The translations under genes were made by a program, and so were the position numbers. Shown piece after piece: positions 1 through 64,000 of a DNA stretch of 64,000 bases (position 1 is its first letter; the number at the start of each line of letters is the position of its first letter). The stretch lies in NCBI GenBank assembly GCA_049322215.1, contig JBMORU010000001.1, positions 194,327 to 258,326 of the forward strand, in the 5' to 3' direction. Below the pieces are notes generated by a model. It had not been told where the DNA came from, ran no database searches, and worked only from the letters and a program-made list of their open reading frames with translations. The DNA is from Patescibacteria group bacterium. Lineage in GTDB: Bacteria > Patescibacteriota > WWE3 > UBA101185 > UBA10185.

Positions 1-121
1 AGTTATAAGTTTTTTAAGTTTCTTTTCTTGAAGCTTTTGTTGCTGTTTAGGGGTTAGTTCTTTTTTTTGTTTTTTACTAGTTGCAGACTTTTCAGTTGTA
101 TTATTTTTTTTAGTTTTTGCC
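1..121 (-). CDS. N-terminal fragment of a gene running off the window (MAKTKKNNTTEKSATSKKQKKELTPKQQQKL...); possibly sigma-70 RpoD by dnaG-rpoD synteny
   Basis: ATG at 119-121 (minus) 22 nt downstream of dnaG stop; lysine-rich N-terminus; open frame continues to window edge. Product assignment is synteny-based only. Confidence 0.35.
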
Positions 122-143
122 ATAGTTAATATATTCTTTAAAA

Positions 144-1913
144 TTATACAAGTTTTTCGGAAAGTTCACTAAATTTTTTAGACAGTTCCATTAACAACAC
201 TTTATCATTTTCTAATTCTGCCTGTTTTATTTTCGAACTTATTTCCGTTAATTCTCTCTTAACAGTTTCTTTTTTTATACGATTAAATACTAAGTCTAAC
301 TCCCGTAGTAACAAAGTACTATTGTCATTTAATATACCCAAATCCCACATATACATATTAACGACAAGATCTTTTGTTTCGCTATCAAATTTGTTACTAA
401 AGGAATTAATATTGAAGGCTCTTTTTCTACCAAGTAAATAGTTTTTGAGATTTATAAAAATATTCTCCAGTATTGGATTAGTGAAGTCCTTCTGTCCAAG
501 CTTATACAATAGGGTTTGGGCACTGTCAAGAGGAGCTTTTAGTAACAAAGCTAACATATACTCCTGAGTAGATTTCTTTGACAACATATATTGTGATTTG
601 CCTAACTCCTTTTGCTTTTTAGATTTAATTTTAGACTCATCTATTTCTCCTTTTTTTATCATATTCCTAACAGTAGGCTCTGTTATATCTAACACTTCGG
701 ATAAATGTTTAACATAGTGATCAAAATCAACAGGACTGGAAATTTTAGAATATAAAGGAATAAGCTCTTCCATGATTTTCTTTTTACCTATAGAACTATG
801 CCTGTTATTTTTCTTTAACGTTGCATGTAAGAAAAAATCATACACAGGAACAGCGTCTTTAAAAATAGAAGATACTTTAGAACTATCGGCATGAACAAAC
901 TCATCTAAATCTTTGTATTCATCAGGAATTAAAGCTACTTTTACATTAAAACCTTCCTTTTCTGCCATAGGAACTGCCCTTATTATGGCCTCACGGCCGG
1001 CATTGTCGTTATCAAAGCATAAAGTTACATCTTTTGTGTACCTCGATAGCACTTTAAGCTGCCCTATAGTTAAAGAAGTACCTAAAGGCGCCACCACGTT
1101 TTTTACACCAATTTCGTATGCTGAAATAACATCTAAAGGCCCTTCTACTAAAATAGCGCCGTTTTTCTTTATTTCAATTTTTGCTTTATCTAGTCCAAAA
1201 AGTAGAGCACTTTTAATGAAAATGGGGGTTTCACTAGTATTAATATACTTTGGATCTTCGTTAAAAATGGTCCTTGCTGTGTAGCCAACTACTCTTCCTG
1301 AAGGATCACTAATAGGAAACATTACACGCCCTCTAAACTTATCTATAAAACCCTCGCCGGAGCGTTTTTTCATTACTAAACCTGCAGAAAGCATATCTTT
1401 TGCTGTAAATTTTTTTGAAGACAATGTTTTAAAAAGGCTATCCCAAGTTTTTGGGGCATACCCAATTTTAAATTCCTTTATTGTGACATCACTTAGCCCG
1501 CGTTCTTTTTTTACATATGTTAGAGCTTCTTTTCCCACCTTATGCTTAGTTAATAAATAGTAGTAAAAAGCTGTCGCTACATGATTAATTTCATAAAGTA
1601 TTTCTTTACTGTTTTTTTGCGGATCTATGTTTTTTTTATCTAACTTAACACCAGCTTTTTCGGCCAATAATTCTAATGCCTGACTAAATTCGACACCTTC
1701 AATTTTTTGAATAAAGTTGAAAATATCGCCTGCTTCATTACAACCAAAACACTTAAACATTTGTAGTTCGGGTGAAACCATGAAAGAAGGCGTATCTTCA
1801 GAATGAAACGGACAAACAGCTTTGTAGTTTCTACCTGCTTTTTTTAAAGAGATATATTCGGCAATAAGATCTTCAATATTTATTTTTTGTTTGATTTCGG
1901 CTATTGAATCCAT
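144..1913 (-). CDS. dnaG: DNA primase DnaG
   Basis: N-terminal CHC2 zinc finger (CPFHSEDTPSF...FKCFGC), central Toprim region (EGPLDVISAYEIG, DNDNAG), 589 aa. Confidence 0.9.
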   Translation of the reverse strand: MDSIAEIKQKINIEDLIAEYISLKKAGRNYKAVCPFHSEDTPSFMVSPELQMFKCFGCNEAGDIFNFIQKIEGVEFSQALELLAEKAGVKLDKKNIDPQKNSKEILYEINHVATAFYYYLLTKHKVGKEALTYVKKERGLSDVTIKEFKIGYAPKTWDSLFKTLSSKKFTAKDMLSAGLVMKKRSGEGFIDKFRGRVMFPISDPSGRVVGYTARTIFNEDPKYINTSETPIFIKSALLFGLDKAKIEIKKNGAILVEGPLDVISAYEIGVKNVVAPLGTSLTIGQLKVLSRYTKDVTLCFDNDNAGREAIIRAVPMAEKEGFNVKVALIPDEYKDLDEFVHADSSKVSSIFKDAVPVYDFFLHATLKKNNRHSSIGKKKIMEELIPLYSKISSPVDFDHYVKHLSEVLDITEPTVRNMIKKGEIDESKIKSKKQKELGKSQYMLSKKSTQEYMLALLLKAPLDSAQTLLYKLGQKDFTNPILENIFINLKNYLLGRKRAFNINSFSNKFDSETKDLVVNMYMWDLGILNDNSTLLLRELDLVFNRIKKETVKRELTEISSKIKQAELENDKVLLMELSKKFSELSEKLV

Positions 1914-1974
1914 AGACTTAGTTTATATTCTGTATAGCAAAAACAATCAGCTATAACAATTAAGTGAGTAAAAG

Positions 1975-2340
1975 TTATTTTTCAACAACACAGTCAGCAG
2001 GACAAGATTCAACTGTTTCGGCACAAGGACATCCTGTTCCCAAACAAACTATTTCTTGGCATGTATTGTCGCCACAAAGATTTTCACAAATGTCAGAGGG
2101 TATATCTGATATATCTGCGGGAGGTACTACTTTTGGAGCACTAAGATCAGTAAAAGTTCTACCATCTGGCGTAGTGCATATTGGAGGATATATTAACAAT
2201 GTTTCATAACCCGCTGAAATGCAGGATTCGTAACTGTTTACATTAGCTAGTTTTTTGTTTGTATATACATTGAAAGTTAAAAAAGACACACAAAAAAGTA
2301 AAATAGCGAAAGATAAAGAAAGAATAAGGAATTTAGACAT
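1975..2340 (-). CDS. hypothetical secreted cysteine-rich protein
   Basis: N-terminal signal peptide/TM (FLILSLSFAILLFCVSFL), 14 Cys in 121 aa; no recognisable family. Confidence 0.45.
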   Translation of the reverse strand: MSKFLILSLSFAILLFCVSFLTFNVYTNKKLANVNSYESCISAGYETLLIYPPICTTPDGRTFTDLSAPKVVPPADISDIPSDICENLCGDNTCQEIVCLGTGCPCAETVESCPADCVVEK

Positions 2341-2360
2341 TTGGTAAATAATAACATATG

Positions 2361-2450
2361 TGGCGGAGGGAGGGGGATTTGAACCCCCGTGCCGCTTGCG
2401 CAGCGCGTCGCTTTCCAGGCGAGCCGATTAGACCGCTCTCGCATCCCTCC
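2361..2450 (-). tRNA. tRNA-Ser (anticodon GGA), 90 nt, long variable arm
   Basis: Minus-strand read GGAGGGATGCGAGAGCGGTCTAATCGGCTCGCCTGGAAAGCGAC...GGGGGTTCAAATCCCCCTCCCTCCGCCA: 7-bp acceptor, D arm CGA/TCG, anticodon loop CUGGAAA, long extra arm, T arm GGGGG/CCCCC, encoded CCA. Confidence 0.8.
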
Positions 2451-2473
2451 ACAACGGGACTGAGTATACCAAA

Positions 2474-2869
2474 CTATATTTTGCAATTACACTCTTTATC
2501 TTTATTCAATAACACTGCAGCAGGTTTATAAAGCTTACTTCTGTTTTTGGCTACCCAAGTATAAACAGCTTCTGAAAAACGCGCAAAAGGCTTAACTTTT
2601 GTATACATCCAGGAAAATGGGTTGTAGGGATGATAAACAGAATACAAAGTATAAACAGCTTCTGCCCCTGAATAAACTTGTCCATCAACCCCTATTAATT
2701 TAACAGCATGTGCAAAATCTTCTTTACTAATATGTGGGTATAGGGCAGCCACTGCCTGATAAGGAGAAAAGGCTACTTTGTTATTACTATCTTTTTGCCA
2801 CTTTTCCACCCAAAGCTTGCAAAAAGCACATTCATCATCATAAATTAAGTGCGGTTTTTCAGTGTTCAT
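2474..2869 (-). CDS. DCC-family (DUF393) thiol-disulfide oxidoreductase-like protein
   Basis: N-terminal IYDDECAFC CxxC motif typical of DUF393/DCC; 131 aa. Confidence 0.55.
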   Translation of the reverse strand: MNTEKPHLIYDDECAFCKLWVEKWQKDSNNKVAFSPYQAVAALYPHISKEDFAHAVKLIGVDGQVYSGAEAVYTLYSVYHPYNPFSWMYTKVKPFARFSEAVYTWVAKNRSKLYKPAAVLLNKDKECNCKI

Positions 2870-2886
2870 ATAAATATATTACACCT

Positions 2887-2977
2887 TGGCGGAGGGAGGG
2901 GGATTCGAACCCCCGTGTCACTTGCGCAACGCTTGGTTTTCGAGACCAGCCCGTTATGACCACTTCGGTATCCCTCC
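2887..2977 (-). tRNA. tRNA-Ser (anticodon CGA), 91 nt, long variable arm
   Basis: Minus-strand read GGAGGGATACCGAAGTGGTCATAACGGGCTGGTCTCGAAAACCAAG...GGGGGTTCGAATCCCCCTCCCTCCGCCA; anticodon loop CUCGAAA; acceptor and T arm nearly identical to the Ser-GGA gene at 2361..2450. Confidence 0.8.
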
Positions 2978-3186
2978 GTATGGTTTTATACACTGCAACA
3001 TAAATTCTGCCATGAGTCTAGCTCGAAAGTAAAAAAAAACAAAGCGTATTTAAGCTACATAACATCTTAAAAAATAATAATAAATAGTTACTTGACTTCA
3101 AGAATGGCAATCCCGTAGCATATAAATACCAAATATATTTGGCAGGAATCACAAGAATGTTAAGGTTAGATAAACATCCTATAGGG

Positions 3187-3215
3187 TTGACACGCTGCAG
3201 CTAATAAGCTACAAT
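3187..3215 (+). promoter_or_regulatory. sigma-70-like promoter upstream of the 3251 gene
   Basis: TTGACA (3187-3192), 17-nt spacer, TACAAT (3210-3215), about 36 nt before the ATG. Confidence 0.45.
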
Positions 3216-3250
3216 GCTCATTAATATATTGCCTGCCAATATAAAAGCTT

Positions 3251-4273
3251 ATGAAAAAAAGCGAATTTTTAAACAAACCTGTAAAACATATTGATATTAA
3301 GAGTATAAACTCTACTGAAATCATCAACTCCATGGAACACATGGGCTTTACCTCCCGCGATTTAGCACGAGCCACTAAAATTTACTGCAAAATGCTAAGA
3401 GAAAAAGACTGCACCATAGCTCTTACGTTAGCCGGTAGTACTAGCGCAGCTGGTTGTATGGACATTTACACAGATTTAGTAAAAAACAACATGATAGATG
3501 TAATAGTTGCTACAGGAGCAAGCATAGTAGATATGGACTTTTTCGAAGCACTTGGTTTTAAACACTATCAAGGAACTCAAGATGCAGATGATGCTCAACT
3601 AAGAGATTTATATATTGACAGAATTTACGACACCTACATAAACGAAGAAGAACTACAAAAATGCGATGCCACTATAAAAGATATAGCAAACTCTTTAGAA
3701 CCAAGACCCTACTCTTCGAGAGAATTTATTAAAGAAATGGGTAAATGGTTAACGAAAAATGCAAAAAAGAAAAATTCTTTGGTAGAAACAGCTTATAAGC
3801 ACAATGTGCCAATATTTTGCCCTGCTTTTTCAGACAGTAGTGCCGGATTTGGATTAGTAGAACATCAGGTACAAAACCCTAATAACCATTTAACTATAGA
3901 TTCAGTAAAAGATTTTAGAGAACTTACAGAAATAAAAATGAATGCAAAAACCAGTGGAATGTTAATGATTGGTGGTGGTGTACCTAAAAACTTCTGGCAA
4001 GACACTGTAGTTTGCGCAGAAATCTTAGGAAAAGAAGTTCCTATGCATAAATATGCAATTCAAATAACCGTTGCCGACGTAAGAGATGGCGCATGCTCTA
4101 GTTCTACATTAAAAGAGGCTCAATCATGGGGTAAAGTTGATACTACTTATGAGCAAATGGTTTATGCTGAGGCAACATCGGTATTACCTTTGCTTGCAAG
4201 CTATGCTTACCACAATGTAGATCATGAAAACCGTAAAAAACACGAGTGGGCAAAGCTTTTTGATAAAAAATAG
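3251..4273 (+). CDS. deoxyhypusine synthase-like protein
   Basis: 340 aa; glycine-rich MLMIGGGVPKNF motif and overall layout resemble the deoxyhypusine synthase family; assignment by recall, not alignment. Confidence 0.5.
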   Translation: MKKSEFLNKPVKHIDIKSINSTEIINSMEHMGFTSRDLARATKIYCKMLREKDCTIALTLAGSTSAAGCMDIYTDLVKNNMIDVIVATGASIVDMDFFEALGFKHYQGTQDADDAQLRDLYIDRIYDTYINEEELQKCDATIKDIANSLEPRPYSSREFIKEMGKWLTKNAKKKNSLVETAYKHNVPIFCPAFSDSSAGFGLVEHQVQNPNNHLTIDSVKDFRELTEIKMNAKTSGMLMIGGGVPKNFWQDTVVCAEILGKEVPMHKYAIQITVADVRDGACSSSTLKEAQSWGKVDTTYEQMVYAEATSVLPLLASYAYHNVDHENRKKHEWAKLFDKK

Positions 4274-4282
4274 TGCCTATTA

Positions 4283-5989
4283 CTAGTGATCCGCCCAATG
4301 TGCTGGGTGATTATGTCCTAATTCTTTTCTTTCCTTCAAATATGCAACATGTTTATCTTTTTCTGCAGTAAAACGATCAATATTAAACCAATGCTCTGCT
4401 GCAAGCATAGCTGCAAAATGCCCTCCAATAAAATGAGGCAATATTACATAAGAGGCACCTTTTTCATAAAGCTTTAGCGCTTCATCAATATCGTGGCATA
4501 TTGAAATAATTATTACATCTTCATTCAAGGGCCGTATTTTTGAAATTAGATATTCATTCGTTTCATATTCAGGAATAGTAGATATAACCATTTTGGTTTT
4601 CTCTAAGTTTAAGGAATCTAAAAATTCTCCATCTTCAGCATCACCATAACGGGCATTTATTCCTGTTTTAGACATTTCCGCAACTAAGTCAGGATCAAAA
4701 TCAACAACTAAAAAGCTTTGTCCAAGCTTATTAAATAGTTTTACAAAATCGTATCCAACACGATGTGCTCCAAATAAAACTACTTCATAAGAAGAAAGTA
4801 TGTCAGATTCAGATATAATTTTTTTACGTTCAAAAATACCTAAATATGGAGCAAATAGTGGGTACAGTTTTTCAGAATACATTATTAAGTAGGTTGAAGC
4901 TGCAATTGTGATAATGGCGAGCAAAGTTATAAGAGACAGCACATCGTTATTTATATGACCAACTTCTTTTCCTAATAAAACCAAAATCAGGGAAAATTCA
5001 CTTACTTGCGCCATAGCTAACCCCGATTGAAAACTTGTTTTTCGGTTATAGCCTAAAGCACCCATTAAAGCAAAAATTATTACGGGTTCTACAATTAACA
5101 CAAACACAGATAATACTATAATTGGCCACAATAAGGTTGAAATGCTGTCAAAAGTTAAACTAGATCCTAAAAACACAAAAAACATTATTATGAAGAAATC
5201 ACGTAAAGGTTTAAGTTTAGAGCTGATTTCATGACTATAGGGAGAAACAGATAAAGCTACACCTGCGACTAATGCCCCAATTTCGACCGAGAAGCCGATA
5301 AAATTAAATAAAGAGGCTAATCCAAATCCCCAACCTATTGAAAACAAAAATAAAAATTCTTGAGATTTTGCAAAAAAAGTACTTAACTTTGGAAGAGCAT
5401 AAATACTAATTAAAATTAAAAACGCTCCAATTGCTATACCCTTTAATAACAACAAAAAAGCTAAGTAACCCGCATTTCCACTGGCAGAAGTTGCTGACAC
5501 AAAGATTAGGGCAAATGTAGCAACGATATCTTGCACCAAAAGTAAACCAACAGAAATTTTCCCATATAATTTGTCAATATCACGTTTGTCCGATAAAAAC
5601 TTTAAAACAATAATTGTACTACTAAAAGTTACCGCAGCGGCAATGTATAAAGCTTCCACAGTAGAATAGTTAAAGGCTTTGGCAGCTAAAAATCCCAAAA
5701 AGGATGTGACAAATATTTGCCCTACTCCTGCTATTAAAGCTACCCTACCTACTTCTCTGGCAACTTTAGGACTTAAATGTAAACCTACAATAAAAAGCAA
5801 AATAGAAACTCCGAATTCAGAAAAAACTTCTATAGTTTCTTGGGAGTGCACAAAACCAAAAAATAAAGGCCCTACTATTAAACCGGTTAATATGTAACCC
5901 ATTACAAGCGGTTGTTTAAATAACCGCATCCAAGCAGCTATAACAGTAGCAATAACAAGTAATAGGCTTATTTCTAAAAATATCGACAT
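4283..5989 (-). CDS. Kef-type monovalent cation:proton antiporter (CPA2) with C-terminal RCK/TrkA-N domain
   Basis: About 12 TM helices followed by a Rossmann-like VVLFGAHRVGYDFVKLFNKLGQSFLVVDFD segment. Confidence 0.8.
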   Translation of the reverse strand: MSIFLEISLLLVIATVIAAWMRLFKQPLVMGYILTGLIVGPLFFGFVHSQETIEVFSEFGVSILLFIVGLHLSPKVAREVGRVALIAGVGQIFVTSFLGFLAAKAFNYSTVEALYIAAAVTFSSTIIVLKFLSDKRDIDKLYGKISVGLLLVQDIVATFALIFVSATSASGNAGYLAFLLLLKGIAIGAFLILISIYALPKLSTFFAKSQEFLFLFSIGWGFGLASLFNFIGFSVEIGALVAGVALSVSPYSHEISSKLKPLRDFFIIMFFVFLGSSLTFDSISTLLWPIIVLSVFVLIVEPVIIFALMGALGYNRKTSFQSGLAMAQVSEFSLILVLLGKEVGHINNDVLSLITLLAIITIAASTYLIMYSEKLYPLFAPYLGIFERKKIISESDILSSYEVVLFGAHRVGYDFVKLFNKLGQSFLVVDFDPDLVAEMSKTGINARYGDAEDGEFLDSLNLEKTKMVISTIPEYETNEYLISKIRPLNEDVIIISICHDIDEALKLYEKGASYVILPHFIGGHFAAMLAAEHWFNIDRFTAEKDKHVAYLKERKELGHNHPAHWADH

Positions 5990-6088
5990 AGGCAGTTGTT
6001 ACTAATAATATCAAAAAAATGAGGCCTTTATTCATAATTGGTAAAATTACGAATAAGACCTCAAGTAAAATATAACCGTTAGCTTAAG

Positions 6089-7012
6089 TTAAACACGTTC
6101 TTTTGTATTTTGACTTGTCCCTCTACGCGCCTTAATGCGAAAATAAGCACGCATAAAGATAAACACTGCCGCTAACAAACCTAAACCCGACGCCCAAACA
6201 CTAAGTTTAAACGAAGTTTTTTGCGCCTCAGGAGCTAACAGGTATTGAACTTCGTAGATATCTGCCATGTCAGGGTCGCCCGCTTCGTTGTACACTAAAC
6301 CCTCTTGAGCAATAATGTTGTACTCTACTTGCGTCCAGGCAACATCAAAGGCCAAGTCGGTGGGAAGCTCTGCACTCAACTCGGCAACGATAGTGTTTTC
6401 ATCCCGTAAATTTGGAAAATCACGGTTGGTGTCGTAGCGAGTACCTGTTTTTGGATCTAAACCAAGTGCCTCTAACTCAGCAGCAAACTTTTCAGCGCCG
6501 CCGTGTCTCTTCAATAAACTCAACCAAAGTTCTTCATACTTTGAATTACGTAACATTGAAGTGAGATCAAGGCAATGGCGGGGCACCCATTTACGGTACT
6601 CCACTAAGTAACCTCTATCCCACACTGGTTGGCCGCTGTCATCCATATTTGGGGGAGCATCAATCATACGAGCTCTTTGACCATTAAGCGCTGCTGGCGG
6701 ATCATCGGTATCAGCTTGAATCAGCACGATGTTACCAACTGTGCGAGCAAACACCTTTGTTGGGCGCGCAAACGTACCGGGCCCCCACTGCTGGTATTCT
6801 TGTCTTCCGCATTTGGTACTTTCTTGCACCGAAATGTTTCCAGCCCGCGACAAAGCGTTGAAAAAATCATACGCCACGGGCATAATGCGTCGAACATCAA
6901 GGTAGTTTTGTGCCATTGCAGTTTTTCGTGTACCCTGAGTGTTTAAACCCAAAGTCAGTAGCATAAATGCTAAGACCAAGGCAAAAACCACTCGTGTTTT
7001 TTTAGAGAACAT
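6089..7012 (-). CDS. hypothetical secreted protein with C-terminal TM anchor; compositionally atypical (G+C-rich)
   Basis: Signal peptide MFSKKTRVVFALVLAFMLLTLG; C-terminal hydrophobic helix plus basic tail (GLGLLAAVFIFMRAYFRIKARR); DNA visibly more G+C-rich than neighbours. Confidence 0.5.
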   Translation of the reverse strand: MFSKKTRVVFALVLAFMLLTLGLNTQGTRKTAMAQNYLDVRRIMPVAYDFFNALSRAGNISVQESTKCGRQEYQQWGPGTFARPTKVFARTVGNIVLIQADTDDPPAALNGQRARMIDAPPNMDDSGQPVWDRGYLVEYRKWVPRHCLDLTSMLRNSKYEELWLSLLKRHGGAEKFAAELEALGLDPKTGTRYDTNRDFPNLRDENTIVAELSAELPTDLAFDVAWTQVEYNIIAQEGLVYNEAGDPDMADIYEVQYLLAPEAQKTSFKLSVWASGLGLLAAVFIFMRAYFRIKARRGTSQNTKERV

Positions 7013-7090
7013 AATCTACTCCTTGTTTTGTTGTATTTGTATGAATCTCTGGGTTTTAACCAGCATTAATTATACCATTACTATAGGACA

Positions 7091-8455
7091 TTATAAAGCT
7101 CTAAGTTCACCGGTTTTACCATTTAAAACAACATTGTCACCGCTAAAGTTTTGAATAGACTTGTCTAAAACAATGGCAGGAATACCCATTTCTCTAGCTA
7201 CTATAGACCCATGTGACAAAGGGGAACCTACCTTAAACACTAAACCTTTTGCCTTTTTAAATTGCTCAGTAAATGTAGGAGAGGCATTTGGAAAAACCAG
7301 AATATCACCTTTTACAGTATCTTTTACTGAGTTAACTACCTGCAAAGTACCTTTTACAAAACCAGGGGAACAAGGTATGCCAACAAAAGAAAATGGTTCA
7401 ACAGCCTGTAAACTTTGCTCAGGAATATCAGGTAGTTCAGTTAAAACTGTAGGTAAATTTAAATAAGGTCTATACTCTTTTTTACGAAAAACTGCTAAAT
7501 GGTTAGCAGAAGGCAATTTATTTAATTTACCTAATTCATCTAATGTTAAAAATCCAAAATATTTCACGTTGTTTTTATCTGCAAATTCTCTTAAAGAGTC
7601 GTTTAGTAATGACAACATTAAACCAGTTTTTAGTCTCATATTATTTTTGTAGCATTGAAACAAAACTTCAGCTTTAACAGTTTTTGCAATATTTAAAGTT
7701 AAGTCAGGTAACGTAGAAGGAATTAAATTTGCATTTAGCTGCTGACCTAAATATCTACGCTCCTCTCCTAAATAAAAGTCTGATGAAACCTCATGCTCTA
7801 AAAACCTAACTTTGTCATTTAGCAAATAATCATTAGTATTAACATACTCTTGAATTTCTGCATCTTTAGGTACTATTTTTTTATGATTGTTATATGAAAA
7901 AACCAGTTCGTACAAATACGAAACATAAACTACAGATTCGTATAAATCCAAAAAGTCATTAATTGATAACTCGCGTGATTTAAATTTAGATTCTACAGTA
8001 TCGGAAAAATCTTTGTATTGGCTTGATGCTTCTTCAATATATTCTTCAATGTTATTTAGAATTTTTACTTCTATAAATGTTTTATTCAAAAAACCTTTTA
8101 TAGATTTAATTAAATTGCCTTTCACATGAAACTTTAATACAGAATTATTATTAGAAACAACTAAACGATACCCTGAAGCTTCCCAAATTGCTTTATTTTC
8201 TAGTTCAATATCACTATAAACTTGGCCATATATGTTTTTTAAATAAGAAGGGTATTCTTTGGTGGTACCAAGACCAAAGTTTAGCAAAATATTATTGTAA
8301 GGACCGCCTGAATCAAAAATAAGTTTAAGTAAACTAAAAGTTAATGGATTCGCTACCGTGGCAAGTTCACCTACACGACCTGCTACGTAAACACTATTTA
8401 AATTTACAGGGGGTTCCATATCAATTATCATAATTATATGAACTTTAAAACACAA
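7091..8455 (-). CDS. PEP-utilising-enzyme mobile (phosphohistidine swivel) domain protein
   Basis: C-terminal GSPLSHGSIVAREMGIPAIV matches the phosphohistidine swivel motif of PEP synthase/pyruvate phosphate dikinase/rifampin phosphotransferase-like enzymes; N-terminal 350 aa not recognised. Confidence 0.55.
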   Translation of the reverse strand: MCFKVHIIMIIDMEPPVNLNSVYVAGRVGELATVANPLTFSLLKLIFDSGGPYNNILLNFGLGTTKEYPSYLKNIYGQVYSDIELENKAIWEASGYRLVVSNNNSVLKFHVKGNLIKSIKGFLNKTFIEVKILNNIEEYIEEASSQYKDFSDTVESKFKSRELSINDFLDLYESVVYVSYLYELVFSYNNHKKIVPKDAEIQEYVNTNDYLLNDKVRFLEHEVSSDFYLGEERRYLGQQLNANLIPSTLPDLTLNIAKTVKAEVLFQCYKNNMRLKTGLMLSLLNDSLREFADKNNVKYFGFLTLDELGKLNKLPSANHLAVFRKKEYRPYLNLPTVLTELPDIPEQSLQAVEPFSFVGIPCSPGFVKGTLQVVNSVKDTVKGDILVFPNASPTFTEQFKKAKGLVFKVGSPLSHGSIVAREMGIPAIVLDKSIQNFSGDNVVLNGKTGELRAL

Positions 8456-9061
8456 CTAACTGTCGTGATGAGCATACTAACAGGCTCTTTATTTATAGTA
8501 AAGCCCGTGCACGCATTAGTTGTAGGTCCAATATTTGCAATAGGCTTAGTTAAGTTTTGCTTATTTCTTGTTGGAACACTAGCTGCTCCAATAACTACAC
8601 TAATACTTTTCCTTAAAAAAGGGAGTTTTTTAAAAAAACTTTTAATAACACTAACCGTATTAGTAGCAATATTTAGTATTAGTTATTTTCTTTTTAAAAC
8701 CGTTTTTCCCGAACTAAACTTTATTACATACGAATTGGGTAACGTTGATATGATCGAAACGAATACACAGTTTAAAGCTAAACCTATGAACGGCGCAGCC
8801 CCTGCCGGACTAGTGTTAAAAAACTCGTTTACAAAGGTTGAGATAGCAAAAATGGGTATATTTATTGCATTAGTAACAACTCTATTAACAAGCCCCGTAG
8901 TTGGTGTTATGCAAATAATAATGTATTTGGTACAAAAAAAGCACTTGATACTAAAAAAAGTACTATTAACAAGTATTCTTGTAGGTTTAATTTTGGGTAT
9001 AGCAATTTCTTACTTTTTAATGGGAACCATATTACACACAGAAGGCCTACTAACAATTTAA
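8438..9061 (+). CDS. hypothetical polytopic membrane protein
   Basis: 207 aa, 5-6 predicted TM helices; no recognised motif. Confidence 0.4.
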   Translation: MNFKTQLTVVMSILTGSLFIVKPVHALVVGPIFAIGLVKFCLFLVGTLAAPITTLILFLKKGSFLKKLLITLTVLVAIFSISYFLFKTVFPELNFITYELGNVDMIETNTQFKAKPMNGAAPAGLVLKNSFTKVEIAKMGIFIALVTTLLTSPVVGVMQIIMYLVQKKHLILKKVLLTSILVGLILGIAISYFLMGTILHTEGLLTI

Positions 9062-9067
9062 AAATAA

Positions 9068-9949
9068 TTAATTACCTAAATGTAAGTAAACCCCAACTCC
9101 GCCCGTAGAATCAGTTACATAAGAGCTAAAACCATAGTTATGTGTGCTATAGCGGGACCCCAAATTTAATTCTAAAGCAGTTAAATCAGTTTTGACCAAA
9201 GCACTGTTACTGCTGCTGTGAGCAACCACATCAGGATGCAGAAAATAGGTAACATTTCCCACTTCAGTATCAAAAGACTGAACAGAAAAGAAATCGTGCG
9301 CAGTATAAATAGGGTGAGGCTTAGTCAAAGATGTTTTATCTAGATGATAAAAGTTTTTTGAAGAATCCCAAAACACTAACCAATCCGTTTGAACTCCATA
9401 TTCACTTAAATCTAAATCAAAAATTTGAGTATTATAACCTTTGAGCAAGACAGCACGAGAATTAATTAATTCACCATCGATACTAAAAAAAACATCACTT
9501 TTACTGGTACTTCCCCCAAACTTAACAAAGGGCTTTTCAGCTCTTATAACCATTGACGTATATATTTCGGGAATATTAATATCAAATTTAGTATCTTGAA
9601 TAAAAAAAGATCCTTTAACAGAACTCACATACTGATTTAAAGAATCGACATCAGATATAGCCATTGAATTAGGTTTTAAAACGGTAGATTCCCATACACC
9701 ATCATTGTAAAAATGTGCCCAACCAAAATGACGATTGTTTTCTATAAAGTAGTCTACAACTAATACTTTATAAGGTGTTTCTTCTGAAACTATTACAACA
9801 TCGTATTCCTCTCTAAAGTCGTTAGAATTTTTTGGTATAGGTGGAACTATTTTTATGCCCGAAAAATAAACCCAGGATGTAAAGACACCTAAAGTAAATA
9901 AGCTAACAAAAGATAATATTAATAATGGAATAAGGAGTTTCTTTTGCAT
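9068..9949 (-). CDS. hypothetical membrane-anchored protein
   Basis: N-terminal TM (LLIPLLILSFVSLFTLGVFTSWVYF) followed by a 260-aa extracytoplasmic domain. Confidence 0.45.
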   Translation of the reverse strand: MQKKLLIPLLILSFVSLFTLGVFTSWVYFSGIKIVPPIPKNSNDFREEYDVVIVSEETPYKVLVVDYFIENNRHFGWAHFYNDGVWESTVLKPNSMAISDVDSLNQYVSSVKGSFFIQDTKFDINIPEIYTSMVIRAEKPFVKFGGSTSKSDVFFSIDGELINSRAVLLKGYNTQIFDLDLSEYGVQTDWLVFWDSSKNFYHLDKTSLTKPHPIYTAHDFFSVQSFDTEVGNVTYFLHPDVVAHSSSNSALVKTDLTALELNLGSRYSTHNYGFSSYVTDSTGGVGVYLHLGN

Positions 9950-10030
9950 GAATAAATGTTAGCACGAAAAAAAAGGAGCAAAATAACGATGGTTTTATTT
10001 ATCGTTACAGTGCTCCAATAAGGAAGGCGG

Positions 10031-10402
10031 CTAGTCTTTGGTAGTCAACAAAAGTAAGGCTACCAATGACATTACAAAGGCCAGAACACTGCCCGAGATA
10101 GCGCCGAAAGCGTAGTTGAGGTCAATTATGGCGCGCATTATTTCGGGCGAGGGCATTTGGACTAACATTTCAAAGCCACCCCGAACAAGCCCCAAAACCG
10201 TTACCAAAGCTGCCAATGACACTATTTGGTTAAGAAAAGCAGGAAGCTCTGTTGCCAAAAGTTGATCTGCAGGCATACCCTGGGCATAGTTTAAGACTAC
10301 CTTGAAAGGTTCAAGGGCAGCAATAGAAAACCCAGCGATCAAGACCAGCAATATAACACCGATAACTAGCACCAAGCGGTTACGATTTGTGCGTGTGAAC
10401 AT
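10031..10402 (-). CDS. small hypothetical membrane protein (G+C-rich ORF)
   Basis: 123 aa, 3 TM helices; DNA markedly more G+C-rich than flanks. Confidence 0.4.
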   Translation of the reverse strand: MFTRTNRNRLVLVIGVILLVLIAGFSIAALEPFKVVLNYAQGMPADQLLATELPAFLNQIVSLAALVTVLGLVRGGFEMLVQMPSPEIMRAIIDLNYAFGAISGSVLAFVMSLVALLLLTTKD

Positions 10403-10514
10403 GACAATCTCCTTTTTTTTGTGACACTATGTATCTGATCAGATTTGTTTAATACATATATTATAATACAAAATCAATAAAATTACTATGGGGTATTAAC
10501 GTGCGTGGTTTGTA

Positions 10515-10590
10515 TGGTGCGCCCGGAGGGATTCGAACCCCCGACTTCAACTTCCGCAAAGTTGCGCTCTATCCCCTGAGCTACGGGCGC
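10515..10590 (-). tRNA. tRNA-Arg (anticodon GCG), 76 nt
   Basis: GCGCCCGTAGCTCAGGGGATAGAGCGCAACTTTGCGGAAGTTGAAGTCGGGGGTTCGAATCCCTCCGGGCGCACCA folds as a canonical cloverleaf: 7-bp acceptor, D stem GCTC/GAGC, anticodon stem CAACT/AGTTG, loop UUGCGGA, A20-equivalent present, encoded CCA. Confidence 0.7.
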
Positions 10591-10674
10591 AAAAAAAATT
10601 TCGCTAAAACAAACTTAAGCAAAAAGGTATAGCCTATTATACGACGAAAATGAAATTATTTAAGAGTAAATTAC

Positions 10675-11268
10675 TTAGTTAGAAGTATCGTCAAAGTTGA
10701 AACGTGCTGAAACAAAGTTGCGAGCGTCTGTAATAATGTCGCTTGGTTCTTCTTCTAGTTTAGGTAAATAAGTTCCAAAGTAACCATCTAGAGCTGTTTT
10801 ATCCTTATCATCGATTAAAAAGTATAAACGCCCTGGCAAAGAAGTAACCGTGTCGGCACATAAAACATTAAAAGCATCTTGTTTTTTAAAAAAGTAATAT
10901 TTTAATTCGTGCCAATAGTAAAATTCTCCGGCAAAAGAAACGCCATGAGTAGTAACAACGTGAGTAACTTCTTCTGAAGGAGTAGCTGATAAAACATAGT
11001 AAACAAATATTATGCTTGCTATTAGGCCAATTAGTAAAAATTCTTGCATGGCAATTAAAAGCAAAGCAACTACAACTAAAATTATTACTACATTTTTAGC
11101 AAGTTTAGTATTCATTTTTTTATTCTGTCGGGTAATAGCTTTCCAGGTATGTAAAACCTTTTTTTCTCCAGCTGTAGATAGGTCAAAAACCTTTCCTGAG
11201 GGAATCACAGGCTCGTTTCTTCTGTAATTAGTTATTCCTAAAAAGTTAGTAACGTCGTCTACTTGCAT
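10675..11268 (-). CDS. hypothetical membrane protein
   Basis: Listed ORF 10675..11340 overlaps the tRNA-Ser 3' end; start trimmed to internal Met (MQVDDVTNF...). Contains two TM helices. Confidence 0.45.
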   Translation of the reverse strand: MQVDDVTNFLGITNYRRNEPVIPSGKVFDLSTAGEKKVLHTWKAITRQNKKMNTKLAKNVVIILVVVALLLIAMQEFLLIGLIASIIFVYYVLSATPSEEVTHVVTTHGVSFAGEFYYWHELKYYFFKKQDAFNVLCADTVTSLPGRLYFLIDDKDKTALDGYFGTYLPKLEEEPSDIITDARNFVSARFNFDDTSN

Positions 11269-11284
11269 ATAATTAAAGCTTTCC

Positions 11285-11370
11285 TGGCGGAGGGTACAGG
11301 ATTCGAACCTGTGGACGAAAAAATCGTCACGGCTTAGCAAGCCGCTGCATTACCACTCTGCCAACCCTCC
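11285..11370 (-). tRNA. tRNA-Ser (anticodon GCU), 86 nt
   Basis: GGAGGGTTGGCAGAGTGGTAATGCAGCGGCTTGCTAAGCCGTGACGATTTTTTCGTCCACAGGTTCGAATCCTGTACCCTCCGCCA; anticodon loop UUGCUAA, extra-arm hairpin GACGA/TCGTC, encoded CCA. Confidence 0.8.
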
Positions 11371-11428
11371 AAAAACATTGGGCAGGGTTAATTAATTATA
11401 TATCGTTACTTGCAAAAAACACAAGAAA

Positions 11429-12133
11429 CTAGTGTTTAAATTTGAGTAAAGGCTTTTTTGCTAGAGTGAAGCAGCAAACACTAGAAGCCCCCGCATAAAA
11501 CAAAGCTTCAGTAGCACTTAATAAAGTAGCCCCAGAAGTACAAATATCGTCTACTAATAAAATTCTTTTTTGCTGAATATTTTTAAACGCTTTGAAACTT
11601 TTAGATAAATTAATTATGCGCTCTTTTTTTGATAACTTATGTTGAGGAATAGTATCGCTTGTGCGCACTAAACAATCACTGTAAACAAGATTGAGCTCTT
11701 TACATAAAACTTTGGCAATAAGCGATGCCTGGTTAAAACCACGAACTTTCTTTTTCTTTTTACTCAATGGAACGGCACAAACAAAGTCAAAAGAACTAGG
11801 CAGACCACACTTAGAAAAATACAAAGCTGCTTCTCTTGAAAGAATTTTTAAGGCAGCAAACTCATTAGCACCATACTTAGATTTTAAAATACACTTTCTG
11901 ACGCAATCCTTATAAATAAAGGCAGAAAAAACAAAACTTATACCACCATTATTTATGGTACGGTCTTTGCAAAGTAAGTGCGTTTCTCCATTTATTGAGG
12001 CTTTGTCGCATGTTAGGCAATACGCCTCATTTAAAGGGATTGCTTTATCTAAACATGCTCTACAAAAACTTGAAGAAAAGTTCCCACAAATGACACATGT
12101 GGGAGGAAAAATTGTATTAAATAGCTTTTCCAT
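11429..12133 (-). CDS. comFC: ComF-family protein (double zinc ribbon plus phosphoribosyltransferase domain)
   Basis: N-terminal CVICGN...CRAC...CLTC...C zinc ribbons and C-terminal PRTase signature ILLVDDICTSGATL. Confidence 0.7.
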   Translation of the reverse strand: MEKLFNTIFPPTCVICGNFSSSFCRACLDKAIPLNEAYCLTCDKASINGETHLLCKDRTINNGGISFVFSAFIYKDCVRKCILKSKYGANEFAALKILSREAALYFSKCGLPSSFDFVCAVPLSKKKKKVRGFNQASLIAKVLCKELNLVYSDCLVRTSDTIPQHKLSKKERIINLSKSFKAFKNIQQKRILLVDDICTSGATLLSATEALFYAGASSVCCFTLAKKPLLKFKH

Positions 12134-12285
12134 AAGTTATCCACATAAACACGAACGCTTTAAATACAACAAAATGTTCCTTACTACCCTGTAGTACGTT
12201 TGCTCTATTAGCCTATATAATTATGTGCGAAATACAATCACAGAAATTCTAGCAATACTAGGAATAGAGAGTTATCATCAAGCGT

Positions 12286-13536
12286 ATGGAAATTAATAGA
12301 TTTCAACTGAAAAATGGCCTTCAAATATTGCACTTACCCTACAAAGAAGTTGACTCAGTAACACTGAGCCTTAAAGGCTTTGCAGGAGCTGTATTTGAAA
12401 AGGAAAACGAAATCGGAGTGGCACATTTTCTTGAGCATTTAGTTTTTGATGGAACAGAAAAATACCAAACATCTAAAAAACTAGATGATGTACTAGATAA
12501 CGTAGGAGGTACCTCAAATGCAGGAACATCTAAAGAATATGTAGAATATTGGGCAAAAACACTTTCCCAACATAAAAAATTAAACTTTGACTACATTTCT
12601 CAAATAGTTCTACACCCACTATTAAGACAAAAAGGAATAGACAAAGAAAAAGGTGTTATAGAGCAAGAAATAAACAGATTTAAAGACTCTCCTGAAGCAC
12701 TTAGTCCAAGAATTGCATACAAAATTTTATTTCCAAATCAAAGACTGGGACATTTTATTTCAGGTGACATAGAAGACATTATGAAAATAGACAAAGAAAA
12801 TATAAATTCTTTTGTAAATAGAACTTACAATTCTAATAACTTTGTATTAGCAGTTTGTGGAAATATAGGTTTAGAAGAAACCCAAGATTTAGCTCAAAGC
12901 TTTTTTTCAAATTTTAAGGCAGGAAAAAAACAAACAGCAGAAACGCCAAAAAAAAGTCTTAAGCAAGAAAGCCAAACAATTAACAAAATAAGCTTAAATC
13001 AAGCTACTCTACAACTTGATTATTATGGGTATGACTACAATCAAAGCAAAAAGTACGCACTAGCAGTACTATCTAATATTATAGGTACTGGCTTTTCATC
13101 AAGACTTTTTCAACTAATACGTGAAAGAAACAGCTTGGTATACCACATTGGAAGTTATTTATCTGTTGGTACAAATTATGGTGTTTTTAGCATATTTGCA
13201 GGACTAGACGAACAAAATATTGATAAAACAATTGACCTAATTAACAAAGAATTTAAAAAAATTGTTAAAAATGGAATAACAGCAAAAGAATTACAGAAAG
13301 CTAAAAACACAGTAAAGGCAAGCTTTAGCTTTGGGTTTGAAAGCGCTTCAACAAGGGCATCATATTATTCCAACTTAGCTTTATTTCAACCCAATATAAA
13401 AAGTCATTTAGAAGAACTTGAAAGCTACGAAAAAGTAACGCTAGATGAAGTAAAAAGCGTAGCAAAAGAAATTTTAGAACAAATGCCTAAAATTACCGTA
13501 ATTGCCCCAAATTTTAAAAAAACAAATCAACGCTAG
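12286..13536 (+). CDS. M16-family zinc metallopeptidase (insulinase-like)
   Basis: Inverted zinc-binding motif HFLEHLVFDG (HxxEH) near the N-terminus; 416 aa. Confidence 0.8.
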   Translation: MEINRFQLKNGLQILHLPYKEVDSVTLSLKGFAGAVFEKENEIGVAHFLEHLVFDGTEKYQTSKKLDDVLDNVGGTSNAGTSKEYVEYWAKTLSQHKKLNFDYISQIVLHPLLRQKGIDKEKGVIEQEINRFKDSPEALSPRIAYKILFPNQRLGHFISGDIEDIMKIDKENINSFVNRTYNSNNFVLAVCGNIGLEETQDLAQSFFSNFKAGKKQTAETPKKSLKQESQTINKISLNQATLQLDYYGYDYNQSKKYALAVLSNIIGTGFSSRLFQLIRERNSLVYHIGSYLSVGTNYGVFSIFAGLDEQNIDKTIDLINKEFKKIVKNGITAKELQKAKNTVKASFSFGFESASTRASYYSNLALFQPNIKSHLEELESYEKVTLDEVKSVAKEILEQMPKITVIAPNFKKTNQR

Positions 13537-13539
13537 TGC

Positions 13540-15411
13540 TTGTTCTTCGGGTTATTTTTGGTAAAATCTGGAAATTCAATGAATATAAAAAAAGAAAGAA
13601 AAACCAAGCAGGAATATTTAGAAGACAATAAAAATATATTAATTGCGCTAAAACGCATGATTTCTTATACGTTTAAAATTGCTCCAATTTGGTCTGCGTT
13701 AGTTTTAATTTCAAGCATTGCAAGTGCAATACTGCCTTATTTAGCAACCTGGGTGAACAGCAAAATCATAGATGAACTAGTTACAATTGCCACCTCAGGA
13801 AACTCTGATACTGCTAAATTAATGTACTACGTCGGCGTAATTGTAGCTTATATGATATTTACTAGTTTACTAGGTAGAATAAAAACCTATGCCAGAGTAA
13901 ACATGTACTTTGCTGTATCTAGAGAATTTGGTCACATGGTTACTATAAAGCTCGCACATTTAGATACGGAGCACTATGAAAACCCTGATACTAATGACTT
14001 ACTACAAAAAGTAAGAGAAAACTATACCCACAGGCCACAAGAATTTGCATTTATTGCTTTTAACACAATAGAAATTATAACCTCTGTAATATCTGGAATG
14101 GTAATTATGATCAACTTTTCACCTATAATTGCTGTGATTTTGATACTTGCAACAATGCCTATATTAGTAAACGATATTGTTTACGGAAAAAGAAACTGGG
14201 GCATTTGGGGAGCAAAAGGCGATGTAAGAAGAGATTACCATAGCACTAGAAGTAGTTTAGTAAATGAAAACGAACTAAAAGAATTACGCGTATTTAAAAC
14301 AAGGCCATACTTTTTAAATAGAATATATAACCTTTACTATGACTTTCAAAAAGAAGAAATTAAGCTAGAAAAGGCTAGAACTGTAACTAGAATCGTTTTG
14401 GATTTGGTTAATGTTGCAGGCTTCACCTTTGTATTTTTAACAATTGTACGCAGAGTCATAGCAAAGACTATATCAATTGGTGACTTTAACTTTTATGTTA
14501 GTACCTCTAGAAGTTTAAGAAGCGCGCTTGGTGAATTTTTCGGAAGGCTATCGAGACTATATGAAAATGGTTTATATGTAGTAGACATTTTTAAAGTGTT
14601 AGATTTTGAAAATAAAATAGAGGAAGGTACACAAGAATTAGCCAATAAACAAACACCTCCCTTAATTGAGTTTAAAAACGTTTCTTTCACCTATCCTGGC
14701 ACAGAAAAAGCGATTTTAAAAAACTTCAGTTTAACTATAGAACCAGGAGAACATATTGCTATTGTAGGAGAAAACGGAGCAGGAAAAACTACTCTTATAA
14801 AATTATTAATGCGCTTTTACGATGTTACTGAAGGCGAAATATTACTTGATGGAATTAATATAAAAAATCTTAAATTAGATAATCTATACTCAAAAGTAGG
14901 TACTTTATTTCAAGACTTTAACACTTATCATTTTGACGCAAAGACTAACATTGGAATTGGAAATGTTGAAAATTTAAATAATATTGAAGGAGTAGTAAAC
15001 GCAGCCAAACAGTCAGGAGCACATTCGTTTATAAGTGATTACACAAATGGCTATGAGCAAATACTAAGCAAAGCATTTAAAGAAGGCATAACGCCTTCTA
15101 CAGGACAGTGGCAAAAAATTGCATTAGCGCGCGCCTTTTTCAAAGAAGCACCAATACTAGTTTTAGACGAACCCACCAGCGCAATTGATCCAAAGGCCGA
15201 ATATGAAATTTTTGAAAAATTGTTTGATTTTGCAAAAAATAAATCAGTAATAATAATATCTCATAGGTTTTCTACTGTTAGAAATGCAAACAGAATTCTT
15301 GTTATAAACGACGGAAATATTTTAGAACAAGGTACTCATGAAGAGTTAATGCAAATTGAAGATGGTAAGTACAAACATGCTTTCGAGTTGCAAAAGAAAG
15401 GTTATGAATGA
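13540..15411 (+). CDS. ABC transporter, fused permease/ATP-binding exporter (MsbA/ABCB-like)
   Basis: 6 N-terminal TM helices; Walker A GENGAGKTT, signature STGQWQKIALARA, Walker B ILVLDEPTSA. True start may be the downstream Met (MNIKKERK). Confidence 0.8.
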   Translation: MFFGLFLVKSGNSMNIKKERKTKQEYLEDNKNILIALKRMISYTFKIAPIWSALVLISSIASAILPYLATWVNSKIIDELVTIATSGNSDTAKLMYYVGVIVAYMIFTSLLGRIKTYARVNMYFAVSREFGHMVTIKLAHLDTEHYENPDTNDLLQKVRENYTHRPQEFAFIAFNTIEIITSVISGMVIMINFSPIIAVILILATMPILVNDIVYGKRNWGIWGAKGDVRRDYHSTRSSLVNENELKELRVFKTRPYFLNRIYNLYYDFQKEEIKLEKARTVTRIVLDLVNVAGFTFVFLTIVRRVIAKTISIGDFNFYVSTSRSLRSALGEFFGRLSRLYENGLYVVDIFKVLDFENKIEEGTQELANKQTPPLIEFKNVSFTYPGTEKAILKNFSLTIEPGEHIAIVGENGAGKTTLIKLLMRFYDVTEGEILLDGINIKNLKLDNLYSKVGTLFQDFNTYHFDAKTNIGIGNVENLNNIEGVVNAAKQSGAHSFISDYTNGYEQILSKAFKEGITPSTGQWQKIALARAFFKEAPILVLDEPTSAIDPKAEYEIFEKLFDFAKNKSVIIISHRFSTVRNANRILVINDGNILEQGTHEELMQIEDGKYKHAFELQKKGYE

Positions 15412-15914
15412 TAACAGGCACCTTAATATCTAGTGTGGTAGGCGCTCTACTTGGATTTTTTAGCTCATTAGCAATTTTTTACATACAAGAACGATGGAAA
15501 GATAATTATCAACAAAAGCAACTGCTTAATAACTTTAAGAGAGAATTAAGTTTTAACATAAGGTTTTTCAACCAATATAAAAAGGATTTACAAGATTTAC
15601 TAAACAAAATTGAGGCAGATGAAAAAATAAGTTTTTTCACTTTTAATCATCATAAAATTCAAAAAATATTTTTGTTAAAGGCGCTCAATTTGGGCATTTT
15701 GTACGACCCCTTAGAACCAAAGGACGTAGTTGAAATCGACTACATGCTCACTTTTTTTAGCCAGGCAAGTAATGAAATAGCCAAAACTACGTTAAATGCT
15801 TACACAAGAGGCAATATAGAAAAAGAAGAATTAGTAGAATTTTTAGAACAAGAAATAAATTTTTTGATTAAATATAAAAAACTGCTAAAACGTATATCAC
15901 TAAAATTGGCTTAA
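15408..15914 (+). CDS. hypothetical protein with N-terminal TM helix
   Basis: Start overlaps the ABC stop (ATGA); 168 aa; no recognised motif. Confidence 0.4.
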   Translation: MITGTLISSVVGALLGFFSSLAIFYIQERWKDNYQQKQLLNNFKRELSFNIRFFNQYKKDLQDLLNKIEADEKISFFTFNHHKIQKIFLLKALNLGILYDPLEPKDVVEIDYMLTFFSQASNEIAKTTLNAYTRGNIEKEELVEFLEQEINFLIKYKKLLKRISLKLA

Positions 15915-16004
15915 ATACAAGGGATACATTGCATTTTATAGGCTAAAATGATATATTTCTTTCCAAAGAGCCTTCTTTAAGAAGGCTTAGAATTTCTTGC
16001 AGCT

Positions 16005-16565
16005 ATGATATTATCGGACACAACTATAAAAAAATATATAGAAAGTGGCAAAATCGAAGTTAAACCGGACTTCGATTTTCAAGATATAAGCCCTGTTGGC
16101 ATAAGGGTGTATTTAGATAAAGAGATTTTAATACCAGAACCCAATCAATACGTTAACTTAAGACAACCAACAGAACTTAAATATAAAAGAATAGATATTC
16201 GTGAAAAAGGATACATATTGAAACCAGGCGAATTTGTTTTGGGAGCAACGTTTGAAAGAATACGTACCGCCAGAAATATATTAACTATGCTTGATGGAAG
16301 AAGTACAATTGCTCGTTTAGGTTTAACCACACATATTACAGCGGGAGTAATAGATGGAAAGTACGACACCCCTAAATCCATAGTGTTAGAAATAAAAAAC
16401 GTAGGTAACTTTAACTTTCATCTCAACTACAAAGACCCAATCGGAATGATATATTTTGTTAGATTAACAGAGCCCGTTGTACACCAAATAGAGGATAGAT
16501 ATAAAGCACAATCTAATGGTGGTGTAATGGCACCAAATTTATTTCACAAACCCCTAGGAAAATGA
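16005..16565 (+). CDS. dcd: dCTP deaminase
   Basis: LDGRSTIARLGLTTHITAGVIDGKY matches the Dcd/dUTPase-fold core (E. coli [25 protein letters not shown]); 186 aa. Confidence 0.8.
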   Translation: MILSDTTIKKYIESGKIEVKPDFDFQDISPVGIRVYLDKEILIPEPNQYVNLRQPTELKYKRIDIREKGYILKPGEFVLGATFERIRTARNILTMLDGRSTIARLGLTTHITAGVIDGKYDTPKSIVLEIKNVGNFNFHLNYKDPIGMIYFVRLTEPVVHQIEDRYKAQSNGGVMAPNLFHKPLGK

Positions 16566-16575
16566 GTAAAAGCAG

Positions 16576-16857
16576 TTATAAGCCTAGCCACTTAAAAGCA
16601 GGCGTCATTGCTGGAGTACAATAACCACTAATTAAATTGTTATCCGGATTTTCACTACAGTATGTGGATAAAGGGCATTGTTTAACACCTACAGTACCCC
16701 CACAAAATCCAACAGGAGACTTAGTGTATAAAGCATATTGAACAAAAACTAAAAGCACTAGTAAAAGCAACCCACATAAAAATAAAACTTTAACAATATG
16801 AATATACTCTTTAGGTTCATCTAACATATTAAAATAATACCACTTGATATTCACCAA
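16576..16857 (-). CDS. small hypothetical Cys-containing membrane/secreted protein
   Basis: 93 aa, one TM helix, 5 Cys in the C-terminal half. Confidence 0.35.
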   Translation of the reverse strand: MVNIKWYYFNMLDEPKEYIHIVKVLFLCGLLLLVLLVFVQYALYTKSPVGFCGGTVGVKQCPLSTYCSENPDNNLISGYCTPAMTPAFKWLGL

Positions 16858-16868
16858 ATACTATTAAA

Positions 16869-17504
16869 TTGTTGCTTGAGAAATGTTACACCACTATAAT
16901 AGTTAACAATATGAGGTTTTCAGCAAAATTTATAGAAATAATAAGCTGGTTTTTTGTAGCTCTTTTAGGATTACGCTTTGTGTTAAAACTTTTTGGAGCA
17001 AGCATAGTTGCCCCTTTTGTATTATGGCTATACACTATAACAGATAATTTAATGAAGCCGTTCGCAGGAATATTTCCTAGCCCAAGTTTAGGAGGCGCCT
17101 CAATAATTGATATACCAACAATAGTTGCTATAGTTGTTTACTTTGCAGCAGGATACTTTTTGTCTGTTTTAATAATATCGGCAGATAATAATTTGAAAAT
17201 TAAAGGGTTAAAGCCTCAGCCAAGTGACAAAAATAAATCCACAGAAACACCCTTCACACCAAATAACCCCGCCCCGCAACAACCACATCAGCAAAATTAT
17301 AGCCAACCTACTAATCAGCAACAGTATGTACCTCAGCCACAACCTCAACAATATATGCCCCCACAGCCACAAATTCCGCAACAACCCATGCCTCAACATA
17401 GTCCGCAAGCAATGCCACATCCCGATGATTTGTTACCAAAACCAAATCCAGAGCCCACTACAAATACTATAAATAATAATTACGATGATAACGAATTAAA
17501 TTAA
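16869..17504 (+). CDS. membrane protein (possibly YggT-family) with Pro/Gln-rich low-complexity tail
   Basis: Two hydrophobic segments, then PQQPHQQNYSQPTNQQQYVPQPQPQQYMPPQPQ repeat tail. Start could be the internal Met at 16911. Confidence 0.35.
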   Translation: MLLEKCYTTIIVNNMRFSAKFIEIISWFFVALLGLRFVLKLFGASIVAPFVLWLYTITDNLMKPFAGIFPSPSLGGASIIDIPTIVAIVVYFAAGYFLSVLIISADNNLKIKGLKPQPSDKNKSTETPFTPNNPAPQQPHQQNYSQPTNQQQYVPQPQPQQYMPPQPQIPQQPMPQHSPQAMPHPDDLLPKPNPEPTTNTINNNYDDNELN

Positions 17505-17507
17505 ACG

Positions 17508-17945
17508 TTAGTTACAAACAGAAGAGTTTAAAGCCATATTCGAACATTCCCTAACCTCTCCCCAATCCGAACAATACTTTAGACCTAATCCATTAAGGGG
17601 TTTTTCTAAAAATACACGAACACAGAAAGAATTTCCATCAGAAGAGTAATCGTAGGTTGTGCCGTCTGGAACCCCCGTAGGCCATGTTTGAATATAAGGG
17701 TCTAAACTTGCAGCACTAGTATTTAGCGGATAAGTACCTTCAACAGCTCTATGAGCTTCTAGACCTGAAATAGCCTTGTTTAAATTGGCAGTTCTAACTC
17801 CATCTTGTGCAACGTCTTGCTGCGCAGAGGGACTAATAATCGCAATTAAAATGCCACTTAAGACACCTATTAAAGCAATAACAAGTAAAAGTTCTATTAA
17901 AGTAAATCCAGTGGAACGTATTTTAGGCAGATTTAATACATACAT
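17508..17945 (-). CDS. type IV pilin-like protein (prepilin-type N-terminal cleavage/methylation domain)
   Basis: Leader MYVLNLPKIRSTG then FTLIELLLVIALIGVLSGILIA, the class III signal and hydrophobic helix. Confidence 0.8.
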   Translation of the reverse strand: MYVLNLPKIRSTGFTLIELLLVIALIGVLSGILIAIISPSAQQDVAQDGVRTANLNKAISGLEAHRAVEGTYPLNTSAASLDPYIQTWPTGVPDGTTYDYSSDGNSFCVRVFLEKPLNGLGLKYCSDWGEVRECSNMALNSSVCN

Positions 17946-17993
17946 AACAGTATATATACTGTATCTGTTTAAGGTGTGTTTTTCAATAAAAGC

Positions 17994-18578
17994 CTAGTAT
18001 CCTAAATATGCAAAAATCAAATAGGTTGTAATTATTCCGTTTAAAGCTCCCAAAGCAGCTTGAAGAAAAGTATGATACTTAAGTAGGATACGACAATAAA
18101 TCATTACTACTGTTAATAAAAGACCTAAAATTCCAATAGTAGGACTAAGTAATAAAAATGTTAAAGTAGCACCTGTGGCCAAACTTGCAGTGTGCAGGCT
18201 TATTTTAGTTAATTCGTTAACTAGAGCGTTAATAGCATTAACTCCAAAAACACTAAAAACACCAAGTAGTAGTTCGGTAGGCGCGTTAAATGCGTACATA
18301 ATAGAAGCGGTTATTAAAGTGACTATAAGGCCAAACACATAAAAGTTATCTCTATTTTCTCTTATAGAAATGTTTATATCGGTAATTTGTTTTGTGAATA
18401 TAAGGTACAAAAGAAAAGATGCCACAGGAATAAGTAAAAGAGCACCAAGTACAATAACCCAAAAATAAGCCTCATATATAGAATGAGTGTATTGCACAGC
18501 TATAACTAACAAAACAGCGGGGCACACAAACAAAGGGCCAAATATTGTAGATATAATTTTTGCTAAAGTTTTACTCAT
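17994..18578 (-). CDS. hypothetical polytopic membrane protein
   Basis: 194 aa, about 6 TM helices. Confidence 0.4.
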   Translation of the reverse strand: MSKTLAKIISTIFGPLFVCPAVLLVIAVQYTHSIYEAYFWVIVLGALLLIPVASFLLYLIFTKQITDINISIRENRDNFYVFGLIVTLITASIMYAFNAPTELLLGVFSVFGVNAINALVNELTKISLHTASLATGATLTFLLLSPTIGILGLLLTVVMIYCRILLKYHTFLQAALGALNGIITTYLIFAYLGY

Positions 18579-18922
18579 TATGCAGCTTTTATTATAAGGG
18601 GAATAAACCTTGATTCAAACCTTCAACAAAGTTAAAAGTTTAAGTCAAGGCTCATAAAGAAAATATAGTTGTTTATTTAAACTATACCTTCATAGAGCCC
18701 CAACTTGATTTTAAATTTAGAAATCAAGTTAATTAAAATGTGTGTGCTATCTCAGTTTTCGCCTTCCGATCGAACTAGACACACGCGTACACACCATATT
18801 GTGCACTGAGGCATCGGAATAGCGCCTTCTTTTACTTCCTTAAAACAGAAAGCTTACATTACCTTACGGTTTTGTGTGGGGCATCAGGATAATTCCCCTT
18901 AAAGTTGAAAATTTAAAATCTT

Positions 18923-19603
18923 TTAACGGAATCGTACCAAAAACCAATCGTCGCCTTTGTATTTTTTGGTGAGGTTGGTTTCGAATACTTGGTAACTCAT
19001 CTGTTTCAATGTGCGACTATGTAGCAAAAAAGCACCTTGTGGAACCTCTACATTAGGAGCACCTTCTGTAGAAATTGCACGGTAGCTTGAGGTACCAACG
19101 TTTGCAGTTTCCAACTTGTTATTTCGTACTCGGATTTTTTTATAATTTCCAAGTTGAAGCACGAGTTGGAGACCATAACCTTCTTTGACAGCAACCACGT
19201 GGGTACGACCGTAATGACGATCTTTACCTTCAGACAAAAGCGTATTCCATCCGTATTCTATTTCCACTACTGCGTACCCTTTGGGTAAATAGCGCAAAAA
19301 CAAACCTTCTTGGTCAGCTATTTGCCATCCGTGATGCACTTTGTACGTTCGGCTAACAAAATGTCTTTCCTTCAGTTTTCCGTCGTGGTAAAAAATGGCG
19401 TCTTTGTAAACCATTTTTTCCAAACCAAGAGATTCAAGAAAAGCATTTAACTCTTCGGCATAATCAAATTTCTTGCCCGCAACAGCCATAGCACGTTCAA
19501 TGGGCAGGTGTAAATACATGCTCCCATTAAACTTACTACCATAAGGCAAATGCCATTTACGGGGGTTAAAGCGAACATTAGAAACCAAAAGTTGTTGTGA
19601 CAT
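18923..19603 (-). CDS. hypothetical protein (moderately G+C-rich ORF)
   Basis: 226 aa, soluble, no recognised motif; composition richer in G+C than neighbours. Confidence 0.45.
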   Translation of the reverse strand: MSQQLLVSNVRFNPRKWHLPYGSKFNGSMYLHLPIERAMAVAGKKFDYAEELNAFLESLGLEKMVYKDAIFYHDGKLKERHFVSRTYKVHHGWQIADQEGLFLRYLPKGYAVVEIEYGWNTLLSEGKDRHYGRTHVVAVKEGYGLQLVLQLGNYKKIRVRNNKLETANVGTSSYRAISTEGAPNVEVPQGAFLLHSRTLKQMSYQVFETNLTKKYKGDDWFLVRFR

Positions 19604-19730
19604 GCTAAAATCTCCTTTTATATAAGCATGGTTAAATTTTCAAGTGCAGGTATTATAAAATATTAGTTAAACATAGTCAATGCTATAGGGTATGTAGATA
19701 ATAATACTTAAATAGTCTAAAATCAACATA

Positions 19731-20312
19731 ATGCCCAATAAAAAAGGTTTCACACTTATAGAACTTCTTATAGTAATTAGCCTTATTGCTATGCTTACAG
19801 GTATATTAATTCAAGTAATTGATGTTCAGCAGCTTATGAAAAGAGCAAAAGATGCAGTAGTAAAAGGCACAATTATAAAATTAGCGCTAGTAGTAGAGTC
19901 AAATGTGTCATCAACAGGGCATGTGCCTATTAATGAAGGCTGCAATTGCGATATACCAAATAGTTGCGAAATGATGACACTTTTAAATAATCAAGTAGTA
20001 AACTGCCATAAAACACAAATAACGCCTGATGGAACTAAACTTTGGATGGAAGTAAAAACACTTAAAATGGGCGAAACGCTACTGGGAGGTAATATAGATT
20101 TAGATGATTCCGACGCCATAAGGTATATGGACTTTAGAGATGGCTGCTTAGCGGCAGTTTCTGAGGAAACACCCCCTTGGGTTTATGTATGGTCTCGAAG
20201 TAGAGGTTTAATGTTTTGCCACCCAGGAACGGATGTTCACCCAGGGCTTGTTACCTGCAATAACATTTTGAATGATAGTTTTGTAGCACAACGTTGCGAG
20301 TCTATAGATTAA
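19731..20312 (+). CDS. type IV pilin-like protein
   Basis: MPNKKG/FTLIELLIVISLIAMLTGILI prepilin signal; Cys-rich C-terminal domain. Confidence 0.8.
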   Translation: MPNKKGFTLIELLIVISLIAMLTGILIQVIDVQQLMKRAKDAVVKGTIIKLALVVESNVSSTGHVPINEGCNCDIPNSCEMMTLLNNQVVNCHKTQITPDGTKLWMEVKTLKMGETLLGGNIDLDDSDAIRYMDFRDGCLAAVSEETPPWVYVWSRSRGLMFCHPGTDVHPGLVTCNNILNDSFVAQRCESID

Positions 20313-20380
20313 GAAACCTCTGAGAACGGTGAACTTAATTACGGCATAATACACTATTAACCCATAGTATTTACAGGGAG

Positions 20381-20800
20381 ATGATTCCTTGTTATAATCT
20401 GCACACAAACAAAATCTACCAAAATAAGGAGTTGACCATGGCTCAAAAATTATATGAACCAGATCGTGGGGGCATTAAAAAGTTCAGAATAAAAATTGTG
20501 TGCCCTCACTGTAGTGAAGAAACCGAAATGCCAATAAGTGATCTCACTACGGGTACTGTGATTTATGCGAAACTAACCAAAACGTGCAAATGTGGTAAAT
20601 ACCAGTTCCAGCTGCAGTATCTAAATACGGGTAATGTATTAGTAATGCATCGTACTCGAACGGCAAGATTTCTACAAAAGGACGAGTATGGCAAATGGCA
20701 TCATATGTTCCTGTCACAAGGTTACAGCCAACCATACAGTCCAGACCTGACAAAAACGTACCGATACAAATCAATCGAATACCAATACGTCAGAAAATAA
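20381..20800 (+). CDS. hypothetical zinc-ribbon protein
   Basis: CPHC...CKCGKY pattern; probable true start MAQKLYEP at about 20438. Confidence 0.4.
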   Translation: MIPCYNLHTNKIYQNKELTMAQKLYEPDRGGIKKFRIKIVCPHCSEETEMPISDLTTGTVIYAKLTKTCKCGKYQFQLQYLNTGNVLVMHRTRTARFLQKDEYGKWHHMFLSQGYSQPYSPDLTKTYRYKSIEYQYVRK

Positions 20801-20860
20801 CCTTTAAGGGTATTTACTTTTAGAACTCAACATTCTTCAAGTAAATGCCCTTTTTTTTCT

Positions 20861-23800
20861 TTAAAAGGAAACTTGCGTAACTTCAAGACCGTCTGCCCAT
20901 AAAGTACCAGACCCATTTAGGCTTAATGAAACCCTCATGTATGTGGCATCTGTTGGAGCTTTACCCTCTACCAATGCTTTTACCCATGGTTGTTTTAGCT
21001 GTGCTGAAGATACGGTTGTTTCAAATCTTCCTAAATATGTTGATCCTGATAAACCCCCGTAATAACTCATAGTTAGTACTGCACCATTTGTGATTTCTTG
21101 TCCTTTAAGCCACATTGATAGTGCATAAGTTTGATTTTGTTCTACGGGTATATATTTTCTTATGCTTGTCCAGCTTCCATAGTATCTGCTATCCGTAACG
21201 GTCGTTTTTAAAGAGTAATTGCCTGTATAAGATTGATCGTTTGCCCATGAAAATGTGGCACTTCTACCGCTTGTACTGAAATCTTTGGTTGGGTCTGTTT
21301 CAAAACTTGTGCCAAATACTATGCTTGTAGCTGTTGCAGTTGATGTATTTGTTGATGAAGCAGGCTGCGGCGTTTCTATGGGTTGTTCAGGAACTGTAGG
21401 ATTAGTCGTTACTGTATCTACGTTATCGGTATTTTGCGAAATGGGATCAAATACCGAGGGGGTGTCATTAGTATTAGTGGAAAAATCAACGCTGTTTGAA
21501 GAATTAGCGAATGCAGAATTAGTTACCTCTAAGTAATCCATATTAGGACCCCCAACACTATGTGTTGCAGACAATCTAACTGTGTTAAAACCATTATTTA
21601 AAGAAACCATGCGCTCAAGGGTTCCCCAGTCTTCCCAAGTAGAACCAGTACCAGTGAAGTTAATATTTTCTAAAATGACGCCATTTATAATCAAATCTAA
21701 AGGGCGTCCATTGTTTGGACCCATCCAGGAACTATCTGAATCAAGGGCATAGCCAAAACTTAGTAAGTAATCACCTGCTGTTGGTGCGGAAACCGTCCAT
21801 TCTACGTAACTTCCCTTTCCATCAGGATAATCGCTGTAATCAATAAAACCGTTACCACTGTACCCAGCTTGATTACTTGCCACATTAGTTGTACCTCCAC
21901 CGGCATTGTCTCCAAAAGCAGCTTCTTCTGCCTCATATTTATTACTTGTAGATGTTAAGGGGTTTAGAGTCAAATAGTCTACGTTAGGACCCCCAATTAA
22001 ATCAGTAGCTTCTACTCTTATTGTATTTAGTCCAGAAGTTAGCGATATTGATTTAGTTACTGTTCCCCAGGTTTCCCACGATCCTGTACTTGTGTAAGCT
22101 ACGTTTTCCACTACATTTCCATTTACTATTAAATCCATATTTCTACTATTACGAGATAAGGCATATATTACATCTACGCTATAAGTACCTGCTGTAGAAG
22201 AATTATAAGTCCACTCTACATATCCACCTTTTCCATTAGGACTGTTACTCATATCTACGAAACCGTCTCCGCTGTATCCAGCATGGTTAGTTGCGACTTT
22301 TGTAGTGCCTAAACCTATAGCATCTCCAAAGTTGGCGTTTTCGGCCTCAAGTTTGTTGCTACCACCTGAAGGCGGTGGAGGTGGGGGTGGTACAGGACAT
22401 GCCCCACAATCTGCTGAACAGGTAGAACAAGTTTCATTGCCATTACACTGGTTATCACCGCATGAAGGTGCCGGTGGATCCGGGGGCATAATAGAAACAG
22501 TAGTTACTTTTAAGTAATCTACATTGGGTCCCCCATAAGTGCCTGCAGCAACTAACCTAACGGTAACTTCGCCAGCTGGTAAGTCAACTTCAGCACCAAG
22601 TTCTTTCCAAGTTGTCCATGAACCAGTGCTTGTAAACGATATAGCACCAAGATTTTTTCCGTTCACAATTAAATCCATTGGTCTGTCACCAGATATACCG
22701 TTTGAAAGGGCATACCCAAAATCAAGTGCATATTTGCCTTCATCTATCACATTAAACTTCCACTCAATAAAACCATCGGCACCATTTGGAAAGTCACTTA
22801 AGTCAACAAAACCTGTGCCGCTATAACCAGAATGTACGGTATCTACCTGAGAAGTACCAAGCGAGGTGTCGCCAAATACAGCATCTTCAGCTTCAAGCAA
22901 CATAGTATCTCCGGAAGGTGGTGGTGGCGAAGGGCATTGTCCGCAATCTGCAGAACAAAGCGAGCATGATTCAGTGCTACTACACACCCCATCTCCACAG
23001 CTAGGTGCAGGATCAGGAGGAGGAGAGGTTGAATCTTCCATACAAAAAGAACATAAACTTGCAGGAGCAGTTACCAAAGCAGGGCCGCTCACAGTAAGAT
23101 TTTCTTCCTGAGAACCGTTACAAATAGCCACTGGACTTGAAGTAATAATGTCATCAATACTTACATTATCTTCATAAGAATTATTTAAAAGATAAACCTC
23201 AGTAGAGTTCTCGTCCACCCTAACTACGGGCTTAGCTGCGCTACCGACAGAATTAATAAATTTATTTTGACACCACGTAACATTTTTAGGTGAATGGTAT
23301 ATTCTATAAGTTCTAGTGGCATAGGTGCCAATATTGTCTTCTAGCTTATTGTGATGAACATAAACATTTGTTGCATCAGGAAACTTTGATCCATCAGTGC
23401 GATAAATATAGTTACCAGCAGTTTCTCCAACGTTAGCGTGCGAATCAACCCCTAAACCAGTTAAATCATGTAAGTCATTTGAATAAATAGAATAACTTTC
23501 TGTATATAGTTGCCCAGGAAGTAAATTGCCTGTATCTGAATTATTTAAGGCTTGGTTTAAACACCCATTGTTATCTGCACCATCAGTAATAGAACAATCT
23601 TTAGAACCTACTCCATGAGATGCATTATGCGCCTCATTGTATCGAACTGTTATGTTTTTAGCATATCTAAAGTGAATTGCAGAGTCTCCGTCAGAGTTTT
23701 TGGCTTCTACTCTCTCGACAAGGGCATTATCGGAATACCAAATATTTATAAGTAAGCCTTTTGTGCTAGAACCATCTACAGTTAAATCACGCAAAATTAG

Positions 23801-24442
23801 ATTTTTTTTGTGCTTAAAACGTACAACATCGTTTGTGTAGCCACTTCTTTTCAATATAGTTTTACCAACACCAGCGCCTTGTAAAATAATATTGTTTGGT
23901 AATTCAAGTTTGGCAGTGATAGTTATTGTACAGGCGGGCAAATTAACTGTACCGCCATCTGAACCCAAACTATCTAATAAACTCTGTAAAGCAGAATATG
24001 TACAAGTATCGAGGCTATACACTTTATTACCTACAGCTGCGTTAAACTGATCCCATTTAAAACCGCGTTCAGGAAACTTTAACTTGCGACAAACGTTTGG
24101 AGATGATGATAAGTCAAGATAACTACCTTCGGAGCATGGGTTACTACCCACACCCGATGACATAGATGCTAAAACAGAAGCGTTTTCAGAAGAATCACTT
24201 TCTTTTGTTTGTTTTAGTAAAGACGAAATTTTATAGGAGTAATCAGAAACAGTACCATTAAAATAATATAAAAACCCACCAACTACAGCTAAAACTACAA
24301 CAGCTAATAACACATGAGTAAAGCCTTGGTCTTTTTTATGATCACGTTGCTCAAATGTATTCACGTAAAAAGTGTAACAATCTTTACAATTTGGTGTCAA
24401 TGAATTACATAGATAGTTATCTATTAAACCTTTGGTGGACAT
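20861..24442 (-). CDS. large membrane-anchored surface protein: right-handed beta-helix (pectate-lyase-like) domain, three CBM6/CBM35-like repeats and a C-terminal CBM4_9-like domain, joined by Cys/Pro-rich linkers
   Basis: 1193 aa; N-terminal TM (VLLAVVVLAVVGGFLYY); NxxDGxxxxL-like beta-helix repeats; three about 130-aa repeats each ending GGPNVDYL; linkers PPDPAPSCGDGVCS...CSADCGQCPSPPPPS occur twice. Confidence 0.7.
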   Translation of the reverse strand: MSTKGLIDNYLCNSLTPNCKDCYTFYVNTFEQRDHKKDQGFTHVLLAVVVLAVVGGFLYYFNGTVSDYSYKISSLLKQTKESDSSENASVLASMSSGVGSNPCSEGSYLDLSSSPNVCRKLKFPERGFKWDQFNAAVGNKVYSLDTCTYSALQSLLDSLGSDGGTVNLPACTITITAKLELPNNIILQGAGVGKTILKRSGYTNDVVRFKHKKNLILRDLTVDGSSTKGLLINIWYSDNALVERVEAKNSDGDSAIHFRYAKNITVRYNEAHNASHGVGSKDCSITDGADNNGCLNQALNNSDTGNLLPGQLYTESYSIYSNDLHDLTGLGVDSHANVGETAGNYIYRTDGSKFPDATNVYVHHNKLEDNIGTYATRTYRIYHSPKNVTWCQNKFINSVGSAAKPVVRVDENSTEVYLLNNSYEDNVSIDDIITSSPVAICNGSQEENLTVSGPALVTAPASLCSFCMEDSTSPPPDPAPSCGDGVCSSTESCSLCSADCGQCPSPPPPSGDTMLLEAEDAVFGDTSLGTSQVDTVHSGYSGTGFVDLSDFPNGADGFIEWKFNVIDEGKYALDFGYALSNGISGDRPMDLIVNGKNLGAISFTSTGSWTTWKELGAEVDLPAGEVTVRLVAAGTYGGPNVDYLKVTTVSIMPPDPPAPSCGDNQCNGNETCSTCSADCGACPVPPPPPPPSGGSNKLEAENANFGDAIGLGTTKVATNHAGYSGDGFVDMSNSPNGKGGYVEWTYNSSTAGTYSVDVIYALSRNSRNMDLIVNGNVVENVAYTSTGSWETWGTVTKSISLTSGLNTIRVEATDLIGGPNVDYLTLNPLTSTSNKYEAEEAAFGDNAGGGTTNVASNQAGYSGNGFIDYSDYPDGKGSYVEWTVSAPTAGDYLLSFGYALDSDSSWMGPNNGRPLDLIINGVILENINFTGTGSTWEDWGTLERMVSLNNGFNTVRLSATHSVGGPNMDYLEVTNSAFANSSNSVDFSTNTNDTPSVFDPISQNTDNVDTVTTNPTVPEQPIETPQPASSTNTSTATATSIVFGTSFETDPTKDFSTSGRSATFSWANDQSYTGNYSLKTTVTDSRYYGSWTSIRKYIPVEQNQTYALSMWLKGQEITNGAVLTMSYYGGLSGSTYLGRFETTVSSAQLKQPWVKALVEGKAPTDATYMRVSLSLNGSGTLWADGLEVTQVSF
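21540..23060 (-). repeat. three tandem diverged about 400-450-nt intragenic repeats (CBM-like modules) separated by two near-duplicate Cys/Pro-rich linker segments
   Basis: Protein-level repeat ...AE.A.FGD..G.GTT.V.T..AGYSG.GF.D......G...EW......G.Y......YA...LVNG........TG.W.....GGPNVDYL three times; linker DNA around 22370-22490 and 22900-23060 is similar. Boundaries approximate. Confidence 0.5.
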
Positions 24443-24822
24443 AGACTTTAATACTTGGAACCGCTTTGTTGAATGGGTTTTTGAAGGGGGGCCACAAGTA
24501 CCTGCACTAGCAACGGCATGACAGCAACAATAAATGATAGCGATTAACTAGCACCAACGTGTAATAGAACCACAGGGGTTAAGCACACTGAAAGTTAAAT
24601 AAAAAAGATAAAAAAGGGGTATTTAGTAAAGGTTGTTTTTTTCGAATTTTGAAAAAAGTCACTTCGCAATATTTCAATAGACTACAAACTTGATAATGTA
24701 GGCATACTCAGCACCCATAGATATCAACTGATTATTGATATATAATCCATTACAAACACGGTTGGGTGTTTTATTTCCTATCAGAGTAGACAAATAGTTA
24801 GAAACAAGGAAGGTGAGACTCA

Positions 24823-24984
24823 ATGGATGAAAAAGGTTTTGTTGTACCAGCAGCAACGGCTTATCAAAATCTAGGCAACAGGAGAGTTTCGACAAACCGC
24901 AAAACTTGCAATAAGTGCCAAGGGCCATGTGCGTGTAATTGCAAACGTGCCCCAAACACCACCAACGCAACACTGGTTCGTTAA
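24823..24984 (+). CDS. unlisted 53-aa Cys-rich small ORF, candidate RiPP precursor (SCIFF/ranthipeptide-like): MDEKGFVVPAATAYQNLGNRRVSTNRKTCNKCQGPCACNCKRAPNTTNATLVR
   Basis: ATG 24823 preceded by GGAAGGTGAG (RBS-like); TAA at 24982; five Cys clustered C-x2-C-x3-C-x-C-x-C in the C-terminal third; lies 112 nt upstream of a radical SAM/SPASM gene on the same strand. Confidence 0.55.
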   Translation: MDEKGFVVPAATAYQNLGNRRVSTNRKTCNKCQGPCACNCKRAPNTTNATLVR

Positions 24985-25096
24985 CCCAACGTCGTTGTCC
25001 TTCAAGGGGTTACCTAAGATACTGCCAACCCAGTTTCTGAAAGTAATCCCTCTAGCACTTTTATGTTCAAATAGTATGTAACCCAGGAGAGTAGCA

Positions 25097-26395
25097 ATGA
25101 TAAAACTATCCAAATACACACATGTTATTCCTATTAATAGCGCTACCTTTGCACTTTGGAATAGCTTATGGCTTAGAGTCATTTTCGTTAACGAAAGTAC
25201 ACTCGAAGCAATTAGGACAGGAGACCCCCTAGGAATTCACCCTGCCCTATTACAGGCACTCAATGACAACAACTTCATCGCAGATGATGAAAGAGATCAA
25301 GCGAAGTTAATGGAAGTAAGAAGATCTCTGCCACATCAATCCATTGGACTGATGTATTTGATCGTCACAGAAGGGTGCAATTTTGGCTGCGGGTACTGCT
25401 TTCTAAAAGACATGGTATGTAACGACCACGCCATTGAATCAATGATGACCTTTGAAATTGCAAAGAAGGCAATTGATCTGTTCAAAAAAACAATAGAAGC
25501 ATCAGGAGCCATCGAAGAACCAATGATCATCTTTTACGGTGGTGAACCCTTGCTAAACTGGGAGGTTATTCACCAAGCACTGATATACGCCCGCGAGCAG
25601 ATTCCAAACATTTCATTCACGCTAAACACCAACGGGAGCCTGATAACACATGAAATTGCAATGGTGCTTAAAGAGATGCAGGTGGGAGTGGCACTTTCTA
25701 TCGATGGAAAAAACCACGATGTTTACAGAGTTAATCGAGGTGGAGAAGGAACTCTTGCCCAGGTACTTGCAGGACTCAAGATACTCCAAGAGCATGGATG
25801 TGCAGTTGGTATCTCTTGCACAGTGACCGACGCAAATCTTGAAACACTGGTTGATGATTTCCTATGGATGATCGATGATCTAGGTGCAGACTCAGTTGAC
25901 TTCAATGTACTACTCGGCAAGGAACCAGACGAGCATTACAAAGAAAGAGCTACTGCACAGATTTTGAAGTGTTATCAAATTGGATTAGAAAAGGGAGTGC
26001 CTGTAGAACGTGTAATGCGTACCATTGAACCGATTATAGAAGGTAGGCTTTGCCTAGCTGATTGCGGTGGTTGTGGACAGCAAATAGTATGTGCTCCAGA
26101 TGGTCAATTAGGTAGCTGCCATGCATTCTTAAACGACAGGTCTTTTTTCTTTCAATTTGAAGATGTTCCAAACCCAGATCAACATGAGCTTTGGTTGGAG
26201 TGGAAAACTAGATCGCCATTCAATATACCCGAATGCCTGGATTGCCCAGCATTAGGTGTTTGTGGAGGAGGATGTTTTTACAATTCATATCTCCGAGATG
26301 GAAGTGTGTGGACTGTAGACAAAGTGAACTGCACATTTGTAACAACTATCCTTCAAACAGCTTTAAAAGATATGTGGGAAAGCATGCAACCATAG
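25097..26395 (+). CDS. radical SAM/SPASM-domain peptide-modifying enzyme (SCIFF/ranthipeptide-maturase-like) with N-terminal RRE-like extension
   Basis: CNFGCGYC (Cx3Cx2C) radical SAM cluster; C-terminal CLADCGGCGQQIVCAPDGQLGSC and CLDCPALGVCGGGC (Cx2Cx5Cx3C) SPASM auxiliary-cluster motifs; about 85 aa precede the rSAM core. Confidence 0.85.
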   Translation: MIKLSKYTHVIPINSATFALWNSLWLRVIFVNESTLEAIRTGDPLGIHPALLQALNDNNFIADDERDQAKLMEVRRSLPHQSIGLMYLIVTEGCNFGCGYCFLKDMVCNDHAIESMMTFEIAKKAIDLFKKTIEASGAIEEPMIIFYGGEPLLNWEVIHQALIYAREQIPNISFTLNTNGSLITHEIAMVLKEMQVGVALSIDGKNHDVYRVNRGGEGTLAQVLAGLKILQEHGCAVGISCTVTDANLETLVDDFLWMIDDLGADSVDFNVLLGKEPDEHYKERATAQILKCYQIGLEKGVPVERVMRTIEPIIEGRLCLADCGGCGQQIVCAPDGQLGSCHAFLNDRSFFFQFEDVPNPDQHELWLEWKTRSPFNIPECLDCPALGVCGGGCFYNSYLRDGSVWTVDKVNCTFVTTILQTALKDMWESMQP

Positions 26396-26450
26396 AGTTC
26401 GGAGGGTTTTTGTTAAGCAAACGCTTGATAAAAACTCTCCCTTTTTTGTT

Positions 26451-27182
26451 TTAGGAGCGTACTTTTTCTAAAGTTAAAGAAACAAAATCTTTAATCCCTT
26501 TCGCATCAACATACTCAGATTTAATTGCCAATTTAACTTTCTCCAATTGAGGGTAGTTCTTTAGGTATTGGTCATAACCTTGAGTCTTTTTTGACCACAA
26601 GTCTTTAAAATCAGGATCTAAACCCAACACAGCATTGGTAACTAGCTCATTAAGAGCCCAATACTCAAATACTGGGTTTTCTTCAGAATCAGGAAATAAC
26701 TCCCAAATTACATGCCACATGTGATGCATTAGTAGTTCGTGAGCTGTAATGCGTAATTGATCCTTTGAATCTTCCAAAGCGGATCTAACTACGGTGTCTC
26801 CACACATATTGCTGACCCCTTTGTTTAAAGGACTGATAACCACCTTATATTCTTTGTGAGTCCATTTGTGGCTTGTTAACTCTGTAGTTTTTTCAAAAAA
26901 ATGGTCATTTATTTTGTCCCACTCTTGTTGGTAACCCTTTAAAGCACTAGATATTTGAGCGGAGTGTTTTGCATGCTGCTCTTCTAAAAAGTTAGTTGCC
27001 CATTCCTCAATTTCTTCAAATGCTTCCGCTTGAACAAATTTATCAGCATCCTTTTTTTGAATGCCCATAGAGTCAAGACGGCTTTCTAAACCTGCAGGAT
27101 CTTCCATGTTTAACATATTCCAGGTTGTCATAGCATCATAGTTTGTATCTACAATAAATTTTACTTTTGTCATTGCTAACAT
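26451..27182 (-). CDS. hypothetical protein (convergent with the rSAM gene)
   Basis: 243 aa, His-rich segment TAHELLMHHMWH, no canonical HExxH; function unknown. Confidence 0.45.
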   Translation of the reverse strand: MLAMTKVKFIVDTNYDAMTTWNMLNMEDPAGLESRLDSMGIQKKDADKFVQAEAFEEIEEWATNFLEEQHAKHSAQISSALKGYQQEWDKINDHFFEKTTELTSHKWTHKEYKVVISPLNKGVSNMCGDTVVRSALEDSKDQLRITAHELLMHHMWHVIWELFPDSEENPVFEYWALNELVTNAVLGLDPDFKDLWSKKTQGYDQYLKNYPQLEKVKLAIKSEYVDAKGIKDFVSLTLEKVRS

Positions 27183-27326
27183 TATAGCTTTCTATACACA
27201 AAAATGTATATTCTTCTGAAGTATCATGCTAACCATAACGGCTAACAAAAGCAGACAACCTATAAAAGAGTGACCTCGCGTCTTTCAGTAAACGTTTAAC
27301 TGAGTTTTAGTTGTTGTAACAACCCT

Positions 27327-27732
27327 TGGTGGAGATGAGGAGAATCGAACTCCTGTGTTGAAAGTAAAAACATTCAAGTGTACAAGCTTAGCTGGCCATT
27401 AAATTCAAAAAGACAGGTTGCCAACACACCCTAAACCTTTTCTAGACTTCAGCTAATAAAAGCCTTTACACTTTTTGCGTGTTTGGAGGTTAAGTCAGTC
27501 ACGCTTAACTACCGCATCCCGGTTAGTTTTGACCCAATAATCCATTCCGGGCAAAAGATTAAAGGATCTTCACCTTAAGTTAAAACTTAGGCAAATGCTC
27601 CAACCATTGCTGGTTGAGCTACTAGTACATCTTCGTCTGCACTTATTAACGGCTAGCATTTTTACGAACTTACTAGCAATTTCGGCTTGCTTGCAATGCT
27701 TTAACACTTACAGTCAAAGCCATTACATCCCC
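27327..27732 (-). ncRNA. ssrA: tmRNA (ssrA), about 406 nt
   Basis: 5' GGGGATGTAATGGCTTTGAC... and 3' ...CAGGAGTTCGATTCTCCTCATCTCCACCA form a tRNA-Ala-like acceptor with a G3-U70 wobble and encoded CCA; T-arm-like GGAGTTCGATTCTCC; sits 40 nt downstream of smpB; candidate tag ORF GCAGACGAAGATGTACTAGTAGCTCAACCAGCAATGGTTGGAGCATTTGCCTAA (ADEDVLVAQPAMVGAFA*). Confidence 0.8.
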
Positions 27733-27771
27733 ACATAAAACAATGGGAAGAGCTAAAAGCTCTTTTATGCA

Positions 27772-28233
27772 TTAGTAAACGTATTTACGCGAATCTTTTG
27801 CAGCTTTATCTAGCTCTTTTTTAACTTGACGTTCTTGTGCCACAATCTTTTTTTCGTGTTTTTTACGTCCTTTTACTATTGCGAATTCTAATTTTATCAG
27901 ATTATGTTTTAATAATAAAGCCAATGGAACCGCCGTTTTTCCTTTTTGACTCAACTCTCTTTGCAGTTTTTGTAATTCGTTTTTGGTTATTAAAATTTTT
28001 CTGCTTTTTCTAGAATCATTTTCATCGTAATTTTGACTTTGCTTTGAATACTTGCCAATATGCATATTCACCACATAGGGTTCGTTTTGTATTAAAGTTA
28101 TATAAGATCCGGTCATATTAACTTTACCTTCTTTAATAGCTTTAACCTCATAACCACGTAAAATAATCCCTGCCATAAATTTTTCAAGGATTTCGTGATT
28201 AAATGTAGCTTTTCTGTTTTTTGCTAATAACAT
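27772..28233 (-). CDS. smpB: SsrA-binding protein SmpB
   Basis: 153 aa; sequence (EILEKFMAGIILRGYEVKAIKEGKVNMTGSYI...KLEFAIVKGRKKHEKK) and C-terminal basic tail fit SmpB. Confidence 0.9.
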   Translation of the reverse strand: MLLAKNRKATFNHEILEKFMAGIILRGYEVKAIKEGKVNMTGSYITLIQNEPYVVNMHIGKYSKQSQNYDENDSRKSRKILITKNELQKLQRELSQKGKTAVPLALLLKHNLIKLEFAIVKGRKKHEKKIVAQERQVKKELDKAAKDSRKYVY

Positions 28234-28271
28234 AACGTTGAGAGTCTACAAAAAAGTAAGAATATAAGCAA

Positions 28272-30080
28272 TTATTCTGCTGTATTTTCTTCTTCTACCA
28301 AGGCAGTTTCGTATACTTTACTGCCACTTAATACATAAAGTTTAGTTTCATCTATAGAAACACCTATGCTTTTAATATCATTCCATAAAGGGGACTCTAA
28401 AACTCTTTCGGTAGCGCCATTTTTATTTAAAACAACAATACGATTATTGCCTTTATCTGCAATATACAAACTGTTTAAATCAACATTAGTAACAACTTGT
28501 ACAGGATTTGAAAAAGAAGTGTCTAAACCGGTTATTTCAAAAGTATCTTGAGCACCTTGTGTATAACTTAATAAAGAACCATCATTTTTTAAAACATAAA
28601 TGCTGCCGTCTATAGCCATTGACACAGCATTTTCTAAGTCACTGTCATTAGCCCATACTTCTGAGCTTAAGGTATCTGTTTCTTTTGTGTATTTTGTTAT
28701 TGTAGATCCCGAAATTCCATAAACAAATTCTAAATAAGTAGCAGCTAGTTCTAAGTTAGGTGCAGAGTAACTTTCGTTAACCGAATCAGCAGTTATGTCA
28801 TAAACTTTAAAACCTTCAGTATCTATTAAAGCTAAGTTTTCATCATAAAAACCTAACAAATTTATTCCTACAAAAGATGAATCGTTTTTAGCAAATTTAG
28901 GTGTTTCTAAAGCAGAAAAATATACTGCCCCCGTATTAGAATCAGCTACAACCACGTTATTTTCTAAAACAGCTATAGAAGTTGGCTCGGCAAAAGAGTC
29001 TGTAATTTTCACGTCGTAAAATAATTCGGTTATTTCATCAGAAACTAGCTGATCATCAACTGTGGTCTCCCCTGAGTTTTCAGCAGGGGCTAGACTAGCA
29101 GGATCTATAAAAGATGAGTTATTTGTAGCGTCATTTGATGCAGAATCATCGTTTAAAGACATGTAAGCCGAAACGCCTAACATTAAAGCTAGTACCGGAA
29201 TTAGCAAAATAAGCAAGTTTTTAAACTTGCGCGGTCTTTTAGATATAGGGGAATAATTAATGCCTCCAATTGGTGGAAAAGAAGATAAGTCGGCACTACT
29301 GGTATTTTGCTCTGGCAAAGGGTTTAACTCTTTTTTTGCAACTTTGCTTTTAAACCACTTTAACTTAGGCAGTTTAAACCTGGATTTTGAAGGTTTTACT
29401 ACCTCAGGATCAGCAGATGCACCAAAGTCTACCAATTCTTCATTAGAAAATTTAGTGTCAACAACAAATTTAAGTATTAAGGCTGCGGAATCTAAGGATA
29501 AATCTCCAGATAAAATTGGTTTATCTAAATTTAATAGCTTTTCAGGAGGATACTTAGTTACAAAAGCATTAGTTCCAATTACAGCTACATCATTGTCTTT
29601 TATTACACCCGAAGCTACAGAAAAATTACCCTCAGAGGCAACATTAATAGGCTTAATAGCACCATCTCTAACTAAAAAGCTACCACCATTACCATACTGA
29701 ACTAAGTATAAAACATTTCCCCAAAGTGCGGCTAACAAAATATTAAAGTTAAGGGGGATTTCTTGAGTTTTTGAAGATTCTCTTATTAAACGAGTTATAT
29801 TATCTCTTACAGCTACCGTGGCTTTTTCTAAAGACTGAATAGGTGAAATATTTTCGGAATGAAAATAGGTATCATGTAAAACATCATTAACCATTTTGGT
29901 AACCAACAGCGAATCTACCTCTAGTTCGCTACTAATATCAAACAGGGCATATAAAGTACCTTTTCTTTTAGCCAAAGTTGCATCGTCTGCTTCAATAACT
30001 AAAACATTAGAGGCAGTAGTTGTTTGAGGAGGCATTTTAGAAGTAAGTTTTTGTATTTTTGCTTTTAAACGCTTTTTCAT
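28272..30080 (-). CDS. hypothetical bitopic membrane protein: N-terminal cytoplasmic domain, one TM, C-terminal beta-propeller-like (NHL-type repeats) domain
   Basis: TM LLILLIPVLALMLGVSAYMSL at about aa 290; C-terminal repeats (LYIADKGNNRIVVLNKNG, IYVLKNDGSLLSY). Confidence 0.45.
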   Translation of the reverse strand: MKKRLKAKIQKLTSKMPPQTTTASNVLVIEADDATLAKRKGTLYALFDISSELEVDSLLVTKMVNDVLHDTYFHSENISPIQSLEKATVAVRDNITRLIRESSKTQEIPLNFNILLAALWGNVLYLVQYGNGGSFLVRDGAIKPINVASEGNFSVASGVIKDNDVAVIGTNAFVTKYPPEKLLNLDKPILSGDLSLDSAALILKFVVDTKFSNEELVDFGASADPEVVKPSKSRFKLPKLKWFKSKVAKKELNPLPEQNTSSADLSSFPPIGGINYSPISKRPRKFKNLLILLIPVLALMLGVSAYMSLNDDSASNDATNNSSFIDPASLAPAENSGETTVDDQLVSDEITELFYDVKITDSFAEPTSIAVLENNVVVADSNTGAVYFSALETPKFAKNDSSFVGINLLGFYDENLALIDTEGFKVYDITADSVNESYSAPNLELAATYLEFVYGISGSTITKYTKETDTLSSEVWANDSDLENAVSMAIDGSIYVLKNDGSLLSYTQGAQDTFEITGLDTSFSNPVQVVTNVDLNSLYIADKGNNRIVVLNKNGATERVLESPLWNDIKSIGVSIDETKLYVLSGSKVYETALVEEENTAE

Positions 30081-30310
30081 ATAAGTAACGTTAGGGCAAT
30101 AAGTAAAACAACGATAGCTCCAAGAAAATGTATATAAGCAGCTAATCTAAAAAAACCGCCGGCATTAGTTGTAAAGCTCTTTATCATGTTTGACACCTGA
30201 CGAGTCATTAAAAAAGCATAAAAAGCGTAAAAGGAACAAAGTATTATCATTAATACGCCAAATACTTTTGTTAACAATTCTCCCGTAACTAAAGTGGTTA
30301 AATCAATCAT
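30077..30310 (-). CDS. small hypothetical membrane protein
   Basis: 77 aa, two TM helices; overlaps neighbours by 4 and 8 nt, consistent with an operon. Confidence 0.3.
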   Translation of the reverse strand: MIDLTTLVTGELLTKVFGVLMIILCSFYAFYAFLMTRQVSNMIKSFTTNAGGFFRLAAYIHFLGAIVVLLIALTLLI

Positions 30311-30902
30311 TTTCTGGGCTAATTCGCAAATTTGATACTAGATCGGATATAACATCTTGTACACGTGAAGGGTCAGGCACTGCAATAAAATCAAACTCGC
30401 GGGTTTCACCCGCAGTTTGAATAATAACATCGCCATAGTGAAAAATTACTTGAGCTGCTCCACTAATTCTATTAGTTATGTCTTCAATATTCCTAATTGG
30501 TGCCTCAGATACGTTTCTATATAAAATTCCGTGGAAATCTACATCTATAATTTTTTTGTTGGTTACAATGTAAACGTTGTAGTACCAACCTAAAATATTT
30601 GTCAAAATAAAGCCAAAAGTAAACAAGTACCAAAAAGCTGTTATAGAAAAACCAACACGCGGAGAAATATAAACGTAAGGGTCTATTTTAGTCATTGCAA
30701 ATAAAACACTTAAAAGAACGGGAATTAGCAAAATAATGAATAATAAAAAAACCCAACCCAGGTTTGTAATTAAATGCTTTCTCAGAAGTAAAATAATCTG
30801 TTCGTCGGAGTCTTCACCATCAAAACAAATATTTGTAGGCTTTTCAATATATGAATACCCTTTCATGCCGATATTATAGCGAAATAGCGTGATTTTTTCC
30901 AC
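30303..30902 (-). CDS. membrane-flanked bacterial PH-domain (bPH_2/DUF304-like) protein
   Basis: Two TM helices (WVFLLFIILLIPVLLSVLFAM; FWYLFTFGFILTNILGWYY) followed by an about 90-aa soluble domain. Confidence 0.4.
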   Translation of the reverse strand: MEKITLFRYNIGMKGYSYIEKPTNICFDGEDSDEQIILLLRKHLITNLGWVFLLFIILLIPVLLSVLFAMTKIDPYVYISPRVGFSITAFWYLFTFGFILTNILGWYYNVYIVTNKKIIDVDFHGILYRNVSEAPIRNIEDITNRISGAAQVIFHYGDVIIQTAGETREFDFIAVPDPSRVQDVISDLVSNLRISPEND

Positions 30903-32118
30903 TTAATAATAAATAAGAAAAGAATATAGAAGTAAATAAAATTGAAAATGTTGGTAGCGCCATCCAAAACACTGCAAACATATAAATAAATAAAAACAGA
31001 AGCGTAGTTTTATTAAACTTTATGAGAGACGAAAAACTTGGTTTAGTGGAAGGCAAATAATTAAGTTTAAGCAGTAGTAAACTAGGAAACAACCATAACA
31101 TTAAGTCATAAGAATAAGCGTGTAGAGAAAGTAATAGTGTAAACACTGACGCAATCACAAATAATTCTTCTATATTTAGCTTTTTTCTACTAATCCAAAC
31201 CATTAAGTACACCAATAACACCAATACACTATTTAGAATAAATACATAATTTTTGTTGCCTAATAGTAAATTTAGAGAATGTTGCAATGTCACCAAAGAA
31301 GCAGGCTTACTATAGTAAATAATCTCTTCTGTTAAAAATATGTAATGCGGGTAATATAAAACAGCGTCTAGCCCAGACATGTATACACTTATCAAAAACA
31401 ATACAACACAGGACATAAAAAAACCAAAAGCAAAATGTAATTTCTTTGAAGTGTATAAAAAAATAAAAGGTACAAATATTACATATTGAGGTTTTATTAA
31501 AAGAAGTGCTGCGAAAGCACCACTCACTACTATATGATCCTTTTTTAAAAACAAATAAGTTAGAAATAGGCTAAAAACCATAAACATAGATACTTGCCCG
31601 CCAAACAACATTTGTGTAAACGGGATATACGAAAAACAAAGAAATAAAATAAAGAAAAAGTGATTTCCTTTAAAGAGAAAACTAGAAACCAAATAAGCAA
31701 AAATTATTAACAAGATTATGTTAAAAATTAAAAAAGCATAATAACTACTGTAGTAATTTGTTCCAATAAAGGGTATATAAATTAAACTTACAAAAGGAAG
31801 ACTTCTATAAGGCAAAACACCACTTCTTATTAAGGGAAAGGTAAGCTTATTTTGATAATTTAACTGAGTATTAAGATCATAAAGCAAACTGCCTTCTCCA
31901 GAGTTAATAATTTGTGCTCCTGATAAAAACTGGCCTAGGTCGGAAGCTTCGATAAAAAACGAGTGATGATAATAGCGATAAATTAACACTAAGGCAGACA
32001 ACAACGAAACAGAAATAATAAACAAAAAAATATAAGGAAAACGATTTTCAAGTTTTTTAAATGAAATTAAGTTGTTTACCATAAGTCTTTCCAAATATCT
32101 CATAAAAGAAGTCGACAT
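30874..32118 (-). CDS. polytopic membrane protein, possible GT-C-fold glycosyltransferase (DUF2029/GT87-like)
   Basis: 414 aa, at least 10 TM helices, Tyr/Phe-rich loops; family assignment tentative. Confidence 0.35.
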   Translation of the reverse strand: MSTSFMRYLERLMVNNLISFKKLENRFPYIFLFIISVSLLSALVLIYRYYHHSFFIEASDLGQFLSGAQIINSGEGSLLYDLNTQLNYQNKLTFPLIRSGVLPYRSLPFVSLIYIPFIGTNYYSSYYAFLIFNIILLIIFAYLVSSFLFKGNHFFFILFLCFSYIPFTQMLFGGQVSMFMVFSLFLTYLFLKKDHIVVSGAFAALLLIKPQYVIFVPFIFLYTSKKLHFAFGFFMSCVVLFLISVYMSGLDAVLYYPHYIFLTEEIIYYSKPASLVTLQHSLNLLLGNKNYVFILNSVLVLLVYLMVWISRKKLNIEELFVIASVFTLLLSLHAYSYDLMLWLFPSLLLLKLNYLPSTKPSFSSLIKFNKTTLLFLFIYMFAVFWMALPTFSILFTSIFFSYLLLSGKNHAISL

Positions 32119-32148
32119 GTAAAGAAAACAAGTATATATTTTGCTGTA

Positions 32149-33564
32149 ATGGTGGGAAATAAACTGAATGCATATATTAAAAATTATCTATATTTAGATT
32201 TGAGATCATTAGCCCTAGCACGCATAGGTATCGGGTTTATAATAATTTTTGACCTAGCAATAAGATATAGACAACTAGAGGATCACTATACAATAAACGG
32301 AGTAATGCCTAATTCAGTAAGACTAAAGGCATTAGCTAATCCATTATTTTCAATACATAATTTAAACGAGTCTGCTGCTTTTCAAACAATTCTTTTTATA
32401 GCAGCGGGTTTAGTAGCGTTTACTTTATTAGTAGGGTTTAAAACCAAAATTAGCACAATTGTATCTTGGCTACTTTTAGTGTCGCTGCAAAATAGAAATG
32501 AGCTAATTTTATTTGGTGGCGACATGCTTTTAGCAATGACCCTATTTTGGGGAATGTTTTTGCCCTGGGGAAAAAAGTTTTCTGTAGATGCTCTTAAAAA
32601 TAAAACTTCCGAAACAAAATATGTAGGAATTGCAGGCATCGGATTTATTCTGCAGGTGAGCTATTTATATATTTTATCTGCAATTTTTAAAACAAATGAA
32701 ATGTGGACTACCGAGGGAAGTGCTACCTACTACGCTTTAACCTCAAGAACGCCTCAAAAACCATGGGTAAATTTACTAATACCTCATGCGGATATTCTCC
32801 AAATAGCAACTTATTTAATATACGTTTTAGAACTAGTGGGGCCATTTTTTATATTTTTACCCATATTTAAAGATAAACTAAGATTTGCAGTAGTTAGTAG
32901 TTTAATTGCCCTACATGTTGGTTTAATATCATTCATGTTTTTATTATTCTTTCCTATTTTAAATATTACTGTGTTAATGGCATTGTTGCCTTCTATAGTT
33001 TGGAAACAAAAACCAGATACTAACAACTTTGTGCAAGACCAAAAATGGAAAAACATACTAGCATTTGCGTTTATAGCATTTTTTTATTATCTAAACTTAA
33101 ATTCGTTTAACAGTGCGTTAGCACCGAAACCACAAATAATAGCACAAGTAGAAAGAAACTTTAGACTAAGACAAAAATGGGTTATGTATGCAAGACCCCC
33201 ACATAGAAGCGAATGGGTTGTAGTTAAAGGTAAGACACAACAAGGCAATGATGTAGATTTAAAACAAGGTACTTTAGCAAATATTGACTACAGCAGACCA
33301 AAATATAGCTTTACACTTATACCTCAAAGAGGTTGGGTAAAATTTGAAGAAGTTTTAAAAAGAGACTTGTACCCCGGACAAATGGATTTATATACAAGAT
33401 TTTGGTGTGAGAAATGGAATAAAAACAATGAAGATAAAATTGAAACATTAGAGTTAATAAATGTTTATCAGGAATACGACGCCGCAACACAAAGTAATAG
33501 CGAAATAAAACAGGAGTTGCTAAAAACTACCGAGTGTAGTTTTAATACTTCTTTACAAGGATGA
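32149..33564 (+). CDS. HTTM-domain protein (vitamin K-dependent gamma-carboxylase-like fold)
   Basis: N-terminal LDLRSLALARIGIGFIIIFDLAIRY matches the signature opening of HTTM domains; about 8 TM helices then a soluble C-terminal domain. Confidence 0.6.
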   Translation: MVGNKLNAYIKNYLYLDLRSLALARIGIGFIIIFDLAIRYRQLEDHYTINGVMPNSVRLKALANPLFSIHNLNESAAFQTILFIAAGLVAFTLLVGFKTKISTIVSWLLLVSLQNRNELILFGGDMLLAMTLFWGMFLPWGKKFSVDALKNKTSETKYVGIAGIGFILQVSYLYILSAIFKTNEMWTTEGSATYYALTSRTPQKPWVNLLIPHADILQIATYLIYVLELVGPFFIFLPIFKDKLRFAVVSSLIALHVGLISFMFLLFFPILNITVLMALLPSIVWKQKPDTNNFVQDQKWKNILAFAFIAFFYYLNLNSFNSALAPKPQIIAQVERNFRLRQKWVMYARPPHRSEWVVVKGKTQQGNDVDLKQGTLANIDYSRPKYSFTLIPQRGWVKFEEVLKRDLYPGQMDLYTRFWCEKWNKNNEDKIETLELINVYQEYDAATQSNSEIKQELLKTTECSFNTSLQG

Positions 33565-34987
33565 TAGAAACATCGTCTAAATAAACGGTCTCCCAGTTTT
33601 TGCTAGTACGTAAGTAGGCAACAAGTGAAGAATTAGGTGTATGAATTATCCAATCAATGTTGTATTTCTCTAGTAAATCTAAATTATCTTTAGGAGATGT
33701 TTCTAAGTTTATATAATCTTCAAAAACCGACTCTCCGGTTTCGGTTCTCCACGAGGGCATGCGCCCATCAATAAATGTCTTGTGTGTTGGAAGTTGCCAA
33801 ATTAAAAAACCTCCCCACTGGTAATTGTTATACATATTTCCCGTTAGGGGAACTTCTTTCAAATAAGTGACAGCGTTATAAGGATAGTCTTTTTTTGCAG
33901 CCCAAACTCTTAGGTCTTTACTACCTGCCAAAACATCAGAATAGTTAAATATTCCATATAAAAACAAAAACCCAAAGAAAAACTTGATCACAAAAGATAG
34001 CTTTTTAGCAAAATACACACCTAACCTTCTAGCTAGCAAATTGTGCGCAAAGTAAAACATATCTAATAATGAAAAAACTGAAATAACCAAAAACAAACGA
34101 ATAAAGTATTGCGATCTAAGAGCTAACAAAGCGAAAAATACAGAAATAAGTAAATACCAGGTATTTTGTACACCTTTCTTTCTGTAAAAATTATAAAAAA
34201 CACATATTGAAATCATTAAATATAAAACAATTAAAACCAAATCCTTTGAAAAGCTTAAAGGGGTCCACTCACCAATATAAGTAAACTGAAAAGGATGTGT
34301 TTCTTTTAACAGGGTTAACCAAAGATTAATACCATAAGGATTTATAAAAGTAAGTAAAACGCCTAAGAATACAAAAAGCAAGTTAAAAACGTTTAATTTG
34401 CTAAAATTGCCTTTTTTCCAAAAAGCATAACTGTCAAATAAAACATAAGTTCCAAAAACAAATAGACCAAGTAAAAAATCGGCATGAACATTTGCCCAAA
34501 GCAAAAAAATCAATGGGGTTAAGAAAAAGTACTTTTGTTTGTAAAAAATTAAAAACATGATTAAAACCATTAACACTGTACTAAAACCCAACGGTCTTAC
34601 AGAAACATTAAATAAAGAAAGTAGCAAAAAATATAAAACGAGCACAAAAGATGAAATATACGTGGGATATGAACTCATAATATAAAAAATATAAGTAAAA
34701 GAGGCAGATATGATTAAACTAAAAACTAGGCTAATTAAAAAACTACCACCAAATGAAAAAAATAAGTGCATTAACACTTGTACCAACCAATAGGAATTTG
34801 CCCAATAATAATTTTGAAAAGTATAAGAAAATAAGTTATGTGACGGAACACTACCTGTTTCAGCTATTATTCTTCCAGATACTAAATGCCATCCAAAATC
34901 AGGGTCAAGAGGAAACTCAAGTAAAATAAATGTACCTAAAACAAATAATATGAAAAAGAATATCTTTTTATTCGCGTTTGAGTTCAT
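33542..34987 (-). CDS. polytopic membrane protein, possible GT-C-fold glycosyltransferase (GT39/ArnT-like)
   Basis: 481 aa, about 12 TM helices, early periplasmic loop DPDFGWHLVSGR; tentative. Confidence 0.35.
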   Translation of the reverse strand: MNSNANKKIFFFILFVLGTFILLEFPLDPDFGWHLVSGRIIAETGSVPSHNLFSYTFQNYYWANSYWLVQVLMHLFFSFGGSFLISLVFSLIISASFTYIFYIMSSYPTYISSFVLVLYFLLLSLFNVSVRPLGFSTVLMVLIMFLIFYKQKYFFLTPLIFLLWANVHADFLLGLFVFGTYVLFDSYAFWKKGNFSKLNVFNLLFVFLGVLLTFINPYGINLWLTLLKETHPFQFTYIGEWTPLSFSKDLVLIVLYLMISICVFYNFYRKKGVQNTWYLLISVFFALLALRSQYFIRLFLVISVFSLLDMFYFAHNLLARRLGVYFAKKLSFVIKFFFGFLFLYGIFNYSDVLAGSKDLRVWAAKKDYPYNAVTYLKEVPLTGNMYNNYQWGGFLIWQLPTHKTFIDGRMPSWRTETGESVFEDYINLETSPKDNLDLLEKYNIDWIIHTPNSSLVAYLRTSKNWETVYLDDVSIILVKKY

Positions 34988-36818
34988 ATAATCTGCTCTT
35001 TATAGCTATATAACCTGGGGCACGTAGATTAAACACTGTTTGAAATTCACTGCCATCTATGGAGACATCTCCTTTATCAGTTTTAAACGTTATTTTTGTA
35101 GTACGTCCGTTGTTGCCAATATCTACGTCGACATCACTAACTTTAGAATACTTGCCACCGTATTTATCAGCCTTTTCAGCCATTTCGTCCACAGAGTAAG
35201 GATCTCCTCCCCAGCAACTTGTTGTTACAGGGGTAATGTGTTTATCATCATCATTAGATCCTTTACGCCAAACTACCCAAGCATTTAAAATATCGGCCAT
35301 TTCTTTTTCATTTAGCCAAGGGGAAGATCTACCGCAGGAATCGCTATCGAACCTGGTTCCTTTTGTCCACCATGCCCAGTAAAACCACGGGGAACCTGCT
35401 TTTTTCTCGTACGCGTCTTTTGGCCAGCTACCACTTACATCCCAACCAACGCCATCATCTATATAGCCGCCTGTTGTAGAAGAATACATTGCGTGCGTAT
35501 CACCACCTATTATTTTTCCTTTAGTATCATCAACAGCTTTTTCCCATCGTTCTGGAGGATTATTAGCTTTACTCTTTAAAAACACCTGACAATTTTGGTT
35601 AGTACAAATAGATTTACCTGCTTTCACATAGCGATAAGCATATGTTCTTGCTGCAATAGCTTGTGCTTTTAGTGCATCTTCTGGCCAATCACTAGGCATT
35701 TCTGCAATTCCATATAAATAATACTGAAAGTCTAGTTCACCTTCACCATCAACTTTTACTTTACTTGGGAAATCGTCTGCTTTTTTAACATCATTTTTAT
35801 AATAAAACTTAATAATGTCTTCGTAGCTATCACCAGCTTCAGCACGACCTTTCGCGCCATACTGACTCATACCTCTATAGTGTGTATAAGCACCATAGCT
35901 AAAAGCTGCAAAGGCAGGGCTAAACGAAGGGCTAGGTACGCTCCAATCAGGAGATTCATAATCACCAACTGTTCCGTTTATATCTGCATTTTTTTGATTC
36001 AAAACCTCTTGCTGCTTGGCACTTAAACTTGCAATTTCTTCAGATAATGACTTTAACTCACCTTCATAGTCACCTTCTTTTTCTTCAATATTGCCCAACT
36101 CAGATTGAGCTAACACTTTTTCGCTGCTTAAGTTATCTCTAACTGCAAGTAAATTGGCCTGGGATTCTTCTAAATCTTGTTTTATTTCTTCGGCGGCTGC
36201 TTTATCTGTTTCAAAATTTGTAATTTCCGCATTTAAGATATCAATTAGCCTTAAAGCTTCCGAAGAAACCGCTTTATCAAACATGTAATTTACAGTGGCA
36301 TATTCAAAGCCATTTAAATTATTATTTTGCACATTTGCAGAAAGTATTATTTCTAAATCTGATAAAATTCCCTTTTGGTAATGAGACCTAATAACTTTAT
36401 TTCTTAATGCGGTTTTTTCTTCTAAGGATCCTCTTCTATCTGTCAAATTTTCCTCTATAACTGTTAATTCTTTAACTAAAGAATCTATACTTAGTTGGAG
36501 TGCATCGATTTCTGATTGTTTTATTGATAACTGGGAAGACAGAGTTGATATTTGCGAATTAACTGCATCTTTTTTATTTCTTAAATCGTTTAATTTAGAG
36601 CTTAATGATTGATATTCTTCTTCTTTTTCTTCCTTTTCTTCAGCATAACAAGCAGCTTTGTCGTCTAAATCACTAATGTTTTTACAAGGGTCTTCGGCAC
36701 TAACAGAAAAAGTAAACAAAACGAAAAATAGTGCTATGAAAACAATTAGGACTTGACTCTTAAAGGATGGGCACGGATAATTTTTACAAGACATACACTG
36801 GAAATTATAGCAAAACAA
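34968..36818 (-). CDS. SpoIID/LytB-domain protein with N-terminal signal/TM and long coiled-coil region
   Basis: C-terminal SpoIID-like motifs (GMSQYGAKGRAEAG, EALKAQAIAARTYAYRY); heptad-rich 60-300 region. Confidence 0.65.
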   Translation of the reverse strand: MFCYNFQCMSCKNYPCPSFKSQVLIVFIALFFVLFTFSVSAEDPCKNISDLDDKAACYAEEKEEKEEEYQSLSSKLNDLRNKKDAVNSQISTLSSQLSIKQSEIDALQLSIDSLVKELTVIEENLTDRRGSLEEKTALRNKVIRSHYQKGILSDLEIILSANVQNNNLNGFEYATVNYMFDKAVSSEALRLIDILNAEITNFETDKAAAEEIKQDLEESQANLLAVRDNLSSEKVLAQSELGNIEEKEGDYEGELKSLSEEIASLSAKQQEVLNQKNADINGTVGDYESPDWSVPSPSFSPAFAAFSYGAYTHYRGMSQYGAKGRAEAGDSYEDIIKFYYKNDVKKADDFPSKVKVDGEGELDFQYYLYGIAEMPSDWPEDALKAQAIAARTYAYRYVKAGKSICTNQNCQVFLKSKANNPPERWEKAVDDTKGKIIGGDTHAMYSSTTGGYIDDGVGWDVSGSWPKDAYEKKAGSPWFYWAWWTKGTRFDSDSCGRSSPWLNEKEMADILNAWVVWRKGSNDDDKHITPVTTSCWGGDPYSVDEMAEKADKYGGKYSKVSDVDVDIGNNGRTTKITFKTDKGDVSIDGSEFQTVFNLRAPGYIAIKSRLYELKRE

Positions 36819-37165
36819 TGCTTAAAACTATACGTAATAAAAAAACAATATTAGTTTCATTAGGTATTTACTATTTCAATACTCTATTACTTTTAATGCT
36901 TCCTCAACAAGCATATGCACAATGTACCGATCCTGATACATGCGATCTTGGCGATTTAATTAGATCGGTATATGATGTAGCACGCCCCCTAGCAATAATA
37001 TTTGGTTTTATAATGATATTGGTTGCGGGTTACAAAATAACTACAAGCCAAGGAGACCCTATGAAAGTAAAAGTAGCAAAAGAAGACATGTCTTCTGCTA
37101 TACTTGGTTTAATATTTGTGCTTATTGCTGTGGGATTTTTAAGAATGATACTAAATAATTTATAA
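36818..37165 (+). CDS. small secreted two-helix membrane protein, VirB2/TrbC-like pilin candidate (paralog 1 of 4)
   Basis: Signal peptide ending AYAQ; hydrophobic helix, conserved S/T-x-GDP-x-K-x-A core (SQGDPMKVKVA), second hydrophobic helix. ORF-track start 36767 trimmed to MLKTIRNKK. Confidence 0.45.
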   Translation: MLKTIRNKKTILVSLGIYYFNTLLLLMLPQQAYAQCTDPDTCDLGDLIRSVYDVARPLAIIFGFIMILVAGYKITTSQGDPMKVKVAKEDMSSAILGLIFVLIAVGFLRMILNNL

Positions 37166-37185
37166 AATAAAAGGAGGTGTAAAAA

Positions 37186-37518
37186 ATGATATTACAAGAT
37201 GTATATGCTCAAATACCAACCACGGTAGTACAACCTCAACCTTTAGGTGTTACTACTCTAGCTGATGCTTTTGGTATTGCGACCAACGTTATTTTAGGAG
37301 CAGGTGTAGCTTTAACAGTTATCTTCTTAATTTTAGGAGGTATAAAATACATGTCTGCTAAGGGAGATCAAAAGGCAGCTGTAGAAGCAAGAAGTGCTTT
37401 AACAAACGCAGTTATTGGATTTATCGTAGTTATTGGAGCTTTCACAATTAGAATTGTTGTAACTAGTGTTATCGGTGGTAATGAAAACGTTGCAATACAA
37501 GACGTTGTACCTAACTAA
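37186..37518 (+). CDS. VirB2/TrbC-like pilin candidate (paralog 2 of 4)
   Basis: AGGAGG RBS 9 nt upstream; same helix-KGDxKAA-helix architecture (MSAKGDQKAAVEA). Confidence 0.45.
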   Translation: MILQDVYAQIPTTVVQPQPLGVTTLADAFGIATNVILGAGVALTVIFLILGGIKYMSAKGDQKAAVEARSALTNAVIGFIVVIGAFTIRIVVTSVIGGNENVAIQDVVPN

Positions 37519-37591
37519 AGAAGACTTTTCGGGACCCTGGGAAACCAGGGTCTCATTCAACAGTTTTTAGTTTATTGAATTTAGGATTATC

Positions 37592-37909
37592 ATGGCAGTT
37601 TTTGCACAGTTTGATGAGCATTTGCCTTCGGGATGCGAAGGGTGTGATGCAATAGAAATAGGAGAAATATTAGCAGTAGGCGTAAACTTATTTATGGGTA
37701 TTGCTATTTCAATGTCAACCCTTGGAATGTTATATTCAGGGGTTAAATGGGTTATGTCAAAAGGAGACCCAAAAGCAGTTGCAAATGCCAGAACTTCTTT
37801 GGTTTATAGTATAATTGGTTTCATTTTAGGTATTGGAGCACTATCTTTGAAGGTAGTTGTATTCAACAATATTGGAGATCCAGGAATAGATGATGTACCA
37901 AACTTTTAA
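37592..37909 (+). CDS. VirB2/TrbC-like pilin candidate (paralog 3 of 4)
   Basis: Same architecture (MSKGDPKAVANA). Confidence 0.45.
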   Translation: MAVFAQFDEHLPSGCEGCDAIEIGEILAVGVNLFMGIAISMSTLGMLYSGVKWVMSKGDPKAVANARTSLVYSIIGFILGIGALSLKVVVFNNIGDPGIDDVPNF

Positions 37910-38333
37910 AAAAACTTTAATTACACTTGTTTTAACACTAACATTATTTGCAAATTTTAGTGGAGTTGCCTATGCACAAGATTGTGACATTGGTGATGAA
38001 CCTACCCCTGTACAAATTGTTTGCCCTTTGCAAAAAACTTTAGTAGTTATTTACTACAGCTCAGGAGCGTTTTTTTTAATAATGGTTTTTGTTACTTCTT
38101 ATAAATTCTCAACATCACAGGGTGATCCAAAGGCAATGCAGGCAGCAAAACAGTCTTTAACATATACAGTACTTGGATTTGTTTTAACTATAACTACTTT
38201 TGCAATAACGTTTTTTATAGGAAGACAATTTGACTCGCCTTCACTAGCCGATCCAAATAGTCCTTTTACAAGCTTAACTACAGGAATATGTAATATATTG
38301 CAGTTTGCTAATATAAGCGCTCCGGGCTGCTAA
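37890..38333 (+). CDS. VirB2/TrbC-like pilin candidate (paralog 4 of 4)
   Basis: Signal peptide ending AYAQ; STSQGDPKAMQAA core; C-terminal Cys-containing extension. Confidence 0.45.
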   Translation: MMYQTFKKTLITLVLTLTLFANFSGVAYAQDCDIGDEPTPVQIVCPLQKTLVVIYYSSGAFFLIMVFVTSYKFSTSQGDPKAMQAAKQSLTYTVLGFVLTITTFAITFFIGRQFDSPSLADPNSPFTSLTTGICNILQFANISAPGC

Positions 38334-38349
38334 ACTTCTCAAGTAATAA

Positions 38350-38883
38350 CTAATAGGCTTCTAAAAATTCTCCGGGAGCAGGAGGAGTTGATATCCATAC
38401 GTAACGCACAGGCTCAACAAGCTTTTCTCCATTTGCACCTGTTAGTTCAACAGTAATTACGTACCTGGTATTTGGTTCCCATGGTTTACGTGGAAAAACT
38501 CTAACCTTAGAAGGATCTTCCTCAACAAGTACTTGAGCACCTAATTGAATATCAGGAGTTACAAAAATTTTTACAGAATCTTCTTTCACTGGAGCTGAAA
38601 ATGTCATGTGAATTATTTGAAATTCGTTATAAAAGTATTTATCTAAGTCATTTGCAGGAGGATCTACTTCTAATAAAAAGATTTCACCAACTTCTCCTGG
38701 CTGGGGTTTATCATCAATACCGGGAATACCTCCTGGTGTATCAGGTACCACAACCGGGTTTTGAGGAGTACGTGGCGCTGACGTGGGACGCAGAAAATAA
38801 TAAAGTATTACAAAACCTATTATTAAAACAAGAATTACAACTGCAGCTTTGTACTTTTTTAAACGCTCAATAAAGTTTTTCAT
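38350..38883 (-). CDS. hypothetical membrane-anchored protein with Pro-rich stalk (T4SS-locus associated)
   Basis: N-terminal TM AAVVILVLIIGFVILYYF, Pro-rich linker, about 100-aa C-terminal domain. Confidence 0.4.
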   Translation of the reverse strand: MKNFIERLKKYKAAVVILVLIIGFVILYYFLRPTSAPRTPQNPVVVPDTPGGIPGIDDKPQPGEVGEIFLLEVDPPANDLDKYFYNEFQIIHMTFSAPVKEDSVKIFVTPDIQLGAQVLVEEDPSKVRVFPRKPWEPNTRYVITVELTGANGEKLVEPVRYVWISTPPAPGEFLEAY

Positions 38884-38907
38884 ATTTTAATTATACATAA
38901 ATTTAAA

Positions 38908-41900
38908 TTAATCTTCTGGCCACCAAGAAGGTGCTCCTGGAGGCGTACCAGAACATAATCCTGAAGTTTCAGGTCTTACGGTACTACCACCTGCATCTTG
39001 AGCTTCTATATGAACGTGAGTATTGTTACCCCAGTTAAAAGTAGAGGAAAATGCTTCGCCAGGTAAATAGTCACCACCTTGAGCATTACCTAAATGCTGA
39101 ATTTTAATGGTCAGCCTTGGAGTACCATCTTGTGCAAACCCTTGCGCAGTAACAGCTTGTCCCAATGACAAACTGTAAGGCTCAGATACTGTCCAATAAG
39201 AAACATCCCCTGCAGAGGGTAAACAAACAGTTGAATCCTCTTGATAATCAACAGGGAATACATCCCATGCAAAACCAAATTCATTGCCTTGAGGTACAGT
39301 GCCATTATTGTAACAATAGTTATCTTGTGGAAAAGTACCTCCTCCGGTATCAGCATTTAAATTTGGTGCTCTTAAAGCAACACCAAGCGAAGGAATATAA
39401 GAATTACACAAAGTAATTGGTACTGCATCCCAATAAGTATTTGATCCATGACCACCTCCTGGATGTACAGCAGTGTCATTTCCTCGGTAAGAACCCACTG
39501 TAAAACCGTCTACATCTTTAAAAAAACAAAAGTTTTCGCAATATAGTTCTCCATAATTAACATCCCCCACAGGACCCCCTTCAACTTCTACATCACAGCC
39601 ACCGCCACAACCACCCACTTTTCTTGTAGGATCTATAGGAGAAATAGTAGTGAACATACCCATAATCACTATTATGGTTACTGCCATAACACCGGCCAAG
39701 GGCAAAGTACCTAAAGCTACCCATTTCATAAGTTTAATAAACATTGCTTCGGCACCACTTACTAATGAAGAAAAGTCTAAGTGAATTATTGCTTTACCTA
39801 CGGCTTCTAGAGCGTCAAGTATTTTTATAATCAAATACTGAATGGCAAGCTTTAAAGGAGTAGCAATACCCTCGGAAGCTACTAAAATAGCGTCGGTTAT
39901 TAATTCTGCAAGTATTTTCTTTAAATATTGTATTGGGGCTACAACTGCAGCTAGTTTTGTAAATGCTGCAGATTGTAAAACGTTAAGAGCTGAAGTTAAC
40001 TTTTGTAATGCACCACCATATTCCTCTGTAATTTTTAGTAAATTAATTTTGGAATTTCGCAAACTCAACTTTTGAATCAATTCATATAAAGCTGATTCGC
40101 TTAGCTGAATACCTTGTTTATCTAAAAAGGCACGAAGTTTTTGTATTTTGTCATACAATTCTTCAACTTTAACAGGAACAACTAGCTTCATGTCTTTAAG
40201 CATTTCGGCTAATTCTTCTACACTTTTAGCACCAAAAAGGCGTTGTAGGTTTTCTATTCCACCTTTTTCTCCTAATTTCAAAACTTCGTTTAGTAAATCT
40301 ATATCTTCAAAGTGTTTTCCTCCCTGAAGGGTTAAAGTTGTAACAACACCGTTTATAGTTACATCAACTTTTAGCTTATTTGAAAAAACACCAAGCTTCA
40401 TTAACTGTTGGAACGGAGCATACGCTAAGTCTTTATAATCTGAGTCATAAACTAAGCCGAAGCCATGTGTTCTCTTTATTAAGTATTCTTCAATTAACTT
40501 AGCTGGAGTAATTGGAAAGCGAATTTTAACCTTCATCCAAACTAAGTTGTTAAGAAATATTCCACTGCTTAGTTGTGACGAAATATCGCGGGCGGTTTCT
40601 CTTAAACGCATTACTTGAGCAATATCCATCCATGATGCAATTTTTGCACCACCTTCAATACCAAAAGAATTCAATATTTCTATAACGTAAGGAGCATCAG
40701 GCATTTTACTGCCCTTTAATAAACGCTCTTCCATTAAATATTTCAAAAAGGTGCGCTCTACACCATCACCAAAAAGAGATCCTTTACCTACAACGTCTGC
40801 AACTAAAGACCCACCTGAAAATCTATCTTTAAATACTTCTATTCTCGTAGCTAAAGTACGCAATGCAGCACCATCCCCTGCCATAGCAGCTTCTACTAAA
40901 GGGGTAAACCCTGTGTCGGTACGTTCATCAAAAATTGCTTTTCTAAAGTCATCAACAAAGTTATGTAAAGGTTTGACTGAATTTTCAAAAACCTCAACCA
41001 TTTCAGTCATGCCGCTTATAGTATCTTGCGCATAAGCACCACTTAAAGACGTAGCAAGCCCTTGTGCACTGGTTAGTTGTTTATCTAAAAGCTTCAATGC
41101 TGAATCTAAAGACGCTTCATTACCTTCACGTAAGGCTTTAGACACAGCCTTGTTAGCATTATTTATAGTTTTTCCAATACCACCTAAAGTAGTTGCTAGC
41201 TCAAACTCATCAATTGCAGTATTAATTGTGGTAGATATTTGAGCTAAATCCTCAGCACTATTTAATAAAGGATTGCTACCTAATAATGAGTCAGATAATA
41301 CCTTAACTTTCTTTCCATCAATTGTTCTTTCTACAAAATGGGTATTTTTAATCTCTTCTAAATGAGCCTTGTATATGTCAGCACCTTTTTGTGCAACCCC
41401 TATATAACTGGAATCTCTTGCTGTAGGACTTCTTTTATCGTTAACGAATTTACCAAAAGCAGTAGTAAATTCTTCGTACATATTTATATTTTTATCTACT
41501 TCTGCTACCGAAGAAGCCTGACCTTTCACATACCCTGAATAATCATAAAGTTTTTCTACACGATTAACTGTTTCATCGGCTAAAGATAAATCTTTACCCA
41601 TACGTTGTTGTAACAAGTCTTTTGCAGTATCAAAGCCGAAACCAAGCTTACCTTTACCATTCATCATGGCAACAAACATGTCTCTTTCAGCACGCAAATC
41701 CATGTCGGAATAACTGAAAAACTCAGTGCCCATACTTTTAACAAAGCTAGAAACACCTTTTTGAGGTTGAGTTACCATTTTATGTAAATCAACCTTTAAC
41801 GAAGTTACACCGGCAAGTTCTTCTTCATCTCCCGAAGCTTGAACATCGACCATGTCAAATTTTCTTGGGGCTCCGGTTACACGCAAAGATCTTTTAGCAT

Positions 41901-42111
41901 CGGCAACCATGTTGTTATATACAAATGTAATTGGAGTAGCAGGTAACTTATAAGCTTCTGAAATTTTATCAAAGGCTGCATCAATATCAGCATCTAAATC
42001 TTCGTAGATGCTGAAGTCACTTTCATAAGGTCTTGAATAGAATCTACCTTGTGCAGGTATCTTTCTATCGCCCGGATAGTATCCGATATTAAACGGGTTA
42101 CCACTTGCCAT
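38908..42111 (-). CDS. large (1067 aa) membrane protein with C-terminal extracytoplasmic M23-like peptidase domain (putative T4SS-associated cell-wall hydrolase)
   Basis: About 800-aa cytoplasmic helical region, TM block at about aa 790-830, then Cys/Gly-rich domain with AVHPGGGHGS and THVHIEAQDAGG, resembling the M23/LytM H-x(n)-D and HxH zinc motifs. Confidence 0.45.
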   Translation of the reverse strand: MASGNPFNIGYYPGDRKIPAQGRFYSRPYESDFSIYEDLDADIDAAFDKISEAYKLPATPITFVYNNMVADAKRSLRVTGAPRKFDMVDVQASGDEEELAGVTSLKVDLHKMVTQPQKGVSSFVKSMGTEFFSYSDMDLRAERDMFVAMMNGKGKLGFGFDTAKDLLQQRMGKDLSLADETVNRVEKLYDYSGYVKGQASSVAEVDKNINMYEEFTTAFGKFVNDKRSPTARDSSYIGVAQKGADIYKAHLEEIKNTHFVERTIDGKKVKVLSDSLLGSNPLLNSAEDLAQISTTINTAIDEFELATTLGGIGKTINNANKAVSKALREGNEASLDSALKLLDKQLTSAQGLATSLSGAYAQDTISGMTEMVEVFENSVKPLHNFVDDFRKAIFDERTDTGFTPLVEAAMAGDGAALRTLATRIEVFKDRFSGGSLVADVVGKGSLFGDGVERTFLKYLMEERLLKGSKMPDAPYVIEILNSFGIEGGAKIASWMDIAQVMRLRETARDISSQLSSGIFLNNLVWMKVKIRFPITPAKLIEEYLIKRTHGFGLVYDSDYKDLAYAPFQQLMKLGVFSNKLKVDVTINGVVTTLTLQGGKHFEDIDLLNEVLKLGEKGGIENLQRLFGAKSVEELAEMLKDMKLVVPVKVEELYDKIQKLRAFLDKQGIQLSESALYELIQKLSLRNSKINLLKITEEYGGALQKLTSALNVLQSAAFTKLAAVVAPIQYLKKILAELITDAILVASEGIATPLKLAIQYLIIKILDALEAVGKAIIHLDFSSLVSGAEAMFIKLMKWVALGTLPLAGVMAVTIIVIMGMFTTISPIDPTRKVGGCGGGCDVEVEGGPVGDVNYGELYCENFCFFKDVDGFTVGSYRGNDTAVHPGGGHGSNTYWDAVPITLCNSYIPSLGVALRAPNLNADTGGGTFPQDNYCYNNGTVPQGNEFGFAWDVFPVDYQEDSTVCLPSAGDVSYWTVSEPYSLSLGQAVTAQGFAQDGTPRLTIKIQHLGNAQGGDYLPGEAFSSTFNWGNNTHVHIEAQDAGGSTVRPETSGLCSGTPPGAPSWWPED

Positions 42112-42227
42112 ACATAATATTCTATATATAAAAAAGAAGATTTCAAAGACATGAAAAATTCAAAGTAATAATTTCAATTTTGCAAAGGTGTTGAATTTGA
42201 TAAAAATTTGTGAAAAAATTGCTGTAG

Positions 42228-43610
42228 ATGACAAAGAGACTCTTAACCACAACATTTATAACATTACTAATAACAGGTGTTTTCGTTCTTGTGCCTAGAA
42301 ATGTTTTTGCGCAAGATTCTTGTAATATTGGAGAGGTTAATGGATGTACATTTACACCCGCTCCAGATGGAAATGCAGAAAAATGTTTATTCGAAGGTGA
42401 AAGAGCAAACCATCCCCTTTTAGACATTAGAAGAACAATGAAAAATTCTATAGTTTCTTTACTTGTAGACACTGGTACAAGTGTTGCAACAGGTAGAAGT
42501 TTAAATCAAATCATTGATTGTATTGGACAGGAATATGCAAACATTTGTAATGCAGGTTCTGATCAAGATTATTGGAATGCCGTTGGTGAACAATGTGGTT
42601 TTTCAGTCATCCCTGGTTCTAATGCTGCAGCCAGAGCACGCGGTAGTTTGGCAGGTATTACTTACACAGTAGGTAGTGCTATGAGTGCAGATCATCCTAT
42701 TCCCACAAACTTAGCTCATTATTTTAGATATCAAGTAAGAAACGTACCTGTATTGGGCGATAGAGTTTACGCTCAAGTAGATTACAATATTTTAGGAGCA
42801 GACTTTATACTACAGTTATGGCAAGTGTTTAGAAACGTCGCTTACGGAATATTAGCAATAGTAATGATAGTAATAGGTGTAATGATTATGGTACGCAAAA
42901 AAATCAGCCCTCAGGTAATTGTAACCGTACAAAACGCCTTACCAAGAGTAGTGCTAGGTGTATTGCTTATTACATTTAGTTACCCAATAGGTGCTACAGG
43001 AGCTGCTTTAATTTGGCCATTAAGAACCGTAGTAGACGGGATAATGAATGATCTTGGAGCAGGCTTTGCAGTTTCCGAAGCAGGATTTGGTGCAATTGTA
43101 ATGTTAATAATCACAGCTGTAATAGCAGGTATGTTTTTTGGAGGCCCTATAGGAGTAATGGCAATTGGGCTATCTGCTGTATCTTTGACAATAATGGTAA
43201 TGTTAATATGGATAATAATTCTATTAATTGCCTTAATGAAAACAATAACCGTGTACGTAAGAATATTAATGATGATAGTGTTTGCTCCCGTTCAATTTGC
43301 AATAGGTACTGTGCCGGGCAATGAGAAAATGATTAAGGATTGGTTTAAGTTATTAGCTGCAAGAATAGTAGCCATACCCGCAATGTATTTTATGATTTCA
43401 TTAGCAGGATTCATAATTAATCAATCACTAAACGCAGGTTTTGATCCAGCAGCATCTCCAGCAGGAAGTGAGTTACTAGCTTGGTTAGAAGCATCAGGAC
43501 AAACAGCAGTTATAATGTTATTCGTTCCATTCTTGTCCATTTACTTACTAATAACAGCCGTAGGTATGCCTAAGAAAATAGAAAAGTTATTCATGGGCAT
43601 CAAGAGATAA
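42228..43610 (+). CDS. VirB6/TrbL-like polytopic membrane protein
   Basis: Signal peptide, about 180-aa extracytoplasmic N-domain, then 5-6 TM helices rich in Gly/Ile/Met; position in locus consistent with VirB6. Confidence 0.4.
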   Translation: MTKRLLTTTFITLLITGVFVLVPRNVFAQDSCNIGEVNGCTFTPAPDGNAEKCLFEGERANHPLLDIRRTMKNSIVSLLVDTGTSVATGRSLNQIIDCIGQEYANICNAGSDQDYWNAVGEQCGFSVIPGSNAAARARGSLAGITYTVGSAMSADHPIPTNLAHYFRYQVRNVPVLGDRVYAQVDYNILGADFILQLWQVFRNVAYGILAIVMIVIGVMIMVRKKISPQVIVTVQNALPRVVLGVLLITFSYPIGATGAALIWPLRTVVDGIMNDLGAGFAVSEAGFGAIVMLIITAVIAGMFFGGPIGVMAIGLSAVSLTIMVMLIWIIILLIALMKTITVYVRILMMIVFAPVQFAIGTVPGNEKMIKDWFKLLAARIVAIPAMYFMISLAGFIINQSLNAGFDPAASPAGSELLAWLEASGQTAVIMLFVPFLSIYLLITAVGMPKKIEKLFMGIKR

Positions 43611-43679
43611 ACTCAAGGCAAAACCCCTTTAATTGGAAATCTCAATAAGTATAATGTATAGTAGCTAGTTATTTGATCT

Positions 43680-45776
43680 ATGGCTTTAAAAGACACACAA
43701 AAAGTAAATAAACAGCACGCAGTACCACAAAATATAATGGATGTGGAATTTAAAATAATTGGTGAATTAACTATGCGCCAATTTTTTTACCTTCTTATTT
43801 TTGGGGGAATTGGATATGGAGCATTTACACTTATCAGTAATTCTTTAATTAAATGGCCAATAATTTTGGCTTCAGCAGCATGTGGTTTACTGTTAGCATT
43901 TGTACCAGTGCAAGAACGAAGCATAGACGAATGGGTGGTTAACTTCTTAAGGGCTATATACAGAACCAATCAAATGATTTGGCGAAAAGATCCTACAATT
44001 CCAACCGCCTTCCTATACCAAAGTCTGGATGTAGTAAGACAGGAATTAATTACATTAGCACCTACTTCTAGTAGAAGAAAATTAGAAGAGTATCTGCAAT
44101 TTAAAGATGAACCCAAAGTTAGTGACGATCTTGATATTCCAGAAATTGATTTTATACAAAAAGTACATCAGGCATTTGCATACGATGCTAAACAAACAAA
44201 GAAAGCACAAAGTAGCATTAAAACAACACAATTTAACACACAAGTCACACAGCAAGTACAGGCACCGCCTCAGATAACTACTACGACACAACAACCAATA
44301 GCTATGCCAAAGCAACAAGTGACACCACCTGCCGAAATACCTAATCAATCAGCACCAAAAATTAACCCACATCCTACAATTGTACAGGAGTCTCCTGTAA
44401 CACCATCTAAAAAAGAAACTATATCTCCTATAGAAGTACAACCTGACACTTCATCTAAAAATGACACCGAAAATAAGCAAAATACTAGAGATATGCTTAA
44501 TAAGACCGAGCAACAACCACAAGCACGTACTGTAATCAAGCCTCCAGAATTGCCAAAAAGAGAGACGAAAAATCAAGAACTAAGTAAACCAACTCCTCCG
44601 CAGTTTAATATAGCCAAAAAGCCAGAACCAGAATTACAGCAACAACCTCAATTTAAGCCAGAGCTACCAAAATTTGAAGTATCAAAAGAAACAAATGAGC
44701 CTTCAACACCAAAGGTAGCTACAGAAAAGGAGGAAACACAAGACACTATTAACAGAGTCACACCAGCACCAGCACCAGCACCAGCACCAGCACCAGCACC
44801 AGCACGGCAAGAGGCACCTCCCCAACCTCCAGAGCTAGAGTTGCCAGACATTGAAACGGGACAGGATTTAACACTTGTGCCTATTACTCCCAACAGGCAT
44901 ACTGGAAGAAGATTCACTAGCTTATTACCAACTCAAGGTGAGATATTATTACCCATACGCGGAGAAAGAGTTTTAAAAACCACAGAAGAAGCTAATATAG
45001 AAAATGAAATAGCTGAAAAAGCTAAGCAACTAAGACTAATGATTGAACAAATAAAACAAGACGAAAAATTCAGATCTACTATAACTAAATTTCAAACTGC
45101 TAAGCCTTTGCAGGAAGATGGTTATAAACTACCAAAGATAGAAACAGCAGAACACGAAGCACAGCTAAATAAAGAAGCAAAAGAAGTTATAGAAACAGTA
45201 GAAGAAGAAAATACAAGATTAACAAAAGAAATAGAACAATTAAAAACAGATTTGGAAACCACAAATAAACCACAAGAAGCGCAAGAAAAGAAAGAAGAAT
45301 TAACCAAGTTAGAACAAGAAAAAGCCGAGGTATTAAAAAACTACGAAGCATTAAAGCAAAAAGTACAAGAACTAGAAGAAAAACTAGAAAAAAAACAAGG
45401 CGAACTGCCTAAAATAATAGTTCAAAAAGTTTACGATAACGGAGGCACCGACACACAACCAACAACTAACCCTACAATAGCTCAAATACAACCACTAACA
45501 AATGCGCCTAACATTATATCTGGCGTAGTAAAAAGCACCAATGGTGAAACATTAAGTGGAGTTGTAGTAATAATAAAAAACCAAAAAAATGAACCAGCAA
45601 GGGCGCTAAAAACAAATGCATTAGGACAATTTTCGATAACTACACCTTTATCTAATGGTACCTATATTATTGAAGTAGACAAGTTTAATAAAACTAATTT
45701 AAGCTTTGATATAATAAGCATTGAAGCTAAAGGAGAGGTTCTTCCACCTTTGGAATTTGTAGGAAAACCAGTTTAG
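43680..45776 (+). CDS. VirB3-like membrane module fused to a long Pro/Gln/Glu-rich linker, coiled coil and C-terminal CarboxypepD_reg-like beta-sandwich domain
   Basis: N-terminal about 100 aa with two TM helices (FFYLLIFGGIGYGAFTLI; WPIILASAACGLLLAFV), like VirB3/PrgI; (PA)8 repeat; EQLKTDLE... coiled coil; C-terminal ISGVVKSTNGETLSGVVVIIKN. Confidence 0.4.
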   Translation: MALKDTQKVNKQHAVPQNIMDVEFKIIGELTMRQFFYLLIFGGIGYGAFTLISNSLIKWPIILASAACGLLLAFVPVQERSIDEWVVNFLRAIYRTNQMIWRKDPTIPTAFLYQSLDVVRQELITLAPTSSRRKLEEYLQFKDEPKVSDDLDIPEIDFIQKVHQAFAYDAKQTKKAQSSIKTTQFNTQVTQQVQAPPQITTTTQQPIAMPKQQVTPPAEIPNQSAPKINPHPTIVQESPVTPSKKETISPIEVQPDTSSKNDTENKQNTRDMLNKTEQQPQARTVIKPPELPKRETKNQELSKPTPPQFNIAKKPEPELQQQPQFKPELPKFEVSKETNEPSTPKVATEKEETQDTINRVTPAPAPAPAPAPAPARQEAPPQPPELELPDIETGQDLTLVPITPNRHTGRRFTSLLPTQGEILLPIRGERVLKTTEEANIENEIAEKAKQLRLMIEQIKQDEKFRSTITKFQTAKPLQEDGYKLPKIETAEHEAQLNKEAKEVIETVEEENTRLTKEIEQLKTDLETTNKPQEAQEKKEELTKLEQEKAEVLKNYEALKQKVQELEEKLEKKQGELPKIIVQKVYDNGGTDTQPTTNPTIAQIQPLTNAPNIISGVVKSTNGETLSGVVVIIKNQKNEPARALKTNALGQFSITTPLSNGTYIIEVDKFNKTNLSFDIISIEAKGEVLPPLEFVGKPV
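44759..44806 (+). repeat. hexanucleotide microsatellite (CACCAG/CCAGCA) x about 7.5 encoding (Pro-Ala)8
   Basis: caccagcaccagcaccagcaccagcaccagcaccagcaccag read directly in the sequence. Confidence 0.85.
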
Positions 45777-45777
45777 T

Positions 45778-46482
45778 ATGGCAGCACAAAGTGTAAAAGC
45801 AACAACTCAAGATCATTTAGACATAGAAGATATTAAAGATAACTTCGTTGTGTTGAAAAATGGAACAGTATGTTCTGTATTGCAAACTACAGCAGTAAAT
45901 TTTGATCTTCTATCTGAAATCGAGCAAGATGCTATTATTGCAGCATTTTCTATGTTATTAAACTCAATAACATTTCCTGTTCAGGTTGTTATTAGATCAA
46001 AAAAACTGGATATAACAAAATATATAGAAAAAGTCATAAAGGTAGAAAATAAACTTACAGATCCGCTAATTAAAAGACAGGCAGAATCTTACAGAAAATT
46101 TGTACAAGAAATTATTCAAAAAAATGAGGTTTTAGATAAACAATTTTATGTTGCAGTACCCGCAGGTGACAACATGATTACAGAAGTAGGATCTAATCCG
46201 TTCGACTTTTTAACCAAGTTGTTTGGAGCTCAATCAAAAAGAGTCAATGTTAATGTAGATGCAGCAATAAGTGGCGCACAGGCAAAATTAATGCCAAAAG
46301 TAGATCACATAGTTAATGAGTTTAATAGAATTGGAGTAAAAACTAGGCAATTAACTACACACGAACTGGTAGAATTATATTTCGATATATATAATCCAGC
46401 ATCTGTGCACGGGCAGAAAATAAGAACAGATATAGAAGATTATAAAACAGCTATAGTAGAACCAGCTATATTTGCAGAATAA
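45778..46482 (+). CDS. hypothetical protein resembling a VirB4 N-terminal domain
   Basis: DHLDIEDIKDNFVVLKNGTVCSVLQTTAVNFDLLSEIEQDAIIAAFSMLLNSITFPVQVVI follows the layout that opens VirB4/TraE N-domains; starts 1 nt after the upstream stop. Confidence 0.4.
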   Translation: MAAQSVKATTQDHLDIEDIKDNFVVLKNGTVCSVLQTTAVNFDLLSEIEQDAIIAAFSMLLNSITFPVQVVIRSKKLDITKYIEKVIKVENKLTDPLIKRQAESYRKFVQEIIQKNEVLDKQFYVAVPAGDNMITEVGSNPFDFLTKLFGAQSKRVNVNVDAAISGAQAKLMPKVDHIVNEFNRIGVKTRQLTTHELVELYFDIYNPASVHGQKIRTDIEDYKTAIVEPAIFAE

Positions 46483-48706
46483 AAATACTATGAAATTGTT
46501 TGGCAAGAAAAAACAACAAAATGCGAATACTGAAAATCAAACCCTAGCGCAAAATCAAGCAGGGGCTCAAAAAGTAAATGCAGCACCTCCAATAACAACA
46601 CCAGAAACAAGAGCAAAGAAAAACAAAAATAAAAACGAAGAAAAACCTGCCGAAATGTTGGCTAGAGGAATGGTTAATATCAAAGATATAGTAGCACCAC
46701 CTGCTATCGAGGTGGATTTTAACCATATAAAAATTGGGAATAACTTTTACAGAACATTATTTATTTCAGGATACCCTAGATTTGTAGGCGCAAACTGGTT
46801 ATCTCCAATAATTAATTTTGAACATACTTTAGACATTTCATTTTTTTACTATCCTGTGAAATCAAAAGGTGTTTTAGATGACTTAAGAAGAAAAATAACG
46901 GAAATGGAAGCTACAATGCATTCTGATGAAGATAGAGGTAAAATAGCCGACCCTGGTGTAAAAATAGCATTAGACGATGCAAAAACTTTACAGGAACAAC
47001 TAGTAAAAGGTGTTGAAAAATTTTTCCAGTTTTCCTTTTATATAACTATTAGAGCAAATTCCATGGAAGAATTGGAAAATGCTGCCAGTAAATTAGAATC
47101 AACATTGGGATCACTATTATTAATATCAAAATCAGCAACTTTACAAATGGAGGAAGCTTTTCAATCTACAGTACCTGTAGCCCTAGATAAACTATTAATA
47201 ACTAGAAACATGGATACAACTAGTTTAGCCACTACATTTCCTTTTACATCGTCAGATTTAACATCTGACGATGGAATAATGTACGGACTTAACAAGCACA
47301 ACGGTTCTTTAATTATTTTTGACAGATTCTCTCTTGAAAATGCAAATACAGTAGTATTTGCTAAATCCGGTTCAGGTAAATCGTATTTTGTGAAATTAGA
47401 AGCACTTCGTTTAATAGCATTTGGTGCAGAAATTATTATTATTGACCCCGAAGCAGAATATAAACCAATCGCTGAGGTTATTGGTGGAGATTTTATAAGT
47501 TTTTCTTCTACTTCACCGGATAGAATAAATCCATTTGACCTTTCAGGTATTGCTACAGAAGGGGAAAATGAATTAGGTCAAAAGATTTTATCTTTACACA
47601 CGCTATTTAAACTTGTACTAGGAGATTTAACACCCATTGAAGAAGCTATATTAGACAGAGCACTAATTGAAACATACAGAATAAAAGGAATTACAACAGA
47701 TCCAGATACACAAAGAACAAAAGAACCTCCTGTAATGGAAGATTTATACAAGGTACTTTTAGGTGCAGAAGAACCAGAAGCAAGAAGCATGTCAGAAAGG
47801 TTAGAAAAATATATTAGAGGCTCTCTAGCAGGAATTTTTGACCAACAATCTACATTAAGAATAGACAATAGAATGACTGTATTTTCTACACAAAATTTAG
47901 AAGATGCTTTAAGACCAATTGCTTTTTACATTATTTTAGACTTCGTTTGGACGAAAGTTAAAAAAAGCTTAAAGAAAAGAATTTTAATAGTAGAAGAGGC
48001 TTGGTACTTGTTACAAAACGAAGACAGCGCACGCTTTATTTATGGTATAGCAAAAAGAGCCAGAAAATATTACTTAGGTTTAACAACGATTACTCAAGAC
48101 GTAGATGACTTTTTAGCCTCAGATTATGGAAAAGTCATTGTTACAAATTCATCTATCCAAGTGCTTTTAAAACAGCACCCTGCAGGAATTGATAGACTAG
48201 CTGATACATTTTACCTATCTGAGGGAGAAAAGCGTTTACTGCTCGCTGCAGAACGCGGAGAAGGACTATTTTTCGCTGGAGCTAATCACGTAGCCATTAA
48301 AATCATGGCTTCCGAAGAGGAACACAACTTAATTACTACAAACCCTGAAGAAATTTTAAGAATGAAGGAACAACGAGAACAAGCTCAATTACAAGCGGCA
48401 CAACCACAACCAGGAAGTACAGATAAAAAGTATGAAAGATTTGAAAGATTAGACCCAAATAGATACACTACAAACCCAAATGATTCAACACGTCCTGCAC
48501 AAGCACCAAATCCTATGAGCAGCCCTATGCAACCTGGGCCTTTGCCAAATCAAAACCCAATAGTACAACCAACAATGCCTATGCAATCACCGCAACCCAC
48601 ACAAACTCCAACACCGCCACAAAACAACGCTGAAACAGTAAGTTTAAATACTGAAGACCCACAGGATAATACAGGAACAATTTCGCTTTCAAATAATCAA
48701 GTTTAA
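46472..48706 (+). CDS. VirB4/TraE-family type IV secretion ATPase with Gln/Pro-rich C-terminal tail
   Basis: Walker A VVFAKSGSGKS, IIIDPEAEYKP and Walker B-like RILIVEEAWYL segments typical of VirB4; N-domain YRTLFISGYPRFV; last about 110 aa low complexity (QAQLQAAQPQPGS...PQPTQTPTPP). Confidence 0.75.
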   Translation: MQNKNTMKLFGKKKQQNANTENQTLAQNQAGAQKVNAAPPITTPETRAKKNKNKNEEKPAEMLARGMVNIKDIVAPPAIEVDFNHIKIGNNFYRTLFISGYPRFVGANWLSPIINFEHTLDISFFYYPVKSKGVLDDLRRKITEMEATMHSDEDRGKIADPGVKIALDDAKTLQEQLVKGVEKFFQFSFYITIRANSMEELENAASKLESTLGSLLLISKSATLQMEEAFQSTVPVALDKLLITRNMDTTSLATTFPFTSSDLTSDDGIMYGLNKHNGSLIIFDRFSLENANTVVFAKSGSGKSYFVKLEALRLIAFGAEIIIIDPEAEYKPIAEVIGGDFISFSSTSPDRINPFDLSGIATEGENELGQKILSLHTLFKLVLGDLTPIEEAILDRALIETYRIKGITTDPDTQRTKEPPVMEDLYKVLLGAEEPEARSMSERLEKYIRGSLAGIFDQQSTLRIDNRMTVFSTQNLEDALRPIAFYIILDFVWTKVKKSLKKRILIVEEAWYLLQNEDSARFIYGIAKRARKYYLGLTTITQDVDDFLASDYGKVIVTNSSIQVLLKQHPAGIDRLADTFYLSEGEKRLLLAAERGEGLFFAGANHVAIKIMASEEEHNLITTNPEEILRMKEQREQAQLQAAQPQPGSTDKKYERFERLDPNRYTTNPNDSTRPAQAPNPMSSPMQPGPLPNQNPIVQPTMPMQSPQPTQTPTPPQNNAETVSLNTEDPQDNTGTISLSNNQV

Positions 48707-49812
48707 TCTTGAATTCTCATTGGCATAATAATATGTAAGTAATCATTTTCACTAGGCGAGGTTAAAACACCAGGGGCTAAGTTTCCATTTGATTTAAAAA
48801 TAATTTCAGTTACCTTTAAACTATTTAACAACTCTAATAAGTATTTGGCACTAAAAGCAGACTCTACGCGATCACCTTCAACTTTAGCTTCAAGTGAACT
48901 AACATTTTCACCGGATTCTTTTGAAACTGAACTTACTGTAATTGTTCCAGAAGGATCAAAAGCACAACGAATAACATTATCATCTTCTTTTGCAAAAATA
49001 TGTGCCAACTTAACTGCTTCAAGTAAAGCTGTAGAATCAAAAGAAGCTGTTAAAACACTTGAACTTGGAATAATTTTTTTATATTCAGGAAAATCACCAT
49101 CTAGTATTCTAGTAGCTAATAGAATATCTCCAGACTCGAAAAGAGCTAAATTATCATCGTTATTAATTATTAATTTCACAGGTTCTGTGGAAGAAGCAAA
49201 TATGCGAGATACTTCCAAAATTGTCTTTGCAGGTATTACAACAGAAAAGCTTACAGTATCGGATTTTAGAGGAATTGATTTTTCAGACAATCTAAAACCA
49301 TCTGTAGATGCAAAAGTTAATGTATCACCATCGTAAGATAGTAAAACTCCTGATAGTACGGGACGGGTGTCATCTATAGCAGATGAAAATACTACTTTCG
49401 ATACAGCAGATGAGAATAATGATGGTTCTAAGTCTAAAGTTTTATCACCATTTATAGTTGGTAAAGGCGGAAACTCTGTTGCAGATACACCATTAAACTT
49501 AGAAGAATTCTTACCTGCTTTAACATGTAACACGTCTTTTTTTAGTTCAATCTCTACTGTATCTGCAGATAAATTAGATATGAATTCTGAAAACATTTTC
49601 GCAGGAACAGTTATTGAACCTTCTGCTTCTATTGAAGCACCTACATATGTTGTAATAGCAGTTTCAAGATTATTAGTAGATAATTTTAAACGTCCATCCT
49701 CAGTAGTTAACAAAACATTAGAAAGTATAGGCAATGATGCTTTAGTAGGAACGCCTTTAGAAACAATAGCTAAACCACTGGCTAACTTTTCCCTTAAGCA
49801 GGTAAATTTCAT
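48703..49812 (-). CDS. dnaN: DNA polymerase III beta sliding clamp
   Basis: 369 aa; MKFTCLREKLASGLAIVSKGVPTKASLPILSNVLL opening and three-domain length typical of DnaN. Confidence 0.9.
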   Translation of the reverse strand: MKFTCLREKLASGLAIVSKGVPTKASLPILSNVLLTTEDGRLKLSTNNLETAITTYVGASIEAEGSITVPAKMFSEFISNLSADTVEIELKKDVLHVKAGKNSSKFNGVSATEFPPLPTINGDKTLDLEPSLFSSAVSKVVFSSAIDDTRPVLSGVLLSYDGDTLTFASTDGFRLSEKSIPLKSDTVSFSVVIPAKTILEVSRIFASSTEPVKLIINNDDNLALFESGDILLATRILDGDFPEYKKIIPSSSVLTASFDSTALLEAVKLAHIFAKEDDNVIRCAFDPSGTITVSSVSKESGENVSSLEAKVEGDRVESAFSAKYLLELLNSLKVTEIIFKSNGNLAPGVLTSPSENDYLHIIMPMRIQD

Positions 49813-49838
49813 AAGTTTGTAAATTCCAAATAAATAAT

Positions 49839-50333
49839 TTAGTTATCCTCTTCTTCTATTTGTTCTACAAAAGAGGCAGTTGGTCTTAAAATCACGCGTC
49901 TATTCAAACCTTCGCCACGGCTTTCAGATTCAATATCATCGTATTCGCTTACAAACATGTGTACTAAACGGCGTTCGAAAGCAGGCATTGTAGGTAAATG
50001 AACTTCATCACCAGAAAAGCGTGTGCGATCAATATAGTTTTTCACCATCTCTTGCAGCTTTTCTTCACGTAAACTTCTATAACCATTTATATCTACAGTT
50101 ATAGGATACCATTCTTCAAACTCATTGTTTAAAATTAAACCCAATAATGTTTGTAACGCATTTAAAGAATTACCATGATACCCGATTAAAAAGTTTAAAT
50201 CCTTACCCTCAATCAAAACAGAATAGTTAAATTCATCATCAAGTTGCTCTTCAGTAACAGTTATGTCTGGAGAAATGCCCATTAAATTTAATAACTCTTG
50301 TACTTTATTTTTTATTAATTCTGGTCTATCCAT
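49839..50333 (-). CDS. jag: Jag/KhpB RNA-binding protein (KH plus R3H)
   Basis: KH-like GKDLNFLIGYHGNSLNALQ and R3H-like RRLVHMFVSEYDD...GEGLNRRVIL; located after yidC as in the canonical cluster. Confidence 0.8.
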   Translation of the reverse strand: MDRPELIKNKVQELLNLMGISPDITVTEEQLDDEFNYSVLIEGKDLNFLIGYHGNSLNALQTLLGLILNNEFEEWYPITVDINGYRSLREEKLQEMVKNYIDRTRFSGDEVHLPTMPAFERRLVHMFVSEYDDIESESRGEGLNRRVILRPTASFVEQIEEEDN

Positions 50334-50377
50334 AATTTCCTAAAAATTTCTTAAAAACTAACTAAATTACACAAATC

Positions 50378-51196
50378 TTATTTTTTCTTTTTTGCAGGTT
50401 TTGATACCTTAACAGGGGCAGATTTAACACCAATTTTTTCTAACCATGGAGTTAAACCACCAAATCCAGATACATAGTACTGCTGAAACACTGAGAAAAT
50501 GGTAGTTGTCAAAATATAAAGAGTAACTCCTGCAGGCAATCTAACACCAATTAACACAGTCATCAAGGGCATTAAATACAACATTTGACTTTGCATATTG
50601 TAAGCAAAGTCATCAGCTTTACCGGGAGTACGCTCTGCTGCTTTTTGTCCTACTTCGGTATATGGTTGCGTCATTTTAGATACTATTAGCTGAAAAAGAC
50701 CCGCAAGTATAGCTAAAACAAATAAAGGGTCAGGTTCCCCCAATTTTAACCAAAGAAAATTGCTGTGTATGTTTTCTAATGCAGTAAATTTTAGAGATTC
50801 AAAATATATTAAGCTATTTATTTCAGACAAAGAGGTAGCCCTTGTAAGCGTATTTATAACGTTAAATAAAGCAAATAATACTATAAGTATGGGAATTTGA
50901 GTTACACACCCTGATGCAGGATTTATACCATGTTCTTTAAATAATTCCATTTGCATTTCAGCTTGCTTTTTCTTATCGTGACGAAACTTCTTTTTAATTT
51001 TTTCTAATTCTGGTTGAAGATCACGCTGTTTTTTTGCACTTTTTAAACTATTTAACATTAGTGGCAATAGCGCAGATCTGATTGTAAGGGTCAATAAAAT
51101 AATAGCTAAACCTAAACTTCCTGCAAGGCTATCAAAAAATACTAAAACATTAAACAGGGGATTCACTAACAATGTATTCCAAATTGTACTTAACAT
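50378..51196 (-). CDS. yidC: membrane protein insertase YidC (short Gram-positive/Oxa1 type)
   Basis: 272 aa, 5 TM; conserved TIRSALLPLMLNSLKSAKKQRDLQPELEKIKKKF segment; C-terminal KKKK tail. Confidence 0.85.
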   Translation of the reverse strand: MLSTIWNTLLVNPLFNVLVFFDSLAGSLGLAIILLTLTIRSALLPLMLNSLKSAKKQRDLQPELEKIKKKFRHDKKKQAEMQMELFKEHGINPASGCVTQIPILIVLFALFNVINTLTRATSLSEINSLIYFESLKFTALENIHSNFLWLKLGEPDPLFVLAILAGLFQLIVSKMTQPYTEVGQKAAERTPGKADDFAYNMQSQMLYLMPLMTVLIGVRLPAGVTLYILTTTIFSVFQQYYVSGFGGLTPWLEKIGVKSAPVKVSKPAKKKK

Positions 51197-51197
51197 A

Positions 51198-51428
51198 TTA
51201 TTTTTGATCAGCTAAAGGCACTGGATCATAACCTCCTTTACCAAACGGGTTGCATCGCAAAACACGATAAATTCCCAATAAACTACCTTTTAATACACCA
51301 TGAATGCTTATAGCCTCGTATGCATATTTGGAACAACTAGGTTCAAAACGGCATACTTTTAACCCATACCTACCAGGAGAAAGGTACGTTTTGTAAAGCC
51401 TTAACATACTCAGAAGAAATTTCTTCAT
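51198..51428 (-). CDS. yidD: membrane protein insertion efficiency factor YidD
   Basis: YKTYLSPGRYGLKVCRFEPSCSKYAYEAI matches the YidD/haemolytic-domain signature; overlaps rnpA 3' end. Confidence 0.8.
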   Translation of the reverse strand: MKKFLLSMLRLYKTYLSPGRYGLKVCRFEPSCSKYAYEAISIHGVLKGSLLGIYRVLRCNPFGKGGYDPVPLADQK

Positions 51429-51735
51429 AGCCTTTTTCTATAGATTCCTTCCTTGGGTATATAACCACCCAATAGCCACTTTTTATTCTATCAAAATTAT
51501 TTCTAATTGCTTCTCTAAAAAGTCTTTTTACTCTATTTCTTGTAGGAGCTACTTTGCTAAATTTGTTTGATACTACAATGCCAAAACGAGTTGCGTTGTC
51601 TTCTTCAAGCAAACGTAAATAATACATATCAAAAAGTGGGTTAGAAAATTTCACACCCTTTCTGCGCGTTTTATTGAATTCGTAATTAGTGAGAAGACGA
51701 TGTGGCTTTTCTAGCATTATAAAAATTGTACACAA
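51370..51735 (-). CDS. rnpA: ribonuclease P protein component
   Basis: 121 aa basic protein with RNR-like motif (APTRNRVKRLFREAIR) directly downstream of rpmH. Confidence 0.8.
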   Translation of the reverse strand: MCTIFIMLEKPHRLLTNYEFNKTRRKGVKFSNPLFDMYYLRLLEEDNATRFGIVVSNKFSKVAPTRNRVKRLFREAIRNNFDRIKSGYWVVIYPRKESIEKGYEEISSEYVKALQNVPFSW

Positions 51736-51769
51736 AAGAGACTAAAAGCATTTCTCAATGATTTTAGTT

Positions 51770-51921
51770 TCATTTAGTTTTTTTAAGGCGAGCTAACACT
51801 TTACGACCTTTACTCATTCTTCTTTTAAGCACACGTCTACCAGCTTTTGTAGACATTCTCTTCATAAACCCGTGCTTCCTCACTCTTTTTCTTTTTTTAG
51901 GTTGGTATGTTCTTTTTGGCA
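51770..51921 (-). CDS. rpmH: 50S ribosomal protein L34
   Basis: [50 protein letters not shown]; listed ORF trimmed to this Met. Confidence 0.85.
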
Positions 51922-52076
51922 TAACACTGGGAATTTTAGAGGAAAAGGCTGATATAGTCAAATAAACACGTAACAAATGAAACAACAAGCAACATTGCTT
52001 AATTATTGTGGATAACTTAGGTAAAGTTATACACAATATTACCCACTGTCCAATAAAGTAATTACTTTTAAAAACC
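51922..52076. promoter_or_regulatory. rpmH-dnaA intergenic region with DnaA boxes (oriC-associated / dnaA promoter region)
   Basis: Perfect TGTGGATAA at 52007-52015; TTATACACA (1 mismatch) at 52027-52035. Confidence 0.5.
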
Positions 52077-53459
52077 ATGCCTAATACATTAAATGAAAAA
52101 AAATTATGGGATGCAGTACTAGCAGAGTTGCAATTGACTCTGTCTGAACTAAACTACCAAACCTGGGTAGCTAACACCAAAGCAAGAAATTTAACTAACT
52201 CATCTGTAGAAGTTATTTGTCCATCACCTTTTGTTAAAGACAGATTACAAAAAAGTTTATTTTCCTTAATACAAAACAGCGTAAATAAAATAGGAAAAGG
52301 TGAATACGAAATATTTTTTAAAGTTGGAGATACACAGGATAAAAAAGAAACTAGCTTAAATATAGGTCCGCTTTTTGAAACCAGTGCTACTAACGACACA
52401 AATGCAAAATCTGCAGGATTATCTCCAAAATTCACATTTGATAACTACGTAATGGGCTCTAACAATAGACTTGCCTTTGCCATAGCCACAGCTGTGGCCG
52501 AAAACCCCGGAAAAGCATACAATCCTTTTTTCATATATTCTGGAGTTGGTTTAGGAAAAACACACTTAATGCAGGCAATTGGTAATAAAATTTTGCAAGA
52601 TAATCCAAAATCTAAAGTTATTTACGCAACAGGAGAAGCTTTTATGAATGAAATGATAGAGGCAATTCAAAGTGGCAGAGGTAAAGGTAGATACAACACA
52701 AACCAATTTAGAAACAAGTATAGAAATGCCGATGTATTGCTAATTGATGATGTTCAATTTATTGCAGGAAAAGAAACCACACAAGAAGAATTCTTCCACA
52801 CATTTAATACTTTATATTTAGCTCAAAAGCAAATAGTCTTAACGTCTGATAGACCTCCAAAAGACTTCACAGATTTAGAAGACAGAATTACTTCAAGATT
52901 TAGTAGCGGAATAATTGCAGATATTCAAACTCCCGACATAGATACTAGAATCGCAATTCTCAGAAAAAAACGCACAGACACACATGACAGCATTAATGAT
53001 GACACAATAAACTTTATTGCAGAAAAAATAAATACAAATATAAGGGAGCTTGAAGGTGCTTACCTACAAGTATTAACTTATGCAAAAGCTATTGGAGAAA
53101 GCCCCGAAATACAAATTGCAGCAGAGGCTTTAGGACAATCTATTAAGGAAGAAAAAAGAAAACCAATTAATATTAACCAAATAATTAAAACAGTATGCAA
53201 CTATTATTCTATTAGGCTTACAGACATTAAAGGTAAAAGACGAACAAAAAATATAGTACTTCCTAGACAAGTAGCTATGTACTTAATACATAACATGACC
53301 GAAACTCCATATATGAGTATTGGAGAAATTTTAGGAGGAAGAGACCATACAACAATTATGCATGGAGTTAGAAAGGTAGAAGAAGAAGTTGAGTTTGAAG
53401 GTAAACTAAAACAAGATATAAACAATATTAAACATGCATTGTTGATAGCAGACAAATAA
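52077..53459 (+). CDS. dnaA: chromosomal replication initiator DnaA
   Basis: Walker [16 protein letters not shown], Walker [26 protein letters not shown]-terminal DNA-binding domain ([13 protein letters not shown]). Confidence 0.9.
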
Positions 53460-53773
53460 TGTGGATACAAATATGTTTTCTATAGGGTCTGTGGAAAAAT
53501 AGCTATATTTATACACATGCTTTTGCACAAATGCCAGATAATTATCAACAATGAAATTTGTTATCACAAAAAGGTTTTTGCATAAGCAAACTTTCAAATA
53601 AGGTGCAGGTAAGAGCAAATCGAATTATAAACAAAAGCGACACTAGTAAAAAATGTTAATGACAAGTAATTATTAAGTAATACACATATCAACAATTACT
53701 ACTATTAACTATTAATTTGAAAATAACTTAAAATATTAATTGAACTAGTATGTGGATAACAAAATCATAAATT
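53460..53773. promoter_or_regulatory. AT-rich dnaA-downstream intergenic region with DnaA boxes (candidate oriC with unwinding element)
   Basis: TGTGGATAC 53460-53468; TTATCAACA 53542-53550; TTATCACAA 53561-53569; perfect TGTGGATAA 53751-53759; extended A+T tract 53640-53750. Confidence 0.5.
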
Positions 53774-54925
53774 ATGAGATTTTATATTGCATTATATGCA
53801 GCAAAAATAACAAACTTTTGTATAAATTTTTTCAATCTTGGTGCTGGGTATACTTGGCCAGGTCATGTAGCTTTAAAAATTTATCCAAAAATATTGCAAA
53901 ATCCAAGAATTCAATTTTCTAATGGAATAGTTTTAGTTACTGGTACCAATGGAAAAACTACTACATCAAAATTAATTAGAAGTATTTTAGCAAGAGCTAA
54001 AGTAACCTTTACTCATAATCTGACTGGCGCTAATTTACTTAATGGTATTGTTTCTGCAACTTTGTTGAATATGAGTTTAACAGGAAAACAACAAGCTAAA
54101 TTAGGTTTGTTTGAAGTTGATGAATTTACGCTTCCTGTTGTTTTAAATCAATTACATCCCTCTATTTTAGTACTATTAAACTTATCTAGAGATCAGTTAG
54201 ATAGATATGGCGAGGTTGATATTATTATTCAGCGTTGGGAAAAGGCCTTACAGAAATTAAATTCTACTACTCAAGTTGTATATGATGAGAATCAACCTCA
54301 TATAGAAACTCTTGTAAAGGTTTCAAACCTAAATGCGCACAGTTTTAATTCGAATGAAACTAATTTAAGCTATACTCATCTTTATGGTTCTTTTAATGCA
54401 AGAAACGCAAACGCTGCGTTTATAGCCGCTTCTCTTTTAAAAATAAATGAACAAGATATTATTGATGGCTTAAAATCCTTTAGGCCTGCCTATGGTAGGG
54501 GTGAAGTTTTAAGTAAAAATCATACAGATTTTCAAATATTTTTGGCAAAAAACCCTGCAAGCTTTAATAGTAATTTAGATATGCTTTTACAAGGTAAACT
54601 GGCTTTTGATTCTATTTTATATGTTTTAAATGATGAAGTTCGTGACGGACGTGATGTTTCCTGGATATATGATATAAATCCAAACAAATTAAAAAAATGT
54701 TCTGCTGACGTTAGTGTTTTTGTTGCAGGTACCCGTGCGTTAGATATGGCGGTTCGCTTAAAGTATGCAGGGGTGAATGTTCCTTCATCAAATATTTTTG
54801 ATAGTTTAACTAATGCTGTGTCTTTGCTTTCTTCTAACGAAGCGTTAAGTAAAATAATTTGTTTTCCAAATTATTCAGCTATGTTGTCTTTACGTAAAGA
54901 ATTAAAAGGGCGCGAAATATTATGA
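53774..54925 (+). CDS. murT: lipid II isoglutamine synthetase subunit MurT (Mur-ligase-domain protein)
   Basis: ALKIYPKIL...VLVTGTNGKTTTSKLI (Mur-ligase P-loop); followed with 4-nt overlap by a GatD-like gene. Confidence 0.75.
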   Translation: MRFYIALYAAKITNFCINFFNLGAGYTWPGHVALKIYPKILQNPRIQFSNGIVLVTGTNGKTTTSKLIRSILARAKVTFTHNLTGANLLNGIVSATLLNMSLTGKQQAKLGLFEVDEFTLPVVLNQLHPSILVLLNLSRDQLDRYGEVDIIIQRWEKALQKLNSTTQVVYDENQPHIETLVKVSNLNAHSFNSNETNLSYTHLYGSFNARNANAAFIAASLLKINEQDIIDGLKSFRPAYGRGEVLSKNHTDFQIFLAKNPASFNSNLDMLLQGKLAFDSILYVLNDEVRDGRDVSWIYDINPNKLKKCSADVSVFVAGTRALDMAVRLKYAGVNVPSSNIFDSLTNAVSLLSSNEALSKIICFPNYSAMLSLRKELKGREIL

Positions 54926-55689
54926 ATTTAAAAATAGGTTATTTTTATCCTGACTTACTGAATTTATACGGTGACAACGGGAATGTTGAAATTTTGGCTT
55001 TTAGAGCAAATGCTCGAAATATTAATGTTTCTATAGAACATATAACTTTAAACACTACACTTACATTAAATACTATGCAGTCACTAGACCTTATTTTTAT
55101 GGGAGGTGGCCCTGATGCTAAGCAAAAAGCTTTATTTGAAGATTTACTAAAAATAAAAGGCTCTTACTTGCTAGATTACTTAAACAATGGAGGTGTAGGC
55201 TTGTTTATATGTGGATCTTATCAGTTATTGGGTCATTATTATAAAACTGCCCTGGGAGAAGAGCTCCCTGGTCTTGGTTATTTTGACTTGTATACGCAGC
55301 ATTTTGGAAATGACAAGCCTCGTTGCATAGGTAATGTGATTTGCGAATTAAATGAAGCTTTAGTCGATGATACGTATTTTAATAAATCATCCTCTTTTGG
55401 AGACACGTTAGTTGGCTTTGAAAATCATGGGGGACGTACTTACTTGGGGATTGCAGAAAAACCTTTGGCGACAATAAAAATTGGGCATGGAAACAATGCT
55501 GAGGATTTTACCGAAGGTGCTTATAGAAAAAATGCTTTTGGTACCTATTTACATGGCCCTGTACTATCAAAAAATCCCCAGTTTGCAGATTACCTAATTG
55601 CTAAAAGCCTAAAGATTGCTAATCTTAGTTCACTTAATGATGTTTTAATAGCTAAAGCACATACTGCCTCAAAGAAACTAAATCAATGA
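54922..55689 (+). CDS. gatD: lipid II isoglutamine synthetase glutaminase subunit GatD (CobB/CobQ-like)
   Basis: IFMGGGPD and LFICGSYQLLGHYY (nucleophile Cys) and later H; 255 aa; paired with murT. Confidence 0.75.
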   Translation: MNLKIGYFYPDLLNLYGDNGNVEILAFRANARNINVSIEHITLNTTLTLNTMQSLDLIFMGGGPDAKQKALFEDLLKIKGSYLLDYLNNGGVGLFICGSYQLLGHYYKTALGEELPGLGYFDLYTQHFGNDKPRCIGNVICELNEALVDDTYFNKSSSFGDTLVGFENHGGRTYLGIAEKPLATIKIGHGNNAEDFTEGAYRKNAFGTYLHGPVLSKNPQFADYLIAKSLKIANLSSLNDVLIAKAHTASKKLNQ

Positions 55690-56954
55690 CGTTTGAAAAA
55701 CTGCATAAGAAAATATTTTATCTAATAATTTTGTTTCTTCCTGTAAACATGGGCTATCACTTTAGTTCTATAAATTCATATGTAGAAGGTTACTTGGTTG
55801 ATTACTTAATTCCCACCCTATTTTTACTTGATTTATTAATTTTACTTTTAATCTTCACTTGGATGTTATCTATAAGATTTAAAGTAAAAAGCTTAGGGAA
55901 CATTTTTTTAGTTAAAGAACCCCTTATTTATTTTTTTGTTGCTGCCCTTTTGTCGACCTTACTTTCGATACGTTTTTCGGTTTCATATCATTACTTTTTG
56001 CGTTTGTGTTTATACCTCTTATTTTTTGTTTATACACAATTTAACTTTAATCAAAAAAAAGATTTTCCAGTGCTTATGCGCATTTTAAGCTTGAGCCTAA
56101 TGCTTTTAACTTTTTTGGGGTTTTTGCAGTGGGTTAATCAATCTTCATTATTTAACAATTATTTGTTTTTTGGTGAGCAGCCCTACAATGCCAATACTAA
56201 AGGCGTCGTTACCGACAATATTTTTGGTCGTGTAAAAATTCCCCCATATGGGTTATTTAGGCATCCAAATGTATTTGGCGGCTTTTTATCTGTAATAATA
56301 GTGTGGCTTATTTACTATTGGTATAAAGTACCTAAATTAATGTTTTTATTTATAGCTAGTATTTTTGTATTAGTTTTAACCTTAAGTCAAATGGCTTGGA
56401 TATCCTTTATTGTAGGCTTGTTGCTTTTAATATTATTCACAACACGTTTCAAATATATGAATAGCTTTTATAAAATACTTGTCTTTTTAATTTTAGTAGC
56501 AGGTTTGTTAGTACCGTTAGTTTCTCAAAATAAACTAGTTTCTAGTTATTCCTCTTTATATAGACGAGTTGATTTAGCAAGAGGGAGTTTAGAAATAGTT
56601 AAGCAATACCCTTTGTTTGGAAGTGGTCTAAACACTAATACCACTTTAATTGAAAAATATATTTATAAAGTTGAATCTGTAAGGTTCCCTCAACCTGTGC
56701 ACAATGTTTTTCTATTATTAATCTCTGAGGCAGGTGTTATTGCTTTAGTGAGTTTTTTATTTATGTTTGTAAGAACGTTACACCACTTGCTTAATAGAAA
56801 AGATAATTTTGCTAAATTAATGTTGGTTTCTCTTGCCCAATTCATTATTCTTGGAAGTTTTGATCATTATATTTTCACAATTTTACAAACCCAGGTTTTA
56901 TTTTGGTTGACGCTGGGAATGAGCCTAGCATATAATGACGTAGATGAGACATAG
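55686..56954 (+). CDS. O-antigen ligase/Wzy_C-like polytopic membrane protein
   Basis: About 11 TM; VHNVFLLLISEAGVIALVSFLFMF resembles the Wzy_C H-N...E-G motif. Confidence 0.5.
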   Translation: MTFEKLHKKIFYLIILFLPVNMGYHFSSINSYVEGYLVDYLIPTLFLLDLLILLLIFTWMLSIRFKVKSLGNIFLVKEPLIYFFVAALLSTLLSIRFSVSYHYFLRLCLYLLFFVYTQFNFNQKKDFPVLMRILSLSLMLLTFLGFLQWVNQSSLFNNYLFFGEQPYNANTKGVVTDNIFGRVKIPPYGLFRHPNVFGGFLSVIIVWLIYYWYKVPKLMFLFIASIFVLVLTLSQMAWISFIVGLLLLILFTTRFKYMNSFYKILVFLILVAGLLVPLVSQNKLVSSYSSLYRRVDLARGSLEIVKQYPLFGSGLNTNTTLIEKYIYKVESVRFPQPVHNVFLLLISEAGVIALVSFLFMFVRTLHHLLNRKDNFAKLMLVSLAQFIILGSFDHYIFTILQTQVLFWLTLGMSLAYNDVDET

Positions 56955-58239
56955 GATAAAAACACTTGCCCTTTTGATAGTGCTACCTTTTGTTATAACT
57001 GCCTGTACTGTGCAGGATATTCCCGTTATTGGCGGTTTAATTGGTGGGGGTGGCGGCACTAGCGATGATCCCGTAACGCTTACTTGGTGGGGACTTTGGG
57101 AAAGCCAGGAAGTTATAGATCAACTAGTGGCTGCATATCAAACGGCTAATCCTAATGTTACTATTGCTTATGAGGACAGATCTGTTTTAGATGTATTAAG
57201 CTACAAAGACAGAGTTTATACACGTGCTGTAGAACCTGATAGCCCAGATATTATGCGAGTTCATAATACTTGGGTAAAGCGTATGCATGCCAATGGTTTT
57301 CTTTCCGCTATGCCTTCAAATTTAATGGATACTTCTACTTATAATAGTACTTTTTATCCTGTTGCTTCTGAAAGTGCTGTTATAAATAACCAAATTTATG
57401 GAATACCTTTATTTTACGATGGGTTAGTTCTTGTTTATAATAAATCTCACTTTAACGAAATAGGTCAGGTAGAACCTCCCTCTGCTTGGGAAGAATTTAG
57501 ACGCTTAGCTTTAGAATTAACGATTAGGGGTGGTAATAGAGGTAACGAAGTAATACGTGCAGGCGCCGCCGTGGGTTCTGCTGATAATGTTGATCATTTC
57601 CCTGATATTTTAGGATTAATGTGGGCACAGGCAGGTGTTTCTGTTCCCGAAGATTTGAGTAGTAAATCTGCTCAAGATGCTTTAACTTTTTACACAAACT
57701 TTTTGACCGAAGATAAAGTATGGCGTGCTGATTTTCCTGAATCTGTAGACGCTTTTGTAGAAGGGCGTGTATCTATGGTTTTTGTTCCTACATGGAGAAT
57801 TTTAGACATATTAAAAGTTATGGATGATGCCACTATTGTAGGTGTGGCTCCTGTTCCGCAGGCACTTGCCGATAATCCTGCAAACTGGGGTACTTTTTGG
57901 ATGGAAGTTGTTCCTGTTGGAAGTCAAAATCAGCCTGAAGCATGGAAGTTTTTGAAATTTTTAACTGAACAAGAGCAACAGCTATTAATGTTTAGTGAAA
58001 ACTCTAAAGCAAGATTTTTTGGATCTCCTTACAGTAGAGCCGATTTAGGTAATGAGTTATCTACAAATCCATTTTTAGCTCCTGCTGTTGAAACAGCTCC
58101 AACAGCTAAGGGTGTTGCAGAAATTGCAGGACGTGCCGGTAATAATAGGCAAAACACCGCCTTAGGTGATGCTATAAGCAGTGTAATTTCTGGAACTAGT
58201 GCCAAAGAAGCTTTAGAGCAATTCAAAACTGAGTTTTAA
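56944..58239 (+). CDS. ABC-transporter solute-binding lipoprotein (family 1, sugar-type)
   Basis: Lipobox LPFVITAC; 431 aa; Trp-rich binding-protein-like sequence. Confidence 0.6.
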   Translation: MRHRIKTLALLIVLPFVITACTVQDIPVIGGLIGGGGGTSDDPVTLTWWGLWESQEVIDQLVAAYQTANPNVTIAYEDRSVLDVLSYKDRVYTRAVEPDSPDIMRVHNTWVKRMHANGFLSAMPSNLMDTSTYNSTFYPVASESAVINNQIYGIPLFYDGLVLVYNKSHFNEIGQVEPPSAWEEFRRLALELTIRGGNRGNEVIRAGAAVGSADNVDHFPDILGLMWAQAGVSVPEDLSSKSAQDALTFYTNFLTEDKVWRADFPESVDAFVEGRVSMVFVPTWRILDILKVMDDATIVGVAPVPQALADNPANWGTFWMEVVPVGSQNQPEAWKFLKFLTEQEQQLLMFSENSKARFFGSPYSRADLGNELSTNPFLAPAVETAPTAKGVAEIAGRAGNNRQNTALGDAISSVISGTSAKEALEQFKTEF

Positions 58240-58343
58240 GAAAAATATAGAGGAATAAGAACAGCGTTACATTTTTGATAATAGCTACCTACTTTTCACA
58301 CACACAATTATAGGTCTATAAATATGTTGTTAATATCGTTATA

Positions 58344-59381
58344 ATGCGGTTTGTAATGATTATATTTGCATTAGAAACATCTTGCGATGAAACAGCTGCT
58401 GCAATTGTAGAGGATGGTACTCGTGAAATAAGTAGTGTTCTTGCTACTTCTGAAGCGTTTCATCAAAAAACTGGAGGTATAGTTCCTGAGGTAGCTGCTC
58501 GCAAGCAGGTAGAAACTGTTATACCCGTTATAGAAGAAACGTTAACCAAGGCAGTTGATGTATTAGGTGTTTCTTCAACAAATGACGTAATTAATAAAAT
58601 AGATGCTGTTGCAGCTACAGTTGGTCCAGGTTTAATAGGATCTTTAATTGTAGGTGTGGAAGCAGCTAAAGCTTTAGCTCTTGCCTGGAATAAGCCCTTA
58701 GTTCCTGTAAATCATTTGGTAGGGCATATTTATGGAAATTTTGTAGGTTCTCAAAAAGAAATTATATTTCCTGCAATTGCTTTAATAGTTAGCGGTGGGC
58801 ACACAGACTTAGTATTAATGAGAGGTCATAATGATTTAACTTATTTAGGTGGTACTTTAGATGATGCTGCCGGGGAAGCTTTTGATAAAACAGCTCGCTT
58901 ATTGGGTATTAAAGGCTATTATGGTGGTAAAGCTTTATCTGATTTAGCTGCAACTTGTAAAGAAAATACGATTTTAGGTAAGTTGCCTCGTCCAATGCTT
59001 GATAAGGATGGTTTTGATTTTTCTTTTTCGGGTTTAAAAACTGCAGTACGTAATTTAGTGGAAAAATCAAATGTTCCTGTTGAAGTAATTTCGAAAGAGT
59101 TTGAAGATGCTGTGGTAGATGTTTTAGTTGCAAAAACGCTAAATGCTGCTCATAAATACAACGTGAGTTCAATATTACTAGCGGGTGGCGTATCGGCAAA
59201 CTCTCAATTAAGAACTAGAATGGAACTTGAATCAGGTCATTTTAATTTACATGTTCCCCCAATTCACTTGTGTACAGATAATGCTATTTATATAGCGTCT
59301 GCAGCTTTTTTTAATTTTAACCCTAAGCCATTTGCTTCTGTTAAAGCCGACCCTTCTTTATCTGTAATGGACAAAGCGTAG
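58344..59381 (+). CDS. tsaD: tRNA N6-adenosine threonylcarbamoyltransferase TsaD (Kae1/Gcp)
   Basis: IIFALETSCDETAAAIVEDG opening, GVEAAKALALAW, HxxGH-type metal motif region (VNHLVGHIYG); probable start Met at 58356. Confidence 0.85.
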   Translation: MRFVMIIFALETSCDETAAAIVEDGTREISSVLATSEAFHQKTGGIVPEVAARKQVETVIPVIEETLTKAVDVLGVSSTNDVINKIDAVAATVGPGLIGSLIVGVEAAKALALAWNKPLVPVNHLVGHIYGNFVGSQKEIIFPAIALIVSGGHTDLVLMRGHNDLTYLGGTLDDAAGEAFDKTARLLGIKGYYGGKALSDLAATCKENTILGKLPRPMLDKDGFDFSFSGLKTAVRNLVEKSNVPVEVISKEFEDAVVDVLVAKTLNAAHKYNVSSILLAGGVSANSQLRTRMELESGHFNLHVPPIHLCTDNAIYIASAAFFNFNPKPFASVKADPSLSVMDKA

Positions 59382-59491
59382 TGTTTTACACAAGTTTTCC
59401 ACAGTAGTGTCAGTGTCAAGAATGCTGATATTGTGTTAAAAATGTGTTAGTGTTTGACAAGTAATCCACAGGTGTGGAAAACTATATTTAA

Positions 59492-60070
59492 ATGGCAAAA
59501 GATTATCCAATAATGCTAACTGAAGATAAAATACCCGCTATGCTGGATAAAATTTCTAAAGCAAGCACGCCAAAAAAATTCACTTATAGATTTTTAGCCA
59601 GTTTAGGTTTTGCCAGTTCTAATGATCGTGCTTTTGTAAATTTGCTTAAAGAGTTAGGTTTTATAGATGCGTCAGGAGTTCCTACAGGTTACTATGACGA
59701 GTTGCGTAATGTAATTTCTGCTAAAAATGTGTTAGCGCAACGTGTCAAAAGCTTATATGATGCACTTTTCTTAATTGATTCTGCCATTTATGACGCTCCT
59801 TCAGATTTCATAAAAAATGCAATTAGTAATGTGACCGGAATGAATGAAGAAAATTCATTGCAAGCTACGCGTACCTTTCTACGTTTATGTTCCCTATCTA
59901 ACTTTGATTATTTGCCACACGTTAGCGAGTCTAACAGCAATTCCACAATAAAAGCCTCTAAACTTGATAGTGTTACATATAATATAAACATAAATTTACC
60001 TGAAACCACTAATCCGCAAGTTTACGAAACAATACTTCGCATTTTAAGTGAATTTAAGAATTTGCCTTAA
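59492..60070 (+). CDS. hypothetical protein
   Basis: 192 aa, soluble; no recognised motif. Confidence 0.4.
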   Translation: MAKDYPIMLTEDKIPAMLDKISKASTPKKFTYRFLASLGFASSNDRAFVNLLKELGFIDASGVPTGYYDELRNVISAKNVLAQRVKSLYDALFLIDSAIYDAPSDFIKNAISNVTGMNEENSLQATRTFLRLCSLSNFDYLPHVSESNSNSTIKASKLDSVTYNININLPETTNPQVYETILRILSEFKNLP

Positions 60071-60087
60071 TAATCTATAATTACTAC

Positions 60088-60534
60088 ATGCTGGATTTAA
60101 TAGAAAACTATAAACAAGCTCGCATGGACTTTTTGGTGCTAGTACAAAGGTTTCCAAAAGACCAACGCAATGCTTCTTTAATGGGAGGAATGTCGCTTAA
60201 AGACTTGCTGGTGCATTTAGCGTCATGGGATTTGTTATATGCTGATCATTTGGAAGAATTTAGCCAAGGTATCAATCCAACAATAATAGAAGACAAAGAT
60301 ACATTAAATGCTAAATTTCTCGAAGAAGGTAAAGATCAAGATTGGGAAGAATCATATGAAAATCTTTTAGAAAGTGGTGCCGTATTTATTGAAACTCTTA
60401 AGGAATTTCCCACAGAATTAGAAACTAAATTTATTTACGAAGGTTATAACATAACTCCAAAAGATTTGGTTATAGAAAATATAAACCACTATTCAAAAGA
60501 ACATTTAGCTCTTGTGGAGAGTATTTCTATCTAA
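60088..60534 (+). CDS. hypothetical four-helix-bundle-like protein (possibly ClbS/DfsB or DinB-like)
   Basis: 148 aa; DLLVHLASWDLLYADHLEEF resembles DUF1706/ClbS-type helices; weak. Confidence 0.3.
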   Translation: MLDLIENYKQARMDFLVLVQRFPKDQRNASLMGGMSLKDLLVHLASWDLLYADHLEEFSQGINPTIIEDKDTLNAKFLEEGKDQDWEESYENLLESGAVFIETLKEFPTELETKFIYEGYNITPKDLVIENINHYSKEHLALVESISI

Positions 60535-62254
60535 AAAGATTGGCTGCTTTGGTAACAAATTCTTCTAGGTTAACTAATTCGCTGGCATTTTCTGTACGTT
60601 TTTTTATTTCTATCATTCCTTCAGGTGTTTTTTTAGATACAACTATTCTGTAAGGGCACCCTATTAAATCAGCGTCTGCAAACTTTTCACCTGCAGAAAC
60701 ATCTACCCTATCATCAAATAAAACATCTAGCCCTGCTGAGTGCATTAGTGTATATACTCCTTTTACTTTGTGTCTTGTTTCTTTATCTTCCATGCCCAAC
60801 CCAACCACATGGTACTTAAAAGGTGCAATATTTTCTGGCCATATAATACCTTTTTCATCATTATGCATTTCTACTACAGCTGCCATTGTTCTGCCTATTC
60901 CTATGCCGTAACATCCCATATAGTACTTTTCATCTTTACCCGTTTCGCTAGTAAAAGTAGCGTTATTCATTTTTTGTGAGTAGTGATACCCTAACTGAAA
61001 AATATTTCCTACTTCTATTCCTCGTTTACTTATTAATTTTTGTGAACCCTCCTCTGTTAAATAACCATTTTTTGCTAGTGCAATATCTGCAAGTGTCTCG
61101 CACTCAAAATCTTTTCCATAGTTAACATTTATAGAATCAGTTTTTTCTTCTTTTTGACCCCCAATAAAGTTTTTTACTGTAGTTAAAGACAAATCACCTA
61201 TGTATGTTATTTTAGTGCCTTCAGTATGCTTATGTCCCCATGAGTGTACATAACCTGGTTTGGTATTCATTTTTGCTAAATCTTCTTCTGTAGCATCTTC
61301 TAGTTGCCCTACAGCGTTTAAAACGTGCTCAAGTTTGGTTTTGTTTACTTCTAAATCACCTCTTATCACAGCTATCACTATGTCACCTTTAGTTCTATGC
61401 TTATATACAACGTTTTTTAAAAATCTTGCAGGTGGTAATTTATAATGCTTTTCATTATCTTCCATTGTTTTTACCCACTCAGGTTGTTCTATTATTTTCA
61501 TTTGTTTTACTTCTTCGTTTGGATTTATATCTTCTCTTTTGAACTTTGCTACATCTTCATGTGCTATGTAACTGTTATCTTCACTTACAAAATAATCACT
61601 TTCGCCAACTTCAGTATCAGTTACAAATTCATGACAAAAGTCACCCCCAATGTAGCCGTTGTCTGCCAGTACTTTATTTGTGGTTAAACCCAGTTTATTA
61701 AATATACGCTCGTAAGTTTTTGCCATATTTTCGTATTCTTCTAAAAAGTCTTCTTCGCTTGAATGAAACGAGTAAGCGTCCTTCATGGTAAATTCTCTAA
61801 CTCTTAATAATCCACCTCTTGCGCGTAATTCGTCTCTAAATTTTGTAGAAAATTGATATATGTTTATTGGCAAATCTTTATATGAAAGTTGAAATTGCCG
61901 AACTAAAGCAACCATCATTTCTTCGGCCGTACCTCCTAATGCAAATTTTGCACCTCGTCGGTCTTCAACTGTTGTTAGTTCAAATCCGGCTTCGTTGGTT
62001 CTGTTTGTTTCTTCCCAAAGCTCTAAAGGATGTAGCACCGGAGTTAATAGTTCTTGGGCACCTGTCCTGTTCATTTCAGTCCTTATTAGCTCAATTATCT
62101 TGTGACGCACGCGCATTCCTAAAGGCAAAAAGTAGTATCTTCCTGCTGTACTTTCTCTTATAAAACCTCCCTGATATAACAACTTATGTGAAGTTGCACT
62201 CATATCTTTTTTAGGTTCTTTTACTGTTTTTCCAAATAGTTTTGTATAAAGCAT
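60527..62254 (-). CDS. proS: prolyl-tRNA synthetase
   Basis: 575 aa; N-terminal SHKLLYQGGFIRESTAGRYYFLPLGMRVRHKIIELIR, class II motifs, C-terminal anticodon-binding region; bacterial-type length with insertion domain. Confidence 0.85.
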   Translation of the reverse strand: MLYTKLFGKTVKEPKKDMSATSHKLLYQGGFIRESTAGRYYFLPLGMRVRHKIIELIRTEMNRTGAQELLTPVLHPLELWEETNRTNEAGFELTTVEDRRGAKFALGGTAEEMMVALVRQFQLSYKDLPINIYQFSTKFRDELRARGGLLRVREFTMKDAYSFHSSEEDFLEEYENMAKTYERIFNKLGLTTNKVLADNGYIGGDFCHEFVTDTEVGESDYFVSEDNSYIAHEDVAKFKREDINPNEEVKQMKIIEQPEWVKTMEDNEKHYKLPPARFLKNVVYKHRTKGDIVIAVIRGDLEVNKTKLEHVLNAVGQLEDATEEDLAKMNTKPGYVHSWGHKHTEGTKITYIGDLSLTTVKNFIGGQKEEKTDSINVNYGKDFECETLADIALAKNGYLTEEGSQKLISKRGIEVGNIFQLGYHYSQKMNNATFTSETGKDEKYYMGCYGIGIGRTMAAVVEMHNDEKGIIWPENIAPFKYHVVGLGMEDKETRHKVKGVYTLMHSAGLDVLFDDRVDVSAGEKFADADLIGCPYRIVVSKKTPEGMIEIKKRTENASELVNLEEFVTKAANLFR

Positions 62255-62515
62255 AGATTTCTTTTTAATTATATATTAAAAAAGCCCCATCATTGCCAAA
62301 CCATCTCATGCTCTGCATGGTCAGATTTGGCAAGGACGAGGCTCTTTAAGCAGTGCCACGTGGTACCACCTTGCTTTGCATTCATCTTTCAATAAATGTC
62401 TTACCAACTAGTTTTAGTTGCTCTCATTTTGTTTTTGGCTTTAGTTGAGTATCTAAAAAAAGTTACCTTGTTTATAACAAGTTTCCTCCATCGCTCCAGA
62501 CTAGGAATCCTTCAT
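62255..62515 (-). promoter_or_regulatory. T-box riboswitch-like leader of proS with intrinsic terminator
   Basis: Minus-strand RNA contains AGCAAGGUGGUACCACGUGG (T-box consensus AGGGUGGNACCGCG; forward 62345-62364), then an about 18-bp hairpin AGCCUCGUCCUUGCCAAA...UUUGGCAAUGAUGGGGCU followed by UUUUUU (forward about 62277-62345). Minus-strand promoter TTGACA/TATAGAAT at forward 62521-62548. CCU triplets present in the 5' stem region. Confidence 0.55.
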
Positions 62516-62555
62516 CGCGAGCCTATGAGTATTCTATACCTGAATGATTTGATGT

Positions 62556-62584
62556 CAACTCAGTTTTGACGTATGTGTTTATTT
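62556..62584 (+). promoter_or_regulatory. sigma-70-like promoter for the DUF1232-valS transcript
   Basis: TTGACG (62556-62561), 17-nt spacer, TATAAT (62579-62584); back-to-back with the proS promoter. Confidence 0.5.
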
Positions 62585-62589
62585 TTACT

Positions 62590-62783
62590 ATAATTTCACT
62601 TAGTTAAAAGCGTTTAAGTAGAGAAGTAATGTCCCTCTACAAGCTGCGGAAAGAAAAGTTAGTCACTTAGTAGAATCTGCCGGATGAGTCCGTAAAAGCT
62701 AAAAATTAAGTATAGAGAAGGTTGGTACCTTCTGTTTGCCAAGTAAGGCAAGTAGAACCTCTCGCATTTGCGGGAGTTTTTTT
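62590..62783 (+). promoter_or_regulatory. structured leader ending in an intrinsic terminator immediately before the start codon (possible second T-box/attenuator)
   Basis: AGAGA motif (GUAGAGAAG), T-box-like GAAGGUUGGUACCUUC at 62717-62732, hairpin UUGCCAAGUAAGGCAA, then terminator CCUCUCGCA-UU-UGCGGGAG plus U7 at 62759-62783 abutting ATG 62784. Confidence 0.35.
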
Positions 62784-63005
62784 ATGTCTAACAAAACTAA
62801 AAAATTTTTAAGAAAAAACTGGACTTTAGTATTAGCTATAGTTTATTTACTAAGTCCTATAGATTTTATACCAGACGTATTACCTGTCTTTGGGTTTTCT
62901 GATGATATATTACTTTTGATTGCAACATTAATTTACAGATATATAAAGTTTAGAGATGCCAAAAATGATGAAGTTATTGAAGGAGAAATTGTAAATGATG
63001 AATGA
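62784..63005 (+). CDS. DUF1232/YkvA-family small membrane protein
   Basis: MSNKTKKFLRKNWTLVLAIVYLLSPIDFIPDVLPVFGFSDDILLL matches the DUF1232 core; listed ORF start 62736 (TTG) overlaps the terminator, so trimmed to ATG 62784. Confidence 0.55.
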   Translation: MSNKTKKFLRKNWTLVLAIVYLLSPIDFIPDVLPVFGFSDDILLLIATLIYRYIKFRDAKNDEVIEGEIVNDE

Positions 63006-64000
63006 AATGGAAAAAAAATATAATCATAAAGAAGTAGAACCCCGCATTTATGAAATGTGGGAAAAAGGTGATTTTTTTAAAGCAAAAAGAGATCCTGACA
63101 AAAAACCATATACCATAGTGCTACCTCCTCCGAATGCTAGTGGCAAAATGCACACAGGAAATGTGTTAATGATAGCTATAGAAGATTTATTAATTAGGTG
63201 GAAGCGCATGCAGGGTTATTCTGCACTGTGGATTCCAGGTACCGATCATGCTGGTTTCGAAACTCAAATCACCTTTGAGCGAAAGTTAAAAAAAGAAGGA
63301 AAATCCCGTTTTGATTTTGACCGTGAATCTTTATACAAAGAAATATGGAATTTTGTACAAGAAAATAAGAGCCTTATTGAACAGCAAATTAAGCAAATGG
63401 GGGCAAGTGTAGATTGGTCTAGATACAAGTTTACTTTGGATGAAGATGTTGTAAACACAGTAATGGGTACTTTTGAAAAAATGTACCAAGAAGGCTTAGT
63501 TTATAGAGACAATTACATGGTTAACTACTGTCCTAAATGCGGCACTACCTTTGCCGATTTAGAAGTTAAACATGAAGAAAGAAAAGACCCTTTGTATTAC
63601 ATGAAGTATGGTCCTTTTGTTCTTGCTACTGTTCGCCCTGAAACCAAATTTGGTGATACTGCTGTGGCTGTAAACCCTGACGATGATCGTTACAAAGAAT
63701 GGATAGGTAAAGAAATTGAAGTAGAAGGTTTAAACGGTAAGTTTAAGTTAAAAGTTATTGCAGATGCTTACGTTGACCTTGAGTTTGGCACAGGTGTTGT
63801 TAAAATGACTCCTGCTCACGATAAAAATGACTATGAAGTAGCAAAAAGGCACAATTTAGAAATTAAATCAGTAATAAACTTAGATGGTCGTTTAAACGAA
63901 TTAGCTGGTTCTTACGCGGGTATGAAAGTTATGGAAGCACGAAAAAAGGTTGTAGAAGATTTAGAAGCCAAAGGTTTATTAGAGCATGTAGATGAAAATT
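62995..64000 (+). CDS. valS: valyl-tRNA synthetase (N-terminal about 335 aa; continues beyond window)
   Basis: MMNEMEKKYNHKEVEPRIYEMWEKGDFF...TIVLPPPNASGKMHTGN (class I HIGH-region) ... CPKCGTTFADLEV ... MTPAHDKNDYEVAKRH typical of ValRS; start overlaps the DUF1232 stop. Confidence 0.8.
   Translation, partial: MMNEMEKKYNHKEVEPRIYEMWEKGDFFKAKRDPDKKPYTIVLPPPNASGKMHTGNVLMIAIEDLLIRWKRMQGYSALWIPGTDHAGFETQITFERKLKKEGKSRFDFDRESLYKEIWNFVQENKSLIEQQIKQMGASVDWSRYKFTLDEDVVNTVMGTFEKMYQEGLVYRDNYMVNYCPKCGTTFADLEVKHEERKDPLYYMKYGPFVLATVRPETKFGDTAVAVNPDDDRYKEWIGKEIEVEGLNGKFKLKVIADAYVDLEFGTGVVKMTPAHDKNDYEVAKRHNLEIKSVINLDGRLNELAGSYAGMKVMEARKKVVEDLEAKGLLEHVDEN

Follow-up and report, generated by a model that had tools for sequence, protein, structure and literature searches.

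Tandem arrays of VirB2-like pilin genes are already known in Patescibacteria, in which 441 arrays of 2-11 genes with a mean identity of ~25% have been described (Quiñonero-Coronel et al. 2025, PMC12102498). In Southlakia epibionticum ML1, a six-pilin array is essential (Wang et al. 2023, PMC10633639), other genes of its type IV secretion system (T4SS) are likewise essential, and such arrays are widespread in the phylum (PMC12102498, PMC10633639, PMC12857230). Patescibacterial T4SS genes, the pilin array included, are essential for epibiotic growth in the sole species tested. A filament of such pilins has so far been observed in no Patescibacteria (PMC12857230).

Several tandem virB2 copies per genome also occur in Anaplasma, Bartonella and Rickettsia, where the similar copies have been read as a source of variation in antigens or host interaction. 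An antigenic or host-matching function has been proposed for the arrays of Bartonella and Anaplasma and suggested for those of Patescibacteria (PMC12102498 for host-range adaptation in the latter). Two further groups are relevant for comparison: the VirB2/TrbC/TraA pilins of Gram-negative systems (PF04956; T-pilus, RP4, F, R388), and the Mbov_0395 family of Mycoplasma ICEs (NF045849), small two-TM proteins of wall-less or monoderm T4SSs with VirB4 encoded adjacently.

The pilin array and its T4SS locus

The window, a 64-kb stretch of DNA, contains four consecutive plus-strand ORFs, here termed P1 to P4, which were correctly located by the first-pass annotation and read there as tandem paralogous VirB2/TrbC-like pilin genes (Table 1). 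The reading frames of P3 and P4 overlap by 20 nt, and no additional pilin ORF was found in the rest of the window. In a Pfam search, PF18895 (T4SS_pilin) matched P1 to P4 with E-values of 2e-8, 8e-8, 1e-6 and 1e-5. P1 (34.6-35.1 bits), P2 (32.7 bits) and P3 (28.7 bits) are all above the gathering threshold of 26.6 bits; P4, with 25.7 bits, is 0.9 bit under it and was recovered from each of P1, P2 and P3 by iterative search. Pairwise identity of P2-P4 to P1 is 21-32%, and the shared PF18895 match together with the mutual detection of all four in iterative searches places their paralogy well beyond chance.

PF04956 (TrbC/VirB2, gathering threshold 27.9 bits) gave 22.3-23.0 bits for P1 and 15 bits for P4, both under threshold, and no match for P2 and P3. 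Among 52 relatives, 49 matched PF18895 and 9 matched PF04956 at E <= 0.01, the best E-value being 1.4e-7. The PF04956 results point to remote relatedness rather than membership. The best NCBIfam match for each of P1 to P4 is NF045849, with 28.2, 27.7, 20.3 and 23.3 bits, all below its cut-off of 40. The assignment to VirB2-like pilins was upheld by the PF18895 matches and the T4SS setting, and no unrelated family was found to be closer. Two sequencing runs, made independently on other samples, gave contigs with identical proteins in the same arrangement, which excludes an assembly artefact.

The array forms part of a monoderm-type T4SS encoded on the chromosome near the origin, in a Patescibacteria MAG with WWE3-like relatives, and the synteny of the T4SS locus is kept across related loci. 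The virB4 gene is located 8 kb downstream of the array and is followed by dnaN (at 48703), yidC (at 50378) and dnaA (at 52077). On the other side, the SpoIID-like gene, whose start lies ~24 nt further in on the gene calls of the sister contigs, adjoins the pilin array wherever this flank was captured (15 related loci). The 1067-aa neighbour matches no Pfam or NCBIfam family, and a Peptidase_M23-like domain suspected from an HVH motif was dropped for want of HMM support. The 460-aa protein has no HMM match either and is labelled VirB6-like from its architecture and position only. Neither a T4CP nor a relaxase was found by Pfam in the 47 window ORFs scanned, which comprised all ORFs of >= 400 aa not contained in a larger one and part of those of 100-400 aa. 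The promoter candidate upstream of P1 shows 10/12 matches, and since such sites are no commoner in the region than in shuffled sequence, it counts as weak evidence.

Table 1. Features of the pilin array and the adjoining T4SS locus (window positions)
Feature	Position	Strand	Description
SpoIID-like cell-wall protein, coiled coil	34968..36818	-	PF08486 68 bits; divergent from array
Sigma-70-like promoter candidate TTGACT-17-GATAAT	36753..36781	+	upstream of P1, within 5' end of SpoIID-like ORF
P1	36818-37165	+	115 aa; alternative upstream ATG at 36767 gives 132 aa
Shine-Dalgarno AAGGAGG	37171..37177	+	8 nt before P2 ATG; read from sequence
P2	37186-37518	+	110 aa
GC-rich 10-bp stem-loop GGGACCCUGG-GAAA-CCAGGGUCUC	37531..37554	+	just 3' of P2
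P3	37592-37909	+	105 aa
P4	37890-38333	+	147 aa, or 146 aa with start at 37893
177-aa single-pass membrane protein, Ig-like (Big_5-like) domain	38350..38883	-	Big_5 22.4 bits, just under cut-off; syntenic in 6 loci
1067-aa protein	38908..42111	-	one predicted TM (798-816), Cys-rich C-terminal ectodomain; syntenic in 8 loci
VirB6-like 460-aa protein	42228..43610	+	signal peptide, ~200-aa ectodomain, 6 TM (hydropathy); syntenic
PrgI (VirB3-like) N-terminal domain with long C-terminal region	43680..45776	+	PF12666 45.9 bits; syntenic
TrsD-like, resembles VirB4 N-terminal part	45778..46482	+	NF041427 TrsD E = 4e-10, NF045975 E = 3e-12, both sub-cut-off; syntenic
VirB4-like T4SS ATPase, CD1110 family	46472..48706	+	NF045971 380.8 bits (cut-off 325); PF19044 93.7 bits

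With its tandem PF18895-type two-helix pilins of ~25% mutual identity, set beside virB4, trsD, prgI and virB6 homologues near dnaA and with no relaxase or T4CP nearby, the locus is a further case of the published kind and adds little on the existence of pilin arrays in Patescibacteria. Different from the published arrays, it comes from a WWE3-like lineage, consists of exactly four types in conserved order and, like most of the related loci, carries a conserved stem-loop after the P2 type. The TM7x array was called 'Sec secreted' (PMC12102498), whereas the P2 and P3 types of the window have no Sec signal peptide; the only Saccharibacteria-labelled chromosome sampled (L020) encodes three pilins with classical signal peptides, again unlike P2 and P3. 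The terms 'signal peptide', 'terminator' and 'WWE3' are not mentioned in the text of PMC12102498. What goes beyond PMC12102498 and PMC10633639 is the set of ordered distinct types, the genuine copies without a signal peptide, and the conservation of P2 with its stem-loop.

Hairpins and N-termini of the four pilins

Hydropathy and charge analysis revealed in each of P1 to P4 two hydrophobic segments around a short Lys-rich loop, with charges of -2 to -6 in the tails and +1 to +3 in the loops. The loop motif [ST]xGDPK[AV] proposed earlier for all four is exact in P3 (SKGDPKAV) and P4 (SQGDPKAM), but P1 (SQGDPMKV, within TSQGDPMK) and P2 (AKGDQKA) deviate, and the invariant residues of the core are limited to K, G, D, A and G. 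In the P2 family, the loop bears a net positive charge, and 95% of the members have an N-tail that is neutral or negative overall. AF2 models P2 as a helical hairpin with helices at 25-57 and 62-96, where pLDDT is ~90. Each pilin would accordingly be pictured as a two-helix membrane hairpin with acidic N- and C-tails outward and a Lys/Arg-rich loop (K-x3-5-G-D-x-K) in the cytoplasm. PDB profile searches with the P2 family and with the 52-member alignment returned nothing relevant and matched no solved conjugative pilin, and fold searches returned only generic helical hairpins, which do not single out a fold of VirB2 type.

The small hairpin with its basic cytoplasmic loop, the T4SS locus with VirB4 and the weak PF04956 similarity are shared with the VirB2/TrbC/TraA pilins, as are the predicted cleavable signal peptides of P1 and P4 with a predicted mature N-terminus at Gln or nearby. 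Unlike those pilins, the window proteins are sub-threshold for PF04956 and without detectable sequence match to the solved structures, and they come from a monoderm host whose other T4SS components are of Gram-positive type. The Mbov_0395 family resembles them in size, two-TM layout, adjacent VirB4 and monoderm setting; the differences are the scores of 20-28 bits noted above and the absence of ICE conjugation genes here.

Signal peptides ending in AYAQ had been ascribed to two copies, and these proved to be P1 (...QQAYAQ↓C) and P4 (...GVAYAQ↓D), both with a classical N-terminal hydrophobic signal peptide predicted to span 30-35 aa and to end AYA↓Q. In P1 it is followed by a short C-x5-C ectodomain and then the pilin hairpin. 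In P4, a QIVCP motif and the loop SQGDPK are present, the C-terminal tail of ~35 aa contains two Cys, and clear P4-type genes (45-74 bits) occupy the last array position in related loci. The N-tail of P3 (MAVFAQ...) is very acidic, with a net charge of -6, and includes C-x2-C; its loop reads SKGDPK and its C-terminal end VPNF. A word-index homologue search with P3 returned only P3 itself, and the third position of the fetched related loci is taken by divergent P3 relatives found only by iterative search. Most P3-type genes of other genomes likewise have no signal peptide.

The lack of a signal peptide in the copies at 37186 (P2) and 37592 (P3) was confirmed. For its cause, the first-pass annotation had offered non-ATG starts or a different processing route. 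The N-termini of P2 (…VYAQ) and P3 (…VFAQ) do look like the last residues of the AYAQ cleavage region in P1 and P4, as would be expected of 5'-truncated pseudogenes or mis-called starts whose real proteins bear ordinary signal peptides, but such an origin is highly improbable. In-frame stops lie 1 codon (TAA) upstream of the P2 ATG and 7 codons upstream of that of P3, and a hydrophobic stretch is encoded upstream in no frame, which refutes mis-called start codons. Moreover, a consensus Shine-Dalgarno sequence precedes the P2 ATG, the P2 homologue clusters have the same short leader, in which the Ala does not vary, and stay conserved downstream of it, and P3-type genes elsewhere mostly lack a signal peptide as well. 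Of the two causes offered, a different processing route is the more likely, and annotation pipelines should leave the short N-termini of P2 and P3 'unrepaired'.

The leader of P2, MILQDVYA↓Q, contains no hydrophobic signal peptide, and its Ala8 is invariant in 26 sequences. Leaders of the P2 family comprise 4-19 residues ending [V/A]-x-A; a hydrophobic stretch is absent in 90 of 109 members (9-residue hydropathy maximum < 2.0), and some 14-residue leaders are moderately hydrophobic (2.0-2.6) and could be unusually short Sec signal peptides. The C-terminal residue is F, L or Y in 88 of the 109 proteins. In canonical conjugative pilins the leader is unusually long, at 30-50 aa, in contrast to the 6-8 aa of P2 and P3, so the long Sec signal peptide typical of VirB2/TrbC is not found in these two, and their lack of a hydrophobic leader is conserved.

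P1 and P4 would reach the membrane via Sec signal peptides cut at AYA↓Q. For P2 and P3, Sec-signal-independent translocation of the short acidic N-tails may be envisaged, as in YidC-dependent hairpins, with ATP-synthase subunit c and the Pf3 coat protein as models for their insertion. A bolder proposal, offered as speculation and rather unlikely as a whole, is that P2 and P3 represent an undescribed leader-poor class of T4SS pilins with YidC-type insertion, that the conserved mini-leader …[V/A]-x-A↓ and the conserved aromatic C-terminal end …V-x-P/N-F-COOH act as processing signals, and that the ordered types build a heteropolymeric monoderm pilus in which P2 forms the major shaft and P1 displays adhesin or enzyme domains of variable kind. 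The end signals of P2 and P3 might serve, for instance, head-to-tail cyclisation of the type known from TrbC, VirB2 and TrhA.

Gene order and proposed roles of the subunits

In 10 of 11 complete related arrays the types follow the order P1 (1-3 copies), P2 (1-2 copies), P3 and P4, and distinct types in a kept order fit specialised subunits better than recent diversification. By sequence comparison, P2 is by far the most conserved of the four, with 122 homologue clusters, 50-71% identity for the 120 listed, and same-type bit scores of 97-116 versus 42-75 for the P1, P3 and P4 types. The Shine-Dalgarno element AAGGAGGUGU is also present upstream of the P2-type genes in the related loci L003, L004, L005 and L010. 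The stem-loop after P2 has an MFE of -23 kcal/mol (z = -3.05), and in 9 of 11 related loci a GC-rich hairpin, usually with a U-run behind it, stands at the equivalent place 3' of the last P2-type gene; no clear hairpin is seen there in L004 and L005. An intrinsic-terminator scan did not flag the window stem-loop because its U-run is ~10 nt away, from 37565; with no adjacent U-run and a negative scan, the element is regarded as a putative attenuator or 3' stabiliser rather than as a proven terminator. High conservation, a strong Shine-Dalgarno sequence and the stable stem-loop make P2 the probable major structural subunit.

It is considered fairly probable that the array encodes four non-redundant VirB2-like (PF18895) paralogues, placed in one conserved operon, as specialised subunits of a T4SS filament or conduit. 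Of the kinds of diversification suggested from the tandem paralogy, functional specialisation fits better, and antigenic or host-range variation poorly, given the old types, their kept order and the conservation of P2. That a single pilin is present in four redundant versions, diversifying for antigenic variation or host-strain matching, is judged unlikely. Their low mutual identity, the host-range adaptation suggested for patescibacterial arrays (PMC12102498), the variable P1 type (115-613 aa, 1-3 copies), the occasional duplication of P2 and the fast evolution of P3 would all suit it; however, each position is occupied by a separate type of particular architecture in an order kept across genomes, the identity of P2 over many lineages is the opposite of diversifying selection, no silent cassettes, repeats or recombination signals were noticed, and the proteins on the sister contigs from two other samples are identical. 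In the arrays of Anaplasma, Bartonella and Rickettsia the copies are alike, whereas those of the window are ancient and architecturally distinct.

Somewhat less improbable, though still doubtful, is that the proteins stay embedded in the membrane, as accessory or channel components of a monoderm T4SS, and that no extracellular pilus is ever made from them. Small two-TM proteins of this sort include the 'pilin-like' Mbov_0395 of Mycoplasma ICEs, PrgF and TcpD/TcpE, the first of which P1 to P4 weakly match, and the machine is of monoderm MPF-FATA/FA type (PrgI, TrsD, CD1110-type VirB4), systems that are mostly without pili (PMC12102498, PMC10633639); the failure to see a pilus in Patescibacteria so far (PMC12857230) agrees with this. 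Yet the NF045849 scores stay below cut-off while those of P1-P3 for PF18895 exceed theirs, and some relatives reach TrbC/VirB2 itself. Surface display is suggested by the signal peptides, by ectodomains able to form disulfides and by the large extracellular fusions of the P1 type, and 4-6 paralogues including a conserved, predicted strongly expressed one follow the logic of major and minor pilins.

Under the preferred reading of specialised subunits, a testable division of labour is suggested, in which the conserved leader-poor P2 with strong predicted expression is joined by three specialised subunits, the major and minor assignment being based on conservation and predicted expression signals. 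P1, P3 and P4 would probably be of low abundance and serve, for example, as tip, adhesin, initiator or anchor. The adjacent VirB4, TrsD-like, PrgI/VirB3-like and VirB6-like proteins may pull the pilins out of the membrane and assemble them into a polymer, which as a filament or conduit at the surface would serve interaction with host cells rather than conjugation. In related genomes the P1 type bears large Cys-rich N-terminal ectodomains, and P1 of the window represents its minimal form. The ectodomain of this type is the hypervariable part of the array. The first-position subunit, fused in relatives to variable Cys-rich or enzyme-like ectodomains, is a plausible determinant of host specificity.

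Pilin array and its relation to VirB2

The four tandem ORFs P1 to P4 form a Patescibacteria T4SS pilin array, a kind of locus that is already known and of which this is a new example. In the first-pass annotation they were taken for four tandem VirB2/TrbC-like pilin paralogues, and the presence of four consecutive pilin-like ORFs is borne out by their coordinates, by matches of all four to the Pfam family PF18895 (T4SS_pilin; 34.6, 32.7, 28.7 and 25.7 bits for P1 to P4, with a gathering score of 26.6) and by the same order of identical proteins on contigs of two independent sequencing runs. According to hydropathy, each carries a short basic loop between two hydrophobic segments, with an extra signal-peptide-like segment at the N-terminus of P1 and P4, and the identity of P2, P3 and P4 to P1 is only 21-32%. 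The motif [ST]xGDPK[AV], said to be shared by all four, is exact in P3 and P4 but reads SQGDPMK in P1 and AKGDQK in P2.

Features of the pilin array and its neighbourhood
Feature	Coordinates	Strand	Remarks
Multi-TM protein	32149-33564	+	6 predicted TM segments, no Pfam match
Multi-TM protein	33542-34987	-	10 predicted TM segments, no Pfam match
SpoIID-like wall protein		divergent	upstream of array
P1 promoter candidate	36753-36781		sigma-70-like site, 10/12
P1	36818-37165	+	115 aa (form chosen by gene calls on sister contigs); longer reading from ATG 36767 possible
P2	37186-37518	+	110 aa
Stem-loop after P2	37531-37554		10-bp, GC-rich
P3	37592-37909	+	105 aa
P4	37890-38333	+	147 aa; 20-nt overlap with P3
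Ig-like membrane protein		opposite	177 aa; downstream of array
1067-aa protein	38908-42111	-	conserved beside pilin array; no family match
460-aa protein		+	VirB6-like architecture: signal peptide, ectodomain, 6 TM segments
PrgI/VirB3-like fusion		+	after the 460-aa gene
TrsD-like protein	45778-46482	+	234 aa; matches N-terminal part of VirB4 models
VirB4 ATPase	46472-48706	+	744 aa; CD1110 family, 380.8 bits (cut-off 325)

The label VirB2/TrbC-like holds for the PF18895 matches, the architecture and the T4SS locus, but not for the scores against PF04956 (TrbC/VirB2), which matches P1 and P4 below threshold and reaches threshold with none of the window pilins. The window and the related loci supply 52 family members, of which 49 match PF18895 and nine match PF04956 at E <= 0.01 (best E 1.4e-7). 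On these scores P1 to P4 are assigned to PF18895 and described as VirB2-like in architecture and genomic role, without demonstrable membership of PF04956. Profile searches found no solved pilin. It is possible that the family descends from monoderm two-TM T4SS proteins; the best NCBIfam match of P1 to P4 is NF045849 (Mbov_0395 family), a 'pilin-like' family of Mycoplasma ICEs, below its cut-off.

A survey of 3,035 Patescibacteria genomes with PF04956, PF18895 and other profiles (PMC12102498, 2025) recovered 1,135 assemblies with VirB2-like pilins near virB4 and 441 pilin arrays (2-11 genes; mean identity 25%), frequently near dnaA and generally lacking relaxases, and suggested that the arrays may aid adaptation to different hosts. 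[quoted passage not shown] The annotation thus correctly recognized a locus kind already described, a finding of modest interest. Three conserved features are added to the description: the order of the four types, the leader-poor character of the P2 and P3 types, and the stem-loop behind P2. They would shift the published idea of host-range diversification towards a putative major/minor-subunit model.

Leader-poor pilins P2 and P3

Non-ATG or upstream starts had been proposed for the missing signal peptides of P2 and P3. Such starts are excluded because stops lie nearby in frame (a TAA one codon upstream of the P2 ATG, which is preceded at 8 nt by consensus AAGGAGG, and a stop 7 codons upstream of the P3 start) and because no hydrophobic peptide is encoded upstream of either gene in any frame.

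The lack of a signal peptide extends to homologues. No hydrophobic stretch precedes the first helix in 90 of 109 P2-family members (9-residue hydropathy maximum <2.0), and the P2-type genes of the fetched loci, read as maximal ORFs, show N-terminal hydrophobicity of <=1.6, with one at 1.98. Leaders of the P2 family comprise 4-19 residues with a [V/A]-x-A end, for instance MVYA, MLTKVYA, MSLLQQVYA and MTNLLDVLTSSALA, and in an alignment of 26 P2 homologues Ala8 alone is invariant at the N-terminus. P3-type genes mostly lack a hydrophobic leader as well, with clear exceptions in related loci L003 and L013 and a borderline case in L010, while all P1-type and P4-type genes with an intact 5' end possess one. 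Three tandem pilins of a Saccharibacteria-labelled chromosome (OZ246412.1, L020:9038-10231) all bear classical signal peptides, so in this small sample the leader-poor P2 and P3 types seem confined to the WWE3-like clade.

N-tails are acidic or carry no net charge in 95% of the P2 family, and loops have a net positive charge (tails -2 to -6 and loops +1 to +3 in the window pilins), a distribution that would fit an N-out/C-out hairpin. Pf3 coat protein and subunit c of F-type ATP synthase have short acidic N-tails that cross the membrane via YidC without a signal peptide, and by analogy P2 and P3 may be inserted through the YidC route. The retained (-3, -1) [V/A]-x-A motif suggests that the mini-leader still matters, possibly as a cleavage site. 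At the other end, the last residue of 109 P2-family members tends to be aromatic or hydrophobic (F in 65, L in 15, Y in 8); the termini may be processed or cyclised like those of TrbC, VirB2 and TrhA.

Ordered pilin types and the stem-loop after P2

Using a P2-family profile, 19 related loci were fetched, their ORFs were searched iteratively with P1 to P4, and types were assigned from single-pass scores. Ten of the 11 complete related arrays run P1 type (1-3 copies), P2 type (1-2), P3 type and P4 type, the exception being L012 (P2, P1, P3, P4), and the flanking genes are syntenic as well. The P1 type consists of a signal peptide, a variable, often Cys-rich ectodomain of ~20 to ~530 residues and a C-terminal pilin domain; window P1 is its minimal version. 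P2-type pilins start with a short leader and are devoid of an ectodomain. Their P3-type relatives evolve fast, mostly lack a signal peptide and frequently terminate in …PNF, and P4-type pilins combine a signal peptide with a QIxCP motif and a tail at the C-terminus.

The tandem paralogy had been read as diversification of a pilus. Variability does exist, mostly as differences in copy number and in the P1 ectodomain, but redundant diversifying copies are disfavoured by the order kept across the arrays and by the conservation of P2. Window P2 gives 97-116 bits with P2-type genes, compared with only 42-75 bits for the other three types against their own window pilins, and a word-index search with P2 listed at least 120 clusters at 50-71% identity, while that with P3 returned no homologue clusters. 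Taken together, these data point to specialised subunits of old origin and not to redundant copies that have diversified lately.

A stem-loop follows P2 in a region of 33% GC (MFE -23 kcal/mol, z = -3.05 vs shuffles), the other within-array junctions being tight (20 nt) or overlapping. A GC-rich hairpin stands after the last P2-type gene in nine of 11 related loci (all except L004 and L005), usually with a U-run directly behind; in the window the U-run begins ~10 nt downstream, and the site was not reported by a terminator scan. The stem-loop is a candidate attenuator or stabiliser. The Shine-Dalgarno site AAGGAGGUGU before P2-type genes is also conserved. In other pilus operons a hairpin after the major-subunit gene sets the major-to-minor ratio, and the P2 layout of Shine-Dalgarno site plus hairpin seems to resemble these operons.

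Long Cys-rich N-terminal ectodomains occur on P1-type pilins at the first array position of related genomes (245-613 aa in total; L015:8080-9921, L010:6138-9888, L014:8858-9979, L005:9013-9981, L004:7372-8265), with three such genes in tandem in L010; in L015 the pilin domain is joined to a Glyco_hydro_42-like segment (E = 6e-8). These proteins have the appearance of pilins that present adhesin or enzyme modules. The WWE3 MAG GW2011_GWC2_44_9 (L016) harbours two damaged P2-type copies (L016:520-708 and L016:869-1186), one a 62-aa fragment with a frameshift-like tail and the other 105 aa without the loop and the end of helix 1, reflecting either decay of a duplicated gene or assembly error. Three MAGs labelled 'uncultured Gammaproteobacteria', probably wrongly, contain a CPR-type locus with six tandem PF18895-like pilins and a VirB6-like gene (L017, CAYOLO010000001.1; L018, CAYROP010000007.1; L019, CAZKYX010000041.1), joined in L017 and L018 by a SpoIID-like gene and a PrgI fusion. 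WWE3 resemblance was also seen in several 'Saccharibacteria'-labelled TPA MAGs.

T4SS locus and chromosomal neighbours

A protein identical to P2 belongs to the NCBI MAG 'Patescibacteria group bacterium' (locus tag ACOZAO_01245); the longest contig on record that carries it spans 1.11 Mb, and most of its named relatives are assigned to candidate division WWE3. The T4SS genes are directly followed by dnaN, jag, yidC and dnaA, and elsewhere the window consists of housekeeping chromosome. A Pfam scan of 47 window ORFs, including all non-nested ORFs >=400 aa, detected neither a relaxase nor a coupling protein.

VirB4 function is split over two genes, the TrsD-like ORF overlapping the VirB4 ATPase start by 11 nt, consistent with reports that TrsD is abundant in Patescibacteria. 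In the 1067-aa protein ~800 residues precede the lone TM segment (798-816), and the Cys-rich C-terminal ectodomain of ~250 aa contains an HVH motif; a role as cell-wall hydrolase is only a guess.

The two multi-TM genes are flanked by a GT87 glycosyltransferase gene on one side and the SpoIID-like gene on the other, and the 481-aa multi-TM protein is syntenic with the latter in seven related loci. Around 36767-36818 the divergent SpoIID-like ORF and P1 are almost contiguous, with 23 nt between them in the gene calls of the sister contigs. The promoters of both genes must sit in the neighbour's coding sequence, and a sigma-70-like site is the candidate for P1.

Follow-up and report, generated by a model that had tools for sequence, protein, structure and literature searches.

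The arrangement of an internal N-terminal part, a transmembrane (TM) segment and an external hydrolase is already the rule among Gram-positive VirB1-like enzymes (PMC12857230, PMC11323569). In one of these, PrgK, the chain consists of an intracellular N-domain (residues 1-253) and a TM segment, followed by LytM, MUR and CHAP domains (PMC11323569). In the Patescibacteria, the secretion system of type IV (T4SS) is essential to growth as an epibiont in the only species examined for this, and its function has been called completely unknown (PMC10633639, PMC11665869). Published surveys reported that VirB1-like hydrolases are scarce near virB4 in this phylum and proposed other enzymes for the role (PMC12102498). 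In S. epibionticum, SEML1_0007, a gene that adjoins VirB4 and is essential in Tn-seq, encodes a protein of 1113 aa with a C-terminal DD-peptidase domain (951-1105), and the whole-chain Foldseek neighbours of this protein are ‘Peptidase M15B’ and ‘Peptidase M23’ proteins (PMC10633639).

The gene described here lies in the window, the whole stretch of 64,000 nucleotides of Patescibacteria DNA that was analysed. It is a conserved T4SS-cluster gene whose product contains a single TM helix and ends in a LytM/M23-fold domain. The Asp, central His and HxH-Glu found in active M23 enzymes are all present in this domain, and relatives retain the N-domain but bear other wall-hydrolase heads. The product is fairly likely to be a membrane-anchored, putative wall-hydrolase subunit of a chromosomal, origin-proximal T4SS/pilus in a WWE3-like Patescibacterium, a functional analogue of VirB1 with PrgK-type topology.

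Like PrgK (Enterococcus faecalis pCF10, DELTA class), the window protein is encoded in an MPF-FATA-type T4SS cluster and comprises, by prediction, an inner N-domain, a single TM helix and a LytM fold as the first extracellular module, a likeness that is one of architecture. The inner domain of PrgK is ~253 aa long and poorly predicted, whereas that of the window protein spans ~795 aa, is well predicted and is strongly conserved. PrgK carries three heads, a degenerate LytM, an active muramidase and a CHAP domain, in contrast to the one LytM-like head here, which keeps Asp, His and HxH. Classes ALPHA, BETA and DELTA are defined by SLT/muramidase and/or CHAP domains; the window protein has the LytM-like head alone, and some relatives carry CHAP or SLT-like heads instead. 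The first-pass annotation had regarded the fusion of a peptidase to a very large cytoplasmic domain as an oddity, but it is no one-off and characterizes a conserved Patescibacteria family. What is unusual is that the inner domain is so large (~800 aa) and so well conserved.

SEML1_0007 of Ca. Southlakia epibionticum ML1, likened here through its published description, is similar in size and also belongs to an origin-proximal T4SS cluster. It likewise joins a long unannotated N-region to a C-terminal cell-wall metallopeptidase domain, and is followed by a lysozyme gene, SEML1_0006, and then by the gene of an Ig/PEGA-like exported protein. Its structural neighbours with M15B or M23 heads display the same head swapping. 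The head of SEML1_0007 differs in having a Hedgehog/DD-peptidase (M15-like) fold rather than LytM/M23, and the gene sits downstream of VirB4, whereas the window gene is divergent from the VirB6-like gene. The window gene shares the architecture of ~1000-1200 aa with a C-terminal peptidase in a T4SS cluster, and by architecture and context the essential SEML1_0007 is probably its counterpart.

Protein architecture and gene neighbourhood

The open reading frame (ORF; Table 1) was placed correctly, at 1067 aa, by the first-pass annotation, which left its strand (minus) unstated. Its product is identical to the NCBI MAG protein ACOZAO_01265 of a Patescibacteria group bacterium, encoded on a contig of 1.11 Mb, and the family-conserved N-terminus M-x(2-4)-NPFYPGYYPGD speaks for the start codon of the ORF. 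No Shine-Dalgarno sequence is visible ahead of the ATG of this ORF, and with a promoter-like element only 7 nt away, the mRNA may be leaderless, as far as the sequence suggests. Promoter-like matches in the region do not exceed shuffled expectation, so this element is weak evidence.

The chain runs from a helix-rich N-domain of ~795 aa through the TM helix (797-826) and a Gly-rich linker to a Cys-rich C-terminal domain (CTD) of 200 aa. The 1067-aa protein has no signal peptide, and hydropathy detects no hydrophobic segment before residue ~700; two moderately hydrophobic helices precede the one strong TM segment. In the full-length AF2 model (pLDDT 75.9), the N-domain is mostly helical with few beta-hairpins, and helices span residues 701-746, 751-776 and 781-822. 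Hydropathy and model thereby agree with the initial description of a helical region lacking a signal peptide and followed by TM sequence. A Cys/Gly-rich C-terminal domain had also been described, and this holds: the CTD (residues ~835-1067) is 15% Gly, contains 8/8 Cys of the protein, and includes both strings quoted for it, AVHPGGGHGS and THVHIEAQDAGG.

No recognisable relative of the N-domain was found, and the proteins of ~1020-1066 aa encoded upstream of PrgI at other WWE3 loci are not N-domain relatives even at E<=10. The N-terminal peptide has a pLDDT <50 over residues 1-30, yet G10, Y11, Y12, P13 and G14 are conserved at 77-93%. In the block of residues 521-560, the mean top-residue frequency is 0.47, with T535, P536, F551, G552 and L553 conserved at 86-100%, and the membrane-proximal region has conserved G700, L709, N710, Q713, G748 and K763.

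Flanking charges and Cys distribution support the predicted N-in/C-out topology, in agreement with the cytoplasmic N-region and extracytoplasmic CTD proposed at the outset. A positive-inside bias is present in 58 of 77 relatives, with K+R counts of 2.19 in the N-flank of the TM helix versus 0.77 in the C-flank (n = 77). Cys amounts to 0.05% of the N-domain versus 3.0% of the CTD across relatives, an enrichment of ~60-fold in the latter, and the number of Cys is even in 69/77. The predicted combination of a membrane anchor and an outward head is that of Gram-positive VirB1-like hydrolases such as PrgK, TraG-pIP501 and Orf14, as is membership in a T4SS cluster.

The neighbouring genes support the Gram-positive-type T4SS context that had been put forward. 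The cluster adjoins dnaN/dnaA, and the same neighbourhood recurs at relatives of only 22-31% identity (loci L001, L003, L005, L006, L007, L011, L023, L039 and L049). The family gene always lies beside the VirB6-like, VirB2-pilin-array and SpoIID genes, and often beside PrgI/TrsD/VirB4/dnaN. The pilin array adjoins all family members with enough flank, the SpoIID gene is syntenic in L001, L003, L005, L006, L007 and L039, and a homologue of the Big_5 gene occupies the matching position in L001, L005, L007, L011 and L049. We infer from position and topology that the 460-aa protein, which has no Pfam match, is VirB6-like. The PrgI-to-VirB4 genes match PF12666 (9e-12) and PF19044 (1e-26), and PF26593 is matched on the L006 and L007 orthologues. 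Among loci with a closely related VirB4, the family gene lies within 10 kb in only 6/43, which means that it need not be linked to VirB4 itself. A phage tape-measure reading was rejected, as there is no PHROG match and the surrounding genes form a T4SS cluster rather than a prophage.

Table 1 Features of the gene, its product and the surrounding cluster (positions in the window; residues of the 1067-aa protein).
Feature	Position	Strand	Description
Whole ORF	38908..42111	-	single; ATG start; 1067 aa; stop codon included in coordinates
Promoter-like TTGAAA-16 nt-TAGAAT	42119..42146	-	ends 7 nt before ATG
N-domain, residues 1-~780	39772..42111	-	family-specific; predicted cytoplasmic; helix-rich with beta-hairpins; Cys-free
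N-terminal peptide MASGNPFNIGYYPGDRKIP..., residues 1-30	42022..42111	-	conserved yet disordered; consensus NPFYPGYYPGD-P
Best-conserved N-domain block, residues 521-560	40432..40551	-	..W.K.K.R....TPA.....L.R.H.FGL..D
Two membrane-proximal helices, residues 701-776	39784..40011	-	conserved, moderately hydrophobic; hydropathy and AF2
Single TM helix, residues 797-826	39634..39723	-	Kyte-Doolittle peak 2.38; AF2 helix 781-822
Linker DPTRKVGGCGGGCDVEVEGGPVG..., residues 827-860	39532..39633	-	Gly-rich; disordered (pLDDT 30-45); bears first Cys residues
LytM/M23-fold domain, residues 861-1056	38944..39531	-	predicted extracytoplasmic; N-terminal extension family-specific
GHGSNTYW, residues 887-894	39430..39453	-	invariant His888 motif; candidate substitute first zinc ligand
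FGFAWD, residues 945-950	39262..39279	-	strand equivalent to M23 ‘HxGxD’; Gly946 at His position; invariant Asp950
His1006	39094..39096	-	equivalent to central catalytic His of M23 (Y-x-H-L); invariant
H1032-V-H1034-I-E1036	39004..39018	-	M23 HxH motif; invariant or near-invariant
Ig-like (Big_5) protein	38350..38883	-	177 aa; TM-anchored; downstream, co-oriented; Pfam Big_5 E 2e-4
Four VirB2-like T4SS pilin genes	36767..38333	+	array; PF18895 at 2e-8 to 1e-5
SpoIID-domain protein	34968..36818	-	616 aa; TM/coiled-coil; lytic-transglycosylase type; PF08486 at 1e-18
Polytopic membrane protein, VirB6 position	42228..43610	+	460 aa; divergent; signal/TM and ~5 TM segments; conserved neighbour
PrgI/VirB3-like, TrsD/TraC-like and VirB4-like ATPase	43680..48706	+	698 aa (CarboxypepD_reg tail), 234 aa and 744 aa

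The C-terminal head and its family

The CTD adopts a LytM/M23 beta-fold in prediction: the core of its AF2 model has a pLDDT >90, and a profile of 37 CTDs, none with a Pfam-detectable M23 domain, finds M23 chains as 8/9 of its PDB matches. A Hedgehog/DD-peptidase fold was rejected, as the fold search returns M23 instead. An M15/LAS ‘HxxGxAxD’ reading of the YGxAxD motif was likewise discarded, the residue at D-7 being P, S or D rather than His. Searches of the window protein against Pfam and NCBIfam return nothing. PF01551, the family named for the C-terminal region by the first-pass annotation, gives no match to the protein even at E<=1, and matches only 2/43 relatives, both of which have another head type. 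A BLAST comparison of the CTD with LytM and lysostaphin is not significant and was not counted as evidence.

The CTD shares with canonical M23 enzymes (LytM, lysostaphin, ShyA, StM23) the beta-fold, the central His, the HxH-Glu, the first-strand Asp and the spacing from this Asp to HxH. In the PDB profile alignments, His1006 aligns with the ‘YgHv/YLHL’ motif and the HxH-E region with ‘pHLHfE’ of StM23 and ShyA. An hhalign comparison of the CTD profile with the Pfam-recognised M23 head of the relative P0024, weak (E 0.08) and used for residue register only, brings D950 onto the Asp. Across the 37 CTDs, H888, D950, H1006, H1032 and H1034 are invariant, and E1036 is conserved in at least 90%. The Asp-to-HxH spacing is 78-103 aa in the family, close to the 77 aa between D214 and H291 of LytM.

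Unlike canonical M23 domains, the CTD has no Pfam match, and the His of HxxxD is replaced by Gly; the D-4 position is Gly in 59/76 CTDs and His in none. A further difference is the invariant His of ‘GHG[ST]NxYW’, which lies 38-92 aa upstream of Asp950 across a variable Cys-containing insertion. In this motif, G889 and Y893 are also invariant, and the motif forms a single-residue beta-bridge in the CTD model. Four conserved Cys (C862, C902, C933 and C1053) also set the domain apart. The M23-like head recognised initially is therefore upheld for its fold, Asp, central His and HxH-Glu; of the H-x-D and HxH motifs, the latter stands as H1032-V-H1034, and the canonical HxxxD fails at Gly946, which leaves the canonical metal triad incomplete. 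With Gly in place of the HxxxD His, catalytic competence would hinge on His888, which may, judging from conservation, replace the missing ligand. The sporulation channel protein SpoIIQ, at 15-16% identity, is anchored by a short N-terminal segment and lacks a large cytoplasmic domain, and zinc binding is lost in Bacillus SpoIIQ, whereas the window family keeps 4/5 catalytic positions.

Exhaustive HMMER alone found the family, which counts 91 representative clusters (defined at 50% identity) at E<=1e-3 and 55 at E<=1e-10; word-indexed protein searches with the single protein, the CTD alignment and the full-length alignment returned self or nothing. Nearly all members are 1000-1250 aa long and follow the same plan, and a size and plan so nearly uniform over 91 clusters argue that the architecture is not due to chance. 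The N-domain is conserved across the family and the CTD is variable, with 57 M23-like, 16-17 HExxH, 6 CHAP/NlpC-P60 (Pfam CHAP match at 6e-7), 6 lysozyme/SLT-like and 1 Pfam-M23 heads. The head types other than HExxH are domain types of Gram-positive T4SS hydrolases (PMC12857230).

Possible roles of the anchored head

For a VirB1-like subunit, the following sequence of events can be proposed. The ~795-aa N-domain would stay cytoplasmic and dock the enzyme onto the membrane platform of the T4SS (VirB4/TrsD/PrgI/VirB6), which is pure inference, with the disordered NPFYPGYYPGD peptide as a possible docking motif. The Gly-rich linker would allow a disulfide-stabilised head to reach the wall. There the head would bind zinc, with His888 standing in for the missing HxxxD His, and would cut peptide cross-links of the peptidoglycan locally. 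In concert with the glycan cutter of SpoIID type encoded nearby, it would open the cell's own wall for the channel and the VirB2-like pilus, a passage that possibly continues through the wall of the host where the two cells make contact.

The head could instead be catalytically dead, a scaffold or regulator resembling SpoIIQ, EnvC/NlpD, DipM or PrgK's LytM domain. It would then bind peptidoglycan or a partner, for example activating or positioning the SpoIID-type enzyme or ringing the channel, and the N-domain would serve as its anchor. This is considered unlikely. The canonical first zinc ligand is indeed missing, with Gly946 in its place, a SpoIID-domain gene is a constant neighbour, and PrgK has a degenerate LytM domain with a regulatory function (PMC11323569). 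However, PrgK-LytM has neither HXXXD nor HXH (PMC11323569), whereas D950, H1006, H1032 and H1034 are invariant here. The window family also has a near-invariant E1036 and the extra invariant His888. Other degenerate LytM domains, too, are missing several catalytic residues. Sister proteins carry intact catalytic motifs at the same position (CHAP Cys/His, HExxH), which argues that the head does chemistry.

Quite improbable is a polymorphic effector or weapon against the host bacterium, in which the N-region would deliver, the helices insert and the C-terminal enzyme attack the host wall, with the downstream membrane-anchored Ig-like protein acting as inhibitor or immunity factor. The family does combine a conserved N-terminal module with a swappable C-terminal enzyme, as is typical of polymorphic toxins, and its HExxH heads faintly resemble the T6SS effector metallopeptidase VgrG2b (E 0.11). 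Patescibacteria T4SSs are without relaxase and are suspected of effector delivery (PMC12102498, PMC11665869). The downstream gene varies: it is Big_5-like where the heads are M23-like, PEGA in L006 and unrelated in the zincin locus. Over 8 loci it is conserved at M23-like heads and different at zincin, PEGA and SLT-like ones, but this covariation rests on very few loci and is confounded by phylogeny, and the gene is conserved at loci whose heads are of the type in the window protein. Against delivery, the family gene is single-copy at a fixed core position in the cluster, and the strong TM helix with its positive-inside bias would be expected to anchor the protein stably in the producer. Signals of known T4SS substrates are C-terminal, not N-terminal, which also counts against an effector. 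Anchored SLT, CHAP and LytM heads are, moreover, already accounted for by housekeeping T4SS hydrolases.

It is also conceivable, if doubtful, that the head breaches the host wall at the epibiont-host junction and, with the SpoIID-like enzyme and the VirB2 pilus, builds a SpoIIQ/SpoIID-like ‘feeding conduit’, head swapping then tracking host wall chemistry. If so, the gene would be a host-range determinant of Patescibacteria, and the M23 head a new catalytic variant with its first zinc ligand relocated to a separate segment upstream.

As a VirB1-like subunit, the favoured reading, the unannotated family of ~1000-1250 aa proteins with a large inner domain and an exchangeable wall-cutting head is a concrete candidate for the VirB1-like role, and a defined target for genetics in tractable Saccharibacteria. 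The variety of its heads is a natural domain-swap series for the question of own wall versus host wall. The family may hold a new M23 active-site arrangement, and the ~800-aa domain without recognisable relative may show how monoderm T4SSs organise their cytoplasmic face.

Architecture and topology of the protein family

The 1067-aa protein is encoded by a single ATG-started ORF on the minus strand, which is regarded as a real gene because it extends over 3.2 kb in DNA of 35% G+C and has many distant homologues. By hydropathy, the protein lacks a signal peptide and its first ~700 residues contain no hydrophobic segment; two moderately hydrophobic helices (~709-776) and one strong transmembrane (TM) segment (797-826) follow. 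All eight cysteines are located within the last ~235 residues, where glycine accounts for 15%. ORF translation and hydropathy agree with the first-pass annotation on the ORF, the missing signal peptide, the TM region and the Cys/Gly-rich C-terminus, to which the strand is now added; the sequence strings it quoted are found in the C-terminal region.

Searches with the protein against Pfam, NCBIfam, PHROGs and PDB sequences return no match, and word-indexed protein searches with the protein or its alignments recover nothing beyond the protein itself, entered as an identical hypothetical protein on a 1.11 Mb contig of a 'Patescibacteria group bacterium' MAG. An exhaustive HMMER search yields 91 representative clusters, of which 55 reach E<=1e-10; the protein is a member of a family, not a one-off. 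Nearly all members measure 1000-1250 aa and share one plan: a conserved N-terminus (M..NPFYPGYYPGD), a TM-free region of ~750-1000 aa, a single strong TM helix, and a C-terminal domain (CTD, or head) of 215-250 aa.

Among 77 relatives, the 15 residues preceding the TM helix contain a mean of 2.19 Lys+Arg and those following it 0.77 (N-flank above C-flank in 58, equal in 17, below in 2). Cysteine content is 0.05% in the N-region versus 3.0% in the CTD, where the number of cysteines is even in 69 of the 77. These statistics, together with an N-region of ~800 aa devoid of a signal peptide, favor an N-in/C-out topology, in which the outer head is likely disulfide-bonded. In the full-length AF2 model (pLDDT 75.9, pTM 0.65), residues 60-740 of the inner domain are confidently predicted, mostly at pLDDT 80-93, with long helices (286-329, 332-362, 368-393, 701-746 and 751-776) and several β-hairpins. 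The first ~44 residues are disordered though motif-conserved, and the linker at 823-850 is disordered.

Fold, active site and exchange of the C-terminal head

A homogeneous alignment of 37 CTDs, containing no Pfam-detectable M23 sequence, displays invariant H888, G889, Y893, C902, P907, C933, G946, A948, D950, P965, W973, H1006, H1032, H1034 and P1047, with C862, G984, G1018, E1036, E1048 and C1053 near-invariant. When its profile is compared with the PDB, eight of nine matches are M23/LytM chains, the matches including StM23 (9gy1, E 1.2e-4), ShyA (1.1e-3), SpoIIQ, NMB0315 and LysTt72; the family's 'llHL' aligns on the M23 'Y.HL' and 'kHvHiE' on 'pHLHfE'. The AF2 model of the CTD built from this alignment has a β core with pLDDT >90. 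Based on the profile matches and the model, a predicted LytM/M23 fold is well supported, bearing out the likeness proposed at first pass.

The M23 metal-ligand motifs are retained in part: Asp950, the central His and the HxH are present, whereas the HxxxD histidine is never seen in 76 CTDs. At its position, D950-4, where M23 enzymes carry the first zinc ligand, Gly occupies 59 of the 76 CTDs and His none; the remaining four catalytic positions are invariant. A weak hhalign alignment places D950 on the Asp of P0024, the family's one Pfam-recognised M23 head, and the register agrees. The Asp and the HxH are spaced 78-103 aa apart, similar to LytM (77 aa). An extra invariant histidine, His888 (GHG[ST]NxYW), precedes the Asp by 38-92 residues, with a variable Cys-containing insertion between them; in the CTD model it forms an isolated β-bridge and therefore packs against a strand. 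Judged from sequence, the active site is non-canonical, and His888 is hypothesized to be a relocated zinc ligand. P0024 (positions 10001-13357 of the related locus L006) has Tyr at D-4 and His at D-7 (CFHGDGYRPVD); as it also lacks the D-4 histidine, displacement of the first histidine may extend more widely among the M23 heads of this lineage.

In a census of 91 representatives, a sample skewed toward heads of the query's own type, the M23-like head of the window occurs in 57. An HExxH (zincin) domain (YLFAHE[TA]GH, no Pfam match) is found in 16-17, a CHAP/NlpC-P60 head in 6 (Pfam CHAP down to 6e-7), a lysozyme/SLT-like head in 6 (motif only, one weak SLT_2 match), and a Pfam-positive M23 head (1.8e-8) and a C39/C70-like head in one each. 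In the PDB, the HExxH profile matches just faintly, to the effector metallopeptidase VgrG2b (E 0.11). The downstream Ig-like protein is homologous across loci with M23-like heads and different in zincin, PEGA and SLT-like loci, a comparison of few loci confounded by phylogeny.

A type IV secretion neighborhood

The window spans a replication-origin region (rnpA, yidC, jag, dnaN and dnaA at 48.7-53.5 kb), and the cluster is the chromosomal, MPF-FATA-related, origin-proximal type IV secretion system (T4SS) known from Patescibacteria. Its nearest VirB4 relatives (58-78% identity) come mostly from candidate division WWE3 or Saccharibacteria/Patescibacteria MAGs. Such systems have pilin arrays, usually no relaxase, and few VirB1 homologues near virB4 (PMC12102498); the four tandem pilins fit these arrays. 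The VirB3-like protein is far bigger than VirB3 of classical systems, with orthologues of 449-744 aa in related loci.

Features of the window around the 1067-aa protein
Feature	Position	Strand	Remarks
CBM6/CBM35 protein, 1193 aa	20861-24442	-	carbohydrate-binding modules
tmRNA and smpB	27327-28233	-	directly adjoining; tag ADEDVLVAQPAMVGAFA
GT87-family glycosyltransferase and two large polytopic membrane proteins	30874-34987		471 and 481 aa, no Pfam match; between SpoIID gene and NHL-repeat protein
SpoIID-domain protein, 616 aa	34968-36818	-	N-terminal TM/signal segment, ~250-aa coiled coil
Big_5 Ig-like protein	immediately downstream of the 1067-aa protein		TM-anchored
Four VirB2-type pilin genes	36767-38333	+	PF18895; divergent paralogues, each with Cys near mature N-terminus
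1067-aa protein	38908-42111	-
Divergent intergenic region between the genes of the 1067-aa and VirB6-like proteins, 116 bp	42112-42227
Promoter-like TTGAAA-16-TAGAAT	42119-42146	-	ends 7 nt before ATG; no Shine-Dalgarno
GTG ORF, 109 aa	42143-42472	-	overlaps start of VirB6-like gene on opposite strand; no Pfam match
Polytopic membrane protein, 460 aa	divergent from the 1067-aa protein		VirB6 position
PrgI/VirB3-like protein, 698 aa	43680-45776	+	two TM helices in a PrgI domain of ~90 aa; very extended middle of coiled coil and low complexity, rich in Pro, Gln and Lys; CarboxypepD_reg (Ig-like) domain at the C-terminus
TrsD/TraC-like protein	near the 1067-aa protein		11-nt overlap with VirB4-like gene
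VirB4-like ATPase	46472-48706	+	TTG start; Gln/Pro-rich low-complexity extension at each end

The promoter-like site and the lacking Shine-Dalgarno suggest a leaderless mRNA, although promoter-like matches are no more frequent than chance. The 109-aa ORF is probably spurious.

Relatives of just 22-31% identity share the neighborhood (L001, L003, L005, L006 and L007, loci in other genomes), in the common order of a divergent VirB6-like gene, the family member, an Ig-like Big_5/PEGA protein, three to five pilin genes and a SpoIID gene. L006 and L007 additionally carry PrgI, TraC-like, VirB4 and dnaN, reproducing the arrangement of the window exactly, and synteny is unchanged at L003 (zincin head) and L006 (Pfam-M23 head). 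Of 43 loci fetched via VirB4, six have a family gene within 10 kb (L011, L014, L023, L039, L049 and one partial copy); tight linkage therefore concerns the VirB6-like/pilin/SpoIID module, and VirB4 only sometimes. Many WWE3-like genomes with closely related PrgI-TrsD-VirB4-dnaN (L012, L013, L015, L026, L033, L050) lack the family gene with its VirB6-like and pilin genes nearby. Upstream of PrgI, L013 (4373-7570), L015, L033 and L050 instead encode a co-oriented protein of ~1020-1066 aa, ruled out as a relative, whose single TM segment falls near residue 410-475; there are thus at least two cluster layouts.

The SpoIID-domain gene is a constant neighbor of the family, and SpoIIQ is the best structural match of the head; by analogy, the pairing of a SpoIID gene with a LytM-fold protein echoes the sporulation engulfment/feeding-tube toolkit. 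In L001, L005 and L007, smpB also lies near the module, so wider synteny is conserved, and in L005 and L006 GT87 and the 481-aa membrane protein again adjoin it. The 1193-aa protein likely binds surface polysaccharide; proteins of this kind are reported to be essential envelope proteins in Saccharibacteria.

Relation to known wall hydrolases

Gram-positive VirB1-like hydrolases are membrane-anchored with extracellular enzymatic domains (PMC12857230); PrgK has an intracellular part (1-253), a TM helix (254-274), then LytM, muramidase and CHAP domains (PMC11323569). The anchored N-in/C-out plan proposed here is their general plan. SEML1_0004-0019, the T4SS cluster of Ca. Southlakia epibionticum, is essential (PMC10633639), and SEML1_0007, a 1113-aa 'hypothetical protein' adjoining VirB4, was scored essential. 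It has no Pfam match and, by DPAM, a Hedgehog/DD-peptidase domain at 951-1105, and the genes after it encode a lysozyme/cysteine-protease protein and a PEGA protein that is exported (PMC10633639 Tables S1/S2); its best whole-chain Foldseek neighbors are 'Peptidase M15B' (TM 0.63) and 'Peptidase M23' (TM 0.61) (PMC10633639). Since architecture, context and head swapping match, the 1067-aa protein is probably its WWE3 counterpart. 'Peptidase and lysozyme homologues' have been named as possible VirB1 substitutes, the family being left undefined (PMC12102498).

With some reservation, we favor reading the protein as a wall-hydrolase subunit of the T4SS/pilus machine of Patescibacteria that resembles PrgK and is analogous to VirB1, its conserved inner domain being unusually large and its M23 head a variant. 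That the head is a LytM scaffold or regulator devoid of catalytic activity, a question on which both the absent HxxxD histidine and the four invariant catalytic positions bear, is considered unlikely. A polymorphic anti-host effector appears quite improbable. There is precedent for the topology and role of a wall-hydrolase subunit, and the counterpart gene is flagged essential; previously undescribed are the domain of ~800 aa, the modular exchange of heads and the putative split His...Asp arrangement.

Follow-up and report, generated by a model that had tools for sequence, protein, structure and literature searches.

A long, lineage-conserved variant of the type IV secretion subunit VirB3/PrgI in an origin-proximal Patescibacteria locus

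The 698-aa protein described here is a long variant, so far undescribed, of a known type IV secretion system (T4SS) subunit, VirB3/PrgI, and its gene belongs to a type IV secretion locus of the Patescibacteria kind, complete and close to the origin, within the window (the whole stretch of DNA that was analysed, 64 kb). Our preferred reading, with a probability of about 0.6, is that this lineage-conserved long VirB3/PrgI carries a tethered accessory module, most likely in the cytoplasm, and that the (PA)7 tract in its weakly constrained tether is a young product of replication slippage.

Identity of the protein and its locus

The open reading frame had been described in a preliminary description as an extended VirB3-type protein of 698 aa. 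This length was confirmed, and the ATG start lines up with the starts of 39 homologues in the alignment. No record identical to the protein was found in an exact-protein database look-up. The N-terminus scored 45.9 bits (E 8.6e-12) with Pfam PrgI (PF12666), for which the gathering cut-off is 27, so the PrgI/VirB3-type module proposed earlier is borne out. Canonical VirB3 proteins are of 10-15 kDa and PrgI is of 117 aa, with short cytoplasmic ends (PMC12857230), whereas the protein studied here is enlarged about six-fold, its roughly 530 additional residues including three conserved elements. It thus lacks the small size and short extensions of the PrgI/VirB3 family and, since its relatives are also long (up to 1074 aa, median 557), it is called a PrgI/VirB3 variant rather than a typical member. 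The genes of the locus are as follows:

36767..38333, + strand: four VirB2-like T4SS pilin genes (PF18895; 34.6, 32.7, 28.7 and 25.7 bits, cut-off 26.6)
42228..43610, + strand: polytopic membrane protein of 460 aa in the VirB6 position (signal/anchor segment and at least six transmembrane (TM) segments, hydropathy scan)
43680..45776, + strand: long-form PrgI/VirB3 subunit gene (698-aa ORF, ATG start)
45778..46482, + strand: TrsD/TraC-like protein of 234 aa, like the VirB4 N-terminal domain (NCBIfam TrsD, VirB4_plasma)
46472..48706, + strand: VirB4-family ATPase of 744 aa (NCBIfam conju_CD1110, 380.8 bits, cut-off 325; Pfam P-loop_TraG, 93.7 bits)
52077-53459, + strand: dnaA, 3.4 kb from virB4

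The gene order is pilins, VirB6-like, PrgI, TrsD and VirB4, followed by dnaN, KhpB and YidC in the opposite orientation and by dnaA. The 460-aa protein had no match in Pfam or NCBIfam, and it is from its position and topology that we infer it to be VirB6-like. For the 234-aa protein, the matches to NCBIfam TrsD (E 4.1e-10) and VirB4_plasma (E 3.1e-12) were both below the curated cut-offs, and PF26593 TraC-like is recorded for an identical product. The gene studied here therefore shows both the adjacency to virB4 and the VirB6-like neighbour that characterise the PrgI/VirB3 family. A divergent 1067-aa ORF had no Pfam or NCBIfam match. It has been reported that Patescibacteria T4SSs consist of VirB4, TrsD, PrgI, VirB6 and VirB2-like pilins encoded near dnaA, mostly without a relaxase or T4CP (PMC12102498, PMC10633639). 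The same chromosomal set near dnaA was found here, its VirB6 member being the VirB6-like protein, and neither a relaxase nor a coupling protein was found in the part of the window's ORFs that was scanned. The PrgI-TrsD-VirB4 core, usually followed by dnaN-KhpB-YidC, was present in most of 80 related genome loci, and a VirB6-like gene was detected upstream of PrgI in 18 of the 80.

The N-terminal PrgI/VirB3 part

The first 165 residues contain the following features:

43713..43778, + strand: nearly invariant N-terminal amphipathic helix, aa 12-33, consensus QHAVPQNIMDVEFKLIGDLTMRQ (invariant alignment columns)
43722..43958, + strand: Pfam PrgI (PF12666) match, aa 15-93
43782..43916, + strand: transmembrane hairpin, TM1 aa 35-53 and TM2 aa 55-79, with a loop of about 6 residues (hydropathy scan)
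43959..44174, + strand: family-specific conserved block, aa 94-165, W.K...P.AF...VVKQELITLAPTSSRRKLEEYL...LDIPE (invariant alignment columns)

The position of the amphipathic helix is equivalent to that of VirB3 alpha1 (PMC9259494). In the AF2 model it falls in a helix spanning aa 19-51, which forms the hairpin together with a second helix of aa 58-74 (pLDDT 85-93). The conserved block beyond the hairpin has invariant columns at T125, L126, P128, T129, S131, R132, R133, L135 and E136 and may serve as a cytoplasmic interface for TrsD/VirB4. This whole part is retained throughout the family, with aa 21-160 covered by all 120 homologues and aa 1-160 by 114-120 of them. A search of the N-terminal 110 aa against solved structures gave no detectable sequence match to solved VirB3, and Foldseek with the full-length model returned matches to the beta-sandwich only, with none to a VirB3 hairpin. 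In the NCBIfam search there were weak matches to the SCO6880 family, in which a VirB3-like N-terminus and a VirB4-N-like C-terminus are joined in one protein.

The C-terminal module

The C-terminal module is made up of a linear motif, a coiled coil and a beta-sandwich:

44877..44981, + strand: conserved Arg-rich linear motif, aa 400-434, P.TP[DN]RH.GR.F..LLP..GEIILPIRGERVLK, net charge +4 (alignment)
44982..45404, + strand: helix aa 435-472, short linker and Glu/Lys coiled coil aa 489-575 (AF2, pLDDT about 85-90)
45507..45773, + strand: seven-stranded beta-sandwich, aa 610-698, CarboxypepD_reg / transthyretin-like / CnaB-like (PF13620, AF2, Foldseek)

The motif, referred to as 'LPIRGER', has invariant residues G409, R410, L424 and P425. 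It is mostly of low AF2 confidence (pLDDT below 50 for aa 328-407, 409-417 and 423-432), which suggests that it might fold upon binding to a partner. The Glu/Lys coiled coil proposed in the preliminary description was supported by three lines of evidence: long helices in the AF2 model (aa 435-472, 489-527 and 531-575), heptad periodicity in a scan that flagged 431-471, 494-530 and 535-573, and PDB matches of the family profile, all of them to coiled coils and to be read as coiled-coil noise. A CarboxypepD_reg-like C-terminus had also been predicted, with a domain search as the suggested check; PF13620 was indeed matched at aa 613-670, marginally (33.2 bits against a cut-off of 32.3), and the AF2 model of the domain has seven strands with a pLDDT of 90.6. 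In Foldseek this domain matched carboxypeptidase N/D transthyretin-like domains and CnaB2 (E about 1e-4, TM 0.6-0.69), among them 2nsm, 3mn8 and 8bdw (E 1e-4 to 4e-4, TM 0.64-0.66).

Fused and split forms in the family

Relatives were encoded in 120 species genomes, mostly labelled WWE3, and nearly all of the best 120 homologues contained PF12666 and PF13620 together. The C-terminal module alone matched 1422 clusters (50%-identity representatives) at E<=1e-3; with the threshold at E<=1e-10, 812 remained. Across relatives the PrgI block, the 'LPIRGER' motif, the coiled coil and the beta-sandwich are conserved and the first linker is hypervariable. When ten divergent module matches were scanned, seven carried PrgI and three were standalone modules.

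Three lineages or more encode the module as a gene of its own, which immediately follows a PrgI of 209-250 aa and precedes TrsD, an arrangement that was present in NCBI, ENA, JGI and Logan assemblies. Short module matches that appeared to be standalone proteins were mostly fragments starting at internal residues. About a dozen full-length standalone candidates had a proper start; three of them (P0219, P0226 and P0182, 400-588 aa) were confirmed by genomic context, and the context of P0150 was ambiguous. The two split junctions that were read have true stops, TAA in L085 and TAG in L084, and the PrgI and module genes lie end to end in L085 and share 8 bp in L084 and 4 bp in L089. Read-through of a recoded UGA (genetic code 25) was considered for the split genes and rejected, as the stops are TAA/TAG and one junction shifts the frame. 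L056 was likewise rejected as a split gene, because its apparent break is a stretch of N in a (TP)n tract.

The standalone modules have the motif, Pro-rich linker, coiled coil and beta-sandwich in common with the 698-aa protein (37% identity over the C-terminal 183 aa, E 3e-25), and the motif is recognisable in P0219 with E 6e-6. They occupy the same slot between PrgI and TrsD as the extension does, but as a separate gene with extra N-terminal residues (a 'YPGK..HRF' signature in some) and no covalent tether to an anchor. No N-terminal hydrophobic segment, signal peptide or TM helix was found in P0219, P0226 or P0182.

The existence of two separate genes in some lineages and the frequent breaking of assemblies within the linker could raise the suspicion that the long ORF is an assembly or annotation artefact joining two genes. 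We regard the chance of this as negligible: 43680..45776 is open throughout with no stop, two Logan contigs (SRR32167788) match both flanks of the repeat with 0 mismatches, and the fused form occurs with the same block order in more than 100 independent genomes.

The tether and its microsatellite

The PrgI part and the module are joined by a Pro-rich spacer, as had been noted before:

44175..44876, + strand: hypervariable, predicted disordered tether, aa 166-399, P/Q/T/K/E-rich (pLDDT below 50)
44761-44805, + strand: perfect microsatellite (CACCAG)x7.5 (Tandem Repeats Finder score 90, 100% matches)

The tether consists of 17% P, 12% Q and 12% T and could be aligned in only 5-25 of 120 homologues. 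Over 143 relatives the linker ranges from 47 to 256 aa (median 121; 244 aa here between the same anchors), while the beta-sandwich stays at about 87 aa. Between two strains that were compared, all differences in the N-domain were synonymous and both non-synonymous changes lay in the linker. Dipeptide repeats have arisen repeatedly in the linker of other species.

The perfect in-frame CACCAG repeat of 7.5 copies that had been reported for this gene is present, at 44761-44805 rather than 44759-44806. Its codons read ACA (CCA GCA)x7 CGG, giving T-(PA)7-R at aa 362-375 (nt 44763-44804), and the encoded tract is therefore (PA)7 and not the (PA)8 given previously. All seven units use the identical codons CCA GCA. 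In a second strain the same site also carries the tract, there with five units or more. The only two other assemblies found with the tract, Logan contigs met through exact-match look-ups of neighbouring genes, both stop after 29-30 nt of the repeat, an effect of the k-mer limit of the assembler. A single-protein scan of GTDB genomes and a scan of JGI metagenomes gave no close relative in which the repeat could be compared.

As the unit is of 6 nt, the reading frame is kept and one unit amounts to 2 aa in a disordered tether of about 240 aa, so gains or losses of units would leave the frame intact and should be close to neutral. The tract could alternatively be a contingency locus, in which slippage in a host-interaction gene generates adaptive heterogeneity. 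It is the sole strong simple-sequence repeat in the 64 kb window (about 2 copies and a score of at most 61 for each of the others), the gene is homologous to one essential for epibiotic growth in a related lineage, and dipeptide tracts recur in the same linker in other species. Such a role nevertheless seems quite improbable. Contingency repeats that switch genes on and off have units that are not multiples of 3, which a 6-nt unit rules out; the repeat sits in the least constrained part of the protein; and the two strains share the tract site with at least five units. In itself the microsatellite matters little and mainly explains why assemblies break at the PrgI gene.

Membrane topology and location of the extension

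The topology was assessed from hydropathy, charge bias, the AF2 model and homology. In the hydropathy scan no TM segment was found past the two-helix hairpin in the 698-aa protein, and no credible one in about 200 homologues; when 230 proteins were re-scanned with stricter settings, none was found between the hairpin and the C-terminal domain. The mean K+R count was 3.3 N-terminal, 1.05 over the hairpin and 4.8 in the 30 aa past TM2, which fits the positive-inside rule and an N-in/C-in topology. The two-TM hairpin is that of the PrgI/VirB3 family, and both ends would be cytoplasmic, in line with reports that VirB3 has two TM helices and both ends in the cytoplasm (PMC9259494, PMC12857230). In R388, VirB3 with its two TM helices wraps the cytoplasmic N-domain of VirB4 (PMC9259494).

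VirB3-VirB4 fusions and the SCO6880 family point the same way: there the C-terminus of the VirB3-like hairpin runs on into a cytoplasmic domain, an architecture from which it follows that the VirB3 C-terminus faces the cytoplasm. In these fusions the fused part is VirB4, whereas here VirB4 and the N-domain-like TrsD are separate genes, and no VirB3-VirB4 fusions have been found in Patescibacteria (PMC12102498).

Taken together, the two-helix hairpin, the charge distribution and the standalone modules without export signals make the cytoplasm the most likely predicted location of the extension. Of the variable-length surface stalk proposed in the preliminary description, the variable length holds between species (47-256 aa) and the surface placement finds no support: the topology check gave a hairpin only, positive-inside charges, and standalone modules with neither signal peptide nor TM helix.

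The fold of the beta-sandwich is mostly found in extracellular proteins, such as carboxypeptidase regulatory domains and the CnaB stalks of pilins and adhesins, and Pro-rich spacers are reminiscent of TonB-like envelope-spanning proteins. An extracellular TonB-like stalk showing the beta-sandwich at the surface, with (PA)n tuning its length between strains, would agree with the matches to CnaB and to regulatory domains of surface proteins, with the Pro-rich spacer of highly variable length and with a repeat that is perfect and hence young. A wall-spanning component like VirB8 was not recognised in the locus, and an external role would fill this gap. A stalk of this kind is still unlikely. It would be N-in/C-out, with a single anchor or a signal peptide before the spacer, but two TM helices were found, and their even number, their positive-inside flanks and the precedent of VirB3 all place the C-terminus on the cytoplasmic side. 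The standalone modules carry no signal peptide or TM helix. In addition, crossing the envelope seems beyond the reach of the shortest tethers (47 aa), and one repeat unit alters a 244-aa tether by 2 aa only.

It is very doubtful that the T4SS itself exports the module, passing it through the VirB6 channel on its tether to VirB3, or setting it free where the genes are split, to serve as a tip, plug or adhesin element of a pilus-forming machine. Such export would reconcile an 'extracellular-type' fold with the absence of an export signal, the module is encoded within the T4SS operon in both fused and split form, and a long disordered tether is suited to threading. If so, the module would be a component of the Patescibacteria T4SS not recognised before, a Sec-independent one that forms a stalk or tip outside the cell and contacts the host bacterium. 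However, we know of no T4SS subunit that is threaded while tethered. The coiled coil and the folded beta-sandwich are poor translocation substrates, and each machine has about six copies of VirB3 but one channel (PMC9259494).

Proposed function and comparison with known systems

With a cytoplasmic module, aa 1-165 would do the canonical job of VirB3, anchoring the VirB4 ATPase, here split into TrsD and VirB4, at the membrane beside the VirB6-like channel protein. The disordered Pro-rich tether, of arbitrary length, would covalently hold a separable accessory module, of which the Arg-rich motif probably docks on a partner (TrsD/VirB4 being the candidates), the coiled coil probably oligomerises roughly six copies per machine, and the transthyretin/CnaB-like beta-sandwich probably binds a protein or ligand. 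The module might then work at the ATPase complex or next to it, whether as scaffold, stator or substrate-recruiting arm; this function is wholly a proposal of ours. A recruiting arm could matter because Patescibacteria T4SSs mostly have no coupling protein.

PrgI of Enterococcus pCF10 and TrwM (VirB3) of R388 have in common with the present protein the PrgI domain, an amphipathic helix followed by a TM hairpin, a gene placed between those of a VirB6-like protein and the VirB4 ATPase, and a presumed VirB4-anchoring role. The PrgI-family protein SEML1_0010 of Ca. Southlakia epibionticum (Saccharimonadia), with 300 aa and its PrgI domain at aa 5-90, comes from a T4SS locus of the same Patescibacteria type and is indispensable for epibiotic growth (PMC10633639); a beta-sandwich module has not been reported for it, and the 698-aa protein goes beyond it by the motif, the coiled coil and the CarboxypepD_reg module. 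By analogy, TonB, the F-type ATPase b subunit and FliH/SctL also combine an anchor, an extended spacer or coiled coil and a globular end that reaches a distant partner, and TonB likewise has Pro-rich dipeptide repeats, but with one TM helix and in the periplasm. No homology of the 698-aa protein to any of the three was detected, and a stator or recruiter role drawn from this analogy is speculation.

No description of a module of motif, coiled coil and beta-sandwich was found in the literature searched. In Ca. Southlakia epibionticum, the only Patescibacterium studied genetically, epibiotic growth requires the T4SS (PMC10633639). A widespread accessory module that is always encoded between VirB3 and the ATPase genes, either fused or free, is a candidate for a missing part of this T4SS.

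Domain layout of the long-form PrgI protein

The long-form PrgI gene (43680-45776, + strand) encodes a protein of 698 aa, whose start was aligned with residue 1 of 39 homologues. Two Pfam domains scored above their cut-offs, PrgI (PF12666) at aa 15-93 (45.9 bits, cut-off 27) and CarboxypepD_reg (PF13620) at aa 613-670 (33.2 bits, cut-off 32.3), which bears out the VirB3-type N-terminus and the CarboxypepD_reg-like C-terminus proposed in the preliminary description. The parts of the protein were delimited from an alignment of 40 sequences and the per-residue coverage among homologues:

aa 1-165: strongly conserved N-terminal block (amphipathic helix, pair of TM helices, PrgI core, family-specific segment)
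aa 166-399: hypervariable Pro-rich linker
aa 400-434: conserved Arg-rich motif, 'P.TPDRHSGR.F..LLP..GEIILPIRGERVLK'
aa 435-575: helix, second variable linker and Glu/Lys coiled coil, in that order
aa 610-698: beta-sandwich of constant size

The amphipathic helix was almost invariant in the alignment, and the segment ending the N-terminal block reads 'LITLAPTSSRRKLEEYL...LDIPE'. The AF2 models agree with this division: pLDDT was 85-93 for the hairpin and about 85-90 for the coiled-coil helices, below 50 for the linker and most of the Arg-rich motif, and 90.6 for the C-terminal domain modelled by itself. In Foldseek searches the latter resembled the transthyretin-like domains of carboxypeptidases N and D, CnaB2 and SdrD B domains (E about 1e-4, TM 0.6-0.69). 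Since this fold class was also found in enzymes of the cytoplasm, among them intradiol dioxygenases and the small subunit of pyrogallol transhydroxylase, the beta-sandwich fold cannot fix the compartment.

Natural splits between PrgI and the module

Some matches to the module (the Arg-rich motif, coiled coil and beta-sandwich) without PrgI were full-length proteins with a proper start. In three of them, P0219 (531 aa), P0226 (588 aa) and P0182 (400 aa), the gene sits right between a PrgI gene (209-250 aa) and the TrsD and VirB4 genes, and assemblies from NCBI, ENA, JGI and Logan all show the P0226 arrangement. Read-through of a recoded stop codon was ruled out by the junctions in three loci of split-gene lineages: TAA with ATG immediately next (L085), TAG with an 8-bp out-of-frame overlap (L084), and a 4-bp overlap (L089). 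The window module aligned to P0219 over the coiled coil and beta-sandwich (BLASTP, 37% identity, E 3e-25) and separately over the 'LPIRGER' motif (E 6e-6). About a dozen standalone modules were present among the 150 best representatives, and none has an N-terminal hydrophobic segment able to act as a signal peptide. Hence the module is a unit in its own right and not a Sec target. The break point falls inside the Pro-rich linker. These splits are the strongest evidence that the linker is just a tether and that the module probably acts on the cytoplasmic side.

Some standalone modules start with a conserved 'YPGK(P/N)L(A/S)HR(F/Y)' signature that is absent in the fused form. In L084-L086, which come from split-gene lineages elsewhere in the Patescibacteria, the dnaN-KhpB-YidC order after VirB4 is replaced by recF-dnaN-dnaA on the opposite strand.

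Membrane topology

The only TM segments of long-form PrgI are those of the hairpin (aa 35-53 and 55-79). When about 200 homologues were scanned leniently, nine had a later hydrophobic stretch, mostly inside the C-terminal domain, and a stricter scan of 230 proteins gave none between the hairpin and that domain. The mean number of K+R was 3.3 before TM1, 1.05 inside the hairpin and 4.8 over the 30 residues after TM2, a pattern compatible with an N-in/C-in topology. In the reported R388 structure, VirB3 is a protein of two TM helices that wraps around the cytoplasmic VirB4 N-domain (PMC9259494); a recent review puts VirB3 proteins at 10-15 kDa, with a pair of TM helices and short ends in the cytoplasm, and gives 117 aa for PrgI of pCF10 (PMC12857230). 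Weak matches to the SCO6880 family combine a VirB3-like N-terminus and a VirB4-N-like C-terminus in one protein.

The preliminary description had taken the extension for a surface stalk. The single hairpin, the charge pattern that fits C-in, and the standalone modules lacking a signal peptide-like segment speak against this. A surface stalk would be possible only if the hairpin prediction were wrong, which is unlikely, or if the module were exported independently of Sec, which we consider less probable still.

Linker length and the microsatellite

The perfect CACCAG x7.5 array noted before was recovered by Tandem Repeats Finder as the sole strong microsatellite of the 64 kb window:

44761-44805: CACCAG x7.5 array, perfect, score 90

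The in-frame codons, ACA (CCA GCA)x7 CGG, encode T-(PA)7-R at aa 362-375, so that the (PA)8 first proposed is corrected to (PA)7. All seven units use identical codons, which indicates recent slippage and not selection for a Pro-Ala peptide.

In 143 relatives measured between common sequence anchors, the first linker ranged over 47-256 aa (median 121), that of the window being the second longest (244 aa), whereas the beta-sandwich was about 87 aa throughout. Dipeptide repeats of 3-4 units (KP, PA, TP, QP, KE) occur in the first linker of 12 relatives, and the window (PA)7 is the longest of the set. In the related locus L056, the (TP)n tract of the first linker coincides with an assembly gap (a run of N); linker repeats thus break assemblies in more than one species. 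The L056 orthologue (8791-10923) would reach about 970 aa, some 330 aa of it coiled coil.

Two Logan assemblies carry the window gene: SRR32167788, with no mismatch on either side of the repeat, and ERR15087771, a second strain with 18 mismatches in 3302 nt. All three Logan contigs stop 29-30 nt into the repeat, and the tract is therefore at least five units in two strains. Between the strains, the N-terminal domain has four differences and the VirB6-like gene eight, all of them synonymous; the only non-synonymous changes, I311V and E351K, are both in the linker. These numbers are small but fit a relaxed constraint on the linker. Since the unit is 6 nt, slippage stays in frame and changes a disordered tether of ~240 aa by 2 aa per step; copy-number steps are expected to be nearly neutral. 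The microsatellite itself matters little, being a by-product of weak constraint on the linker.

The type IV secretion locus

The long-form PrgI gene is part of a complete type IV secretion locus, in the order four VirB2-like pilin genes, two minus-strand genes of unknown kind, a gene in the VirB6 position, long-form PrgI, TrsD/TraC-like and VirB4. Downstream of VirB4 are dnaN, KhpB/Jag and YidC, then dnaA 3.4 kb away.

34968-36818, - strand: SpoIID-domain protein, 616 aa, N-terminal region coiled-coil-like by eye
36767-38333, + strand: four tandem VirB2-like pilin genes (132, 110, 105 and 147 aa), divergent in sequence
38350-38883, - strand: Big_5-like protein, 177 aa, membrane-anchored
38908-42111, - strand: 1067-aa ORF, transcribed divergently from the VirB6-like gene
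46472-48706, + strand: VirB4, TTG start, 11-nt overlap with the TrsD stop

The pilins scored 34.6, 32.7, 28.7 and 25.7 bits against PF18895 (cut-off 26.6), and all four have a Sec-type leader and a common 'S.GDPK..A' motif; the array resembles that reported for Ca. Southlakia epibionticum. The SpoIID-domain and Big_5-like proteins on either side of it may be T4SS partners that remodel peptidoglycan or act in the envelope. The VirB6 position is occupied by a 460-aa polytopic membrane protein, and the TrsD/TraC-like protein directly follows long-form PrgI. The VirB4 ATPase is of the CD1110 family (380.8 bits); another gene caller placed its start 18 nt later (738 aa), and both ends carry low-complexity Q/P/N-rich tails (about aa 1-55 and 620-744). 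The 1067-aa ORF matched nothing in Pfam or NCBIfam and lacks a signal peptide; its one hydrophobic segment (aa 796-827) is followed by a tail of about 240 aa rich in Cys and Gly. Of the 80 related loci, 8 had a detectable counterpart.

The window is chromosomal, with about 35% G+C, and the window ORFs scanned included neither a relaxase nor a coupling protein. It also carries a tmRNA gene (27327-27732, - strand, Rfam RF00023, 110.8 bits) and three minus-strand tRNA genes (2890-2977, 10518-10590, 11288-11370). The locus matches the origin-proximal T4SS described in Patescibacteria (PMC12102498). In Ca. Southlakia epibionticum, the T4SS is essential for epibiotic growth, and the PrgI homologue, of 300 aa, is itself essential (PMC10633639).

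Distribution among relatives

Among 80 related loci from GTDB genomes, the PrgI-TrsD-VirB4 order was kept in most, and most of those continue with dnaN, KhpB and YidC. Most of the loci are labelled WWE3; many other records are generic ('uncultured Candidatus Saccharibacteria' or 'Patescibacteria group'). TrsD and VirB4 (window 45778-48706) are 70-75% identical to the related loci, compared with 52-55% for DnaN and 54-63% for DnaA, so the secretion ATPase is more conserved than these core replication proteins.

The best 120 database homologues of long-form PrgI were 439-749 aa long, nearly all combining PF12666 and PF13620, and the closest shared 51% identity over just 42% of the query. When 1.84 billion representative proteins were scanned in full by HMMER with aa 395-698 as the query, 1422 module matches were obtained at E<=1e-3, of which 812 reached E<=1e-10. 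At least 111 of the best 150 have a PrgI-type hydrophobic hairpin at the start and the C-terminal module, the rest being mostly fragments; the PrgI-bearing relatives retrieved reach 1074 aa (median 557). Seven of ten divergent matches (E about 1e-20) also have a PrgI start, and the other three are standalone modules. The PrgI-module fusion is therefore an old and common architecture, and the window protein belongs to a family that is already large. Its homologues are annotated only as 'PrgI family protein' or 'hypothetical protein', and no description of the extension was found in the literature searched.

Proposed role

The best-supported reading is that long-form VirB3/PrgI consists of an anchor part and a tethered accessory module. 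The N-terminal part would anchor the TrsD/VirB4 ATPase at the membrane, and the C-terminal part would be the accessory module on its tether. The Arg-rich motif is conserved yet of low AF2 confidence, which suggests that it may fold upon partner binding. The coiled coil suggests mutual assembly of the copies that surround the ATPase ring, and the beta-sandwich suggests a binding surface. The module may serve as a scaffold or stator, or as a substrate-recruiting arm in a T4SS that mostly has no coupling protein. A VirB3 with a conserved tethered module, sometimes encoded as a separate gene, is an architecture not described in the searched literature, and the module offers a new and specific candidate part for a T4SS whose essential role has been shown in a related lineage.
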